Shown here in pieces: positions 1-64,000 of a DNA stretch of 64,000 nt (position 1 is its first letter; each line of letters starts with the position of its first letter). The notes under the pieces were generated by a model, which saw only the letters and a list, made by a program, of their open reading frames with translations, ran no database searches and was not told the DNA's origin. This stretch comes from Chlorokybus atmophyticus (lineage: Eukaryota > Plantae > Mesostigma and Chlorokybus algae): NCBI GenBank assembly GCA_009103225.1, contig RHPI01002272.1, positions 126,417 to 190,416 on the forward strand, read 5' to 3'. Made by a program: the position numbers and the translations under genes.

Positions 1-2539
1 TAAGTTATTGAAAGCGTTGCAATCTGAGCTAGTAATTGAGGATGATGCGATGGTTGCTACACTTGTGAAACATTCAAATACTCCACTAACAGCCACTCCA
101 AGTGCAATTGCACACATTAGTCATATGTCCACGTATGTATCAGAACAATTACCTGCGAGTCAACTGTTGGTGGGTGCGAATTGAGACCATTGAGACAAGT
201 ATTGTCCACATGTGAAGCTTATGCAAATCCACAGGCTGTAAACCTGCTATAAACACCAACAACAACAACAACAACGTCTAGTACATGTCACAATGCAGCG
301 CTGGCTGAAGTAGAGTCTCAATGTACGTAACAGCACAGCGACAACGACAATGACAGAATCACGCATTCCGCTAGCCGTCAACCCACCTCATCACTCTTGT
401 CACCAACATTGCGCCACCATATACCTGGGCTGCCACGACCCCGTCCGACGCCCACCCGCACGCCCACTCGCATCTGCCTCATCACGCATAAACCAGCGTG
501 TGAGGCATGTAGCTTCAACCCCCTTTGTCGTGCACACGTGATGTGCAGTTGTTGGTGAATGCTGTGAATGAATGCTGCTACCCAAGTACACATAATATGT
601 CATGTAGGCAACACGCATTGCACTCGCACGTGCACAATGTGTACTGAATGGAGTGGGTAGAAGAGACTCCCACAGCGTACAAGTGCGAAGGTATTCAGTC
701 CAGATTAGTAATCAGTGACGATTAGACTTACCACAAGCAATAGGGCCCAGAGAAAGCATGGGGTTGCATTTGTTTTCTTGAGAGGCGACTTGGATTTGAT
801 GTCTGCATGACAAACTGCCAGTGCGCATGCATGCAGGTGCGCTTGTATGTAAGAGCGCGCTTGATTGTGCGCAAAAGGGCTGTGGTGTACCATGAGTATG
901 TGCGTAGATGTACCAGGAGTGACAGCAACACACATGAAGGTTCAGCGATGCGCATGCACAAGAAAGCAATAGAAAGGCTGGGCTGGAGAGAGAGATGGAA
1001 AGACGGCAGGTTGTCTTCTGCTACTTACCAAGGAAACGGCAGTAATTGCTACACACCGAGCGTAAACCCGCTGCCAACATCATCACGCGCCGCCGCCACC
1101 CAACGCTGTCTCGATAATGATAACTAAGCCATTAAGCTCATCACCAGATTGTCTTTGTTGGGCGGGAGCGGCGGCCAGCCTTGTCGTCTATGCCGTGGAG
1201 TAAACAGGCGTCCTTCTCGCTGCCTGGCGGGTGGCTTCCTCCACCTTAACCTTACCGGCATTAGCAGCACAGGTGAAAGTATTACAGGTCGGCTCCCACT
1301 CCGCCGCTTCCGCTTTTCCTCTCTCGCTTCTCATTCCCAATTGCACGCAATCAGCTGGTCTGCACTCTCCTTATCAATGGCCATTGTCTGTAAGAAAGTA
1401 CATTTGAGCCGACATGCATGTCGGGTCGCAAGAGGATGTGGGCGGATGTTGCTTGCTGGGCATGTGTTGAAGAGAATGCCTGCAGGTTTGTGTGAACATG
1501 AGCCAGTAAAAGTGAGAGTCCATGAGCATGCCAGTAACAGAGAGCGTACACATGTCTGTGAGTGTGTGGTTGGAGAACTTGCACGTAGAGCTTTGTGCGT
1601 AACTGCATGTGGGGACGTTGATTGGTAGCATGTAGCGCTTGACTTGTGAGTCAGTGGTCTTGTCTATGTTATGACAGTATTATGTCAAAGGTGCAGCGTT
1701 GTCCAACTCATATTAACACTTGATGTTGCGCGCGTGTCCTGCTGTTGTCCCGTTGCCGACAGCCATTTTCGTATGTTGACGGGTGACAGCACCCTTACAC
1801 ACTACCATGCTTCATGCTGTGCAGTGCAGCTGTAATGTGTTTGCGTTGTGCACGTATCATGTCCCAGCAATGTACAAACATCTTACTTGCTCCCATGCAT
1901 GCCCAGTAAGCTTCCAACATCCAACCCATTGTTGCTCTTTACAGGGCAGCGCTGGGAGAGCAGTAGGATGTTGTGTACAGCATCCAGCATGACGCACTCA
2001 ACAACCTTGCGCTGTGTTAGGTGTTCTCGGAATGGTTCGTGCGCTGGTCGCTCTGCCTACACCAAAAGGACTGGCTAGTGCGCAGCGTCAGCAACAACAT
2101 TAGTCAGCCAGTGAAGCTTCACTTTTTGGGATCACCCCAACCGACTAAGGACAGCTGTGCGGCAAATGGTTGGTAGTCTATTACAGGGGTGATGCGGTTG
2201 CATGCGCACAACACATGCACATGGGTGCCAAGGAACCTGCCATCATGCACCTGGTAAGGTGTAGTATACGAGTGTAGGTTACATATGAGACACACATCAG
2301 CTTAAAGCAGCTTGTGAGTCTCTCATACTTCGCTCACAACGGGGATGGGACATCCTGCTCCACCCTTTTTAGGCATGCAAATCAAGCGGAGTTATAAGCG
2401 TAATTGGTACATAGAGACCGAATTCTCACCAGCCGGCGCCCACAAATTGAGTCAGTTCGCTCTTGCAGGCTCCGCTAAAGAGGCCTCATTCCTAGGAGTG
2501 GCATTACTAACGCTGCTGAAGTGCGGTGTGCGCTGACCA

Positions 2540-3067
2540 GGGGGGGGGGGGGGGGGGGGGGNNNNNNNNNNNNNNNNNNNNNNNNNNNNNNNNNNNNNNN
2601 NNNNNNNNNNNNNNNNNNNNNNNNNNNNNNNNNNNNNNNNNNNNNNNNNNNNNNNNNNNNNNNNNNNNNNNNNNNNNNNNNNNNNNNNNNNNNNNNNNNN
2701 NNNNNNNNNNNNNNNNNNNNNNNNNNNNNNNNNNNNNNNNNNNNNNNNNNNNNNNNNNNNNNNNNNNNNNNNNNNNNNNNNNNNNNNNNNNNNNNNNNNN
2801 NNNNNNNNNNNNNNNNNNNNNNNNNNNNNNNNNNNNNNNNNNNNNNNNNNNNNNNNNNNNNNNNNNNNNNNNNNNNNNNNNNNNNNNNNNNNNNNNNNNN
2901 NNNNNNNNNNNNNNNNNNNNNNNNNNNNNNNNNNNNNNNNNNNNNNNNNNNNNNNNNNNNNNNNNNNNNNNNNNNNNNNNNNNNNNNNNNNNNNNNNNNN
3001 NNNNNNNNNNNNNNNNNNNNNNNNNNNNNNNNNNNNNGGGGGGGGGGGGGGGGGGGGGGGGGGGGGG
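2540..3067. other. Assembly gap (N 2562-3037) flanked by poly-G runs
   Basis: 476 Ns bounded by G homopolymers; contiguity across the gap cannot be checked. Confidence 0.98.
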
Positions 3068-3529
3068 CGCGGGGCCGATGTACCTAATCTCGTGGGTGAG
3101 CGGGGCCTTGAGTTCCAGCAGGTTACAGCCGTTCAAGCAGACCCTTTCTGGGCGGCTATCAGAACAAACTCAAGGTGTCTCAGCAGCCTGGAATTTTTGA
3201 CCACCTTGTAGCAAATCCACACAGCCAGCCCGGGCATGTCAGAATCCTTGTGCAGTCTCTTAATATATGACGTTCTTCAGCATGACACGACTAATGAAAT
3301 TGATTTGTTACCGTTGTCGCCAATCTAACATAACACTCCCCACATCCTGTTCGCTAGAGTGTGTCAACACACTTTACTGCTTATACCGCAATGTTGCGGT
3401 ATAAGCAGACAAAACGGCAACAGGCGCACATTTTTGCCATACTTAACAAAGGCGCTATGAAGCAGAGCGTTGTTAGAGAGCCTATGACTGTTGGCAATGT
3501 GCATAGTCTGGCATGGTAGGCGCCTACCA

Positions 3530-3720
3530 CACCTGTCTCAAAGGGCCTACGCCTTGTCGTACTTGCCCTGCCTTTGCAGCACGAGTGCCAGGTTGTCAAC
3601 AGCCGTTGCGGTGTTGGGGTGGTCCGGCCCCAGCTTCGCCCCGTTACTCGCTAGCCTTTGCAGGGCTGTGGCCTTGGCCGTACTTGCCCTAACTCGTACA
3701 GTTACATCGCAATATCCCAA
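3530..3720 (-). pseudogene. Degenerate TPR fragment, paralogous to the TPR repeats at 7640-7990
   Basis: Minus strand reads ATALQRLASNGAKLGPDHPNTATAVDNLALVLQRQGKYDKA*AL*, matching RLGPDHPDTAMSHISLALVLQEQGRYGEA; has stops and a frameshift. Confidence 0.75.
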
Positions 3721-4649
3721 AAGCGTAGCCAGCGTGACAAGCCTTGATCTTTAGCCTGCTGCAAACTGCGTTGGCATCTGCGCTAAGTACTCTGCTGCCC
3801 TGCTGGTGCATCCTTGCAGCATAGGAAGGCTACACAACAGCCCTCGACCACCAAGAGCTGCGACTGCCATTGTAGTCAGAACAATAAGCCTCGCCACTGG
3901 TTGTGTACCCAGCGAGTCAGGTCGGTTGTCAAACAACCGGCACAGTACAACAGCAGCAAGCGTTTGACACCACGTCCATCGCCTGCGTGACAGCGTGTGT
4001 AGGTCGGTGCTCAAGAGTGAGTGTGCATGCGCTGAGTTCGGTCTATGAGATTGGATGAGGTAATGTGCACGCACATGTGCGCAAGTCAGCTTGCGTACCC
4101 GTCTGTGTAGGTCGGTATGAGAGTGGCTACGTGCGTGTTCGCGTGTCAGTCTTTGTAGGCCTAAGAGAGGGTATGTGCGGGGCACGTGCTCCATAGTATA
4201 ATTAGCGCACGCGTGTCAGTCTTTGTAGGCCTAAGATGTGTTGCTGTATGCATATGCGTGTACATGTGTATCTGCGCACAATTTGTGTATGCCAGTTTGA
4301 GCAGCTGTGCAACATGAGCATGTGCATGTGGCTGCTCTTACCTGGTAGTGTTCGGGGCTACCATATCTGGCAGCGCCAGTTTGCCTCCCGCCTACGTCCT
4401 TGCACATGATAAGAAGACAACAAAAGGATGCTGGCAATGCCGCCAAGCCGCTGTACTTGCTTCCGTCCTGCTCCTGTTGCACTGCGAGTCCACTGGCAGA
4501 TCACTAGAGCTAACAATTAGCCATACTTGCTTCTGTCCAGCTCCTCCAGCAGCTCCTCCAGCCGCAACAACGCAGCAACAACAGCAGGAGCCAGCTTATG
4601 GACAGATGACCCCTAGCCAGCCGCACCAGCCAGGGGGAGCACCCACGTT

Positions 4650-5544
4650 GGTCAGCTTTCACAGAGTAGCCAGCTTGCCGAAGGAGTCCAGCAGCGCCAC
4701 CAAGCTGTTGTGCGAAGGCATTGAGAACAGCTCTTGCAGTTTAGCGAGCTTGCCGAAGGAATCTGGCCTCCAAGCTGGTGCACCAGTTTAGCACCAGACA
4801 TTGCAAGTGAGCGAGCTCGTCGAAGGACTCCGGCAGTGCCGTCAAGCTGCTGCACCAGGTCAAGTACAGCGTCCGCAGCGAAACGAGCTCGCCAAAGGAC
4901 TCCGGCAGCGCCCCCAAGCTGCCGCACCTGCTCAGGTCCAGTGTATGCAAATCAGCGAGCTTGCAGAAGGACTCCGGCAGCACTGCCAAGCTGTTGCAAC
5001 CGCTTAGATTCAGCTCTTGCAGCTTAGCAAGCTTGCCGAAGGACTTTGGCAGCTCTGCCAAGCTGTCGCACCCGCGCAGTTTCAGCGTTTGCAGAGCTGT
5101 GAGATTTCCAAAAGACTCGGGGAGCACGCTTAACCCCGTGTTGGTGAAGTCCAGAGTCTGTAGCATAGCTAGCTCGCCAAGCGCTTAAGGTATTTCTTTT
5201 AGGCATCCACAGCCCCGCAGCACAAGGACTTGCAGCGCCTGAAGGTTTCTGATGGACTCAGTCACTACCATTGCAACATCATCATTATGAACGGTTTGTT
5301 CTATGATTAAGACGACCAAGTTTGTGCAGTCTGCAAGTTTTGGCAGCAGCGTCAATAGAGCTGAACAGCGTGGACGTTTCCACTTCAGATAGACCAGCTT
5401 TTTAGGGACCGCCCCGAGAAAATTGCCATTCCAATCAGTCATGCCAAGATCCAGCATGCGGAGACAAGGCATTGAAGGCATGCCAAATATTGTTTCTTTC
5501 TCGTCAACATCAGCCAAAGACATAGTCTCAACCTTCTCATAGGC
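4650..5544 (-). pseudogene. LRR region of the NLR, decayed
   Basis: LxxLxLxxCxxLxxLPESFGxL repeats; in-frame TAA at 5187-5185 (LKEIP*ALGEL), a frameshift near 4765-4770 and a TGA near 4655. Confidence 0.88.
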
Positions 5545-8500
5545 CTGCATGCAGCAATGAAAACCCGCGTTAGTCAACACCGTGACATGAAGGCACCGTG
5601 ACATGAAGGCACTGAGATGCGCATTGCTAGCACCTCCTGAGGTATGTCTCCTAATGCCTTTGGGTTCCAGATGTTCTTGGACGAGCTACCAATAGTGTCA
5701 TTGACAATCATTCGCCCCATGTCACGGAGTTGGTCGTGTACAGAGAACACCACATCGGACTCATCGGCCACACACATGCCATAATGAAAGCCATCTATCG
5801 CGATTGGTACCAAGCGCACGAGGGACAACTCCACCAAGCCATCCAGCGTATCTGACGCGTTGCCCCACGCTGGAAGCAGCATGTCCTTGCTCTTCCCCAA
5901 TGCAAAGCAGCAGATGTCCAAAAACATTTGCTGTTCCTCGTGTGACAGATAGTCGTAGCTGAGCTTGAGCTTTTCCCACAGCTTTTTGTCAGCTGTACCT
6001 GCCTTCCCGGTTGCCTTCTGCAATCGCTACAGTGCCTGGTTCCAAGCCGGCACATCAGTATGTTTGCGCGTGCGGAGAAAGGAGCCCACAACCTCCAGCG
6101 CAAGGGGCAGGCCCTGGCACTGCTTAATGATATCTTCAACAGTGGTGTTCAGATCTGGAGGCACTACTTGCGATTTGAAGGCATGTTGGCAGAACAGTTC
6201 TCTAGCAAATTGGTCGTTGAGTAGCGGCACTTCCTCCACCAATGTATGCTTCTCATGCCCTTCCAGTAAGGAGCGGTTGCGCGAGGTCACTAGCACAACA
6301 CTGCCAGTACCAAGACGACTGTCTTCTCCAATGTTGAAAGGACCGAGCAGGGCTTCTTTTTGGTCCATGTCCCAGATGTCATCAACAAACAGCAACACCT
6401 TTTGCCCTTTCAAGCGTTGATCCAGGATAGCCTTTCCTCCTGAAATGGAGTTGAATGCATCTCCAGACTCGGGAGAACTCCCGAGCTCTTTGAGCATCTG
6501 CTTTTGCAGCTGTACCAGCCTCCCGTTGTTTTGACAAGGTTCATTTCCGACCTCTACAAAGCAGCTGCTGCCAGCATAGTCGCTGTGCAGCTTGTTGTAT
6601 ATCGCCTTTGCGAGTGTAGTCTTTCCAATGCCGCCCATGCCCCAAAGACCCAGCATGACGACCTTGCCTCCAGCGGCAGCAGCACTCAGCTTCTGGAGCA
6701 CATCTTCAAGGCGCACTTCAATGTCTACTGGGTGACTGGCAACTTCCAAAACAGGGCGGGGTAACTTTCTCAACACATCTTTTACCACTTGCTCTGCTAA
6801 AGCAGCCGTGGTACTGACAAAGAGCAAATGTTAGGAACCAATGCAAAGACGCAGCAGTGACGTACGGATCACAACTCGTCTCACTTGAATTGATCAAGCC
6901 TCCATCCCGGTTTGTTGAATGCTTCATCCAACGCTGTACAGTAAGCAGATGCGTTTTGAACAAATCGCTCCTCACCACGCAGCTTTGCACTGAGACCAAA
7001 AACTCTCAGGAACAATCTGCTGATTGAGGTGGAGCAACACTCGCCTGCGAATGCTTGACTGAATAGAGTATTTCAGTGTGTCAAAATCGTCGTCAAAGAA
7101 GATAGGCATGATAACGTATGCCGGATCCTCCATCATGATGCGCAGCTCCTCAAGGCAGTACCAGGAGTGTCCATAACCGCGCGAAAGAACAGGAATCTTG
7201 ATGCGAGAGGACCGCAGATTGGCAATGATGACATCCCACGCTTTGTTAATTTCCCCGGGCTGCAAGCTGAGCTCATCAACAAAGCAGGTGATGTTAACCT
7301 TGTCAAGACCGCGCTGCAGATAGTCGACAAAATTGTCTTTAACGTCAGGCCCTCTATGGCTGAGAAAACTATCGCAGCGAGCGTGAGGAGTAGTCTTCAA
7401 TAGCGGCAACTTGTCTCCGTCTGCAACACGCAAGTTAACTTGTCAGTAGTCTCATGGAGCATTATGATATCTAAAGACTTGCCTTGCACTCAGCTGGACC
7501 CAAAAAGGGTTACGGGTTGCGCAGCAATTAAGCTTGACCCCGGGCGCACAATACACATCAACACAAGACATAACAGCACACAAGCATGTGAGCATAGGAA
7601 TGTTGGTGTTGTCACCAGTTTACCACTGAGGTTTGCAACAGGGGCGCTGTGCTTGCCGGGATCACTCAGGACGGGTGCCAGGTCGCTAGGTGAGTTCGCA
7701 GTGTCGGGGTGGTCTGGTTCCAGTTTCGCTGCTTGTATCACCAGAGCACGTTTGCTGGATGCCGCGGCCCCACTGTACTTGCCCTGCTCACGCAGCACGC
7801 TTGTTGACTTGGTAATAGTATCTGCGGTGTGGAGGTTCAGCCCCAGCCTCGCTTTGTTAATTGCCAGCGCCCGTCTTTGCAGGGCCTTGGCCTCACCATA
7901 TCGACCCTGCTCCTGCAGCACGAGTGCCAGGCTGATGTGGGACATCGCAGTGTCAGGGTGGTCCGGCCCCAGCCTCGTTTCACGGATAGCCAACGCCCAT
8001 CTGTAAAGAAGCTCAGCCGCGCTGTATTTGCCCTCGTCTTCACCCTCTGGAAGCGCCCTGGGCACCACATACGCAATGTGCTCCATGTCTTCTACAATCA
8101 TGCCCGCGTCAGCAATGGCAAGGACGGCAGCCTTGGCAATCTGATCTCCCCATTCTCTCTTCCCCTCCCATCTGCCATAACTCTGCACTAGAGGGTGAAA
8201 AGCTAATCTTCCGTCCGGCATCCGCTCGGCTAGCGCATACTTGTTGAGCAGTCCCACCGCATTACCCATATCTTGGGTGCTGTAGTCTTTCGCCAGCAAG
8301 GCAGAAGCAGCACGTGTCAATAACTCCAACCTGATCGGAGATGCAGAAAACCTTCCACCCAACCAGAGAAAGTGTCTGGCCAAAGCCACCGCCCGGGGAT
8401 ATCTAACATCATTCACCATCATCTCCACACTTGTGTTAAACATGGTGATTAACTTCCGCATTTGCTGAAACTCGGGGTCGTCCAACTCTTCGTCACCTTC

Positions 8501-10535
8501 TTGTGTCAGCAACTCCAAGATCCAATCCGGATCGTGCCCACCCTCGTGCATCAGTCTGGCAGAAACTGCTAAGGCCCAAGCATGGCACCCTAGAGCAACG
8601 GCAAGCTTCTTAAGCCTGTCATCGGGCATCTCGGGCGACAGCCCTGATCTCAGCAACTCACAAGCATCCTTCTCTGTAAGGTTCTGCAGCTTCAGGAGGC
8701 CGCAATTGGTTGCATGCATTTGCTGACGAGCAGTCATCACGACATGACAAGGCCCTTCCCTCGGTAGGTATTTCAAGTACTGCTGCTCATCGTCTACATT
8801 GTCAATCACCAGCAGACAAGGGGTCTCCGACTGTTCCAATGCTGTCTGGATCTCCGAGACAATGTCTCGGTTCTGGTACTCAGTAGGTGAATGCATTGCC
8901 CCGGACCTATCAGTTGACAGGGTTACTTGAAAGGGTTACCAAGGGTTTCATCAACCGCAATTGCATGAGCCACCAGAGTTCTTACTTGCTGTCATCGTTG
9001 CCTTGGTTGATGCCCAGTGATTTTGCCAACCTTAGAAAGTTACTTGGCAACCCCCCTTTGCTGGCGTCAATCCAAAGCAGCTTGTCGTACTGGTGCTTAT
9101 GGCTATATGCGTACTTCAATGCCAGCTGCGTCTTGCCAACACCCCCCATGCCTTGGATACAAACGCAGCCACAGTCATCTTTCAACATGGTTTCCAGCTC
9201 GGTCATCTCTCTGCCCCTCCCAACAAACTGCTTGTTGTCATGGAACGGCAGCATGTTGACTCTCTTCCCTGTGGTATGCAGTCGTCCCAGCCGCTTGCAA
9301 ACATTGCGGACAATGGCATCGACGTAAGTGTCCTCGTAATCGTCACGTTTCTTGACCATAAAACTGCATACAGCTTCAAGTTTATGAACCGTTTGTGTCC
9401 AGTCTTCTTCACTCATATTGCAAGCTCTCCACAGCTCGCCACCCGGGTGATGGGCCCAGACTTTACCCACTGAATGCAATAGATGCAACATGGTCAGTAT
9501 GAGGGACCGGAGGGTAACTTCACAGTTTAGTCACAAACAATGTTGCAATGTACCTCCATTCTTGATAGAATATGCAGTTAAGTCGCCGGGGGTAAGACCG
9601 TAACAGACTGGTAGACAATTCTCTCGACCCAAGAACATCTGCAGCGCTTTCATGCAGCACTCGCTAGAAAAGAACCTCGGAGACAGCACCATAACGCCAC
9701 ATGCTGCCGTTTGCATGGCTGAGTCTATTTGTTCGAGTGAACAGCTGCCCATTCGCAATGATGGATCATCCATGAAAACCTGTAGCTTCTGCCTCTCAAG
9801 CTCGCGCTTCAGCCATGCACTGAAACCTCGAGTTATGTCTGGACCCTGCTGTGAGAGAAAGACGTCGTACTGTTGCTTGTTGTCATGAAATGGCAGCGTG
9901 TTGACTCTCGTCCCTGTGGTGCGCAGTCGTCCCAGCCGCTTGCAAACATTGCGGACAATGGCATCGACGTAAGTGTCCTCGTAATCGTCATGTTCTTTGA
10001 ACATCATGGAATGAGTTGCAAGTTTTTGAACCGTTTGTGTCCAGTCTTCTTCCCTCATGTTGCAAAATCTCCACGGCTCGCCCCCGTGATGCTGCCAGAC
10101 TGTACCCTCTGCATTCAATAATTGCAACATGGTCAGTATGAGGGACCGGAGGGGTACTGATTCCCGGTTTAGTCACAATCAATGTTGCAATGTACCTCTA
10201 TTCTTCATCCCATCTGCATTGATGTCGCTGGGGGTGAGACCGTAACAGACTGGTAGACAATTCTCTCGACCCAAGAACATGTGCAGCGCTTTCATGCAGC
10301 AATGGCTATAAAAGAACCCCGGAGACAGCACCACAACGCCATATGCTGCCGTTTGCATGGCTGAGTCTACTTGTTTGAGTGAACAGCTGCCCATTCGCAA
10401 TGATCGATTATCCATGAAAACCTGTAGCTTCTGCCTCTCAAGCTCGCGCTTCAGCCATGCATTGAAATCTCGCTTTATGTCTGGATCCTGATGAGAGAGA
10501 AAGACGTCATACTGTTTCCCTTCATGCACAGACAT
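4650..10535 (-). CDS. Multi-exon NLR/STAND locus: TIR-TIR-NB-TPR-TIR-NB-ARC-LRR, with the 3' part disrupted
   Basis: Phase-compatible GT-AG introns at 10195-10109, 9553-9470, 8985-8907, 7623-7421, 6975-6814 and 5633-5545 join all ORF-track segments in frame. The 5' end upstream of the ATG at 10535 is uncertain. Confidence 0.75.
5634..6813 (-). CDS. NLR exon: second, plant-type NB-ARC with an in-frame TAG at 6029-6027
   Basis: GMGGIGKTTLAKAIYN, LLFVDDIWD, VLVTSRN, CQGLPLALEVVGSFL, WNQAL*RLQK, LKLSYDYL, MFLDICCF, VHDQLRDMGR. The two ORF-track entries share one frame separated by a single stop. Confidence 0.9.
6976..7420 (-). CDS. NLR exon: TIR domain 3
   Basis: CDSFLSHRGPDVKDNFVDYL...CFVDELSLQPGE...IPVLSRGYGHSWYCLEELRIMM...MPIFF. 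Confidence 0.92.
7624..8906 (-). CDS. NLR exon: rest of first NB domain plus TPR repeats
   Basis: LLVIDNVDD (Walker B), VVMTAR (sensor 1), LGCHAWAL (GxP-like), FHPLVQ, then repeats RLGPDHPDTAMSHISLALVLQEQGRYGEA. Confidence 0.88.
8986..9469 (-). CDS. NLR exon: end of TIR2 plus first STAND NTPase P-loop
   Basis: FVGRGREMTEL...IQGMGGVGKTQLALKYAY (Walker A)...LLWIDAS. Confidence 0.9.
9554..10108 (-). CDS. NLR exon: end of TIR1 plus TIR domain 2 (tandem duplicate)
   Basis: YDVFLSQQGPDITRGFSAWLKRELERQKLQVFMDD...VLSPRFFSSECCMKAL; close DNA-level copy of the TIR1 unit. Confidence 0.9.
10196..10535 (-). CDS. NLR exon: TIR domain 1
   Basis: YDVFLSHQDPDIKRDFNAWLKRELERQKLQVFMD...VVVLSPGFFYSHCCMKAL...LPVCY (TIR motifs). 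Confidence 0.9.
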
Positions 10536-12660
10536 GACTGCACGGAGCGCCTTGTTACGCCACCACCAGCGGCAGCGTGAAGCAGCAAAGCGCCAGGTTG
10601 AAGGGTGGTACCGTAAGGGTGTCCAACTGCGAGCCTGCAGTAAGTGGTTGACGCTGTCAAGCTGCTCACTAAGACTGCAAGCAGCACTGGCTTAGAAGCA
10701 TACCTGCAGAGGAAGCAGACTCTTCCGCCGCTGCTGCCAGCTGCCCGCTGCTTTTGAGGCAGCTGTCGCTCAAAGACAGGTGCTGACAGTCTGATGCTGC
10801 ACTGCCACTCTCCAGCCATACCCTCCCGCCAATCCTCCCGCCGCCGCTGCTCCAACCTCCCCCCCTTGACGCAGAGGGCCGCACACTGAAGGGGGGAATC
10901 GCAGAGCCTGTGTTGTATATCACAATTTGTCTGCTGCGCACACAATTGTGATATTGTCTTTATCTAGATTCTCGCTTACATGCCACTAGCGGCTAGTGGC
11001 ACGTAAGCGAGATTCTGGTCAATTCTGGGAGACAATGCATCAGTTACATTGATCAACTTCCTACCCGACAACATTCCATGAGCAATGTCTGCAGGAAGAG
11101 GAGGGGCGGCAGCAGTGAGCACCTCAGCGGTCAAGAATGGCTGACACCTGAGGCAAGTTCTCACGTGACAATGAGGTGGCTGAGGATGATGAGGATGAGA
11201 ATGTCAAGGCACTGCTTGCGGCCATGTTGCGGAAGCACTCGCAGCATCAGCTCACACCTGAACGAAGACGATGAGACAGGTGATGGTGATGCACAGGCAC
11301 CACAGTTCAGCGGCGCTGATACTCATGGCCTGACAGCCGACTGACTTCCGAGGTGAAAGGTGTAATGTGTGCAGATCATGCTGAGCCTGGGTTGCATAGC
11401 ATTAAGCCCTTCTGCAGCTAAGTAGCAACTTGGTGCTATGCAGCTGCAGCGACCACCTGATATGCCAGAAGATGATGCCACCCTGGTGTGTCAGGGTCAG
11501 CAACCAGGACGAGTACAGGTCAGTGGTTTGTGCTCAGGCATTTGTCATTGCTGCTTGTTACAGTAGTAGTCACCGCAGACAATAAGTGTGAATGGCATGT
11601 CCAGCAACAAAACAGAACTGCAGTGAGCACAGCATGTGACAGCTGTGGCTAATGGCTACACTTCTGTACCAACAACAACAGTGGAGACAATAAAGCCACC
11701 GTATCCTGCACACATGCTGACATATGGCCTTGCAGCGTGCGCACCAAGCAACGTGCAATGCAGTGTTGATCGCTACACTTCTACATATATATGAATTACC
11801 TAGTTTGATAGTTACTGTTGAACCTGCCACATACCTGCTAGGCCGCTAACACGGGGCCAGCTCGAGGGCGGCAACGCCGCCCACAGCGAACATGCAAACC
11901 ACTACCACCTATGTAAAGGACGTCCAGTATCACCTCTACAACACCAGCCGCACGACGTCCGGCCACTGCTACCGCCTACGCCAACAGGAGGTTAGACTGC
12001 TAGATATGGTTGTTACTCTTCAAGCTGGTAGACCCTTGGCTTTGCTCACCTGCTAGTGCCAGTATATGTCAAGCATTGCTGACCTGCGAATGGCTAGCTA
12101 GCTAACATGCTCTGGCATGTGTGCTCGCCGCAACCAGCGGCCGTACACTAAGTCGGACGACGAAAACCCACCTTGGTCCAGAGCGGAGAAGTCAGCTGGC
12201 TTCAGCTGCACTTTGCGTCCTGCCGCCTAACGCGCTTACCCGCTTCCAGCTTGTGTGAGGCGGCGGCGTCGCGTCCCCTCCGTCCCGCCGCTGCTCATGC
12301 GCTCGCTCTGGCCCATGCCGCCCGCTGCGTCCTCTAAGGCTGACGCGGAGCCAGGTACCGTGACAAGTGCCCAGATCACTGAACAAGTTTGAACGGAGTC
12401 GAACGTGGAAAGTATTATCAATGGGCTGGGGTTTTCCTGATTGCCTTTCATCAAGATACCGTAGTGCCACGAAATGTTCGTTAAATAAATAATTATGCAG
12501 GGGTACTTTATGAACTAAAAACCCCCCTGCTCGGCGGCAGCAGCTATGCAAATCCATTGCATATGCGTTGAAACGTATAGTTTTGCAGGGTTTTGACGAA
12601 ATCAAAATTACATATGTTTTCGGCGGTTGTCACGAATAATCTGTGTCACTACGGTAGTAT

Positions 12661-12836
12661 CATGACATGAAAGCACATCATGCTGACGTGACATGACAGG
12701 CTGTTATTGATAGCATCATGAAGGGCTCGTAAAACCCTACCATACGCCACATTTTTAACACCTGTATCGGCCTAGCACTGCTATCACAATACAAGCTGAC
12801 CATGTCATGTGCAGGAAAATATACTTTCATGTCATG
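12661..12836. repeat. Imperfect inverted repeat with arms of about 55 bp (MITE-like foldback)
   Basis: catgacatgaaag...tgacatg...gatagca (12661-12715) versus tgctatc...catgtca...ctttcatgtcatg (12779-12836); no TSD identified. Confidence 0.5.
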
Positions 12837-13916
12837 TCATGCCTGCATATGCATTGAGCGACTTAGGCCTAGTGCGGGGAGCCGCGGGCTCCATCTTGGG
12901 CCAGCATTCTGGCGCAAATTTGTGTACCTGATTCCTCGGCGGCACGGCATGGAGTGCGGTGAGGCGGTGGCGGGCGGCTGCAGTTGTCTCCGACGTCGGG
13001 GCTAAAAGGGCTCTCTCCGGGAGGTGGTCAGAAGCGCAAGCGTCAGCGCCATGCTGAGCGGGGCTGCTTAGCAAACGCCAACGGTGCAGCTGGAAGCTAC
13101 TAAACCGACCGTTTGACATAGATGGCTGCAAGCACCGCTTCAGCCTTTCGCAGGTGCTCTACAATGCCTTGCCATTGTTGACCGCCCTGCACACAGCTTG
13201 TCTAGCTGAATCAATGTTGCAGCTCGTGTACCATTATTTGTATTGCACGCAAGTAACGCAGGCTGACCAGCGCCTGTGTATGTTTGTGCATGCATGTTTC
13301 TACATATAAGGCCGCATACGTGCACACCCGCGCGCGCACTCATTCATACACGCACACCTTCACATGTATACAATTGAACACGCGTCTTGCAATCAGTCAG
13401 TATTTTAGCTCGTTGCGCGCAGCAGCAACTTACAGCAAGCCTGCTGTGATATGTGAGTATGTGCACTTCTGTTATCGACGTCCTTACTGTTACTGCGGGC
13501 AGTAACGATACTGTTTTTTGTCACAAGCGCACGGGGACGGGCTTCTAGTGTCCCTGTTAAACGTTATAGCATGTCAAAGCTTGCCACGCCAGGTGCGCAT
13601 GGTACACAGTGTAATACCCCTAGTCGACACCCTTGTACATTTTTCCGCAGCTCTACAACACTCGATTGGTGCTGACACGGCCATTGCTGAACTGAAACTT
13701 TGACAGGAGTTGGGCGCACTGCACCCATTATAAGGCTGGCCTGCACCGAGCTTGGTTTAGCAGAAGCGGAAGCGCTTCTTGCAATGGGCGGACTGGTATG
13801 CGGAAGGCTGCCTGCAGTGCTGACTGCGGGTGCATCCATTGTCACTGACAGTGGCTACTGGAACCACATTTTCGTCAACCGTGGTAGTGCTGCACAAGAC
13901 CTGAATTTGGCTGCTG

Positions 13917-15500
13917 CACACGGCTTGACATTCAAGGACCAGATATGGTCCGTCCACGGCCCCCGCGGACCATGTATAGGCCGGTCGGGGCCCCAAATCC
14001 TGGTGCGCAGTCGCGCACCAGACATGGTGCGCGGCTGGACCAGATATGTTTCTGGTCCCTTCTGCCGCGGAAGTTCAGACCATGCATGGTCCGCGGCCGG
14101 ACCAGGTTTGTCCCCGGTACGACTGTCAATCCGTGGTCTGGACTCAACAATGCCAGATCATATATGTTCCGCTGAACAAAATTAGTGTGGCTGGTTCGAA
14201 GCAGAATCATTGGGCGGACCATTGCTGGTGCACGCTCAGCTCATTGGTCATTTTAGACGAGCAGCACGCACCATACATGGTCTGCCGCCTTAACAGGCTC
14301 TTACTGGTCCACAATCTTGAAAAATTGCGGACCATTCATGGTTGGTTCCCCATGATTGCTGAACCATGCATGGTGCTAAGTTGGTTCGCTGTATAATAAA
14401 TTTGGGTGGACCATTGCTGACGCATGCTCAGCTCATGGACACTCGCACCATGCATGGTGTGATTGTCAAGTCTTTACTCAATGTACTAAACATTATCCAC
14501 CTCGATGTGCGTGTATCGATGGTCTTGAGGAACCCAGCCTCTGCGCAGATCTAGATAGTAGGTGCTTCATGTAAGAATAACACCATCGTCTGGCTCAGTT
14601 GGTGCGTGGCCCAGTCAGTGCCCTCTCCCTCTCCGCGTAGAGGGGTGCATCGTGCATGGTCTTTCTGCGAAACACCCTTGTACGTGGTTGAGGGAGAGAG
14701 CACTAACTGGGTCCGGCATCAGCTAACCCTCGTTTTTGGTTACCCCTCTTTTGTACGCTGCGACTGTCAAGCACAGCCATCGGATTGAGCCCAATGATAC
14801 GTGCATGGTGCGACTGTCAACACACGTGCATGGGCTCAAAATACCAAGCTGCAAGCTGTTCCTGGACCGATTGACTGCGAGGATACGGACCATGCATAAT
14901 AGGTCCTCCATTGCTGGGTTATGCATAGTTCTAGGTTGGTCCGTAGTAAAATTATTGGGCGGACCATCGCTGACGCACGCTCAGCTACTGGACAGTCGCA
15001 CCGTGCACGGTGCGACTGTCGCACTCTCAGCTCTTTGACAGTCGCACCGTGCTGTCGATGCTCACATGCGTGACCAACAATAATGAGTAAGGCGGACCAC
15101 TGCTGGCGCGTCGGATAAAAGAGGGTAGTTGTAGCTGATGAGTGACGTGCTGATTGGCCTCCATCAATCCACACCCTTCATGGCTGCTCGTGGAGTATAT
15201 GCACTGATGGGGGTCATGAGATGAACCTCGTCAATTCACAGCCTACACAACAACCATGAAGGGTGCACTGCCAGTGCCCATCAGCGACATTATTCTACAG
15301 CTATTTGTCATTGCGTTATGTTGCCTATCTTCAGGGACCGCATAAGGGATTTTGCGCAGAGGCTGGGCTAGAGGGCTTAGCCTCTTGTAACCGTTGATCC
15401 AAGCAAAGCGAACGGTGGGCAGTTACTCCATAGAGTCAAGCACCGTGCATGGTGCGACTGTCAACTCACGTGCATGGGCTCAAAATACCGTGGTCTGCGC
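13917..15500. repeat. Subterminal repeat array (GGACCA/TGGTCC and GGTGCGACTGTC motifs) with a 30-bp perfect palindrome at 14991-15020
   Basis: Block ggcggacca-t/c-gctg...gctcagct recurs near 14212, 14404, 14957 and 15090; gacagtcgcaccgtgcacggtgcgactgtc is self-complementary. Confidence 0.8.
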
Positions 15501-15619
15501 AGTAGGGTTTTAGCGGTCATTGAGTTGGCGGCGGCGCACTTGTTGGTGGCGCCGGCAGCGCTCTTGTTGGTGGCGGCGGCTGCCTCTTGCGGTGCCCTTG
15601 GTGGTGGAATGTTGGCGGA

Positions 15620-18600
15620 ATACCAATGGCAAGCAAGAAGGCTGTCAAGCTTGCCAGGGACATTAGTACTAAGCTGGGAATCAACTTGCAACCAGCCGAT
15701 AAGAGGAACACCAATCGTAGGCACCGCCGTCGCAGCCAACAAAGTTCCCTACCCTGGCCGGAGCAGGCGGCTAATCTCCAGCAAGATGCTGACAGCCCAC
15801 AGCCTGCCCATGAACTTGAGGCTACGCACGACCAGCTGGATGGCGAGATCAGCCAGCAGCATGAGCAGTAAGTTTGCTTGCTTACCTTACTTACTTCTCT
15901 GCAATGGTCACGCGGTCTACTGTGCATGCCACCTACTATTCTTGCTGTGACAGCCTTCACCATGCTAGGAGACTGTCAACAAACTGCGTGCACTAGCTGC
16001 CTTGCTGTGTATTGCTGTCAGTTGATGGTGCCAATGCATATGATCTAACTGCAGGATTTCTGTAGGCCTCCCGCAAATCAGCAGCCGACTGTCCATGTGG
16101 CCGGCATCACTACCAGTGGAGTGTCAGCCACACTTAACTTAAGGCAACAGTCAGGTAGACAGCCGACTGTCGATGTTGCCAGCACCAGCAGTGCCGCAAC
16201 AGCTCCACTGCAATTCCATGGACAGCCGACTGTTAACATGGCTGGCACCGGCAGTGCAGCAACAACCGCACTTCAACATCAGTCTGATCCACAGCCGACT
16301 GTCAACGTGGCCGGCACTAGCAGTGCTGCCCCCTCTCAGCATTCATGGCAACAATCAGACCTGCAAGAGACTGTTGACATGCCAACTGACGACTTGCATG
16401 CGCTGACTAGTGACGAGGAGGTTGTTGAACCCGAGTAGCAAGAAGTCTCCCAGAGGATTTGCTCTTGCCTGAGGTGCCATGGCAAGGTGAGCACTAATCA
16501 TGTTGCTCATGCTCACTCAACATAGCGCGCACGGTTGTGGGACATGCACTGAGGCTGTCCATGCAACTGTCATGTCCGCCCACTGCTATACGCGTTGTGA
16601 ACTATACTTCAGTCGTTGACAGCCCATTTCTTTTTGCAGTTCATTAACTTAGAGACTCCCATGGCCCACATGCGACTGGACACGGCGGCGCAAGAAAGTA
16701 TGCACCCACCGCCAATGCCTTCAGCACAATGCGATACCCCTCAACCAGGCATTTCTTACCAACAACAAACCTCAGAGACACCTACGCAAAAGATGCTGGA
16801 TAAGTTCATGTCACTACTGACAGACTTGGAGGACTCTCATGCCCAGCAATCACTGATCAATAAGGTGCATAAGATTGTTTTCGGCGCTGAGGATTCATTC
16901 GTTCAGCTTGCTAAGGATCCTGCTTATGACCGCAGTCAGCTGCGAAATGACCTCCACGCCTTGCTCGGCTAGCGCAACCCCTCTCAGCCGGCTAACATCA
17001 CGGCTGTCGATGCATTGCTGACTTTCATTGGAATGCCAGAGTCACAGAGATATACAGCATGCACGAGATGCAGTTATTTCTTTCCAGATGCTTAACTATC
17101 CGGCCATGATGACAGCGAGGACAGCTATGAGGCAGATGACAGTCGCCACAAGCTTATGAAGCGCTTGTGGAAACAGCCGTGCGGAGGCCAATGCGGGCGC
17201 ACGCGCAAGGATTGCATTGACTTTCTGTACACACCCATTGGTCCAAGGCTCGGTCCGTGGCTGCAAGTACCTTCTGTTGCATATAGCAACCTTGCTTGGT
17301 GATACAAAGACACATGGCTCGACGTGCCGATTGACCAGCCCCCAGCGCCTCAAAGGGAAGATTGGCATGGCAGCAAGTGGAGAGAGTTCTCTTCTTTTTG
17401 AGACTGCACGAAGACCATTCCTCTGCCAAACAAACGCGATTGTGGACGCTACAACTACGACATTGACATGCCCTAGCACAGGGATGGTTACTGGAAATGG
17501 CATTGCGAGTGCTCCTGTGACAATGAAGAGGCTGCACAACAGTGTACTGGAGACCCGCGCAACATTGTGCTCATGCTGCACAGTGATGGTTTCAGCTGCG
17601 CATCAACTACAAAGCGGAGCAGCCTTGTCATCAACGTTTTTGTACTCAACGGAGGCAAGCGCGTCAGCTCACAGGCGTCTTCCATCATGCTCGTGGTATT
17701 TGTCCCAGTTGACAAAGTACTCGACGCTGACAAGGACTGTCCGAACCCGTTTATAAAACCCATGCTGGATGAGTTGGAGGATTTGTACGCCATGGGCTTC
17801 CCCACACACTACGGTTTGGACTCCAGCCAGGTGGACAACAAGCTGCCACACCAATCAGCCGGTACGCTCGATGACTGTTCATCAGACCTCGTGCGCAATG
17901 CTGTGTCATGCATGTGACTGTCGATATCGCCTGTCATTCTTCAAATCGCATTGTGACGAATTGAAGAGTAAGCATAAATTCCATTGAGGGCTGTCAACAA
18001 CGACTGTCATTTATGAAAGCCATTGGTTGCCACCTGTTACGAATCTATTGAGGGCCTGTTTAAGAGACTGTCCACAACGACTGTCAACAGCAACTAGCTT
18101 TGTGCAGCTGTCCACTGTACAGGACAGTTCACGTTGACAATCGCCGTTGTATCCTGCGCGTAACTTCACACGCGCTGCGCACACACCATCAATGGGCCTT
18201 GATGCAACGGGTTTTTGCAGGTGAAAGAGTTTTCCTGAGAGCCATGGTCATGAACATTGCCGGTGATAATCCCGCTGAAAGCGAGATGGGGCAATTAAGG
18301 AATGGCGGCTTCTGCGGTTGCAGGGCTTGTTGCCTGCTGGCAACTCATATCCAGTACTCTATTGTCGCCCAAAAAGTCACTCAAGTCAAATCCCAGCACT
18401 GGCAGCGATGTTGTTGAAGAAACCCGAAGAAATAGGACTGTTTTCCACTACGCTAGCAGCCGCTACCACAGTTGCCATCCATTTGCTAAATGAACTGCAG
18501 AGGCCATGTACGCGCTAGCCTACAAAGTTGAGAGCATAGAAAATCCCACTCTCAAGAAAGAAAAGGCCAAGACGTATGGCGTCAACGGGCTGTCGCCTTT

Positions 18601-19033
18601 GTGGAGGCTTTGGCGGATGTACAAGTATGACCCATGCCAGGACATGGTCTTTAATACCATGCACACGCTAGCCAAAGGACTGGCCGAAAGCTTGACAGCC
18701 TGCACTCTGATGGATGGTGGGGACGAGCAGGTCAGCAAGGCTGAGATTGACAGTTGCCTAACTGTGATGAGAAACGCACGGCACAGGGAGTTGAGGCATG
18801 GTAACCGCTGGCCACACGGCCTCAGCAGTCGCCTTGGATGGTGGAAGGCGCAGGAGCACCTGCTCTTTGTGCAGTTTGCTGTGCCTTATGTTTTTCACAA
18901 GCTGCTAAGCGAAGAAAGGAGAGACCTCGTCATGTGCCTCCACATGATATTTCGCTTGTTCTTTGACATCTCATGCCGCTTGAGTTGGGGTTCCGGCCGT
19001 CTGGAGGTCGCTGATGCACTGCTCCGGTACTGA
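15620..19033 (+). pseudogene. Intron-containing CACTA Tnp2-family transposase, degenerate
   Basis: DALLTFIGMPESQRYTAC; WHGSKWREF; PRNIVLMLHSDGFS; PFIKPMLDELEDL; FLRAMVMNIAGDNPA...GFCGCRAC; DMVFNTMHTLAKG. Several in-frame TAG/TGA stops. The 5' boundary is approximate. Confidence 0.8.
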
Positions 19034-19043
19034 AAGGTGAACA

Positions 19044-19467
19044 TGTTGAAGGACTAGCATGCACATGTAGTTGAGGCAAGCATAGCCACACAGAGACAGA
19101 GCTACCGCCACCAGAGCATACACAAGTCACATCACATTCATCTATTACAAGTTGTCCGCTGGTTCTTATACCAGCCAGTTACACACACGTCTACGTTTGC
19201 AGAACTGCGTAAGCTATACTCAGCCTTTTGACGCGCTCTAAGCTGCGTTGTCTTCCTTACAACCAGAGCTTTCCAACAAGCTCTTACACGCCTAATATGA
19301 GTAAGAATACGCGGAGATACGAAGCAGTTAGTAAGGCTCGTGTCTGGAGTCCGTAGTCTGGTCCGACGACGCCATCTTGCTAAGTCCGGACCTAGTGCTC
19401 GTCCTTACGACCTTCTACTCCTGTGTGGAAGGTCGATGCTGATCGTATGTAGGAATGACTCTCAACA
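19044..19467 (-). repeat. Copia-1 3' LTR (424 bp)
   Basis: TGTTGA...TCAACA termini; homologous to five other LTR copies in the window. Confidence 0.95.
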
Positions 19468-19509
19468 CTCCCACGCGAGCAGCTTGACCTCCAACGCTTG
19501 CTCCTGTAG

Positions 19510-22500
19510 TCAAACACAAATGCCAAGTCCTGCGCGACAAGTCTTGAACTTGAGAGATGACAATGGCTTTGTCATGAAGTCCGCCAGCATGACCTCGGTG
19601 TTGCAGTACTGGAACTCCACCTCCTTCCTTGTGACTCTGTCACGCACAAAGTGATGCATGACATCAATGTGCTTCGTCCTTGCCGAGGCGATAGGGTGCT
19701 TCAACAACTTGATGGCTCCTTGGTTGCCACAGTTGATGACGATGCACGCCATAGGGTGCTCCAAGTCTGTCATGAGCTTGCGAAGCCACTGGCTTCGCTC
19801 TGGCAGAGTGCTTCCTTCACTGCTGCTGCCGCTGCCATTTACTCAGCCTCTGGTGTAGATGCTGCTGTTGTTGGCTGCAGCCTGCTGTTCCAGCTCACCA
19901 CACCTCCGTTCAGCTTGAAGACGTAGCCTGTAGTGGACCTCCTGTTGTTGAGGTCACCAGCAAAGTCCGAGTCGCAGTAGCCCTCCAACTCAGTGCTCCC
20001 GCTCCCAAACTTGATGCCAACTGTTGCGCTCCCAGCAACATCGCATAGTACTCCCTTTGCTGCTCTCCAGTGCTCCATGCTCGGTGCAGACACATGTAGC
20101 GAGCAAGTACTCCCACAGCATGTGCAACATCGGGACGTGTGTACATTGCCAGATAGAGCATGCTGCCTACCAGCTCACCATATGGATACTGAGCCTTATC
20201 GAGTACCTCTCAGCCTTGGCCTTCATGAGGGCAGTGCCAAGTGCCAACGGTGTGGTCTTGGTCTTCGCTTCAGTGAGCCCAAACTTGGTGACGAGTCTTC
20301 TCACCATCTGCTCCTGACTGATCTTGATTGTGCGTGCAGCCCTGTCGCGCTCAATCACCATGCCAAGAAACCACTTGGCCTCTCCAAGATTACGAACTGA
20401 GAATGCTTGCTGTAGAGCAAGTTTTGTCTCCTGCAGGTGGTGCACCTGCCAGGCGGTGATGATGATATCATCAACATACACGAGCAGCCAGACCTTGTTG
20501 TCTGCATGGATGAAGAGCCCAGGGTCTGCAGAGGATGCGGTGAAGCCAAGTGCCTCCAGCTCCTTGGTGAGCTTGATGTGCCACATACGCGGTGCCTGTC
20601 GCAGCCCGTACAGTGCCTTGATCAGCTTGCACGCTGTGCCTCTCTCCCCTTCTTCATATCCAGGTGGTTGCTCGATGAAGATCTCCTCCTCCAGCTCTCC
20701 GTAGAGGAAGGCAGTCTTCACATCCAGGTGATGCAGCTCTAGGTCTTCAGCAGCAACCATAGCTAGCAGTGCACGGAAGGTGGTATGCTTACTTGCAGGT
20801 GCAAACACTTCGTTAAAGTCCACACCTTCCTGCAGCAAGAAGCCCTTTGCCACCAGTTTTGCCTTGTAGCGCTCAATGTTGCCATGATCATCACGCTTCA
20901 CCTTCAAGACCCATTTCACTGGAATGGTCTTCACTCCTTGCGGTAACTGCTCCAGTGACCAAGTGTTGTTGGCATGGAGTGACGCAATCTCCTCGTCCAT
21001 AGCACGCTGCCATTGCTCCGCATCTGGTGCTAACAATGCCTCCTCGTAGGTGCTTGGCTCATTGTGCACACTGGCGACGTGTGCCTTGTGTAAGAAGTCA
21101 GGTGCCTTTCTCTCCCTCATTGGGTATCTCCGAGCTGCGTGCTCCTGCTGTTGGTACGGCTCCTCTTGGCCTGCTACAGCTGAGTCCTGCTCACCCTTGT
21201 TGTTGATGATGGCCTTGCCTGTAGCCTCCACTGTTTCAGGATGCTCCGGCTGTGCTTCATCTTCAGGAAAGAAGCCTGCTTCTGGTTGTGACAATCCCTC
21301 GTGGAAAACCACCTCTCTGCTCACAATGATCTTCTGAGTGTCCTTGAGCAAGATCCTGTAAGCCTTGGAACCCGGTTCATAGCCAACGAAGATGCCCTTC
21401 TTGCTGACCGGCTCCAGCTTGTGCCTGAGCTGTTTAGGCACCAGTGCATATGCTGTGCATCCAAACACACGCATACCACTCACATCTGGTGTGGCTCCAT
21501 AGAAGTGCTCCCACGGAGTCTTCTGCTCTGAGCTCACCGGAGACCTGTTGCGGATGTAGTTGGCAGTGAGTACCGCCTCCTTCCACATACTGTCTTCCAT
21601 CTTGGTGTCATTGAGCATTGCTCGAACCCGTTCCAGGAGTGTCTTGTTGAGGCGTTCAGCTGCTCCATTCTGCTGCGGTGTGTAGGGTGCAGTGGTCTCG
21701 TGGCGTATGCCCTTGCTGGCGAAGAACTCCTTCAACTCCTTGTTAATGTACTCCCCTCCTCGGTCACTCCTCATTGCCTTCATCTTGTTGCTAGACTGCT
21801 TCTCCAAGAAGGCCACAACTGTGCGCACAGCTCCAGCAACTTCTGACTTCAGCGTCAACGGAAAGATGATGGACAGCTTGCTGTAGTCGTCGAGGAATGT
21901 AGCAAAGTACCTGACCCCTCCCTTCGCCACAATGCGCATAGGGCCACAGACATCCATGTGCACAAGCTCGCAAGGATGCTGACTGCTAGAAGAGGATGAT
22001 GGGAATGGCATAGCATGCTGCTTTGCAACCAGGCATGGTTCACAAAGTGCACCTGATGCATTCTTGAGTTCTTCTGTGCTGAGATGGATGCCCTTGACTA
22101 TCTTCTCAGCGACAAGGCGAGTGAGCTTGACGTAGCTGAGATGCCCGAACCTCCGATGCCACAATGTTGGCGACTCCTTGTCCTTCACCACCATGGCTTG
22201 AATGTTAATGTCCTTAAGATGCTGCTCCACGTGGTAGAGCCCTCCCGGATCAGCGATTCCAACCATGTGCACGACCCCATCAAGGATGACTGTGCAGCCA
22301 CCCTTCCGAAATGGGATCTCCGCGCCTAAGCGCTCCGCAACCCTCACAGAGAATAGACTCGCAATAGCCTTAGGAACATGCAGGACGTTGCGTAACAACA
22401 CCTCGCGTAGTGTGTTACCAACCTTGCACTGGAGTCGTACGTTGCCAACTCCCTCAGCCACCAATACTTCGCCACCGAAGCCCGCCACCTTAATTGTGGA

Positions 22501-22632
22501 CGTCAGCTTCCTGTAGCCCTCCATCACCTCCTTGTTTGGTGTGAGATGACGATCGCAGCCAGAGGTCACCACCCAGAAAGCTGTGCCCGCCCTCGAACTG
22601 GATGCAGTGAAGGCGACATGTTTCTCCTTGTG
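19510..22632 (-). pseudogene. pol: Copia-1 pol (protease, integrase, RT, RNase H), frameshifted
   Basis: LWHRRFGHL, ELVHMDVCGP, RSDRGGEY, LDVKTAFLYG, YVDD, YCDSDFAG; indels near 20200, 20090 and 19789-19805. Confidence 0.95.
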
Positions 22633-23304
22633 TGTGACGGTGCTCGTGCCTTGCTACCTGTGAGTTGGTCCAATCCACAACCCTCTCACCAAGACACGGT
22701 ATTCACACCGGAACCTTGCCCCCTCTGCCAAGCACACACGCGCGCCCCGCCACTCGCGTACGCACGCGCATGCGCTCGAAGCTACACACCGACTCGTGTA
22801 GCGCCTTGGATCGTCACACAAGCAAGCACACACCGGTGGGCACACGCTAGCAACCCCTGCTAACCACCACCAAGCTTGCACACAAGAAACTAGGGAGCTA
22901 AAGGTTGTATTGCAAATTGTAGAATGTCACTTTTATACCTACCAGTCTGCACATGCTACTGTCTAGACGATTCTAGCGCTAGACGGAACTAGAAGCTAAG
23001 ATATTCTTGCAGAATCTTGTAGTACACTTCTAGACCTTTCCAACGCACCAAAGATCTCCTAATTTGCTGCTCATATGGTCAAGTTATACTACTTGGCGCC
23101 AGGCCCTTCCAGAAATCTGGTCGAGCCCTTCTCGACTGGCCCTCCGTTTTCTGGCACCTTCCGGACTGGTCTTGGGGCCCCGGTCGATATCCGCGGCAGA
23201 CTCATAACTCGCCGATATCCGCCACAAGTCATTAAAAACATGTACCTTACAAATAAGGCCTAAAACGGCCATGAAAATCACAGAATTTGGCCTTGACTGT
23301 TACA
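22633..23304 (-). repeat. Gypsy-1 3' LTR (672 bp)
   Basis: TG...CA termini; about 10 differences from the 5' LTR by hand count. Confidence 0.95.
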
Positions 23305-26300
23305 CTCCTCCCCCCCCAGGTGAGCTTCGTCCTCGAAGCTCGCGAGGGTGTCGTCGAGCAAGATAGGCACGCACAACGTCTTGAGCATTAGTCAAGTGTG
23401 CCTCTGGCTCCCAGGATGCTTCATGCAACGGATAGCCCTTCCATTTCACTAAGAACTTGCGTACGCCATGCACAAACTTCTCACCAAGGATGTCTTCTAC
23501 CTCCCACTCGGGTTCACCGTCTGTGCCAACTTCGGGGGGTGGCCTTTCTGGCGGTTGTCCTCGATATGCTTTCAGAAGGGAGACGTGAAAAACGGGGTGC
23601 ACACGCATGGTGTCGGGTAGCTCCAACTTGTACGCCACGTCCGAGATAACTTTGCTGACCTTAAATGGTCCCAACCAGCGTTCATTCAGCTTGCGAACTC
23701 CCGTACGCACCTGGACGTGCTTCGCGGAGAGTAACACAATGTCGCCTTCCTGAAACGTGAGGTGTCGGCGATGCGCGTCCGCGTACTGCTTCTGCCGATT
23801 TTGTGCCACCAATAACGCATCCCTAGCTGCCTTGTTAATGTCCGCGCACTTTGTAAGGAAGTCATTAGCTGCCTCCACACGCACGTCATGTCGTCGCGGT
23901 GTCCATGCCGTCAACGGTGTCAATGGATGTTGCCCGTAGTTCATAAGGAAGGGAGTGACACCTGTGCTTGCATTGTGGTGGTTGTTGATCGCAAACTCAA
24001 CCAACTCAAGCAGCTCCTCCCAATTGTCTTGTCGCGCGTTAACGTAGCAACGCAGCATGTCCTCGATCACACGGTTGGCCCGCTCCGTTTGCCCATCAGT
24101 TTGCGGGTGGAATGCCGTGCTAAACTTCAGTGTGGTACCCAGTGCACTATGCAGCGCCTCCCAAAACTTACTTGTAAAGCGCGGGTCGCGATCACTCACA
24201 ATGCTTCGTGGTAATCCATGAGAACGAAATACATGCTTCACGAACAAGCGTGCTGCCTCCGGTGCCGTGCAAGACTCACTACACGGTGCCAAGCGTACCA
24301 TTTTGCTGGTTTTATCGACGAACACAAGTATAGCGTCGTACCCTTCTTTTGTCTTTGGTAGCCCCGTGATAAAGTCCATGGTAACTTGCTCCCACTTGGA
24401 CAATGGCACAGGGAGAGGTTGCAGCAACCCACCTGGCTTTTGGTTGCTTGCCTTCACCCTTTGGCATGCGTCGCACAACGCCACGTAGTCGCGCACATCG
24501 CGATGCATCTCTCGCCAGTAAAAACGCTGTTTTAAGCTTGCTAAAGTCCTTTCCAACCCTTGGTGACCAGCAATGGGCACGTCATGAGCTTCCTTCAGCA
24601 ACTTCACACGGATATGCGCGACGTTGGGGATGTACAACCGCCCATGGTGCCACAGCAGCCCGTCGCGCATTGACCAGTGCCCACTGGTGTCCGTAGCTGT
24701 ATTTTTCAGCTCTTGCAACACTTTCATACCCTCCGTGTCTTCACGAAGCACTTGCCGAATCTGGTCGGTCCACTCGGGCTGCACTTGAGCGAGTGCCTCA
24801 ACTGCATTAAGCCGGCTCAGCGCGTCAGCAACACCATTTGATGTACCGGGCTTATACTTGATATCGAAGTCAAAAAGTTGAAAGAACTCAAGCCATCGAG
24901 CTTGTCTGCGACTCAGATGAGGTTGTGTTTGTAAGTACCTCAGTGGAGAGTGATCCGTCTCAAGCACGAACTTTTTGCCTTCCAGAAAACAACGCCATTG
25001 TCGTAGCGCCATGACTTGCGCTAAAAGTTCCTTCTCGTGCACGGGGTAATTCAGCTCCGCACCACTCATCTTCTTGCTGAAGAATGCTACTGGTTGAAGG
25101 CCGTTGCCATGGTCTTGCTGCAAAACAGCTCCTACGGCTGTGTCGGACGCGTCGCAAGCCAAAATAAATGTCTTTTCCATGTTGGGGTGAGCCAGGACTG
25201 GTGCCTCCGTCAGCGCCTTCTTCAACGCAGCAAATGCATGTTCCTCTGTTGCTGACCAGCTCCAATGCTTTCCCTTCTTGAGTAGGGTAGTCAAGGGAGC
25301 AGCTATGCGCGAAAACCCCATGATAAACTTGCGATAATACCCCGCAAGGCCTAAAAAGGACATCACCTCCTTTACATTGGTCGGGGCAGCCCACTCGCGC
25401 ACCACCTGCACTTTGTTGGGGTCCGGCTTGATGCCTTCATGCGACACAATGTGGCCTAGGTACTCCACCTCTCGAAGCAAGAATTTGCACTTCTGTAGCT
25501 GGGCGTACAACTTGTGTTCGCGCAAACGCTGCAACACGCGCCGTAGAAGTGCCACGTGCTCCTCCTTTGTTGTCGCGTACACCAAAATGTCGTCGAGGTA
25601 CACGAGGACTCCCTTACCAATCAAGTCAGCAAAAACGCTGTTCATAAGCGTTTGAAATGTTGCCGGTGCGTTCGTAAGTCCGAAGGACATGACCAACCAC
25701 TCGTAGTGCCCATAACGTGTGTTAAAAGCTGTTTTCTCCACATCCTCGGGCGCGATGCGAATTTGGTGATAACCTCCAGCAAGATCAAGTGTTGTGAAGT
25801 ACTGCGCACCTTGCAATTGCTCCAGCAACTCGTCGATACGTGGGAGTGGAAAGCAATTCCTCTTCGTGATGTTGTTGAGAGCTCGGTAGTCGACGCACAT
25901 GCGCAAGCTCCCGTTCTTCTTTCGTACAAACAAAATAGGTGCACCATAGGGGGACTTACTAGGCCTGATGTAGCCTCTTTTCAGCAAGTCCGCCACCTGC
26001 CTCTCGGCCTCTTCCAGCTCCAAAGGTGACAACTTGTATACGGGTCGATACGGTGGCTTGTGCACGCCCTCAATCAGCTCCACACGGTGGTCTACGCTCC
26101 GTGGAGGTGGTAGACCAGATGGAAGTCCGTCCACCATGATATCTTGGTATTCTTTAACAAGTTTACACACCTCGGGGTCCATAGTAGCCGTCTGAACATC
26201 GTCACTCAGCTCCGGTGCTGACTTTGCAGTGTTTTCGCGCACCACGCACAACCATGCAGCCTTTGCCTTCCGTGGAGACAATAACTTCCTCAATTGCACA

Positions 26301-26905
26301 TAAGAGATCTGGGCAATTGTCGTACCACCTAATTGTGCGTGCCGCGCCTCGATGACGTCCGATGCAGCTTGAATGGACTCTCCACCGTTTCGCTCGATGG
26401 TGAGCACGCGCTTCCTCCAATTGATGGCTGGATTATGTTGCCATAGCCACGGTAGTCCCAAAATCCCATCAAACCCGTTCCGTAGGGTGATGCAGCAAAA
26501 TCGCATGCTCTCCTTCATCTTCCCAATGCGAACGCACAACTCTTTGGTCATAAACGCAGCGCCATCACCTCCAGAGGGTGGCTCTCCATCAGCGAGCTTC
26601 ACTTCACCTCCTCGTAATGACGAAAGCCAACCGTAACGCCGCGCGATATCAATACTCATGAAGTTGCTGTTGGCACCGCTATCAATCATGAGCTTACACT
26701 CTCTCCATCGTCCTTGGTCATCGCAAATGTGTGCTCGAAGCCCGAAGTACTTTGTTGTCTCCTCGTTTGCATAACTCACCACCATTGGCGCGTTCAAAGC
26801 CATCTCTTCTTGCTTCTTTAATGGAAATGTCACAGCATCCGTCCGTGCATGAGGCTCCTTCCTATCCCCAGCAGTAGCCTCCTCACCTACTGGGGGAAGT
26901 CGTTT
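23300..26905 (-). CDS. pol: Gypsy-1 Pol: protease, RT, RNase H, integrase, chromodomain
   Basis: LMIDSGA, RMCVDYRALN, YLDD, ILACDAS, HDVPIAGH...CDAC, MDFITGLP, FHPQTDGQTER, and C-terminal EWEVEDIL...FLVKWKGYPLHEASWEP. Open frame, -1 relative to gag. Confidence 0.97.
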   Translation of the reverse strand, partial: KRLPPVGEEATAGDRKEPHARTDAVTFPLKKQEEMALNAPMVVSYANEETTKYFGLRAHICDDQGRWRECKLMIDSGANSNFMSIDIARRYGWLSSLRGGEVKLADGEPPSGGDGAAFMTKELCVRIGKMKESMRFCCITLRNGFDGILGLPWLWQHNPAINWRKRVLTIERNGGESIQAASDVIEARHAQLGGTTIAQISYVQLRKLLSPRKAKAAWLCVVRENTAKSAPELSDDVQTATMDPEVCKLVKEYQDIMVDGLPSGLPPPRSVDHRVELIEGVHKPPYRPVYKLSPLELEEAERQVADLLKRGYIRPSKSPYGAPILFVRKKNGSLRMCVDYRALNNITKRNCFPLPRIDELLEQLQGAQYFTTLDLAGGYHQIRIAPEDVEKTAFNTRYGHYEWLVMSFGLTNAPATFQTLMNSVFADLIGKGVLVYLDDILVYATTKEEHVALLRRVLQRLREHKLYAQLQKCKFLLREVEYLGHIVSHEGIKPDPNKVQVVREWAAPTNVKEVMSFLGLAGYYRKFIMGFSRIAAPLTTLLKKGKHWSWSATEEHAFAALKKALTEAPVLAHPNMEKTFILACDASDTAVGAVLQQDHGNGLQPVAFFSKKMSGAELNYPVHEKELLAQVMALRQWRCFLEGKKFVLETDHSPLRYLQTQPHLSRRQARWLEFFQLFDFDIKYKPGTSNGVADALSRLNAVEALAQVQPEWTDQIRQVLREDTEGMKVLQELKNTATDTSGHWSMRDGLLWHHGRLYIPNVAHIRVKLLKEAHDVPIAGHQGLERTLASLKQRFYWREMHRDVRDYVALCDACQRVKASNQKPGGLLQPLPVPLSKWEQVTMDFITGLPKTKEGYDAILVFVDKTSKMVRLAPCSESCTAPEAARLFVKHVFRSHGLPRSIVSDRDPRFTSKFWEALHSALGTTLKFSTAFHPQTDGQTERANRVIEDMLRCYVNARQDNWEELLELVEFAINNHHNASTGVTPFLMNYGQHPLTPLTAWTPRRHDVRVEAANDFLTKCADINKAARDALLVAQNRQKQYADAHRRHLTFQEGDIVLLSAKHVQVRTGVRKLNERWLGPFKVSKVISDVAYKLELPDTMRVHPVFHVSLLKAYRGQPPERPPPEVGTDGEPEWEVEDILGEKFVHGVRKFLVKWKGYPLHEASWEPEAHLTNAQDVVRAYLARRHPRELRGRSSPGGGGV

Positions 26906-26908
26906 TCC
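26866..26908 (-). promoter_or_regulatory. Candidate -1 ribosomal frameshift signal (G_GAA_AAC plus a downstream hairpin)
   Basis: Heptamer at 26908-26902 in gag phase, 6-nt spacer, stem CCCC-AGTAG / CTACT-(GCT)-GGGG containing the gag stop. Confidence 0.7.
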
Positions 26909-27915
26909 TGCTCCACGCCATTTTGCTCCATGGTGTTGACGCGACGATCACGGCGAGGGTTGCCATCCGGTGTTGGCCTTTGCGTGCTTCGTTTGGGGCA
27001 TCCGTACGCCAAATGCTCCGTCGACCCACACGCATAACACTTGCGCACACCTTTACCTCTTTCACCACGTCCGCCGTGCTTCGCCTCACTTCCATGCGTG
27101 TGTATGGCACCCACCTCCATTGGTGCAGGCCCAGAGTCAGCTCCACCTCCATTGGCAAGTGCTGAACTTGGTTCTCCTCGTCTCCATGCATGTTGAAAGC
27201 CTCCCCGGGGCTGATCACCATGCCTTTGCCTCCAGTCAGTGTTTCTTGTGGTGGACTTGAAGTACAACGCGTCGAGACGCTCCGCGATGCGTATAGCCTC
27301 CGCGAGTGTCTTCGGGTCCCGTAGCTCCACTTCTTTACGCCCCAAAGGTTTTAAACCACGTGTATACCTGTCCAACTGCTCCTCCTCGGTCATATTGGGT
27401 ATGGACATCACCAATCGCTGAAACGCGGCCGTGTACGCCATCACCGACCCCATTTGCACAAGGGCTGCAAGTTTGTCGCGTGCGGCCTTCACGCTCTCAA
27501 CGGGAACAAATTGATGCCTGACCTCCAGTGCCAACTCTTCCATGGTGGTCAATGGTAGCGCCAACCCGTTTGCAACACGCGTACATCGATGCCTCCACCA
27601 CACAAGTGCTGCACCTTCAAGCAATGTCGCTGCAACCTCCACGTGCAGATGCGTGGGCACCTCCGTGAGCTTCAACCAAGACGATACTTGAAAAATCCAT
27701 TCATCCACTGCATCTCCATCACGTTGACCCCTGAATGGCTTGGGCTTTGGCACCTTCACATGCACGCGCGAGCTTGATGCCATGGGAATTTGTACACGCG
27801 CCATCGCATGCTCATACGCCTCGCGTTGTGCTTGTGCCGCCGCTTGAGTGTGATGAAGCTCTTCCCTCAGTGCCAAGATGGCAGCTTGAAGCTCTTCCAT
27901 GCGAGCATCCTCCAT
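26887..27915 (-). CDS. gag: Gypsy-1 Gag
   Basis: PKPFRG...VDEWIFQV, LVQMGSVMAYTAAF, YTRGLKP, zinc knuckle CYACGSTEHLAYGC. Confidence 0.95.
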   Translation of the reverse strand: MEDARMEELQAAILALREELHHTQAAAQAQREAYEHAMARVQIPMASSSRVHVKVPKPKPFRGQRDGDAVDEWIFQVSSWLKLTEVPTHLHVEVAATLLEGAALVWWRHRCTRVANGLALPLTTMEELALEVRHQFVPVESVKAARDKLAALVQMGSVMAYTAAFQRLVMSIPNMTEEEQLDRYTRGLKPLGRKEVELRDPKTLAEAIRIAERLDALYFKSTTRNTDWRQRHGDQPRGGFQHAWRRGEPSSALANGGGADSGPAPMEVGAIHTHGSEAKHGGRGERGKGVRKCYACGSTEHLAYGCPKRSTQRPTPDGNPRRDRRVNTMEQNGVEQENDFPQ

Positions 27916-28009
27916 CTCCACTAACACACTACACTCCGCTTCCGAATGAAAAGTGTAAACGCCCACACACTTCCTCTCTCACCTTCGTAAACCGTGCTCC
28001 GATACCAGT

Positions 28010-28679
28010 TGTGACGGTGCTCGTGCCTTGTCACCTGTGAGTTGGTCCAATCCACAACCCTCTCACCAAGACACGGTATTCACACCGGAACCTTGCCCCC
28101 TCTCCAAGCACACACGCGCGCCCCGCCACTCGCGTACGCTCGCGCATGCGCTCGAAGCTACACACCGACTTGTGTAGCGCCTTGGATCGTCACACAAGCA
28201 AGCACACACCGGTGGACACACGCTAGCAACCCCTGCTAACCACCACCAAGCTTGCACACAAGAAACTAGGGAGTAAAGGTTGTATTGCAAATTGTAGAAT
28301 GTCACTTTTATACCTACCAGTCTGCACATGCTACTGTCTAGACGATTCTAGCGCTAGACGGAACTAGAAGCTGAGATATTCTTGCAGAATCTTGTAGTAC
28401 ACTTCTAGACCTTTCCAACGCACCAAAGATCTCCTAATTTGCTGCTCATATGGTCAAGTTATACTACTTGGCGCCAGGCCCTTCCAGAAATCTGGTCGAG
28501 CCCTTCTCGACTGGCCCTCCGTTTTCTGGCACCTTCCGGACTGGTCTTGGGGCCCCAGTCGATATCCGCGGCAGACTCATAACTCGCCGATATCCGCCAC
28601 AAGTCATTAAAAACATGTACCTTACAAATAAGGCCTAAAACGGCCATGAAAATCACAGAATTTGGCCTTGATTGTTACA
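28010..28679 (-). repeat. Gypsy-1 5' LTR (670 bp)
   Basis: Direct repeat of 22633-23304, adjacent to the PBS. Confidence 0.95.
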
Positions 28680-28684
28680 TTGTG

Positions 28685-29154
28685 TTGGTGCTCGTTGCCG
28701 CTGTTGCTGGTGCTTGCTTTAGGTTGCCCCTGCTGTTTCTTCCTACAGTCCTTCACAATGTGCCCCTTCCAACCACACCAATGGCATGTGAGGTCTTTGT
28801 GACGAGGATTGCCTGGCTTGTTGCCCTTGTACTTCTCTTCATGGTTGCTCTTCTTTGCGTGCTTGCCGGTGTAGAAGGCGACGGCATCCGCTTGCTCGTC
28901 CTTCTTCACAACCCTCTGCTCCACGGTGAGCAGCTTCGGTAGCACATCGTCCAACGTCAACTCCGATGATAACGTCTCCAGCAGGGTTGCGACGACCTCG
29001 TACTCTGCTGGTAGCCCTGCAACAATGGCCAGCACTACCTCCGTCTCCCCCATGTTGTGGCCGACGTTGATGAGGTCCGCCCACAGCTCTCTCGCGCGCG
29101 CAACATACTTTGTGATGGGTTCTGCTGCCTCCTTCCTGAGTGCGCTGAGCTGCT
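28685..29154 (-). pseudogene. gag: Copia-1 gag middle fragment
   Basis: QLSALRKEAAEPITKY...CHWCGWKGHIVKDC, lying between Gypsy-1 and Copia-2. Confidence 0.93.
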
Positions 29155-29579
29155 TGTCGAGAGTCATTCCTACATACGATCAGCATCGACCCTCCACACC
29201 AAAGTAGAATGTCGTAAGGACGAGCACTAGGTCCGGACTTAGCAAGATGGCGTCGTCGGACCAGACTCCGGACTCCAGACAGGAGCCTTACTAACTGCTT
29301 CGTATCTCCGCGTATACTTACTTATATTAGGCGTGTGAGAGCTTGTTGGAAAGCTCTAGTTGTAAGCAAGACAACACAGCTTAGAGCGCGTTAAAAGGCT
29401 AAGTATAGCTTACGCAGTGCTTGCAAACGTAGACGTGTGTGTAACTGGCTGGTATAAGAACCAGCGGACAACTTGTAATAGATGAATGTGATGTGACTTG
29501 TGTATGCTCTGGTGGCAGTAGCTCTGTCTCTGTGCATCCATGCTTGCCTCAGCTACATGTGCATGCTAGTCCTTCAACA
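29155..29579 (+). repeat. Copia-2 5' LTR
   Basis: TGTCGA...TCAACA; about 20 differences from the 3' LTR by hand count. Confidence 0.95.
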
Positions 29580-29592
29580 GGTTATGGGCCCA
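29580..29592 (+). other. Primer-binding site GGTTATGGGCCCA (half initiator-tRNA-Met type)
   Basis: Immediately follows the 5' LTR; the same site occurs on the minus strand at 52841-52829 and 59597-59585. Matches the PBS type known from copia, Ty5 and Osser. Confidence 0.85.
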
Positions 29593-29708
29593 CACTACGC
29601 TTGAGGAGTGTGAGACTAGCTTGTGTGCATTAGTAGTTGTACACTACGGTAGCTTGTTGATAGCAGAGCCTTGGGTGTCAACCGCAAGAAAAGGCAGGCA
29701 CGACAAAG

Positions 29709-30947
29709 ATGGAGGCGACCTACGACAAGGGGCAAATTGCAAAGCTTGACACCGACAACTACAACACATGGTGCGTGAAGATGAAGGCCTTGCTCATCCA
29801 CAAGAAGGTGTGGAAGTACGTTGATCCGAAGGCACCACCACCAACACCAAGAACGAACACTGTGTGGTCACAGCATTCAGCGGAAGCACACTCTTTGCTT
29901 GTGTTGAACTGCAAACCGCATCACTTTCCCATGCTCACTGCATGTGAAGATGGTAGACAAGCTTGGGAAAAGCTATCAGCCGTTTTCAGAGCCAAGAACA
30001 ATGCTAGAAAGTTGCAGCTACGCAAGCAGCTCAGCGCACTCAGGAAGGAGGCAGCAGAACCCATCACAAAGTATGTTGCGCGCGCGAGAGAGCTGTGGGC
30101 GGACCTCATCAACGTCGGCCACAACATGGGGGAGACGGAGGTAGTGCTGGCCATTGTTGCAGGGCTACCAGCAGAGTACGAGGTCGTCGCAACCCTGCTG
30201 GAGACGTCATCATCGGAGTTGACGTTGGACGATGTGCTACCGAAGCTGCTCACCGTGGAGCAGAGGGTTGTGAAGAAGGACGAGCAAGCGGATGCCGTCG
30301 CCTTCTACACCGGCAAGCACGCAAAGAAGAGCAACCATGAAGAGAAGTACAAGGGCAACAAGCCAGGCAATCCTCGTCACAAAGACCTCACATGCCACTG
30401 GTGTGGTTGGAAGGGGCACATTGTGAAGGACTGTAGGAAGAAACAACAGGGGCAACCTAGAGCAAGCACCAGCAACAGCGGCAACGAGCACCAACACAAG
30501 GAGAAACATGTCGCCTTCACTGCATCCAGTTCGAGGGCGGGCACAGCTTTCTGGGTGGTGGACTCTGGCTGCGATCGTCATCTCACACCAAACAAGGAGG
30601 TGATGGAGGGATACAGGAAGCTGACGTCCACAATTAAGGTGGCGGGCTTCGGTGGCGAAGTATTGGTGGCTGAGGGAGTTGGCAACGTACGACTCCAGTG
30701 CAAGGTTGGTAACACACTACGCGAGGTGTTGTTACGCAACGTCCTGCATGTTCTTAAGGCTATTGCGAGTCTATTCTCTGTGAGGGTTGCGGAGCGCTTA
30801 GGCGCGGAGATCCTATTTCGGAAGGGTGGCTGCACAGTCATCCTTGATGGGGTCGTGCACATGGTTGGAATCGCTGATCCGGGAGGGCTCTACCACGTGG
30901 AGCAGCACCCTAAGGACATTAACATTCAAGCCATGGTGGTGAAGGAC
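29709..30947 (+). pseudogene. gag: Copia-2 gag-protease, cut by CACTA-2
   Basis: Near-identical to the N-terminus of the Copia-3 polyprotein up to VVKD; resumes as KESPTLWHRRFGHL at 48798. Confidence 0.95.
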
Positions 30948-31360
30948 CACCGGTAATTTTGGGACCCCCCGAGTCCTGATTATTCACGCCATCTCGTCTG
31001 AATTAATGACTTGATCCGTTTTACGCCTTCTGTCCGTGAATATCCAATGGTTATTGTACTATCTGTCCCATCCCTGCCAAAAGGAACAGCGTTCTTCACC
31101 CGCAAGACGCATTCATATTCAACGTACATACCACTGAACCTCGTTTCAACCCATACACTTTGAATTTCAAAATGAGTATTTCGTGCATATTCAAGGTCAG
31201 TCAAGTTGTACTTGATGAACGATATGGTACAATGAATTGTCAGTGCCCAAACAGCAGAATAATCACCCAGCGTGTGTGGTACTGGCTACGGCTTGCCGCG
31301 AAAACCCTGAGTCCTAAATACCATTGCATAGTCACCATCATATTCAGGGAACATATAGCA

Positions 31361-31514
31361 TGAAATACACCAAGTCCCAAGTGCCATCGAACATTCAACA
31401 CCACTTGACAAAACTGCCGATGTGAAATTACACCAAGTGCCAAGTGCCATCGAATGTTCAACACCACTTGGCAAAACTGCCGCTGTGAAATTACACTAAG
31501 TCCCAAGTGCCATT
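31361..31514. repeat. Left subterminal tandem repeat, about 63 bp x 2.5
   Basis: tgaaat(t)acaccaagt(c/g)ccaagtgccatcgaa...caaaactgccg repeated head to tail. Confidence 0.9.
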
Positions 31515-31849
31515 GAGAAGGCAAGCATGCTAATGGCTTGCATTCTAAATTCTATTAAGTACAAAGTTAGCTTGGACTACTATTACACAGCTGGCCAATG
31601 AACCTGTGCTTTTGACTACAATTTAGCTATGTACCAACCGCCTGCTACTTCACATCCGCCGTGACGTTTGCTGTGCTGGCATGCTGTCCATGAGTGTTCG
31701 CAGTCGTCTCCTTAAGCTGTCTGCCTCTTTTGGACGAAACCAATCCTTTTGCATCTGCGTTGCACACACCCACACCATCTGGTTGCTCAACACATGTCAA
31801 CCTACACGACTTTGCACTAGGGCAGCTGCCATATGGAGACATTCCAATG

Positions 31850-32720
31850 CATGAGCTGTACCTGCTGAAATATCGGGGCGTTTTGCTCGATTGGACCAGC
31901 TTGTATCCCATCTATAAACTTGTCAAGGTAAACCATGACAAACAGCCCGCACGCAACTCCATCCCTCTGCTGAGGGACCTGCACGAACACGCTATGTCAA
32001 TGCGGGCGAACCAAACGTAGGTGCATCTACATAGGGATTGTGCCGGGAGAGGGTTTGACCTCATCACCAGGCCAAAACAACATGTCCTACCCGTGGATCA
32101 AGTAGCGGGACGTTTGCGGGAGAGAAGCGCTGTTGCGACTCATTTCCATGCTTCCTGCCCCACATATAGTTTAGATAAGCGCGCCTTGGTCCGTCGACAT
32201 TGAGATGTAGACCAAGGGAGTCGAGATGGACGATCAAGGGCGGCGTGTTGCTTCCAAATTCCCCTCCAGGATTGCACACCAGCAGCAGACTCCAGTGAGT
32301 CCTGTGGCATGCAGACTTTACAGTGAGTCCATGCGAGCAAGTACAGCAGCACTACATTGCGAGAACTTGGCTTCACTCTCACCGGCTGTCTGGGTTGACA
32401 ATTGCTGCCAGCAAGTTCTTGGAAAACGGATCGTTCTCCCACCTATCTATCCTGTGATTGCCACTGTGCCATTTATGTTGTTCATGGCAGTGCACAATCT
32501 TGGTGTAGAAGTGCGGGTTGAACAGCCTCACGTGAATGCCTTCAGCTCTGCCCACGACCTCCTCTTCCTTATATCTGCGGGTGCGTGACACATACATGAC
32601 ACAGCTGCACAACACCAACAACGCAAGGCTCATACCTGCAAAAAAAGTGGAGCACGGTGTCGTTGAGCTCCTGTCTGCCGTCCAGCAACTTTCCGTCCGC
32701 TTCAAACACTGGCACCGCAT
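31850..32720 (-). CDS. Ulp1/SENP (peptidase C48) cysteine protease exons
   Basis: ELNDTVLHFFCRY; FNPHFYTKI; HWSLLLVCNPG (His); IVHLDSLG (Asp); VPQQRDGVACGLFV (oxyanion Gln and catalytic Cys, 31978-31937); separated by GT-AG introns. Confidence 0.85.
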
Positions 32721-33179
32721 CACGTGCATTTGCACTAGGGCAAATGAACAGGGGCACAGGTGTTGACGCCTCAACTTCAGCACCCGGCCCGTCCAGCACC
32801 ATGATGTCATCATCGCTGTCCACGAGGTCCACAACTGCTGCAGCCGTTGTGGTTCCCTGACTCGGGTGCTGGCGACGTTCCCCGTTGGCATCCTCATCAT
32901 CAAAATCCATCGGGACTGGCTCTGCAGCGTAAAAAGGTAGGATTATGCAATAAGCGCCGCAAACCAAGAAGCGCCAGCACGTTGCTGCTTACCACTCATA
33001 TCCTCATCCCCGCACTCTTGAACAAAGCTTTTACCCACGCTCTCAGTCGGTGGTTGTGAAACCCTACTGCTGCTGCCCGGCAGAGAACGACGCGCGAGGC
33101 TATCCCTTGGAAGCTGTGCCGGAGCCCCACCTTCTTCGTACGCAGCGCATTGCGAGCATGTGACCGAAAAGATGTTACC

Positions 33180-33518
33180 AACAGCATGACATTAACAGAG
33201 GCTGTTTGGGCATGTCGCGCATACTTGTCGAGCTGGTTCATTGCATCTGTGCACATGGCACCTGCGTTCCAGTGATCATCATTTTAGAACTTGTCGACTT
33301 CAGACACCATGCATTTACTGGATACTGAAGCTTACTTGTGCCTTGGGCATTCCCAATGGCCATCTTCCACAGGTGGTACAGTGACGCAGCGTGCGTGGTA
33401 GCTCTTCCAGCAGCCTTCTGCATCACAGCCAAATATGCTACCGCCATCCTTGCAGACAAAGCAATAGTCTTCGTGTTCACAATTCTCCAATGCATCCAGC
33501 TCTAGCCCCGGTCTCATC
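33180..33518 (-). CDS. PHD finger plus C5HCH-like zinc module (NSD-family-like), in-frame TAA at 33194-33192
   Basis: DYCFVCKDGGSIFGCDAEGCWKSYHARCV...WECPRHK | CHVHRCNEPARQVCATCPNSLC*CH after a phase-2 intron. Confidence 0.8.
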
Positions 33519-33749
33519 CTGCAAACCAAGGTCAGGTGCCCAGATCAGCAGTCACACAACAGTAGGTATATGCAGCATTACAATAGCAAAGAGTACCTCA
33601 TGTACTCAAAATGCCAGTCACGGCGTGTGGTCCACGACACCTCGCTCGAAGCGCTGTTGGTTTCGCTCTGGTCACCCTGCACCATGTGCATGTACAGAAG
33701 ATGGTTGTATGTGATGCCAAGACCCGGGAATTATGAGGACACCCCGATT

Positions 33750-36700
33750 CTCACAAACAAATCTGCTCTCACCGGAGTGTCGCGGTGCACAATTCGGCGC
33801 ACGAGGCTTCGCCTGTCTTTAACAAGCGCTACTGTTATTTTGGTGTCATACGGGTCAATACCCTCAAACCACTGGCCTTTGACCTGCCAGCAAGGACATG
33901 TATCACCCAATCTCACTCTACCATCAACTCGCAAAAACCGCTGCAACACACCTACTTACTAGGTTGCAATTAAGGTAGGTTTGTTCAGCAACGTGGGGCT
34001 TGTCTTTCCTCAGGATTGCAAAGCCTCCCATGTGCTGCACCTGGTTGCTCATGTACCACCTCGCTCTGAGGAGCTGGTGCTCCCAACCGGCTACCACGAC
34101 AACATAAAAAGACTGCACCTGCCATACCAGTGGACCTTCTTGGTTGGGTCATTCGAGTCACGCCCAACGGTAAACACTCCGCAGTCCATAGTGCGGAGCT
34201 TCTTCTCAGTGTCCTCTGCTCTGAACTGGCCAATGTCCTTGTAGCGCGCTCTGTAGTACCTCCTGATTTACTTTGGAAAAATGGGATCACTCAACAGCTC
34301 CATCTCGTGTTTTGTAAGCTCCCTATCAGGTCCACGCCAATGATGCAGCTCAGTCATGTGCTCCATGTCACTGGTCACGAGATTCCCTTGTGCTTGGGCC
34401 CTTTCGCGTGTCTTCCGCCGTTTTTCAACAGCCCGACTGAATTCTCTGTTTACCAACCCATTGTGGACTCATAATATGCAGGGGACATTGCGTACCAAAC
34501 AACGATTGCTGAAGCAACTTACTCTTTTAGCTGCCTGTACTCATCGTCATTTTCGGCCAACCACCACTCCAGCTCCTGCCTGATCTTGCTATCTTTCTCA
34601 CACTCAACACGGTGTCTGCGCCCGCAGAGGACATAGTCATCATCATCTCGCTCCTTGCCCGATTGCAGACTGATGCCGACGAAAAGCCTCTTCAAGGTGT
34701 CCATGTAAGTGTTCAACATGAGCTGGATGGAGTATCTGCAGACATAACTTGCACTTAACAAAAGTCAAAGAACGAGAGTACGTAAAAGGTTGCATGCAAC
34801 TTTCAGTTGGCCCACACTTGCCTTTTGCAGATGCTTGCTTCCACATGCTGCCTGGCAAAAATCATGCGCTTCACCCACTGCATAAATCGTTCGTCGGCCC
34901 ACTCCCAGTGATCGCGCACCGGACCAAGCCACATGCATTGCTCTGGTAGATGGCCAAGGAGGTGCAGCATCATTGTGAGCGAAGTCCGCGGGAAGAACAG
35001 CTCCACCTCAGACTGTGCCTCATGCACCAGCACCTGCGATGAATAATGCAAGTCATGCAACCTGTAGAAGCTAAGCATACACATGGAAGGTATGGTTAAA
35101 GCCCTAACCTGCAGTTCTTCAAGGTGTGACTGCTTCACTTCCAATGCAGTCAGCCGCTGATAGATGTCGCAGAGTTTGAGGATTGTTTTCTTCTGATCTT
35201 CTCCAATGTCATGAGCAGAGCGCAGCACGTACTGGAAAATCACGGACCACAAGTTGTGCTTGTCGTGCGATTTCATCGAGCCTGTGTGCTCACTACATCA
35301 GATTGTTAAGTAGACACAATGTGCAATGCAAGGACACTGAGTTGATTTGCACGCAGTTGAGAACCATGGTGGTTGTCTCACCTAAATGCTTGGTGAAAGA
35401 TTGCAGCTTAAAGCCGAAAGTGCTTGGAACCCTCACGCCTGAGAGTAATTGCTCAATCAGCCCTGCATCCGTGATTGCCCATGGAGCCTGAGGTTTGACC
35501 TTAACTGCAACTTCCTTACCGTCTTTCGTCATCTATGTCTGCAACGCATCGTCACAAAGTCAAACGAGTTGGCAGGCAGTCAGCACAAGTGTCGCATAAG
35601 CCTGCAATACCTGTAGCCAAAGTTCTGGCATACGACCTTGCTGCTGCAGTTCTTCTCGAGTCTCATTGCTGTCGCGCAATCCAGCAAGCAGATTGGTCAA
35701 ATTGGTTGCGAGATTGGCAAAAATGTGCATAGGGCCAATCACATGACCTTTTACAGGTTTCTGTAAAGGCATCCAATAGGGAAGGTCGTGAAAATAGCTT
35801 AGGCCAAGGATTCCGGAGGACTTTGAAGGATGTTTCTTGGAGTGAAGTGGTCGCTTGCTGTTGCGGGATGTCATGGCGTACCTGATCACATAGCATCCAT
35901 TGGTGAAGCTTGATTGACATAGCTACGTTCAGCTATGTCAATTGATTGGTTGCTCACCGGTACACACTTTCTGCAGTCCGCATGGGAGGTGGAGGTCTGT
36001 GTTCTGGTTGGGGCCAACGCTCATCAACTCGGTAGGGATGGTCATTTTGGTAAGTACCGGCGGTAGCCTTGATAAATCACCTTTTTGAGGAGTTCCACAT
36101 GTTCTCCACTGCACTCGCATTTGGAACAGCCAAAGATGGCTCCATGAGCCATCTGCATGGCTGCTTTTGCGAGAGCTGCGCAACCATCATTACATGTTTC
36201 AGAGAAGGCAAACATGGTTGCCATACCAGTCAGATAGTACATTCATAGACACTGATGGCCAACACTTGCTGCTTGCGTACCTGGGTAATCATGGATTACA
36301 ATCTCCAAGATAGATCTGCACCGGAAAACTTTGTCGCGGTGGCTGTCATATATGTCGATGCCTACAACAAACACCAGCAGCTGAGATGCCCTACACATTC
36401 TAGTCCAAAGCAGTTTGAGAGCATGTCTAATGTATCGAGAGCTGGCTTGTTCAAACTACATTGAAACCATACCTTCTCAAAGGGTTCCCAACTGGTCAAT
36501 GATTGGCTTGAGATAGGCCTGTAGATTCTCTGGCTGTTTGGGACCAGGTATTACCGCAGCTAGAAAGATAGTGTCGGTCTCGTGCATTTTGGCAATGGGC
36601 AGGTTCAGCACAGAAATTGTGACAAGCAAAAATTCATAATTCCCTGCAAGTCCACAAACACCTCGATCAATGCCAACTGTGAATTTACACACTGCAATGA

Positions 36701-38370
36701 CAGCACAGGTAAAAGGCACAATCACTACCTTTATGCGGATCTTTGAAAGGGCTCATCCCGTTAATAAACATTGCCAGCCGCACATTACGCGGTTCTTTGA
36801 TAAACCGGATGTAGCGTTCTTCTGTATGCTTGAACATTGGCGAGTCTGACAGCAGCAACCACATGAATAATAGAAAACATGTAAGAATTCAGGCTGCATT
36901 GGGCATCAACTTGTCAATCCACACTGCCATATACATACCGTGTATGGATCGTATAACCCCATCCTCACTGCGATTGGTGTGCGCTGTCATCTTCAAAGCG
37001 ACACTAGGCTTCAGGTAAAGAGACCTCAGAGCAGCAGGCACGTCAAAGTAACGTGAAATTTTTTCAGGAACTTGTCGACCTCCAAGATTGCGGTGGCGAG
37101 GAGCCTTGCAGACTGCAGGCCATAGGAAGTTTGCATGCTGACAGGTGATCCCATGACAACTCAATCACACAAGAAATGCTACAATAGCTGACCTTTGCAT
37201 AATTTCATGTTGGCATGTCGGCCATAATACACCATGTGGTCACAACAACAGGCGTCATACGCGTGGAAGCCCATGTTGAGGCTTGCAAGGCATTTCAGTA
37301 GCTCTTGCATGCTGCCTGGCATCTGATTCTCCTTGGGCAAAACAACATCACGCACCAACCTGGCACACAAAGTCAAGTTCAATTGAAAATTGGACATTGA
37401 TGTCTTTGCAGAATGTGTTTTGTATGATTTTGTAAACCTCTTATCCACCGACCTTAGCAGTTTGTTCATGAAGTTCAAGGGTATTCGATGTAGCTGAGCG
37501 AGAACCAATAGCAGCATGGAAATGCCCAAAGGGGTTGTACGAGAGCCGGCAACAATAGGGTTGCTTGCATTGTCCAACAGCGCAGCATTTACCTTGTCAA
37601 GCAGCATTGCCTCGTCATCACCATGAGTGTCATACTGCTGCGACTCCACATCGGTATTGGAGTCTTGGTCTACGCCATCACCATCACCATCAACTTGCTC
37701 CGCATGTACTTGATTAGCGGTTGAGGGGGAGTGCGCTGGCATATCATGCTCGTTCAGAACTGTGTATTCTGGAGTTCTGGCACCTTGATGTCCTCGCGAT
37801 ACAGGATGCTCACTTCCAGAGAATGCTGGGTGCAATTCGCTCTGTTCCCCATGATCACACGGATGACATCCTGCCAACGCGAATAAATGCACTGGCACAT
37901 GGACAATGACGTAAGCAATCAACTTGCAATTAGATTAGGTCGTACCTGCTGGGCGCATGTGATGTGCAACATTGACATGAGATGCAACACTCGTTTGCGA
38001 TGGCGTGGCTGGGTGCAGTTGTTCAGCAGCGTAGTTCCATGCATAAAGTGTTTCGGTGTGATGGACAGCATCATCTGAAGCGGGCAAGCTTGGTAATCAG
38101 ATCAGAGCCTGTTGATGAAGTACACCAACTCGGGAAGATGACTCTTGTACCTGACAGCATGTGCGAGGATGCAGCCGCAATAACAGCGTCAGCCTCTTCA
38201 AGTTCATTGGGTTCGAGAAGATCACGGTATTGCGGTTCAACAGCTTTAGGAGTGCCCATCCACATCCTTGTGCCATGGTACTCATGGTTTTGGGCCCTAG
38301 TGATGTGCTTGTGTGTGAACACTTTGCTCCCTTGGCAATCTTCGCAGAAACACCTGCGATTGTAGCTCAT
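33750..38370 (-). pseudogene. Multi-exon CACTA Tnp2 transposase (probably inactivated in this copy)
   Basis: N-terminal CFCEDC...H; LPKENQMP...YDACCCD; PRNVRLAMFINGMSPF (Asn where the family has Asp, 36762-36760); IPGPKQPENLQAYLKPIIDQL; CNDG...GCSKC; IGPMHIFANL; LHLLGHLPEQ...LGPVRDHWEWADERFM; WYGRVQSF...LLRARWY. A +1 frameshift lies in the A4 run near 36047. Confidence 0.9.
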
Positions 38371-38731
38371 GCTACAAAGATGTTTAGTCAACTATTATCC
38401 TGGCATACAACCACCAAACTATCTAGAGCCCTGACCTGATATCGCCGCCGCCGCCGCTGATACCGCCTTCGCCGCCGCTCTAGCATCGCAGTTGCAGAAT
38501 TAGGGTTTAGACCCGTCAATCCTAAATTGCAAGCTAGATCCAGTATAAGCCGCGGCTTCAATCCGGATGTGCTCCGTAATTTGCGTACGTGCTCCAGTTT
38601 TTCTTCCTTGAAGTGCATCAGCTATTAGGGTTTGAATGGTAGGTTGCGTGGCGGCAGTATGCGCGGCGTCAAGGTGTGCAGTTTCTGCAGAGCATACTTG
38701 GTTAGAAACGGCAACTTGAAACGGTGGCAAC

Positions 38732-39112
38732 TTGAAACGGTTGCAACAGCATGAAGAGAAGTGCAAGCTGTACAGTGAGCAGTATGGCTTCTATGAAGCC
38801 TGCTGGCACCATAAGGCCCGGGGAGATAATGTGAGGCAGTGCAGGCTTCTAGCAAAATGCATGAAGCCAGACTTCTTTGTCGAGGAATGCACTTGCCTGC
38901 AATGCTCGCTCTCCAAGTTTGAGTGGGACGGCGAGCCCATGGATTACCTGCCTTGGGCCCGGCCTGGAGCATATCAGGATGGGCAGGAGTGTGGTTCGAG
39001 TTGGTGGTCAAAGCTGTCTGAGACTGCAAGACTTGCCTGGTCGCGAGCTCGATTGTTGGCCCAGGCCACCACCCCTTCTCGTAACTCGCACACCATGCGA
39101 CTCAAGCGGTAG
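38732..39112 (+). CDS. Cys-rich ORF of unknown function overlapping the 5' end of the methyltransferase frame
   Basis: 126-codon open frame ending 8 nt before the MTase core; no recognised domain. It may be a frameshifted N-terminal part of the MTase. Confidence 0.35.
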   Translation: MKRLQQHEEKCKLYSEQYGFYEACWHHKARGDNVRQCRLLAKCMKPDFFVEECTCLQCSLSKFEWDGEPMDYLPWARPGAYQDGQECGSSWWSKLSETARLAWSRARLLAQATTPSRNSHTMRLKR

Positions 39113-39824
39113 ACGTTACAGGCCACGCGCATTGGATCTCTTTTGTGGTGCCGGTGGCGTTGCTATGGGTCTGTACAGGGCTGGGTTTGATGTTGAGGGT
39201 ATAGACATTAAGCCACAGCCGGCATACCCATTCAAGATCTGCCAGATGGATGCAATGGACGCTGACCTGTCAGCATACGATGCAGTGTGGGCAAGTCCTC
39301 CATGCCAAGCTCTTAGTGGAGCCATTCCCATGACACAACGGTCCGCATACGGATATCGATGGGATCACGTCAACCTGATTGACCCCATAAGAGCCAAGTT
39401 GCAGTCAAGCGGCAAGGCATGGGTGATAGAGAATGTTGCAGGCGCGTCAGGACACATGACAACTCACCTGAAGCTGTGTGGCAGTATGTTCAAGTTGGAT
39501 GTGTATCGCTATCGCATCTTCGAGACAAACCCTCCAGTGCGCTCAGACTTACAATGCAACCACACTGGTTCTGCACTTGGAGAGCTGGCCACCCACCCGG
39601 AGCAGCGCCGGCAGTTGCTACCTGGGGAGAGGCAAATCTACCCGGTATACGGCCAAACATCTTGCCGTGGTACGATTGCAGGGTGGCAGTCTGCCATGCA
39701 GGTGGAGTGGATGGATGCGGAATCGGAAATCAAGAATGCTATTCCACCTACTTACTCTGAACATGTAGGCAGGCTGTTGCTGGAAGCGATAGGTTTCAAT
39801 GTCGATTACCCTCCTTTTTACTGA
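38877..39824 (+). CDS. C5 cytosine DNA methyltransferase, compact and intronless (core about 39120-39824; start codon uncertain)
   Basis: Motif I DLFCGAGG, motif IV ASPPCQ, motif VI IENVAG, motif VIII LCGSMF...YRYRIFE, motif X IKNAIPP, in canonical order with a very short variable region. Confidence 0.92.
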   Translation: MSRNALACNARSPSLSGTASPWITCLGPGLEHIRMGRSVVRVGGQSCLRLQDLPGRELDCWPRPPPLLVTRTPCDSSGRRYRPRALDLFCGAGGVAMGLYRAGFDVEGIDIKPQPAYPFKICQMDAMDADLSAYDAVWASPPCQALSGAIPMTQRSAYGYRWDHVNLIDPIRAKLQSSGKAWVIENVAGASGHMTTHLKLCGSMFKLDVYRYRIFETNPPVRSDLQCNHTGSALGELATHPEQRRQLLPGERQIYPVYGQTSCRGTIAGWQSAMQVEWMDAESEIKNAIPPTYSEHVGRLLLEAIGFNVDYPPFY

Positions 39825-39984
39825 GACACGTAGAGGACTTTGCAGTTGTAAGCTCTCTTGATTGCCACAGAGGTCTCATTTGTGATCACACCTGCAGAAT
39901 GGTAAGGTTTCACTGAGGTTGCCGCTGCTGCTGCTCTTTGTGCTCGCGCCGCTGCTTCCGCTGCTGCCGCTTCTGCTCACGCTC

Positions 39985-41150
39985 TTAAAAGAGTTGCTGC
40001 TTCAGCTGCTCCTGCTGCTCGAGTGTTGGCTGCTGGCCTATCGCTGCTCGCTCGCGCTCATGTTGACGTTTCTTGGCCAGTTTCTTGCTTTGCCGCCGAT
40101 CATCAATGTGTTCGCGTTTTTGCAACTTTAACATCTCCATGGGGTTTGCTTTGCGTGCGGAAAAATTCTCTCGATTGAGATGGTGCTTTTGCAAAGTCTC
40201 ATTCAGCTCGTTTTCGTTTTGCTTGCAAGTGCGCACAAGCTCGTTGAACTGGTCATCCCGCCAATCCTGGTTCAAAGGACCCTTCGCAACGCAATTGCGC
40301 ACTCCTTTCCTAAGCCCCTTGAGAAAAAGCTGTAGTTTGAGGGCATCATCCATCTGCAGCGCTGTTGCGTTGGCAACCATACACAGATGTTCGAACTGCG
40401 CGTGAAACTCCTCCACTTTGCGACCTGCCTGCCGCAGATGGCGCAGCTTCTTAAAAGCGCCGGCAGGGGTGTTGTCCATTTGCGCAGGAGCTCGGCTGCG
40501 AGTACGACGGCGTTTGCGCTTCTTGCTTGTGGTGGCACGACGAGGAACACCAGAGGAAAGACTACTGGTTGATGTGCCAGATTCATCAGAAGAGCTCTCA
40601 TTGCCCTGCATTGCATCAAGCTCGGTGCCACATTGCGCAACTCCACACTTGCTCTTGCACGCAGATAGCATGACAGTGCTCACCTGTCCATCAGCTGGGC
40701 TCATGGGTTCCGCCTGATTCTGGACTTCCACCTCAACCTCTTGGTTGACCTGTGCCTGCTTGGCCTTGGCCTCAGGCTGCTCCTGCCTGGCCCTGGCTTC
40801 AGTCTCAGCCTGCTCCTGCCTGGCCTTAGCTTCAGCATCAGCCTTGGTCTTCACCTCGCTCGCCTGCCTGGCCTTGGCCTCAGCCTGCTCCTGCCTGGCC
40901 CTGGCTTCAGTTTCAGCCTGCTCCTGCCTGGCCTTGGCTTCAGCATTAGCCTTGGTCTTCGCCTCAGCCTGCTCCTGCCTGGCCTTGGCCTGTGCTTGCT
41001 GCTTCAAGCTGGCCTCGACCTTCTTCATGCACTCTGGACCCATCCTCAGCTTTGGCTTTTGAACCTTCGCGCTTGCTTGGGTCTCAACCTTGCCTTCTCC
41101 CTTGGCCTGGGCCTCAGCCTCTTGCACACACACAGCTTGCGATTGCACAG
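39985..41150 (-). CDS. Ala/Glu/Gln/Lys repeat region plus retrotransposon-gag (capsid C-terminal)-like domain; probable 3' part of the OTU gene
   Basis: (A/T)EA(K/R)ARQEQ repeats, then LRHLRQAGRKVEEFHAQFEHLC...DDALKLQLFLKGLRKGVR, resembling the LxQxGSVxEYxxxF...FxxGL gag motif. Confidence 0.6.
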
Positions 41151-41159
41151 GGGTCTACT

Positions 41160-42490
41160 TGAAGATGTAGGCGCCTGGAGTGGAGCCGATTTGACACTGG
41201 GTGCTGATTGCGGAGGACCATCAGGGAACAGGCAGCGCAGGACTTCTGGTGGCATGTCACAGAGCTGCCATAAGAGCCTACCACTCGCATCGCCAAGAGA
41301 CATGTAATGCGCGCAGGCCTTGCTCGCGTCTGTATTGCCAATAATCACATGGCCAGCCATTTTCTGAACATCCTCGCCGATCAGCACCACAAGCTTGATA
41401 TACTGCAGCTTTCCTTTGTCATCAGGTTTAAGATACCTCCCGTCATCCCCTTTGCTGAGTACCCCCTTGTCCTCCGCTTCTAGGATGTACTTGCAGTCAC
41501 CAACCTCCCTGAGCTGCACGGTGCCAATGCGAATGCCCAGTGTGTGCGCCAGCAGCGCCAATTGCAGTTGATCCGCATAAACACCCTCATGACTGATCAC
41601 TTTCTTCAGAGCAACAACAGCTGCATCACCTTCATCTTTTCCATCGAGAACCGTTGTTACCCGGCATTTCTTGGCGGCCTTCTTGTAGTCCTCGCCCCCA
41701 TGTCACCAGAGGCCCCGTAGTTACGATACGTCCGTACCCAACGAACGTTGACCTGGTCAGCACACATCTTGCGCAACTTGGCAGCTTGATCTCTCGTATG
41801 CAGCTCTTTGCCGTTGTCCAGCACAATGCTTCGCCAGAAAGCCTCATTGTTAATTGCGCCCACGCGTTCCAGGCATGCAGCGTTGACGGGAGGGCGCGAC
41901 TGGGCAATGCAAGAGTAGAAGCAGTTGCCATCAGCATAGGCGTCATAGAGCCGCAGCTTTGTCTCATGCAGCAGCAGCCCAATCAGCTCCGCCTCATCGC
42001 CCGGTTGTGGAGGAGGTAGACCAGACTCCCAACGACCACCAGTAGATGCACGACCCGTTGATGTGCCCACTTCAGCTTTAGGTTCTCCGACAAAGTTCCC
42101 AAGGTCAATACTCGCAGCTGCTGCCTGCTTGTCACACATCTTGCTGAGCTGCCGCCGCAAGAACTGATCCAACTTGACTCTCCATTCATGCGAGAGGGCG
42201 AGCAAATCAGCTTTCTCCAACCGCTGCTTGTATTTGACCACCAGCTCTTCCCATGTAGGGCAGTCTTCCTTTTCCTCTCTCCATACTTTTGCATAACCTA
42301 CGCAAAGGGCCTTGAAATCATTGAAAACCTCTTCATCGGTCTTGTTTGCCCGGATCTGCGGCTTCTTCACCTCTTTTCCTGGTTGCAATGACCGGTATGA
42401 GCACGAGTTGGTGTGAGAAATTTTACACATTCCAAGAGTACCTGCACGCTGCTGCTGACCACTTGGCAAGACCTTCTGCTTTGTTGCCAT
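41160..42490 (-). CDS. OTU-family cysteine protease (deubiquitinase-like); needs a splice or frameshift near 41690-41750
   Basis: ADGNCFYSCIAQS (Cys box), YADQLQLALLAHTLGIRIGTV (helical box), CAHYMSL (His box). Confidence 0.75.
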
Positions 42491-43504
42491 TATGAACAAC
42501 CTGTGTCGACACACAGAGAAACTTACAAGCAGACACAAAGTGATCAAGTGAGCCAAGTTTAAAACTGAGCAAGCAGGGGCCTTACGCACGAGGCTGCCCC
42601 CTACGATCAGCATGAGCAAGAATGGGCCTTGAGAGCGGTCAGCAAAACAAGCGCAAACAAACAGGAGCGCGGCATGCACTACACCTGGTTTGCGAATTCT
42701 TCAAACCCTACCAAGCTGCCTATGAAGCTGCAAGAGATCTACAAAAAGCGGGTGGAGCACCAATGCGAAAAGGCTTGCAGTACACCACCATAGCAACCAC
42801 ACCGCCTCCCGCTCACACCGCCGCCACCACCGGCCGCCGCCACCGCCGCCACAACCGCCGCCTCAGACCACGTCACGCAAGAAATGCTGCACTACTGCAG
42901 GTGCTCAACTCTAAACCCTACAACCGTGCACTATTCATTGAAGCAACCCTGTACCGCGCGTCAGGCGGCGCTGTACTGGGCAAGGGTCATTGAATGATGT
43001 ATTGCATATTGGGTGCAATCGATCCATTTATAAAAATGCATGTAGAGGGTTTGAATTGCACCAGGTAGTCCTATATACAGCAACCAGGTATAGGCCGTCA
43101 CTATAGAACAACCACATGGAAACAAAGACAGTAGTTGCACATGTGAAGGTTGTGTAATTTTGTGCGTGATACAAGTGCACATACAATTCCAGCACTTGCA
43201 CTAGACCAGCCCCCTTAGCTGTAGTTGTTGTGGTTGTGCCTGGTGTTGCTGGTTAATGTGACCGCTGGTGCACGGTGTGTGTTTATCGGGGGCGCCGCTA
43301 TTTTCCTTATACAATGTGGCGTGCATATGCGCATGCATTAGACATGTAACAGACTGCGCATGTAAGCATGTTGCGTACAGAAAACGCAAGACATGCGTGA
43401 TGGAGTACCCCGTATGCACAGACAGCAGCCGCTATAACAGCAGGTTCTCATTGCAGGCAGGCAGGAAGCACATGTATACAACGCCACTGGCCTATTGGAA
43501 CTGG

Positions 43505-43817
43505 TCTTATGGCCCACTGATCGAGCAGCTAGGGGCCTACTGGAACCTCAACAGCAAGACATTGATAGAGCAGCTATGTACAAGGTGAAAACTGCTGCTG
43601 ACTCAATTGGAGTAGTCATAGCCGTGACCATCGCTGTCGTAGTCTCCCATGGTGTCTCTTATGGTGTCTCTTATGGCCCGCTGATCGAGCAGCTAGGGGC
43701 CTACTGGAACCTCAACAGCAAGACACTGATAGAGCAGCTATGTACAAGGTGAAAACTGCTACTGACTCAATTGGAGTAGCCATAGCCGTGACCATCGCTG
43801 TCGTAGTCTCCCATGGT
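43505..43817. repeat. Direct duplication of about 150 bp (period 164)
   Basis: tcttatggccc...gtagtctcccatggtg at 43505 and 43669. Confidence 0.92.
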
Positions 43818-44200
43818 GGCCTCGGTATACTCTGACAGCTCACTATCGGATGCAGCGAGTGCCAGGAAGAGGTTGTAAATCTCCTCCCTCACGTTTTCGG
43901 GGAGATTGGGCACCCTCCGGATGCGATAGCGCATGCGATGGAACTTGTACTTGTAGCGGGCGGCACGTACATTCTCCGCTATAACATCCTCCAGTTCTAC
44001 ACCAAGCCTGTCTATCTCTTGACGCTGTGCAGACACCTGCGTTGCTAGAGTTTGGTCACAATGCATGCTACCAACAGATATCAGCAGCTTACAGATAGTG
44101 CAAGTCATACCTTCCTGCGCAAGTCGGCAACGGTTTGCCGCAGCTCTCTCACGTCGTAGCGCAGCCAAGCCGATATGCACAAGCATGCCTGCCAACAGAG
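43767..44200 (-). CDS. Coiled-coil ORF of unknown function
   Basis: Open frame with QVSAQRQEIDRLGVELEDVIAENVR...EEIYNLFL and an acidic tail; true 5' end unclear. Confidence 0.4.
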
Positions 44201-44201
44201 A

Positions 44202-44510
44202 CATACACAAACCAGAGCAAGCCTGCACAACAAGAAGGTTTACACATAGTGAGGTGGAATACCAGATCAAAGGGCGTGGCGGCGAGGGAAGAAGGCGATG
44301 GCGCATGCCAACAGAGACTGGGCAAGAAGAGGCTGGCCGTGCGTTGACTAACTTGGTCAACACACAAACACATATGCACACACACATGCACAGACAATGA
44401 AGCATCTCAACTTTGTGCATACACAAACCAGAGCAAGCCTGCACAACAAGAAGGTTTACACACAGTGAGGTGGAATACCAGATCAAAGGGCGTGGCGGCG
44501 AGGGAAGAAG
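44202..44510. repeat. Direct duplication of about 93 bp (period 216)
   Basis: catacacaaaccagagc...ggcgagggaagaag at 44202 and 44418. Confidence 0.9.
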
Positions 44511-45235
44511 CACTGTGGGAAGAGAGACGGCGGCGGCGCCTTCGGAAACAAGACTACAACTGCAACAACCTTGACGCCCACATGCACACAACCGGCGTGG
44601 ACGAGGGTTTCATAATGTGGCACCCTGTCAAGTCTCAGCCCATTGCTGAAAGCCTAGTGCGTCAGCAGAGGACTGAAAATTGACAGTCGCAAAGTCACCC
44701 CCGACGCTGCCGCCCACGCCGCTGATACTGCCGCCGCCCACGCCGCCCGCAACTCCAAACCCTAATTCGTACCTGATCGGTCCTGTTGAGCGATATTCTA
44801 GTACCTGACACCCGCCTCTCAAATTGAGAGGCATGTGAGGGGTGTAACAGCTGGCCAAACGGCTGTTTGCTCAACTCAGTGCAAAAGTTTCACTGTGCTG
44901 CTATCGGTTTCATGCTCAATTCCTCATGACCATAAAGGCTTTATGGTAAAGCACAGCTTTCTTGTAGACATGCCGGCAAGGTTTGTGCATGCACTGGCAT
45001 TTGCTTGCTAGCTTGCTGTTCAGCTGGACTAAGTCATGGTAGCAGCTGGCATGGAGCTGAACGACGTGCTTCGGCAAGGTAAAGTACGGTTTGCTTGATG
45101 TGTGAAGCACATGCACATGGCCAAGCAGCTGCAGTCAATTGAGGCAGTTAACTGAGGTTTCTGGTTGAACAGTGTTGTGGCTGTGCACAGCTTGACAAGC
45201 AGTTTGACCTACTAGTTTGAGGTGGTGCAGTGGTC

Positions 45236-47982
45236 ATGTCAGGCACGACGTCTGGTGGGCGGTCTAGCGACCTGAGTGGAGGCTGGGACAACTTGGACGA
45301 TGAGATCTGGGGCAAAAGTGCTGCTGCACCATCAGATGAGCAGCTCCAGCGTGAGTGGGAAAAATCTGAGGAGACGGCTCACCTCCGTGACCTTGAGACC
45401 ACAGCAATGATGCCCTTGAAAGTGAGCTTACAATGATGTGCAAGCAACCACTCTCGATATGAGCATGTGCTGCCGGAGTCTGTCTCGATTTCTGCCGGAG
45501 TTTGTCTCGATTTCTGAGGTTTGCACAAGAAACTCACACTGTTGATATTGTTGTAACAGCGCTCTAGTATGCAATATTTGCACTGTGCAGGCACTAAAGG
45601 TCCTTCATTGGCGGGGTCAGCATCATACCAGTGATCGCCGCGATATCACAAAGCTGGCGGACAAGGGCCGGATTTGCTATGAGTACTGTCGTTTGCTACC
45701 GGGGAAGACCCAGACGAAGCAGGACCCACTTAAGTTTGCTCTTGCAGTTACATGCAAGCATCTGCTTCACCCAGAGTTCCGTCCTGAAAAGGTTGGCAAG
45801 GTTGTGAGAGTGTCACCAGCTGTCATGCAACATTGTTCAAGCTTGAAGGATTTTGCATTCAGTGGCAGTCACCACTCTGGGCCTGGTGCAGGCAAAAACG
45901 ATAATTTAGGACTTTCTTACCAACAAAAAGGCATATACCAACGCCAAGCACAAAGAAGGGCAGAGAGGGAAGAGTAGGGAACAATACAAGGAGATGATAG
46001 AGCGCGCTGAAGCAGGGGGGTTTGAGCGAAAGCGCAAGGGAGCGCCCAGGGACAAGAGCAACAAGGTGTGTGCCATGCAGTGACTGAGTTGTCTGTGCAA
46101 TGTTTGCATGTCTTAAGTGCCTTTGCCATGTGCATAATTGCAGGTCAAAGACAAGTTAAAGGCAAGAGACAGCTCCTCGCTGCACCACTCTGCCAGCGAC
46201 GCCGAGAATGCCACCTCACAGGGTGAGCTTCGGTTTGGTAAATGACTATGTTGAGAACGAAATGCTTTGTGTTTGATGGTGCCTTATGTATGCAGGGTGT
46301 GTGGTGTGTATGATAGTCCCTTGTGCATGCACGGCGCCCACGCGTTCACCTCCCGCCAGCAACGCCAGCGACGACCCAAATGTCACCTCGCAGCGTGAAC
46401 CATGTTTTGCGCGCGCGGGCCGCTGCGGGAGGTACTGTGTATACACTGTTCTGATCGGTGCCTTGTGCGTGCGATAGGTAACAAGGAAGGCACTGCGCCA
46501 CAACCCACAAGGTCACCCGCTACTGGTTCACAGGTTAGATGTCTGTCATCATTACACGAGCAGCCAAATGCTTGTACTCTCCTGTACATGTCATCATGAC
46601 CGTTCATGACTGCTGTGTTCAGGCACCTGCCAAACAAGATGCTGATGTGCGTGATACCAGCTCAGCTCTCAAGGTATGCAACAACGACTGGAGCAAGTAT
46701 CTAACAAGCATATCTGTTTTTGCAACAGAAACCGCACCACATGTAGACACAACACGCCGCGAATGTCATGGAGCTCATGAAAGAAAAGGAAGGCAGAGGG
46801 CAAGGGAAGCGCAAAGTGTCTGGTGATGTACGCACCACTCTGCTTCACAACAAATGGCACAGCATTACGTTGTGGCTCACAATCTGATGTGCATGCTGTT
46901 GGCAGGAGACTGAGGTGTCAAGCCCCCAAAAGAAAGCAAAGACTGTTCGCTCAATCCCGGCTCCCTACAAGACTAAGGAGGCAGGCCCCTCGACTGGCAA
47001 GCAGGAGAAGATGTTGGATAAAAAGAGCGGCAAGCAAAAGGAGGTATGAAGGACCATCTATGTGCGCTTATAGGCTTCTTGGGTCCTTCTGGTTGCAGAA
47101 AAACTGTCACTGCAGCAGACTCGCATGCATGCCTATCAATTGTAAGCTTGATAACACGGCGTGCCACCTGGTTGCACAGGATGAGCCATCGTATTCAGAA
47201 GTATCCGAAATAGACAAAAGCGAGGACAACGATGAAGATGGCGCCAAGGACGATGCGAACAGCCCCAACGACAGCGACAACGACTCCCAAAAGGCAGTTT
47301 TTTTTTCAAGCGCTATATAGGAGAGTGCATCTGTGTATGTGTCTGCCAGTTGATGTGTTTGTCACTTGCATGCGCAGGAAGACCTGAGCGACAAGCATGA
47401 CACTGCACCGACGATGAAGGTTGGTGATGAAGTCAAGTTGTTCATCAATGGGCGTAAGGAGCCAGTAGGGGAGGCGCACGTAAGCGACATCAAGCCTGTC
47501 AACAAGTTTTATCGCAAGAAGATTGGAGAGGGTGACATGGTGGTCCAGTTCACCCGCAGTCTTCACATCACTAGGACCAGACGTCCTGGTGCAGGGGAAG
47601 AAGAGGTTGTGCCTTTGCCAATCAGCTTCAAGCGTGATGGGGTTGGAGTGCAAGTGACCCACTTGAGAGGTGAGCGATAATTGCGTGCTGACTGTGCGTG
47701 CGTTATGACAACACACTGCGTCTGACGTATTCATGTGTGGTTGATGCATGTGAAGAGTGCGAGGCGGGGTTGTTGCTACTTTGGCCTACTAGGTTGATAA
47801 AGACCATCAAGGTGAGGGAGCAAAGGAAGGCACATCCACACCGCGGGGGAGAGGCCGTGGGAAGGGGAGTCGGGGTGGTCGGGGTGGTCGGGGTGGTCGG
47901 GGGCGAAGCAGCAGGAAGTAGATATTGCCGCAGGAGGTTTCCACCTGCAAGTGCAGCTCTGGGTAGCAGACATGCATTGTAG
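45236..47982 (+). CDS. Multi-exon CACTA ORF2 (TnpA/Tnp1-like C-terminal domain); exon structure only partly resolved
   Basis: First exon ends MMPLK|gtgag. Last exons read VGEAHVSDIKP...IGEGDMVVQF...VVPLPISF...THLR|gtgag...LLLLWPTRLI, matching the V..LP.P...I.WP pattern of En/Spm ORF2 proteins. Confidence 0.6.
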
Positions 47983-48214
47983 ACAGCATTGAATGTGTTG
48001 TTGTAAGTTGGCTGCCATTCAGCTGACATTGCTGGGCTGGCTGGACGGACTGCTGTGAATATTATTAGTAGCACTGCATATATCGGTCTTGTTCTACTTC
48101 ATATCACTTGAACATTCATAGTAACATTGACGGTCGTAAAACAGCAGCTTACCATTGTTCGACTTCATTGCCATTGAATAACTACTCACATGTAGGACTT
48201 AGTGTGCAGGCTAG

Positions 48215-48570
48215 ATCACTATGAGTATTCAAACAATACATGCGTGCATATTCAGTGGTGTAGTACGGTTGCAGCACCACACCATACAGGGTGAATTTTT
48301 AACTCTACTGCAAGTGAAAGTTTTGGGTGACTGTAAGTGTTCAAACAATCCCTGCGTGCATATTCAAGTCTGTTGCAGCTGCCATATGGAATACTACAGG
48401 TATTCAAACGAACCCTGCCTGTGAATGTTCGACGCTTTTGCAAGAGTCTGTCTTGCCTAACTACAAGAATTCAAACGATTCCTGCTTGGATATTCAGTGG
48501 TGTAATACATGTGATGGTCACAGCACTACACCATACAGGTTGAATGTACAGCTCCACTGTAAGTGAATAA
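48215..48570. repeat. Right subterminal degenerate repeats of CACTA-2
   Basis: Four copies of ttcaaac-a/g-a...tgc...atattc and two of tattcagtggtgta...caccatacagg.tgaat. Confidence 0.7.
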
Positions 48571-49069
48571 ATGCCCCACATATAGGACTAGTGTGCAATT
48601 TAATTGCCACAGGGATATTCACCGACAATTACATTGAACAGGCTTTAACACCTTTCAGACCAAACGGTCTGAATATTCACCTCGACATGCAGGAGCCAGG
48701 GACGCCGTCTAGGCTATTCACCCCTGTTTTTGTTGACTATTCAGACCAAACAGTATGAAAATTCACAAATCGGGGGGGCTCAGAATTACCGGTGGACAAG
48801 GAGTCGCCAACATTGTGGCATCGGAGGTTCGGGCATCTCAGCTACGTCAACCTCACTCGCCCTATCGCTGAGAAGATGGTCAAGGGCATCCATCTCAGCA
48901 CTGAAGAACTCAAGAATGCATCAGGTGCACTTTGTGAACCACCTGCCTGATTGCAAAGCAGCATGCTCTGCCATTCCCATCATCCTCTTCTAGCAGTCAG
49001 CATCCTTGCGAGCTTGTGCACATGGATGTCTGTGGCCCTATGCGCATTGTGGCAAAGGGAGAGGCCAGG

Positions 49070-49449
49070 TGTTGAAGGTATTCCTACATCCGGTCAGCTT
49101 GCCCTCTGCAAAGGAATACACAAGAGGACCTCGATGACTCCGGACTGAGTTCGAGCAGACTGCAAAGCAAGGCCTTACAAGAACCGTTGGATTTTGATGG
49201 ATACGAAGCCGAATGACACGTGGAGTAGCTTGTTGAATAGATGTTGAAGTTAGCTACGTGGTGCAACTTACAGCACAGGATTAGGTTGAGTAGATCGTAC
49301 GGTGTGGCTTGTAGACCAGCAGTGTGTGTATCTGGTGCAGAATTTGGCGGGTAGAAGACCCGCGGACTTGTTGCCTTAATATAAGCTGTAGTGTTGTGAT
49401 GTAGCATGTCACCCATGTGCATGTGCTTGTCAACGTGTGTATGTCAACA
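49070..49449. mobile_element. Solo LTR (380 bp) of a different LTR family
   Basis: TGTTGA...GTCAACA termini, TSD CCAGG (49065-49069 and 49450-49454), no internal sequence. Confidence 0.9.
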
Positions 49450-49452
49450 CCA

Positions 49453-49600
49453 GGTACTTTGCTACATTCCTCGACGACTATAGCAAGCTGTCCATCATCG
49501 TTCCATTGACGCTCAAGTCAGAAGTTGGTACTTTGCTACATTCCTCGACGACTATAGCAAGCTATCCATCATCTTTCCATTGACGCTCAAGTCAGAAGTT
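49453..49600. repeat. 74-bp tandem duplication within Copia-2 integrase
   Basis: ggtactttgctacattcc...gtcagaagtt at 49453 and 49527. Confidence 0.92.
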
Positions 49601-51962
49601 GCTGGAGCTGTGCGCACAGTTGTGGCCTTGTTGGAGACGCAGTCTAGCAACAAGATGAAGGCAATGAGGAGTGACCGAGGTGGGGAGTACATCAACAAGG
49701 AGTTGAAGGAGTTCTTCGCCAGCAAGGGCATACGCCACGAGACAACGGCACCCTACACCCCGCAGCAAAATGGAGCAGTTGAACACCTCAATAGGACACT
49801 CTTGGAGCGTGTTGGAGCCATGCTCAACGACACAGAGATGGAAGACAGTATGTGGAAGGAGGCGGTACTCACTGCCAACTACATCCGCAACAGGTCACCG
49901 GTGAGCTTAGAGCGGAAGACTCCGTGGGAGCACTTCTATAGAGCCACACCAGATGTGAGTGGTATGCGTGTGTTTGGATGCACGGCATATGCACTAGTGC
50001 CTAAACAGCTCAGGCATAAGCTGGAGCCGGTCAGCAAGAAGGGCATCTTCGTTGGCTATGAACCGGGTTCCAAGGCTTACAGGATCTTGCTCGAGGACAC
50101 TCAGAAGATCATTGTGAGCAGAGAGGTGGTTTTCCATGAGGGATTATCACAACCAGAAGCAGGCTTCTTTCCTCGAGATGAAGATGAAGCACATCCGGAG
50201 GAACTTCCTACGACAGGGGGAGTTGCAGGCAAGGCCATCTTCGACGATAAGGGTGAGCAGAACTCTACTGTAGCAGACAAGCAGTCGCACCTGTAGCAGG
50301 AGCACACAGCTCGGAGATACCCAATGAGGGGGAGAAAGGCACCTGACTTCTTACACAAGGCACACGTCGCCAGTGTGCACAATGAGGAGCCAAGCACCTA
50401 CGAGGAGGCATTGTTAGCACCAGATGCGGAGCAATGGCAGCGTGCTAATGGACGAGGACATGGCGTCACTCCATGCCAACAACACTTGGTCACTGGAGCA
50501 GTTACCGCAAGGAGTGAAGACCATTCTAGTGAAATGGGTCTTCAAGGTGAAGCGTGATGGTCAGGGCAACATTAAGCGCTACAAGGCAAGACTGGTGGCA
50601 AAGGGCTTCTTGCAGCAGGAAGGTGTGGACTTCAACGAAGTGTTTGCACCTGCAAGTAAGCATACCACCTTCCGTGCACTGCTAGCTATGGTTGCTGCTG
50701 AAGACCTAGATCTGCATCACCTGGATGTGAAGACTGCCTTCCTCTACGGAGAGCTGGAGGAGGAGATCCTCATCGAGCAACCACCTGGACATGAAGAAGG
50801 GGAGAGAGGCACAGCGTGCAAGCTGATCAAGGCACTGTACGGGCTGCGACAGGCACCGCGTATGTGGCACATCAAGCTCACCAAGGAGCTGGAGGCACTT
50901 GGCTTCATCGCATCCTCTGCAGACCCTGGGCTCTTCATCCATGCAGACAACAAGATCTGGCTGCTCGTGTATGTTGATAATATCATCATCACCGCCAGGC
51001 AGGTGCACCACCTGCAGGAGACAAAACTTGCTCTACAGCAAGCATTCTCAGTCCGTGATCTTGGAGAGGCCAAGTGGTTCCTTGGCATGGTGATTGAGCG
51101 CGACAGGGCTGCTCGCACAATCAAGATCAGTCAGGAGCAGATGGTGAGAAGGCTCGTCACCAAGTTTGGGCTCATTGAAGCGAAGACCAAGACCACACCA
51201 TTGGCACTTGGCACTGCCCTCATCAAGGCCAAGGATGAGGAGGTACTCGACAAGGCTCAGTATCCATATGGCGAGCTGGTAGGCAGCATGCTCTATCTGG
51301 CAGTGTGCACACGTTTCGATGTTGCACATGCTGTGGGAGTACTTGCTCGCTACATGTCTGCACCGAGCATGGAGCACTGGAGAGCAGCAAAGGGAGTACT
51401 ACGCTATGTTGCTGGGAGCGCAACGGTTGGCATCAAGTTTGAGAGCGGGAGCACTGAGTTGGAGGGCTACTGCGACTCGGACTTTGCTGGTGACCCCAAC
51501 AGCAGGAGGTCCACTACAGACTACGTCTTCAAGCTGAACGGAGGCGTGGTGAGCTGGAACAGCAGGCTGCAGCCAACAACAGCAGCATCTACATCAGAGG
51601 CTGAGTAAATGGCAGCGGCAGCAGCAGTGAAGGAGGAACTCTGGCTTCACAAGCTCATGGCAGACTCGGAGCACCCTATGGCGTGCATCGTCATCAACTG
51701 TGGCAACCAAGGAGCCATCAAGTTGTTGAAGCACCCTATCGCCTCGGCAAGGACGAAGCACATTGATGTCATGCATCACTTTGTGCGTGACAGAGTCACA
51801 AGGAAGGAGGTGGAGTTCCAGTATTGCAACACCGAGGATATGCTGGCGGACTTCATGACAAAGCCATTGTCATCGCTCAAATTCAAGACTTGTTGCGCAG
51901 GACTTGGCATTTGTGTTTGACTACAGGAGCAAGCGTTGGAGGTCAAGCTGCTCGCGTGGGAG

Positions 51963-52387
51963 TGTTGAGAGTCATTCCTACATACGATCAGCATCAACCC
52001 TCCACACAGGAGTAGAATGTCGTAAGGACGAGCACTAGGTCCGGACTTAGCAAGATGGCGTCGTCGGACCAGACTCCGGACTCCAGACAGGAGCCTTACT
52101 ACCTGCTTTGTATCTCCGCGTATACTTACTCGTATTAGGCGTGTAAGAGCTTGTTGGAAAGCTCTGGTTGTAAGGAAGACAACACAGCTTAGAGCGCGTC
52201 AAAAGGCTGAGTATAGCTTACGCAGTGCTTGCAAACGTAGACGTGTGTGTAACTAGCTGGTATAAGAACCAGCGGACAACTTGTAATAGATGAATGTGAT
52301 GTGACTTGTGTATGCTCTGTTGGCGGTAGCTCTGTCTCTGTGTGTCTATGCTTGCCTCAACTACATGTGCATGCTAGTCCTTCAACA
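51963..52387 (+). repeat. Copia-2 3' LTR
   Basis: Direct repeat of 29155-29579, followed by TSD CTGCT. Confidence 0.95.
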
Positions 52388-52392
52388 CTGCT

Positions 52393-52841
52393 TGCGTAGA
52401 TGCAACTTTCTGGCATTGTTCTTGGCTCTGAAAACGGCTGATAGCTTTTCCCAAGCTTGTCTACCATCTTCACATGCAGTGAGCATGGGAAAGTGATGCG
52501 GTTTGCAGTTTAACACAAGCAAAGAGTGTGCTTCCGCTGAATGCTCTGACCACACAGTGTTCGTTCCTGGTGTTGGTGGTGGTGCCTTCGGATCAACGTA
52601 CTAGTACTTCCACACCTTCTTGTGGATGAGCAAGGCCTTCATCTCCACGCACCATGTGTTGTAGTTGTCGGTGTCCAGCTTTGCAATTTGCCCCTTGTCG
52701 TAGGTCACCTCCATCTCTGTGGTGCCTGCCTTCACGTGCAGTTGACACCCAAGGCTCTGCTACCAACAAGCTTTTGTAGCGTAGAACCACTTATGCACAA
52801 GCTAGTCTCACACTCCTCAAGCGTAGTGTGGGCCCATAACC
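52393..52841 (-). pseudogene. gag: Copia-1 5' internal region (PBS and gag N-terminus), disrupted
   Basis: Continues exactly from the 29154 breakpoint; a 6-nt insertion at about 52598-52607 creates a stop. Confidence 0.92.
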
Positions 52842-53262
52842 TGTTGAAGGACTAGCATGCACATGTAGCTGAGGCAAGCATAGATACACAGAGACAGAGC
52901 TACCGCCAGAGCATACACAAGTCACATCACATTCATCTATTACAAGTTGTCCGCTGGTTCTTATACCAGCCATTACACACACGTCTACGTTTGCAAGCAC
53001 TGCGTAAGCTATACTCAGCCTTTTGACGCGCCCTAAGCTGTGCTGTCTTTCTTACAACCAGAGCTTTCCAACAAGCTCTTACACGCCTAATATGAGTAAG
53101 TATACGCGGAGATACGAAGCAGTTAGTAAGGCTCCAGTCTGGAGTCCGGAGTCTGATCCGACGACGCCATCTTGCTAAGTCCGGACCTAGTGCTCGTCCT
53201 TACGACCTTCTACTCCTGTGCGGAGAGTCGATGCTGATCGTATGTAGGAATGACTCTCAACA
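52842..53262 (-). repeat. Copia-1 5' LTR
   Basis: TGTTGA...TCAACA; about 17 substitutions and 3 indels versus 19044-19467 by hand count. Confidence 0.93.
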
Positions 53263-53310
53263 CATACATCAAGCTCTGTGACAGTCGTCAACGCAAATCA
53301 TTGAGGACTG

Positions 53311-54237
53311 TCAACAATTTGTGCCTATGCGGGCGCAAACTGTATGCAAGCCGGCAAACTGTATGCTGCAAGCCTTGTTGACAGCCCATGTGTGTATAAA
53401 CTGTACTTTTGCTGCAGATGCCAGGTTTTGCACGGCTTGCAATGCAGCGTGCAGGTCGGCGGCGTGCACGCTATCGGCTTCTCGCATCTTCACAAGCGCC
53501 TTAGGCTCAGCGCCGGGAGTCAGGTCCCGGGTGACATTTTGCAGAGGTAGAGGCGGCCGGCCCTGTGGCGTACTTGGTGTTGGCGTATTCGCTGGTGGTG
53601 TCGGACCTGCGACAACTTTTCGCAGACGTTCTCCAAACGAAGAGCCTGATAGCTGCAAGGTTGATAGCTGCAAGGTTCCGGTAGGGGTGGACTGACCAGT
53701 TGATGACGTGGTTGATTGTGGAGTTCCTTCTGTGGCTGCTGGCAGAACCTGGCGCTGCTTTTTGGACGGTGGTGGAGTAAGAGGAGGGGGACTTTCTGTT
53801 CTCCTGGCAGGTAGCTTGGGACTGTCAACACATGGAGGGTCTGGGGCTGGCGTACTGGTGCCAGCTTGCGTACTGGTGCCAGCTGGCGTACTGGTACCAG
53901 GGGGAGGTGCCGGTGGGCCATGGGGATTGTGAGGGGGAGGGGACGGTGGGCCATGAGAGTTGTGAGGGGGACTGTGAGGGGGACTGTCCTTTGGCCTGTT
54001 AGACCGCATGGGCCTTGGACCAGTGGTGGGTGGACGCATGTTGGCACGCTCGAGCCAAGTCCACAGGGGATGCGAATCAATCTCTATATCACTCATGGGG
54101 TTAGCAGGTTCAGGCCTAGCAGGCACCGCCTGAGCCGAAGTGGAAGGCTCGGTCATGGCTTCTAATGCACGTGCTGCATTGTTGGGTCGAGGGGAGTCGA
54201 GGGTCACGCTGTCTCGGACAGCTGCATGGACAGCCAT
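53311..54237 (-). CDS. Pro/Ser/Thr-rich low-complexity ORF, probably transposon-derived
   Basis: 308-codon open frame with short internal repeats (GTSTPA x3, PPHNxHGPP x2); no recognised domain. Confidence 0.4.
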   Translation of the reverse strand: MAVHAAVRDSVTLDSPRPNNAARALEAMTEPSTSAQAVPARPEPANPMSDIEIDSHPLWTWLERANMRPPTTGPRPMRSNRPKDSPPHSPPHNSHGPPSPPPHNPHGPPAPPPGTSTPAGTSTQAGTSTPAPDPPCVDSPKLPARRTESPPPLTPPPSKKQRQVLPAATEGTPQSTTSSTGQSTPTGTLQLSTLQLSGSSFGERLRKVVAGPTPPANTPTPSTPQGRPPLPLQNVTRDLTPGAEPKALVKMREADSVHAADLHAALQAVQNLASAAKVQFIHTWAVNKACSIQFAGLHTVCARIGTNC

Positions 54238-54466
54238 GCTGTGCTGGACATGCTGCTACGCCACCTGTGTAAAGCGTAGCAAAAACAGAAAGATGACCTC
54301 AACCCTCATGGTGACAGGTGCTTCGTGCAGCTGGTGTGCTGCTGCTGGGTAGTACGGGCAGATGGAGTCGGTGTTCTCCCTAAGAACATGCTGTGCTGTA
54401 GCATACAAAGTCAACAAGCCACCCCCCCTGGGCTCTGGGGAAGGTCCCAGCTCCAGAGCTCAGCTG

Positions 54467-55113
54467 CTAATGCAAGTGAGGAGGGCCGTTGGTACGGCAA
54501 TCGTCGCACCAATACTCCTCCATAGGTATCGCGTCCAAAGGTGGCTCCAGGCAGTAGCAATGCAGGCCTTTGTTGCAGCCATTGCAGAGCATCATGAGTG
54601 CGTCGTCGCCGGCGCTGCCGCAGCGTTCACAGCGTGTGCTGCGCGCGGGACGAGGGTGTTGGATACGCCCGAAGCCGGCTACGTAAGGAAGGTGACATGG
54701 CGCACAGTTTACCATGTTGTCCTTCAACCTCTCTCCGTTTTGACCAAGGAGGTCCAGCACCCCTGTGGGGTACACTTTGAGTACCTTGTAGACGGTGCGG
54801 CCTACGGAGGTGTCAAGCATGTCTTTGGTGGCTGCCATGCGATAGGCAAAGTCCCCCGCTTGAAACCGCCGTTGGCGCTCTGTGTAGAAGCCGCTGCATA
54901 CGCGCTCGTAGCGCAGCGTGTCGCGATGCTGCGCGATGCGCAGGTTGTTGAAGGCCATGGGGACGGTGCGCTCGAAAAGCGCGGCGCGTGTGGTGATGTC
55001 GTGGTGCATCCAATCAGGGTCGTCGAGGTTGTTCACGACGCGATCCACCTCCTGCTGCGCACGGAAGGGGAGCAATGGTGGTCGCCCGAACAGCACGTAG
55101 TACGGGCTATACT
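54467..55113 (-). pseudogene. pol: Gypsy-2 integrase C-terminus plus PHD finger
   Basis: YSPYYVLFGRPPLLP...LRIAQHRD...CERCGSAGDDALMMLCNGCNKGLHCYCLEPPLDAIPMEEYWCDDC (C4HC3). Confidence 0.9.
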
Positions 55114-58100
55114 TGTTGAAGGACTAGCATGCACATGTAGTTGAGGCAAGCATAGATGCACAGAGACAGAGCTACCGCCACCAGAGCATACACAAGTCAC
55201 ATCACATTCATCTATTACAAGTTGTCCGCTGGTTCTTATACCAGCCAGTTACACACACGTCTACGTTTGCAAGCACTGCGTAAGCTATACTCAGCCTTTT
55301 GACGCGCTCTAAGCTGCGTTGTCTTTCTCACAACCAGAGCTTTCCAACAAGCTCTTACACGCCTAATATGAGTAAGTATACGCGGAGATACGAAGCAGTT
55401 AGTAAGGCTCCAGTCTGGAGTCCGGAGTCTGGTCCGACGATGCCATCTTGCTAAGTCCGGACCTAGTGCTCGTCCTTACGACCTTCTACTCCTGTGTGGA
55501 GGGTCGATGCTGATCGTATGTAGGAATACTCTCAACACTCCCACGCGAGCAGCTTGACCTCCAACGCTTGCTCCTGTAGTCAAACACAGATGCCAAGTCC
55601 TGCACAACAAGTCTTGAACTTGAGTGGTGACAATGGCTTTGTCATGAAGTCCGCCAGCATGCCCTCAGTGTTGCAGTACTGGAACTCCACCTCCTTCCTT
55701 GTGACTCTGTCACGCACAAAGTGATGCATGACATCAATGTGCTTCGTCCTTGCCGAGGCGATAGGGTGCTTCAACAACTTGATGGCTCCTTGGTTGTCAC
55801 AGTTGATGACGATGCACGCCATGGGGTGCTCCAAGTCTGCCATGAGCTTGCGAAGCCAGAGTGCCTCCTTCACTGCTGCTGCCGCTGCCATGTACTCAGC
55901 CTCTGATGTAGATGCTGCTGTTGTTGGCTGCAGCCTGCTGTTCCAGCTCACCACGCCTCCGTTCAGCTTGAAGACGTAGCCTGTAGTGGACCTCCTGCTG
56001 TTGAGGTCACCAGCAAAGTCCGAGTCGCAGTAGCCCTCCAACTCAGTGCTCCCGCTCCCAAACTTGATGCCAACTGTTGCGCTCCCAGCAACATAGCGTA
56101 GTACTCCCTTTGCTGCTCTCCAGTGCTCCATGCTCGGTGCAGACATGTAGCGAGCAAGTACTCCCACAGCATGTGCAACATCGGGACGTGTGCACACTGC
56201 CAGATAGAGCATGCTGCCTACCAGCTCACCATATGGATACTGAGCCTTGTCGAGTACCTCCTCATCCTTTGCCTTGATGAGGGCAGTGCCAAGTGCCAAC
56301 GGTGTGGTCTTGGTCTTCGCTTCAGTGAGCCCAAACTTGGTGACGAGTCTTCTCACCATCTGCTCCTGACTGATCTTGATTGTGCGAGCCGCCCTGTCGC
56401 GCTCAATCACCATGCCAAGGAACCACTTGGCCTCTCCAAGATCACGAACTGAGAATGCTTGCTGTAGAGCAAGTTTCGTCTCCTGCAGGTGGTGCACCTG
56501 CCTGGCGGTGATGATGATATCATCAACATACACGAGCAGCCAGACCTTGTTGTCTGCATGGATGAAGAGCCCAGGGTCTGCAGAGGATGCGGTGAAGCCA
56601 AGTGCCTCCAGCTCCTTGGTGAGCTTGATGTGCCACATACGCGGTGCCTGTCGCAGCCCGTACAGTGCCTTGATCAGCTTGCACGCTGTGCCTCTCTCCC
56701 CTTCTTCATATCCAGGTGGTTGCTCGATGAAGATCTCCTCCTCCAGCTCTCCGTAGAGGAAGGCAGTCTTCACATCCAGGTGATGCAGCTCTAGGTCTTC
56801 AGCAGCAACCATAGCTAGCAGTGCACGGAAGGTGGTATGCTTACTTGCAGGTGCAAACACTTCGTTGAAGTCCACACCTTCCTGCTGCAAGAAGCCCTTT
56901 GCCACCAGTCTTGCCTTGTAGCGCTCAATGTTGCCCTGACCATCACGCTTCACCTTGAAGACCCATTTCACTGGAATGGTCTTCACTCCTTGCGGTAACT
57001 GCTCCAGTGACCAAGTGTTGTTGGCATGGAGTGACGCAATCTCCTCGTCCATAGCACGCTGCCATTGCTCCGCATCTGGTGCTAACAATGCCTCCTCGTA
57101 GGTGCTTGGCTCCTCATTCTGCACACTGGCGACGTGTGCCTTGTGTAAGAAGTCAGGTGCCTTTCTCTCCCTCACTGGGTATCTCCGAGCTGCGTGCTCC
57201 TGCTGTTGGTACGGCTCCTCTTGGCCTGCTACAGCTGAGTCCTGCTCACCCTTGTTGTTGATGATGGCCTTGCCTGTAGCCTCCACTATTTCAGGATGCT
57301 CCGGCTGTGCTTCATCTTCAGGAAAGAAGCCTGCTTCTGGTTGTGATAATCCTTCGTGGAAAACCACCTCTCCGCTCACAATGATCTTCTGAGTGTCCTC
57401 GAGCAAGATCCTGTAAGCCTTGGAACCCGGTTCATAGCCAACGAAGATGCCCTTCTTGCTGACCGGCTCCAGCTTGTGCCTGAGCTGTTTAGGCACTAGT
57501 GCATATGCCGTGCATCCAAACACACGCATACCACTCACATCTGGTGTGGCTCCATAGAAGTGCTCCCACGGAGTCTTCTGCTCTGAGCTCACCGGAGACC
57601 TGTTGCGGATGTAGTTGGCAGTGAGTACCGCCTCCTTCCACAAACTGTCTTCCATCTTTGTGTCGTTGAGCATGGCTCGAACACGCTCCAAGAGTGTCCT
57701 GTTGAGGCGTTCAGCTGCTCCATTCTGCTGCGGGGTGTAGGGTGCCGTTGTCTCGTGGCGTATGCCCTTGCTGGCGAAGAACTCCTTCAACTCCTTGTTG
57801 ATGTACTCCCCTCCTCGATCACTCCTCATTGCCTTCATCTTGTTGCCAGACTGGGTCTCCAACAAGGCCACAACTGTGCGCACAGCTCCAGCAACTTCTG
57901 ACTTGAGCGTCAATGGAAAGATGATGGACAGCTTGCTGTAGTCGTCGAGGAATGTAGCAAAGTACCTGGCCCCTCCCTTCGCCACAATGCGCATAGGGCC
58001 ACAGACATCCATGTGCACAAGCTCGCAAGGATGCTGACTGCTAGAAGAGGATGATGGGAATGGCATAGCATGCTGCTTTGCAACCAGGCATGGTTCACAA

Positions 58101-60021
58101 AGTGCACCTGATGCATTCTTGAGTTCTTCTGTGCTGAGATGGATGCCCTTGACCATCTTCTCAGCGACAAGGCGAGTGAGGTTGACGTAGCTGAGATGCC
58201 CGAACCTCCGATGCCACAATGTTGGCGACTCCTTGTCCTTCACCACCATGGCTTGAATGTCTCTGTCTTGAGGCTGCTCCACGTGGTAGAGCCCTCCCGG
58301 ATCAGCGATTCCAACCATGTGCACGACCCCATCAAGGATGACTGAGCAGCCACCCTTCCGAAATAGGATCTCCGCGCCTAAGCGCTCCGCAACCCTCACA
58401 GAGAATAGACTCGCAATAGCCTTAGGAACATGCAGGACGTTGCGTAACAACACCTCGCGTAGTGTGTTACCAACCTTGCACTGGAGTCGTACGTCGCCAA
58501 CTCCCTCAGCCACCAGTACTTCGCCACCGAAGCCCGCCACCTTGATTGTGGACGTCAGCTTCCTGTAGCCCTCCATCACCTCCTTGTTTGGTGTGAGATG
58601 ACGATCGCAGCCAGAGTCCACCACCCAGAAAGCTGTGCCCGCCCTCGAACTGGATGCAGTGAAGGCGACATGTTTCTCCTTGTGTTGGTGCTCGTTGCCG
58701 CTGTTGCTGGTGCTTGCTCTAGGTTGCCCCTGTTGTTTCTTCCTACAGTCCTTCACAATGTGCCCCTTCCAACCACACCAGTGGCATGTGAGGTCTTTGT
58801 GACGAGGATTGCCTGGCTTGTTGCCCTTGTACTTCTCTTCATGGTTGCTCTTCTTTGCGTGCTTGCCGGTGTAGAAGGCGACGGCATCCGCTTGCTCGTC
58901 CTTCTTCACAACCCTCTGCTCCACGGTGAGCAGCTTCGGTAGCACATCGTCCAACGTCAACTCCGATGATGACGTCTCCAGCAGGGTTGCGACGACCTCG
59001 TACTCTGCTGGTAGCCCTGCAACAATGGCCAGCACTACCTCCGTCTCCCCCATGTTGTGGCCGACGTTGATGAGGTCCGCCCACAGCTCTCTCGCGCGCG
59101 CAACATACTTTGTGATGGGTTCTGCTGCCTCCTTCCTGAGTGCGCTGAGCTGCTTGCGTAGATGCAACTTTCTGGCATTGTTCTTGGCTCTGAAAACGGC
59201 TGATAGCTTTTCCCAAGCTTGTCTACCATCTTCACATGCAGTGAGCATGGGAAAGTGATGCGGTTTGCTGTTCAACACAAGCAAAGAGTGTGCTTCTGCT
59301 GAATGCTCTGACCACACAGTGTTCGCTCCTGGTGTTGGTGGTGGTGCCTTCGGATCAACGTACTTCCACACCTTCTTGTGGATGAGCAAGGCCTTCATCT
59401 CCACGCACCATGTGTTGTAGTTGTCGGTGTCCAGCTTTGCAATCTGCCCCTTGTCGTAGGTCGCCTCCATTTCTGTCGAGCCTGCCTTTCTTGCAGTTGA
59501 CACCCAAGGCTCTGCTACCAACAAGCTACCGTAGTGTAGAACTACTATGCACACAAGCTAGTCTCACACTCCTCAAGCGTAGTGTGGGCCCATAACCTAT
59601 TGAAGGACTAGCATGCACATGTAGTTGAGGCAAGCATAGATGCACAGAGACAGAGCTACCGCCACCAGAGCATACACAAGTCACATCACATTCATCTATT
59701 ACAAGTTGTCCGCTGGTTCTTATACCAGCCAGTTACACACACGTCTACGTTTGCAAGCACTGCGTAAGCTATACTCAGCCTTTTGACGCGCTCTAAGCTG
59801 CGTTGTCTTTCTCACAACCAGAGCTTTCCAACAAGCTCTTACACGCCTAATATGAGTAAGTATACGCGGAGATACGAAGCAGTTAGTAAGGCTCCAGTCT
59901 GGAGTCCGGAGTCTGGTCCGACGATGCCATCTTGCTAAGTCCGGACCTAGTGCTCGTCCTTACGACCTTCTACTCCTGTGTGGAGGGTCGATGCTGATCG
60001 TATGTAGGAATACTCTCAACA
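55114..60021 (-). mobile_element. Copia-3, structurally complete and very recent
   Basis: LTRs at 55114-55537 and 59598-60021 (424 bp, one difference seen), TSD ATACT/GTACT (4 of 5 match), PBS at 59597-59585, one uninterrupted ORF. Confidence 0.97.
55580..59470 (-). CDS. gag-pol: Copia-3 Gag-Pol polyprotein (1296 aa from ATG 59470)
   Basis: Zinc knuckle CHWCGWKGHIVKDC, VVDSGC, LWHRRFGHL, HMDVCGP, SDRGGEY, QNGAAER, LDVKTAFLYG, YVDD, YCDSDFAG in Copia order (protease, integrase, RT, RNase H). Confidence 0.97.
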   Translation of the reverse strand: MEATYDKGQIAKLDTDNYNTWCVEMKALLIHKKVWKYVDPKAPPPTPGANTVWSEHSAEAHSLLVLNSKPHHFPMLTACEDGRQAWEKLSAVFRAKNNARKLHLRKQLSALRKEAAEPITKYVARARELWADLINVGHNMGETEVVLAIVAGLPAEYEVVATLLETSSSELTLDDVLPKLLTVEQRVVKKDEQADAVAFYTGKHAKKSNHEEKYKGNKPGNPRHKDLTCHWCGWKGHIVKDCRKKQQGQPRASTSNSGNEHQHKEKHVAFTASSSRAGTAFWVVDSGCDRHLTPNKEVMEGYRKLTSTIKVAGFGGEVLVAEGVGDVRLQCKVGNTLREVLLRNVLHVPKAIASLFSVRVAERLGAEILFRKGGCSVILDGVVHMVGIADPGGLYHVEQPQDRDIQAMVVKDKESPTLWHRRFGHLSYVNLTRLVAEKMVKGIHLSTEELKNASGALCEPCLVAKQHAMPFPSSSSSSQHPCELVHMDVCGPMRIVAKGGARYFATFLDDYSKLSIIFPLTLKSEVAGAVRTVVALLETQSGNKMKAMRSDRGGEYINKELKEFFASKGIRHETTAPYTPQQNGAAERLNRTLLERVRAMLNDTKMEDSLWKEAVLTANYIRNRSPVSSEQKTPWEHFYGATPDVSGMRVFGCTAYALVPKQLRHKLEPVSKKGIFVGYEPGSKAYRILLEDTQKIIVSGEVVFHEGLSQPEAGFFPEDEAQPEHPEIVEATGKAIINNKGEQDSAVAGQEEPYQQQEHAARRYPVRERKAPDFLHKAHVASVQNEEPSTYEEALLAPDAEQWQRAMDEEIASLHANNTWSLEQLPQGVKTIPVKWVFKVKRDGQGNIERYKARLVAKGFLQQEGVDFNEVFAPASKHTTFRALLAMVAAEDLELHHLDVKTAFLYGELEEEIFIEQPPGYEEGERGTACKLIKALYGLRQAPRMWHIKLTKELEALGFTASSADPGLFIHADNKVWLLVYVDDIIITARQVHHLQETKLALQQAFSVRDLGEAKWFLGMVIERDRAARTIKISQEQMVRRLVTKFGLTEAKTKTTPLALGTALIKAKDEEVLDKAQYPYGELVGSMLYLAVCTRPDVAHAVGVLARYMSAPSMEHWRAAKGVLRYVAGSATVGIKFGSGSTELEGYCDSDFAGDLNSRRSTTGYVFKLNGGVVSWNSRLQPTTAASTSEAEYMAAAAAVKEALWLRKLMADLEHPMACIVINCDNQGAIKLLKHPIASARTKHIDVMHHFVRDRVTRKEVEFQYCNTEGMLADFMTKPLSPLKFKTCCAGLGICV

Positions 60022-61799
60022 GTACTCCCGCAGAGCCGCCTGCTTTGACAATCGATATCCAAGGGCCACCCACAGGAGGTGGTCATCCCAAGTGTTCTTC
60101 TCGTACTCCAGCACGTATTTGCGGAGTGCCTTCTTGATGGTCTGTACTGTACGCTCGGCGAGGCCGTCGGCTTGAGGGTGATCACATGAGGTACGGCGGT
60201 GGTCGATGTAACATTTGTCCAAGAGGGTGTCGAATTCCCCTCTGAACTCAGCACCTTGATCAGTGATGACCTCGGCGCAGCTGGCAAATCGGCTGAGAAC
60301 GTGGGAGAGGAAGGCTTGAGACACCCCCCTGCTGCTCTTGTCGGGTAATGGCACCAGCTCCACCCATTTGAAGAAGTGCTCGATCATGACCAAGATGTAA
60401 CGGTTGCCACGTGCTGAGGGTGCCAAGTCCCCCAAGATGTCGAGTCCCCATCGGTAAAAGAGACCGGAGATGGGGAGTGGGTGCAAGGTGGCGCAACGCG
60501 TGTTGAGGCTGGCGCGCACCATGTCACACTGCTGGCAATGGCTGACAAACCTTTGCACCTGTTTTGTTAATCCATACCACCAATATTGTGCCCTCACTAG
60601 GCTGAATGTACGCTTGACACCGAAGTGTCCAAGCTCAGTGTGGAGGGAAGTGATGATGCCCTCGCGCGTGACTGGTGTCGGCACCTCCTTGTCTTCGTCG
60701 TGGAAGCGGCGATACAGCTTGTCACCTGCCCATCGATAGTGACGGGTGCGTTGGTTGACCCGGTCCTGCTCTCGAGCGCTGATGCCAGAGGGAAGCTGGC
60801 CACTTTGAAGAAAGGAGAGTGATGGCTTGTCCTGCCATATGTTCTGCCTGGTGTCAGTGGGCGCCAGCTCTGTGTCATCGACGTCAATGTCGGCTGCGTG
60901 AGCGTCTCCCAAGGGTGTGGTTGCCGCAGGGTCGGTAGACTCAAGGGCAGGAATCTCCTCTACCACTGCTGAGGCCGTGGTGTTGGTCCTGCGCCCTGAG
61001 CGCAACGCGGCAGTAGCAAACATGGCTGCCATGGTGGGGGCTGTTGCTGCAGGGATGAGCTCATGCCGAGCTCCAGTTGCGTCGTTGGTGCTGAGGTGAG
61101 GGTTGCGACTGAGGCCATCGGCGTTTTGGTTGGTGAGGCCAGCGCGGTGGTCAATCTCGAAGTCGTATTACTGCAACAGCAGGGCCCATCGAGCAAGTTT
61201 CCCTGTCAGATGTTGGTTGGTCATCAGCCACTTGAGGGGCTGATGATCGGTGATCAGTTGGAACTGTCGACCAAAGAGGAAAGGTCGGAAGAAGGAGATC
61301 GCCCACACTGCAGCGAGGCACTCCCCTTCGTAGCTGCTTTCGTTGGCCTCGGCGCTGCTGTTGCTTCGGCTGGCGTATGACACCACCCGCTCCTTCTTGT
61401 TCTCATCGTGCTGCACCAGCACCGCTCCCATCCCCAGCTTGCTTCAATCGGTGTGAAGGATGAAAGGCTTGGCGTAGTCCGGACGTTGAAAGACGGGAGC
61501 GCTAGTGAGCCTGCTCTTCAGCTCCTCGAAGGCCTGCTGTTGCGACTCCTTCCACGCGAACTCCACCTCCTTCTTTAGTAGCTCGTGGAGGGGCCTTGCG
61601 ATTTTCGCGAAGTCCTTCACGAACCGGCGATAGTAGTTGGCAAGTCCCAAGAAAGCGCGCAGACGTGTGAGGTCTGTCGGGGCAGGGATAGCTGCCAGAG
61701 CCTCTACTTTTGCCTGCTGCACATACACACCATGGGGCACAATCATGTGCCCTAAGTATGGCACCTTGTGGGTGAAGAAGGTACACTTGTCGGGGTGTA
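60022..61799 (-). pseudogene. pol: Gypsy-2 pol (RT end, RNase H, integrase) with two nonsense codons
   Basis: HPDKCTFFTHKVPYLGH, LRAFLGLANYYRRFV, FILHTD*S, YEGECLAAVWAI, ITDHQPL, LLLQ*YDFEIDHRAG..NADGLSR, LGHFG...CQQC, WGLDILG, TDQGAEF, HPQADGLAER, all in one frame. Confidence 0.93.
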
Positions 61800-62120
61800 C
61801 ACACGGAATTTCTTCCGCGGACCAGCCCTGGTCCTCACGTACGGACCAGGGCCAAATTGCCCGGGCGGCTTGGGGTCCGGACCAGGGTCCCCCGCCTTGG
61901 TCTGCACGCGGGGACCGAGGCAGGTCCAAACAGTACGTAATTGTCCCACGGTCCCCCCGAAAACCGGGCCAGGGCTGGTCCCGGTCAGAAAATGTTGGAA
62001 GTCGGACCGGTTATGGTCATGTGTAAGGACCATCAATTGTCCGAGTCTTGATACAAAGTCGTAGCAGCCATGGCTGGTGCGCATCTATAGATACTAGTCG
62101 GCGAACCAGGTCTGGTCCGG
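61800..62120. mobile_element. Terminus of another CACAC-ended element with GGACCA/TGGTCC subterminal repeats, inserted into Gypsy-2 RT
   Basis: RT homology stops at 61799; CACACGG-N12-GGACCA-N4-TGGTCC is the same layout as at 13917. Confidence 0.6.
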
Positions 62121-62510
62121 TTTACAAATGTTGTTATGCATTTGAATTATATGGCCGGTTGCAACCGAACCAGCTTTACCGGCTGCGGCTGAGATTGCTG
62201 TAAATTAACTGTGCTCTGGCGGCTAACCGCGGTCAGCCGCAGCTGCGATTGAGCCGCAGCTGACCGCCATTCGGCCGCCGCTGCTGGTGGCCTGGCGGGC
62301 GGCCTGGTGCTCCATACCAAGAGCACCAGGCCACGCCACTGGCCTGGTTATGCTGGCCTGGTGGCGGCCAGCATGCTCAGGCCAACGGCGTCACCAGGCC
62401 ACAAACCATAGCCATGGCTGTCGCTGCCAACTACCACCAGGCCACAGACACGTGCATGTCAGCCAGACCAGCTGTTCATGACGGCCTAGTGCCTCGCAAG
62501 CCAACAAGGC

Positions 62511-62533
62511 NCCCCCCCCCCCCCCCCCCCCCC
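62511..62533. repeat. Poly-C run with an ambiguous base
   Basis: n followed by 22 Cs. Confidence 0.9.
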
Positions 62534-63644
62534 TTCGGGCCCGAAGCATGCAATGAGCTCACAGCCATGCCGCATGGTAGTGCCATCCATGCAGTGCAAG
62601 AAGCATATGAATGCAACAGCCACAACCAACGGCATGCAGTAAGAAGCATGATAGTGGTAGTTCAACAGTCAACAACTTGAGCTGTAATGACGTTTACAAC
62701 AAGTATGATATGATAGCAAGCCCTTGCAGTGCAAATACTACATACACAACTACCTCAGTGTAGCGGCTAAGCGCAAACAAGTTTAAACCTGCTGCTCCAA
62801 TACATTGCCCACTGCAGTCCCTCCTCCCATTGAGTGATGCGACATGTTGGCTGATGTGCGCCGCTGCCTGCACATAAGTGCCACGTTTGTGGTGCATCCA
62901 TGCGTGTGCATGAGTGTGGCTTTGGTGTGTGGGCAACCGTAATCACTACAAATGATGCGCATGCGTGTGTGCGAGTTGCTGTTCTTGGACATGCAGGGCA
63001 CATCAAACTTTGTGCGTGACGGCAGGTTTACCTGAACATGTGCACGTGCGTGCACACACAAGCAATGCTCAGAGTCTCTCAATGCATACATGCACGCACA
63101 CTCATGCGCATGCGCACACACGCACCAACGTACGTTAAGGTGGTGAATGGCGCAGCTGGGGCGAGAGAGGTATTGCTTACGAACAAAGCAAAGCCGTGCA
63201 CTATCAACTCGTATTCCTTCTTTCTTCAATAGCAGATTGCTGCTTGCTAGCTTCGGGGGCAGTCCACACACCTGCGCGTGCGCACATAAGTGCACGCACG
63301 TGTGCAATTGTCAGCTGTTGATGACTGCGTGTGCATGCAACAAACTGAATGCACTTGCCGACATATGCATGCATGCAAGCCTGCCTATGCAGCTGGCGCT
63401 TCCTCACATCGCCTGTGACTTCTAGACTCTACTGACTGTGTTTGCTTATAGACCGCACTGACCAGTGTGGCCTATGAGCCAGTCTCATACTGGATAGTGC
63501 AGCCTCATACTCTGTGTAGCATGCAGCCCAATTTGGTTTGCCTATGAGGCTGGCTCATAGGCCTGTGTGTGCACGTTCNTATAGGCCTGTGTGTGCGCGT
63601 TCATGAGTGCGTGATAACGAGCACTTGCATGCTGGCGCATGCCT

Positions 63645-63720
63645 GTGTGGACAGTGCGGTCTACAAGCCCCAGTGAGTGTGTGTNAGACAGTGCGGTCTA
63701 CAAGCCCCAGTGAGTGTGTG
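63645..63720. repeat. Short tandem duplication within CA/TG-rich low-complexity sequence
   Basis: gacagtgcggtctacaagccccagtgagtgtgt occurs twice. Confidence 0.8.
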
Positions 63721-64000
63721 TACCATTACGCATGAGCAATGCCTCACAACACACACACGCAATCAGCGTACCTTGCAGTGGTGGAGAGCACAAGCGGTTC
63801 CGGGGACGTAGTGCTTGCATACGCAGCGACGTCCACTACACTCTTCTCTTGTCAGCAGCGGGCTGCTAGCTTGGGTTGCAGTTTGCATACCTGCACGTGT
63901 GCGTGCACGTGCGTGCAGGCATGTGCATGAGTCCACATGCGCATGTGTGCGTGCTTGTGTGTGTGCACGTGTGCGCATCTCTTGATTAAGGAAGAGGGGG

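What the first reader, a model, noticed from the sequence alone, without database searches (positions are those of the whole stretch)
30948..48794. 17.8-kb CACCG-ended DNA transposon carrying a chromatin and ubiquitin-like-modification toolkit
Seen: exact boundaries (25-bp TIRs, GAC TSD, restorable Copia target) show that all cargo moved as one unit. The cargo is a Tnp2 transposase, PHD/C5HCH reader, Ulp1/SENP protease, C5 DNA methyltransferase, OTU protease with a gag-like domain, orphan ORFs and a TnpA-like ORF2, arranged in divergent pairs. Established: Ulp1 and OTU cargo are each known from some transposons, and DNMT capture is known mainly from retrotransposons. Inference: a DNA writer, a histone reader, a deSUMOylase and a deubiquitinase in one CACTA could form an anti-silencing or self-regulation system. 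This copy is damaged (Asp-to-Asn at 36762-36760, frameshift near 36047, stop at 33194), so intact siblings should be sought.
Basis: partly seen in the sequence, partly recalled or inferred. Interest (0 to 1): 0.92.

Follow-up and report, generated by a model that had tools for sequence, protein, structure and literature searches.

The report
Dead CACTA transposon carrying a DNA methyltransferase
A precisely bounded 17.8-kb cut-and-paste transposon sits inside a Copia retrotransposon; besides its now-broken transposase it carries an intact phage-type cytosine DNA methyltransferase and protease and histone-reader genes, an unusual cargo whose function is untested.

Summary
Window 30948-48794 is one CACTA/EnSpm-type DNA transposon. 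It has 25-bp inverted ends (22/25 matching, CACCG...CGGTG), a GAC target duplication, and two uninterrupted Copia paralogs in the same window that show the empty site.

Confirmed cargo:
- A Tnp2 transposase (Transposase_21 and DUF4218). The three reported lesions are real: Asp-to-Asn, a frameshift, and a stop in the zinc finger.
- A spliced PHD-C5HCH-Ulp1/C48 gene with all Ulp1 catalytic residues.
- A single-exon C5 DNA methyltransferase that keeps every family-invariant residue and folds as a DNMT.
- A gag-like domain.

OTU rests on motifs only. "TnpA-like ORF2" has no sequence support.

The DNMT is not DNMT1/3-like. It belongs to a short phage/bacterial family (phrog_363) and groups with rare DNMTs that carry an inserted methyl-CpG-binding (MBD) domain.

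No sibling element or close homolog of any cargo gene turned up in any searchable collection. The host, probably a green alga, is absent from them. Whether the cargo is a family trait or under selection therefore could not be tested.

Each cargo class has a precedent in transposons. I found no report of a DNMT in a CACTA element. The "anti-silencing toolkit" reading remains an inference. Verdict: real, a new variant of a known kind, moderately to highly interesting.

The parts
30945..30947 (.). Left copy of the 3-bp target-site duplication (GAC)
   Evidence: The paralogous empty sites carry a single GAC.
30948..30972 (+). Left terminal inverted repeat, CACCGGTAATTTTGGGACCCCCCGA
   Evidence: (I1).
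30973..31650 (.). Left subterminal repeat region: TATTCA-type motifs and 63-bp tandem units at 31363-31516
   Evidence: D9, D10; 17 of 23 TATTCA motifs lie in the terminal 2 x 700 bp, against 1.8 expected.
31820..32808 (-). Ulp1/SENP (peptidase C48) catalytic domain in four exons joined by GT-AG introns of about 70-100 nt. The LNDTV, FNPHFYTKI, HWSLLLV (His), LDSLG (Asp) and VPQQRDGVACG (Gln, Cys) motifs are all present.
   Evidence: Peptidase_C48 profile positions 95-120 (E 0.014) and 160-190 (E 0.0088). Yeast Ulp1 structure 1euv residues 30-60 is the only PDB hit.
33192..33544 (-). PHD finger followed, after a GT-AG intron, by a C5HCH finger. The C5HCH finger is interrupted by an in-frame stop at 33194-33192 (CPNSLC*CH).
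   Evidence: PHD_NSD 29.2 bits against a cut-off of 23.9. C5HCH E 0.023 on the truncated piece. Stop seen. Intron seen.
34779..37934 (-). Tnp2-family (CACTA/EnSpm) transposase gene with several exons. The first DDE Asp is replaced by Asn (36762-36760) and there is a 1-nt frameshift at about 36046. The second Asp (HDYPG), the Glu (ADERF), the C2C motif (GCSKCEC) and the H3H motif (HLLGH) are present.
   Evidence: Transposase_21 pieces 1.5e-5 and 2e-3. DUF4218 1e-9. Collinear tblastn of plant and metagenomic Tnp2 proteins from 37478 to 34779. Lesions.
38979..39824 (+). Single-exon C5 DNA methyltransferase ORF (281 aa from the first ATG), divergent from the transposase gene. Motifs FCGAGG, SPPCQ, IENV, RYRIFE and IPP are intact.
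   Evidence: DNA_methylase 2.3e-5. phrog_363 1.4e-26. 3394 homologs at 40-49% identity. All 34 invariant columns kept. AlphaFold pLDDT 86.7, and Foldseek matches DNMT3A/B, DNMT1 and M.HaeIII at probability 1.0.
39988..42490 (-). OTU-like cysteine-protease motifs (YADGNCFYSC; VYADQLQLALLAHTLGIRI; CAHYMSL), then an Ala/Gln/Glu-rich repeat region, then a gag-like domain. Probably one gene, convergent with the DNMT. There is a frame change at about 41700.
   Evidence: Motifs read. Nairovirus OTU is the best PDB hit, E 0.25. Pfam finds no OTU. No homologs at E<=1. Retrotrans_gag 27.0 bits against a cut-off of 24.1 on 39988-40584. Repeats (D1, D4, D8).
42600..45500 (.). Unassigned middle region with ORF pieces on both strands and recent tandem duplications (43505-43818 with a 164-bp period; 44202-44510 with a 216-bp period)
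   Evidence: D3, D5. No Pfam hits.
45221..47979 (+). Plus-strand ORF pieces at the position where CACTA elements carry their second (TnpA-type) gene. No detectable similarity to any family.
   Evidence: No Pfam hit even at E<=10.
48100..48769 (.). Right subterminal repeat region: units of about 49 nt at 48218-48508 and TTCAGACCAAAC..GTCTGAATATTCAC units at 48654 and 48740
   Evidence: D6, D7, D11, D20, I10..
48770..48794 (-). Right terminal inverted repeat (reverse complement CACCGGTAATTCTGAGCCCCCCCGA)
48795..48797 (.). Right copy of the target-site duplication (GAC)

Best explanation
This is a defective copy of a large autonomous CACTA/EnSpm (Tnp2) DNA transposon in a eukaryote, probably a green alga.

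Shown: it inserted by cut-and-paste as one 17,847-bp unit into the gag-pol junction of a Copia element and duplicated GAC. It has the architecture of the superfamily: CAC...GTG inverted ends, subterminal short repeats, a multi-exon DDE transposase, and a second gene region near the other end. The transposase of this copy can no longer work (first catalytic Asp changed to Asn, plus a frameshift), so the copy could move again only if another copy supplied transposase.

Also shown: between the ends it carries complete accessory genes. These are a spliced PHD-C5HCH-Ulp1/C48 protease gene, a compact C5 DNA methyltransferase of phage/bacterial type whose base composition matches the rest of the element, and a probable OTU-like protease fused to a repeat region and a gag-like domain.

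Inferred: these are accessory genes of the transposon family rather than random captured fragments. I infer that they act on the host's chromatin-based control of the element. The PHD-C5HCH module would bring a SUMO protease to histone tails. The OTU-like protease would remove ubiquitin-type marks. The DNMT would write 5mC. Whether the net effect is escape from silencing, self-limitation, or marking of the element's ends is not known.
For: Transposon identity and unit movement.

Tnp2 transposase and its lesions.

Ulp1: three collinear exon matches (15.7 + 16.3 bits to Peptidase_C48, plus yeast Ulp1 as the only PDB hit), with His, Asp, Gln and Cys all present and canonical GT-AG introns.

PHD_NSD scores above its cut-off.

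DNMT: complete motifs and all 34 invariant columns, a confident DNMT fold, and membership of phrog_363. Its CpG o/e (0.64) and TpG+CpA o/e (1.47) equal those of the rest of the element. No repeats or duplications flank it that would mark a nested insertion.

Precedents: C48 and OTU are treated as specific accessory domains of cut-and-paste transposons (PMC5751038). EnSpm and other DNA transposons carry TET/JBP dioxygenases (PMC12730594). VANDAL elements carry the VANC/Ulp1 anti-silencing protein (PMC13317346). Retrotransposons carry DNMTs (PMC5890265).
Against: No sibling copy or close relative of the transposase, DNMT or OTU piece was found anywhere. It is therefore unknown whether the cargo is a family trait or is unique to this copy.

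This copy carries at least three lesions, one of them in the PHD-C5HCH-Ulp1 gene, so nothing here shows current function.

OTU is not statistically supported. The ORF2 region is unassigned.

An intact 843-nt DNMT ORF is expected fairly often by chance at this lesion density.
Confidence: 0.6

Rival explanations
1. Passive cargo. The protease, reader and DNMT genes are passenger DNA that a CACTA element picked up by transduplication of host genes or by horizontal or viral DNA. They ride along with no role in the element's life cycle and are decaying.
For: CACTA and MULE elements are well known for capturing host sequences, and most captures become pseudogenes (PMC13317346). A stop codon lies in the C5HCH finger, and there is a possible further frameshift in the OTU-like gene. 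No second copy with this cargo was found. The DNMT has no introns in an intron-rich setting, and its nearest relatives are phage, bacterial or virus-like.
Against: The cargo consists of whole genes with complete domains, catalytic residues and their own introns, not exon fragments. C48 and OTU recur as accessory domains of DNA transposons in distant lineages (PMC5751038). The DNMT composition matches the element, which argues for long residence.
Confidence: 0.3
2. The four activities (5mC writer, histone reader, deSUMOylase, deubiquitinase) form one coordinated anti-silencing or self-regulation system, selected as a set.
For: All four lie inside one mobile unit in divergent or convergent gene pairs. 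There are precedents for single anti-silencing or epigenetic genes in transposons (PMC13317346, PMC12730594, PMC5890265).
Against: There is no evidence of co-conservation, co-expression or interaction. OTU is uncertain. A writer of 5mC is normally a silencing activity, so its role in an anti-silencing kit is not obvious. This copy is dead.
Confidence: 0.15
3. Composite origin. The DNMT, or another block, entered after the CACTA insertion as a separate nested insertion of a virus or another element, and so did not move with the CACTA.
For: The nearest DNMT relatives sit on dense, same-strand, virus-like contigs.
Against: No terminal repeats, target duplication or composition break surrounds the DNMT. 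No part of the element matches any other repeat in the window. The DNMT lies between two other element genes in a compact arrangement.
Confidence: 0.05

Closest known systems
CACTA / EnSpm (Tnp2, Transposase_21) DNA transposons, e.g. maize En/Spm and Chlamydomonas Tcr3 (named as EnSpm in PMC9940879)
   Same: CAC...GTG inverted ends, 3-bp target duplication, subterminal short repeats, multi-exon DDE transposase with Transposase_21 and DUF4218 and the C2C and H3H motifs, and a second gene region near the other end.
   Different: The ends read CACCG rather than CACTA. The transposase is only about 21-44% identical to any protein in 1.84 billion representatives. The element is 17.8 kb and carries three extra genes.
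TET/JBP-carrying fungal DNA transposons (EnSpm, Plavaka, Kyakuja, Zisupton and others; PMC12730594)
   Same: A cut-and-paste transposon, including EnSpm lineages, carries a separate gene for an enzyme that acts on cytosine methylation.
   Different: Those carry an eraser-type dioxygenase in fungi. This one carries a 5mC writer, plus proteases and a histone reader, in what appears to be a green-algal genome.
DNMT-bearing retrotransposons (SymbioLINE-Dnmt and SymbioDIRS-Dnmt3 of Symbiodinium; a Dnmt3-carrying retrotransposon of Klebsormidium; PMC5890265)
   Same: A transposable element that encodes its own C5 cytosine methyltransferase with intact catalytic motifs.
   Different: Those are class I elements, and at least the DIRS and Klebsormidium ones carry eukaryotic Dnmt3-type enzymes. 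Here the element is a class II CACTA, and the enzyme is a short (about 230 aa) phage/bacterial-type DNMT encoded as a separate gene.
VANDAL / Kaonashi MULEs with VANC-Ulp1 (KIU) genes in plants (PMC13317346)
   Same: A DNA transposon that carries a Ulp1/C48 protease domain in an accessory gene. VANC family proteins cause hypomethylation of their own elements.
   Different: A different superfamily (MULE). The Ulp1 domain there is fused to VANC, not to PHD-C5HCH. No DNMT or OTU is present.
Short phage/bacterial C5 methyltransferases (phrog_363) and the rare MBD-inserted relatives P0001, P0002 and P0260
   Same: Same compact fold, motifs and length. The window enzyme groups with the MBD-inserted ones (SH-aLRT 96) and shares their VDYPP C-terminal tail.
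   Different: The window enzyme has no MBD insert, is 42-49% identical at best, and lies in a eukaryotic transposon.

Membership tests
CACTA/EnSpm superfamily | Terminal inverted repeats beginning CAC and ending GTG | tested here: met
   22 of 25 bases match, CACCG...CGGTG.
CACTA/EnSpm superfamily | 3-bp target-site duplication, verified against an empty site | tested here: met
   GAC flanks both ends, and two paralogous Copia copies carry a single GAC.
CACTA/EnSpm superfamily | Tnp2-type transposase (Transposase_21 and DUF4218) | tested here: met
   DUF4218 scores 38.7 bits against a cut-off of 27. Two collinear Transposase_21 pieces score 24.7 and 17.8 bits; each is below the 28.6 cut-off alone. 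Tblastn of Tnp2 proteins is collinear.
CACTA/EnSpm superfamily | Intact DDE catalytic triad | tested here: not met
   The first Asp is Asn in this copy (FING where homologs have DGF). The second Asp and the Glu are present. This marks a dead copy of the family, not a non-member.
CACTA/EnSpm superfamily | Subterminal repeated motifs at both ends | tested here: met
   TATTCA-type motifs are about 9-fold enriched in the terminal 700 bp of each end. Repeat families are listed.
CACTA/EnSpm superfamily | TnpA-type second protein (Pfam Transposase_24) | tested here: not met
   No Pfam hit for any ORF piece in 45221-47979, even at E<=10. TnpA proteins are poorly conserved, so this does not exclude an analogue.
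C5 DNA methyltransferase (PF00145) | Motifs I (FxGxG), IV (PC), VI (ENV), VIII and X in order | tested here: met
   FCGAGG, SPPCQ, IENV, RYRIFE and IPP are present, and all 34 family-invariant columns are kept. Pfam scores 24.4 bits against a cut-off of 22.
C5 DNA methyltransferase (PF00145) | DNMT catalytic-domain fold | tested here: met
   Model pLDDT 86.7. Foldseek probability 1.0 to DNMT3A/B, DNMT1 and M.HaeIII.
C5 DNA methyltransferase (PF00145) | Methyltransferase activity and sequence specificity | not testable with these tools
   Requires expression followed by bisulfite or EM-seq.
Ulp1/SENP protease (peptidase C48) | Catalytic His, Asp, Gln and Cys in order | tested here: met
   HWSLLLV, LDSLG and VPQQRDGVACG lie on collinear exons.
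Ulp1/SENP protease (peptidase C48) | Pfam Peptidase_C48 above the gathering score | tested here: inconclusive
   The domain is split by introns. Individual pieces score 15.7 and 16.3 bits against a cut-off of 20.7. Their rough sum exceeds the cut-off. A third piece matches yeast Ulp1 in the PDB.
OTU deubiquitinase | Cys box (DGNC) and His box (HY) in order | tested here: met
   YADGNCFYSC, then CAHYMSL about 150 residues downstream on the same strand.
OTU deubiquitinase | Statistically significant similarity to the family or its fold | tested here: inconclusive
   No Pfam OTU hit at E<=10. The best PDB hits are nairovirus OTU domains at E 0.25. No homolog at E<=1. The single-sequence model is unusable, pLDDT 44.9.
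NSD-type PHD-C5HCH module | PHD finger above the cut-off, followed by C5HCH | tested here: met
   PHD_NSD scores 29.2 bits against 23.9. The C5HCH piece scores only 15.3 bits against 26.3 because a stop truncates it, but it is in the right position.
Retrotransposon gag (PF03732) | Pfam score above the gathering cut-off | tested here: met
   27.0 bits against 24.1 on 39988-40584. The match covers only the C-terminal half of the profile. There is no similarity to the Gypsy gag in the window.

The most novel reading that the evidence does not exclude
An autonomous CACTA family has domesticated a virus- or phage-derived compact C5 methyltransferase as its own 5mC writer. It uses this, together with a histone-tail-guided SUMO protease and a ubiquitin-type protease, to set the epigenetic state of its own copies. 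One possibility is methylation of its ends so that transposition is tied to replication. Another is shaping host methylation so that the element is tolerated. This would be the first DNA-transposon counterpart of the DNMT-bearing retrotransposons.
Probability: 0.15. Interest if true: 0.85.

Novelty: new variant of a known kind. Interest (0 to 1): 0.62.

Why it matters
Transposons that encode enzymes of the host's own silencing machinery are rare, and they are informative about the arms race between genomes and mobile DNA. Known cases are DNMTs in retrotransposons, TET/JBP dioxygenases in fungal DNA transposons, and VANC in plant MULEs.

A cut-and-paste CACTA element with a complete cytosine methyltransferase of phage type, next to SUMO- and ubiquitin-type proteases and a histone reader, would add a new route. 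It would also show how a prokaryotic or viral methyltransferase can enter a eukaryotic genome and spread. And it would supply a compact, naturally mobile 5mC writer whose specificity is easy to test.

If the cargo turns out to be unique to this dead copy, the element is just a large CACTA with passengers.

Tried and rejected
1. Sibling search failed everywhere.
- Exact ORF look-ups were not in the 15-billion-protein collection.
- The DNMT search gave at most 49% identity.
- The DUF4218 exon against 1.84 billion representatives gave only 119 weak hits, best 1.6e-9.
- The OTU exon gave no hit at E<=1.
- Metagenome and viral contig scans with the DNMT gave at most 47% identity.
- There is no other copy in the window by blastn or tblastx.
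- The Copia polyprotein's best hit is only 54% identical, and the named hits are Haematococcus at 49% and Chlorella at 45%. The host species is therefore absent from the collections, and the absence of siblings says nothing about copy number.

2. Genomic context of the nearest Tnp2 relatives (L003-L007) showed no DNMT, OTU or C48 neighbours.

3. OTU tests by Pfam at E<=10, by PDB sequence search and by a single-sequence AlphaFold model (pLDDT 44.9) were all inconclusive.

Domains split by introns were therefore scored piece by piece.

5. Nested insertion of the DNMT was rejected. There are no flanking repeats and no composition break.

6. I considered taking the intact DNMT ORF as evidence of selection and rejected it. 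At the observed lesion density, an 843-nt ORF remains open by chance in a large fraction of cases.

7. Literature searches for a CACTA/EnSpm element with a DNMT, or with this domain combination, found none. Repbase and Dfam could not be consulted.

Full report
OBSERVATION

The element is real and its boundaries are exact. The left end at 30948 reads CACCGGTAATTTTGGGACCCCCCGA. The reverse complement of 48770-48794 reads CACCGGTAATTCTGAGCCCCCCCGA, so 22 of 25 bases match. This pair is the longest inverted repeat in the region and extends at 75% identity over 57 nt (I1). A degenerate 16-mer of the end occurs only at these two places in the 64-kb window, in inverted orientation, against 0.11 expected. 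GAC flanks both ends.

Deleting 30948-48797 (the element plus one GAC) restores the Copia reading frame (...VVKD|KESPTLWHRRFGHLSYVNL). The restored sequence aligns without a gap at 97.1% over 2,066 bp to an intact Copia paralog at 60021-57964. That paralog and a second one at about 22.1 kb both read GAAGGAC|AAGGAG with a single GAC. So the 17,847 bp entered as one unit and made a 3-bp duplication.

The host Copia has LTRs at 29155-29579 and 51963-52387 that are 95.1% identical. The insertion is therefore younger than that divergence.

Short TATTCA-type motifs are concentrated in the terminal 700 bp of each end: 17 of 23 copies, against 1.8 expected. There are tandem and dispersed subterminal units as well (D6, D7, D9, D10, D20). 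This is the usual CACTA arrangement.

No other copy or fragment of this element exists in the window, at either DNA or translated level.

GENES

All genes except the DNMT are broken into short exons. Domains therefore had to be scored on stop-free pieces.

Transposase (minus strand, about 37934-34779):
- DUF4218 scores 1e-9. Transposase_21 appears on two collinear pieces at 1.5e-5 and 2e-3.
- Sixteen Tnp2 proteins map collinearly from 37478 to 34779. They are plant CACTA proteins from Asparagus, Tanacetum and Actinidia, plus unnamed metagenomic ones.
- The lesion claims hold. Where homologs read EPRNVRLGL..DGFNPF, this copy reads EPRNVRLAMFINGMSPF, so the first DDE Asp is Asn at 36762-36760.
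- The conserved RRYLP-x-HPYR motif is split between two frames at about 36046, in an A-run (YRRYLPK*, then NDHPYRVDE).
- The second Asp (HDYPG), the Glu (ADERF), and the C2C and H3H motifs are present.

PHD-C5HCH-Ulp1 (same strand, downstream of the transposase):
- A PHD finger scores 29.2 bits for PHD_NSD, above the cut-off.
- After a GT-AG intron comes a C5HCH finger carrying an in-frame stop at 33194-33192 (CPNSLC*CH).
- A Ulp1/C48 domain follows in four exons joined by canonical GT-AG introns of about 70-100 nt.
- Three exon pieces hit the family at collinear positions. One matches yeast Ulp1 structure 1euv residues 30-60, the only PDB hit. Two match Peptidase_C48 profile positions 95-120 and 160-190.
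- The catalytic His (HWSLLLV), Asp (LDSLG), and Gln and Cys (VPQQRDGVACG) are all present.

DNMT (38979-39824, plus strand, divergent from the transposase with about 1 kb between them):
- It is a single open exon.
- It has 3,394 relatives in the protein collection, nearly all 200-240 aa and 40-49% identical. It matches phrog_363 "DNA methyltransferase" at 1.4e-26. The same family occurs on phage contigs.
- It keeps all 34 columns that are invariant in a 17-sequence alignment, including FCGAGG, SPPCQ, IENV and R.R.FE.
- The AlphaFold model is confident (pLDDT 86.7, pTM 0.86). It matches DNMT3A/B, DNMT1 and M.HaeIII catalytic domains with probability 1.0.
- A profile of the family reaches solved C5 methyltransferases mainly through motifs I to VI.
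- In a quick maximum-likelihood tree it falls with three unusual proteins (P0001, P0002, P0260), SH-aLRT 96. These share its VDYPP C-terminal tail and a longer motif IV region. Unlike the window protein, they have a methyl-CpG-binding domain inserted where the target-recognition region lies.
- Those three proteins come from 63% GC contigs with dense same-strand ORFs, which look viral.
- The window DNMT has the same dinucleotide signature as the rest of the element (CpG o/e 0.64, TpG+CpA 1.47). Nothing flanking it suggests a nested insertion.

OTU-like, repeat and gag-like gene (39988-42490, minus strand, convergent with the DNMT):
- It shows YADGNCFYSC, then VYADQLQLALLAHTLGIRI, then CAHYMSL, in the order expected for an OTU protease.
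- An Ala/Gln/Glu-rich repeat region follows. Then comes a gag-like domain that passes the Pfam cut-off when the piece is trimmed: 27.0 bits against 24.1.
- OTU itself is not statistically supported. There is no Pfam hit even at E<=10. The best solved structures are nairovirus OTU domains at E 0.25. No homolog was found at E<=1. The single-sequence structure model is unusable.
- The two OTU halves are in different frames and only 53 nt apart, with no good splice signals and a G5 run between them. This may be one more frameshift rather than an intron.

Remaining regions:
- The middle region (42.6-45.5 kb) holds ORF pieces and very recent tandem duplications, and has no family hits.
- The plus-strand ORF pieces at 45.2-48.0 kb sit where CACTA elements have their second gene. 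They match nothing. "TnpA-like" is therefore a positional guess.

HOST AND CONTEXT

The window is a nest of transposons. It holds three Copia copies, a chromodomain Gypsy, and a second, unrelated Tnp2 fragment at about 17.2-19.0 kb.

The Copia polyprotein's best database match is 54% identical. The only named relatives are from the green algae Haematococcus (49%) and Chlorella (45%). The named Tnp2 relatives are angiosperm CACTA proteins. Introns are canonical GT-AG and short.

I infer a green-lineage host, probably an alga, that is not represented in the searchable collections. Exact ORFs from the window are absent from the 15-billion-protein set, which fits this. It is also why the sibling test failed. 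The failure says nothing about copy number in the host.

MECHANISM

Shown: cut-and-paste insertion as a unit, the CACTA architecture, an inactive transposase in this copy, and complete accessory genes.

Inferred: the accessory genes belong to the transposon family and act on chromatin-based control. The reasons are as follows.
- The cargo consists of whole genes with catalytic residues and their own introns, not exon fragments.
- C48 and OTU recur as accessory domains of cut-and-paste transposons (PMC5751038).
- Ulp1 is part of the VANC-type anti-silencing genes of VANDAL MULEs (PMC13317346).
- EnSpm and other DNA transposons carry TET/JBP dioxygenases (PMC12730594).
- Retrotransposons of dinoflagellates and a charophyte carry DNMTs (PMC5890265).
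- The window's overall CpG depletion with TpG/CpA excess is compatible with CG methylation in the host. It does not prove it.

Not shown: that the cargo is conserved across copies, that it is expressed or active, or that the four activities cooperate. The intact DNMT ORF does not show selection, given how few lesions the element has.

COMPARISON AND NOVELTY

By ends, target duplication, transposase and subterminal repeats this is a member of CACTA/EnSpm. The failed DDE test marks a dead copy.

Each cargo type has a precedent in some transposon. I found no report of a C5 DNMT in a CACTA or other cut-and-paste eukaryotic transposon, nor of this combination. Repbase and Dfam could not be checked, so the claim of novelty is provisional.

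The DNMT differs in kind from at least some of those in retrotransposons. It is a compact phage/bacterial type, whereas the DIRS and Klebsormidium cases carry Dnmt3.

I rate the finding a new variant of a known kind, with interest 0.62. It would rise sharply if intact, expressed siblings share the cargo. It would fall to ordinary if the cargo is unique to this copy.

Noticed in passing
window 17160-19030 (+): A second, unrelated Tnp2-type transposase fragment. Transposase_21 scores 2.8e-5 on 17477-17914, and the first catalytic motif is intact (HSDGF). It ends where a Copia LTR begins at about 19040. It shows no nucleotide or tblastx similarity to the 17.8-kb element.
   Followed up: partly
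L001:606-1568, L002:30-1043, L019:5065-6078: The nearest relatives of the window DNMT are short C5 methyltransferases with a methyl-CpG-binding domain (Pfam MBD, 1.2e-8 and 3.2e-4) inserted at the target-recognition position. They sit on 63% GC contigs with dense same-strand ORFs, which look virus-like. In L001 the upstream ORF has a weak 2OG-Fe(II) oxygenase hit. A DNMT with a built-in 5mC reader would be interesting in its own right.
   Followed up: partly
window 41693-41747 (-): The two halves of the OTU-like domain lie in different frames only 53 nt apart. There is no convincing splice donor or acceptor, and a G5 run lies between them. This may be a fourth lesion (a frameshift) or a homopolymer assembly error rather than an intron.
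   Followed up: partly
whole window; 23300-26833: CpG o/e is 0.54-0.70 with a TpG+CpA excess (about 1.45-1.5) across the window, including the element and the Copia copies. The chromodomain Gypsy pol ORF has CpG o/e 0.96. This could reflect CG methylation of older repeats and a younger or unmethylated Gypsy.
   Followed up: no
window 43505-43818, 44202-44510, 40754-40999: Very recent internal tandem duplications lie inside the element: 150 nt at 97%, 93 nt at 99%, and 104-nt coding repeats at 94% in the coiled-coil part of the OTU/gag gene.
   Followed up: no
window 7490-8896 (-): A 468-aa ORF with TPR_10/TPR_12 repeats, possibly an exon of an NLR-like or kinesin-light-chain-like host gene. 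It is the only non-transposon coding signal seen in the window.
   Followed up: no
L003-L007: Intronless Tnp2 transposases (Transposase_21 plus DUF4218, 504-814 aa) occur on long marine and sediment metagenome contigs. They are among the nearest relatives of the window's transposase exon. No DNMT, OTU or C48 neighbours were recorded.
   Followed up: partly
window 2562-3037: An assembly gap of 476 N, plus single N at 62511, 63579 and 63685.
   Followed up: no
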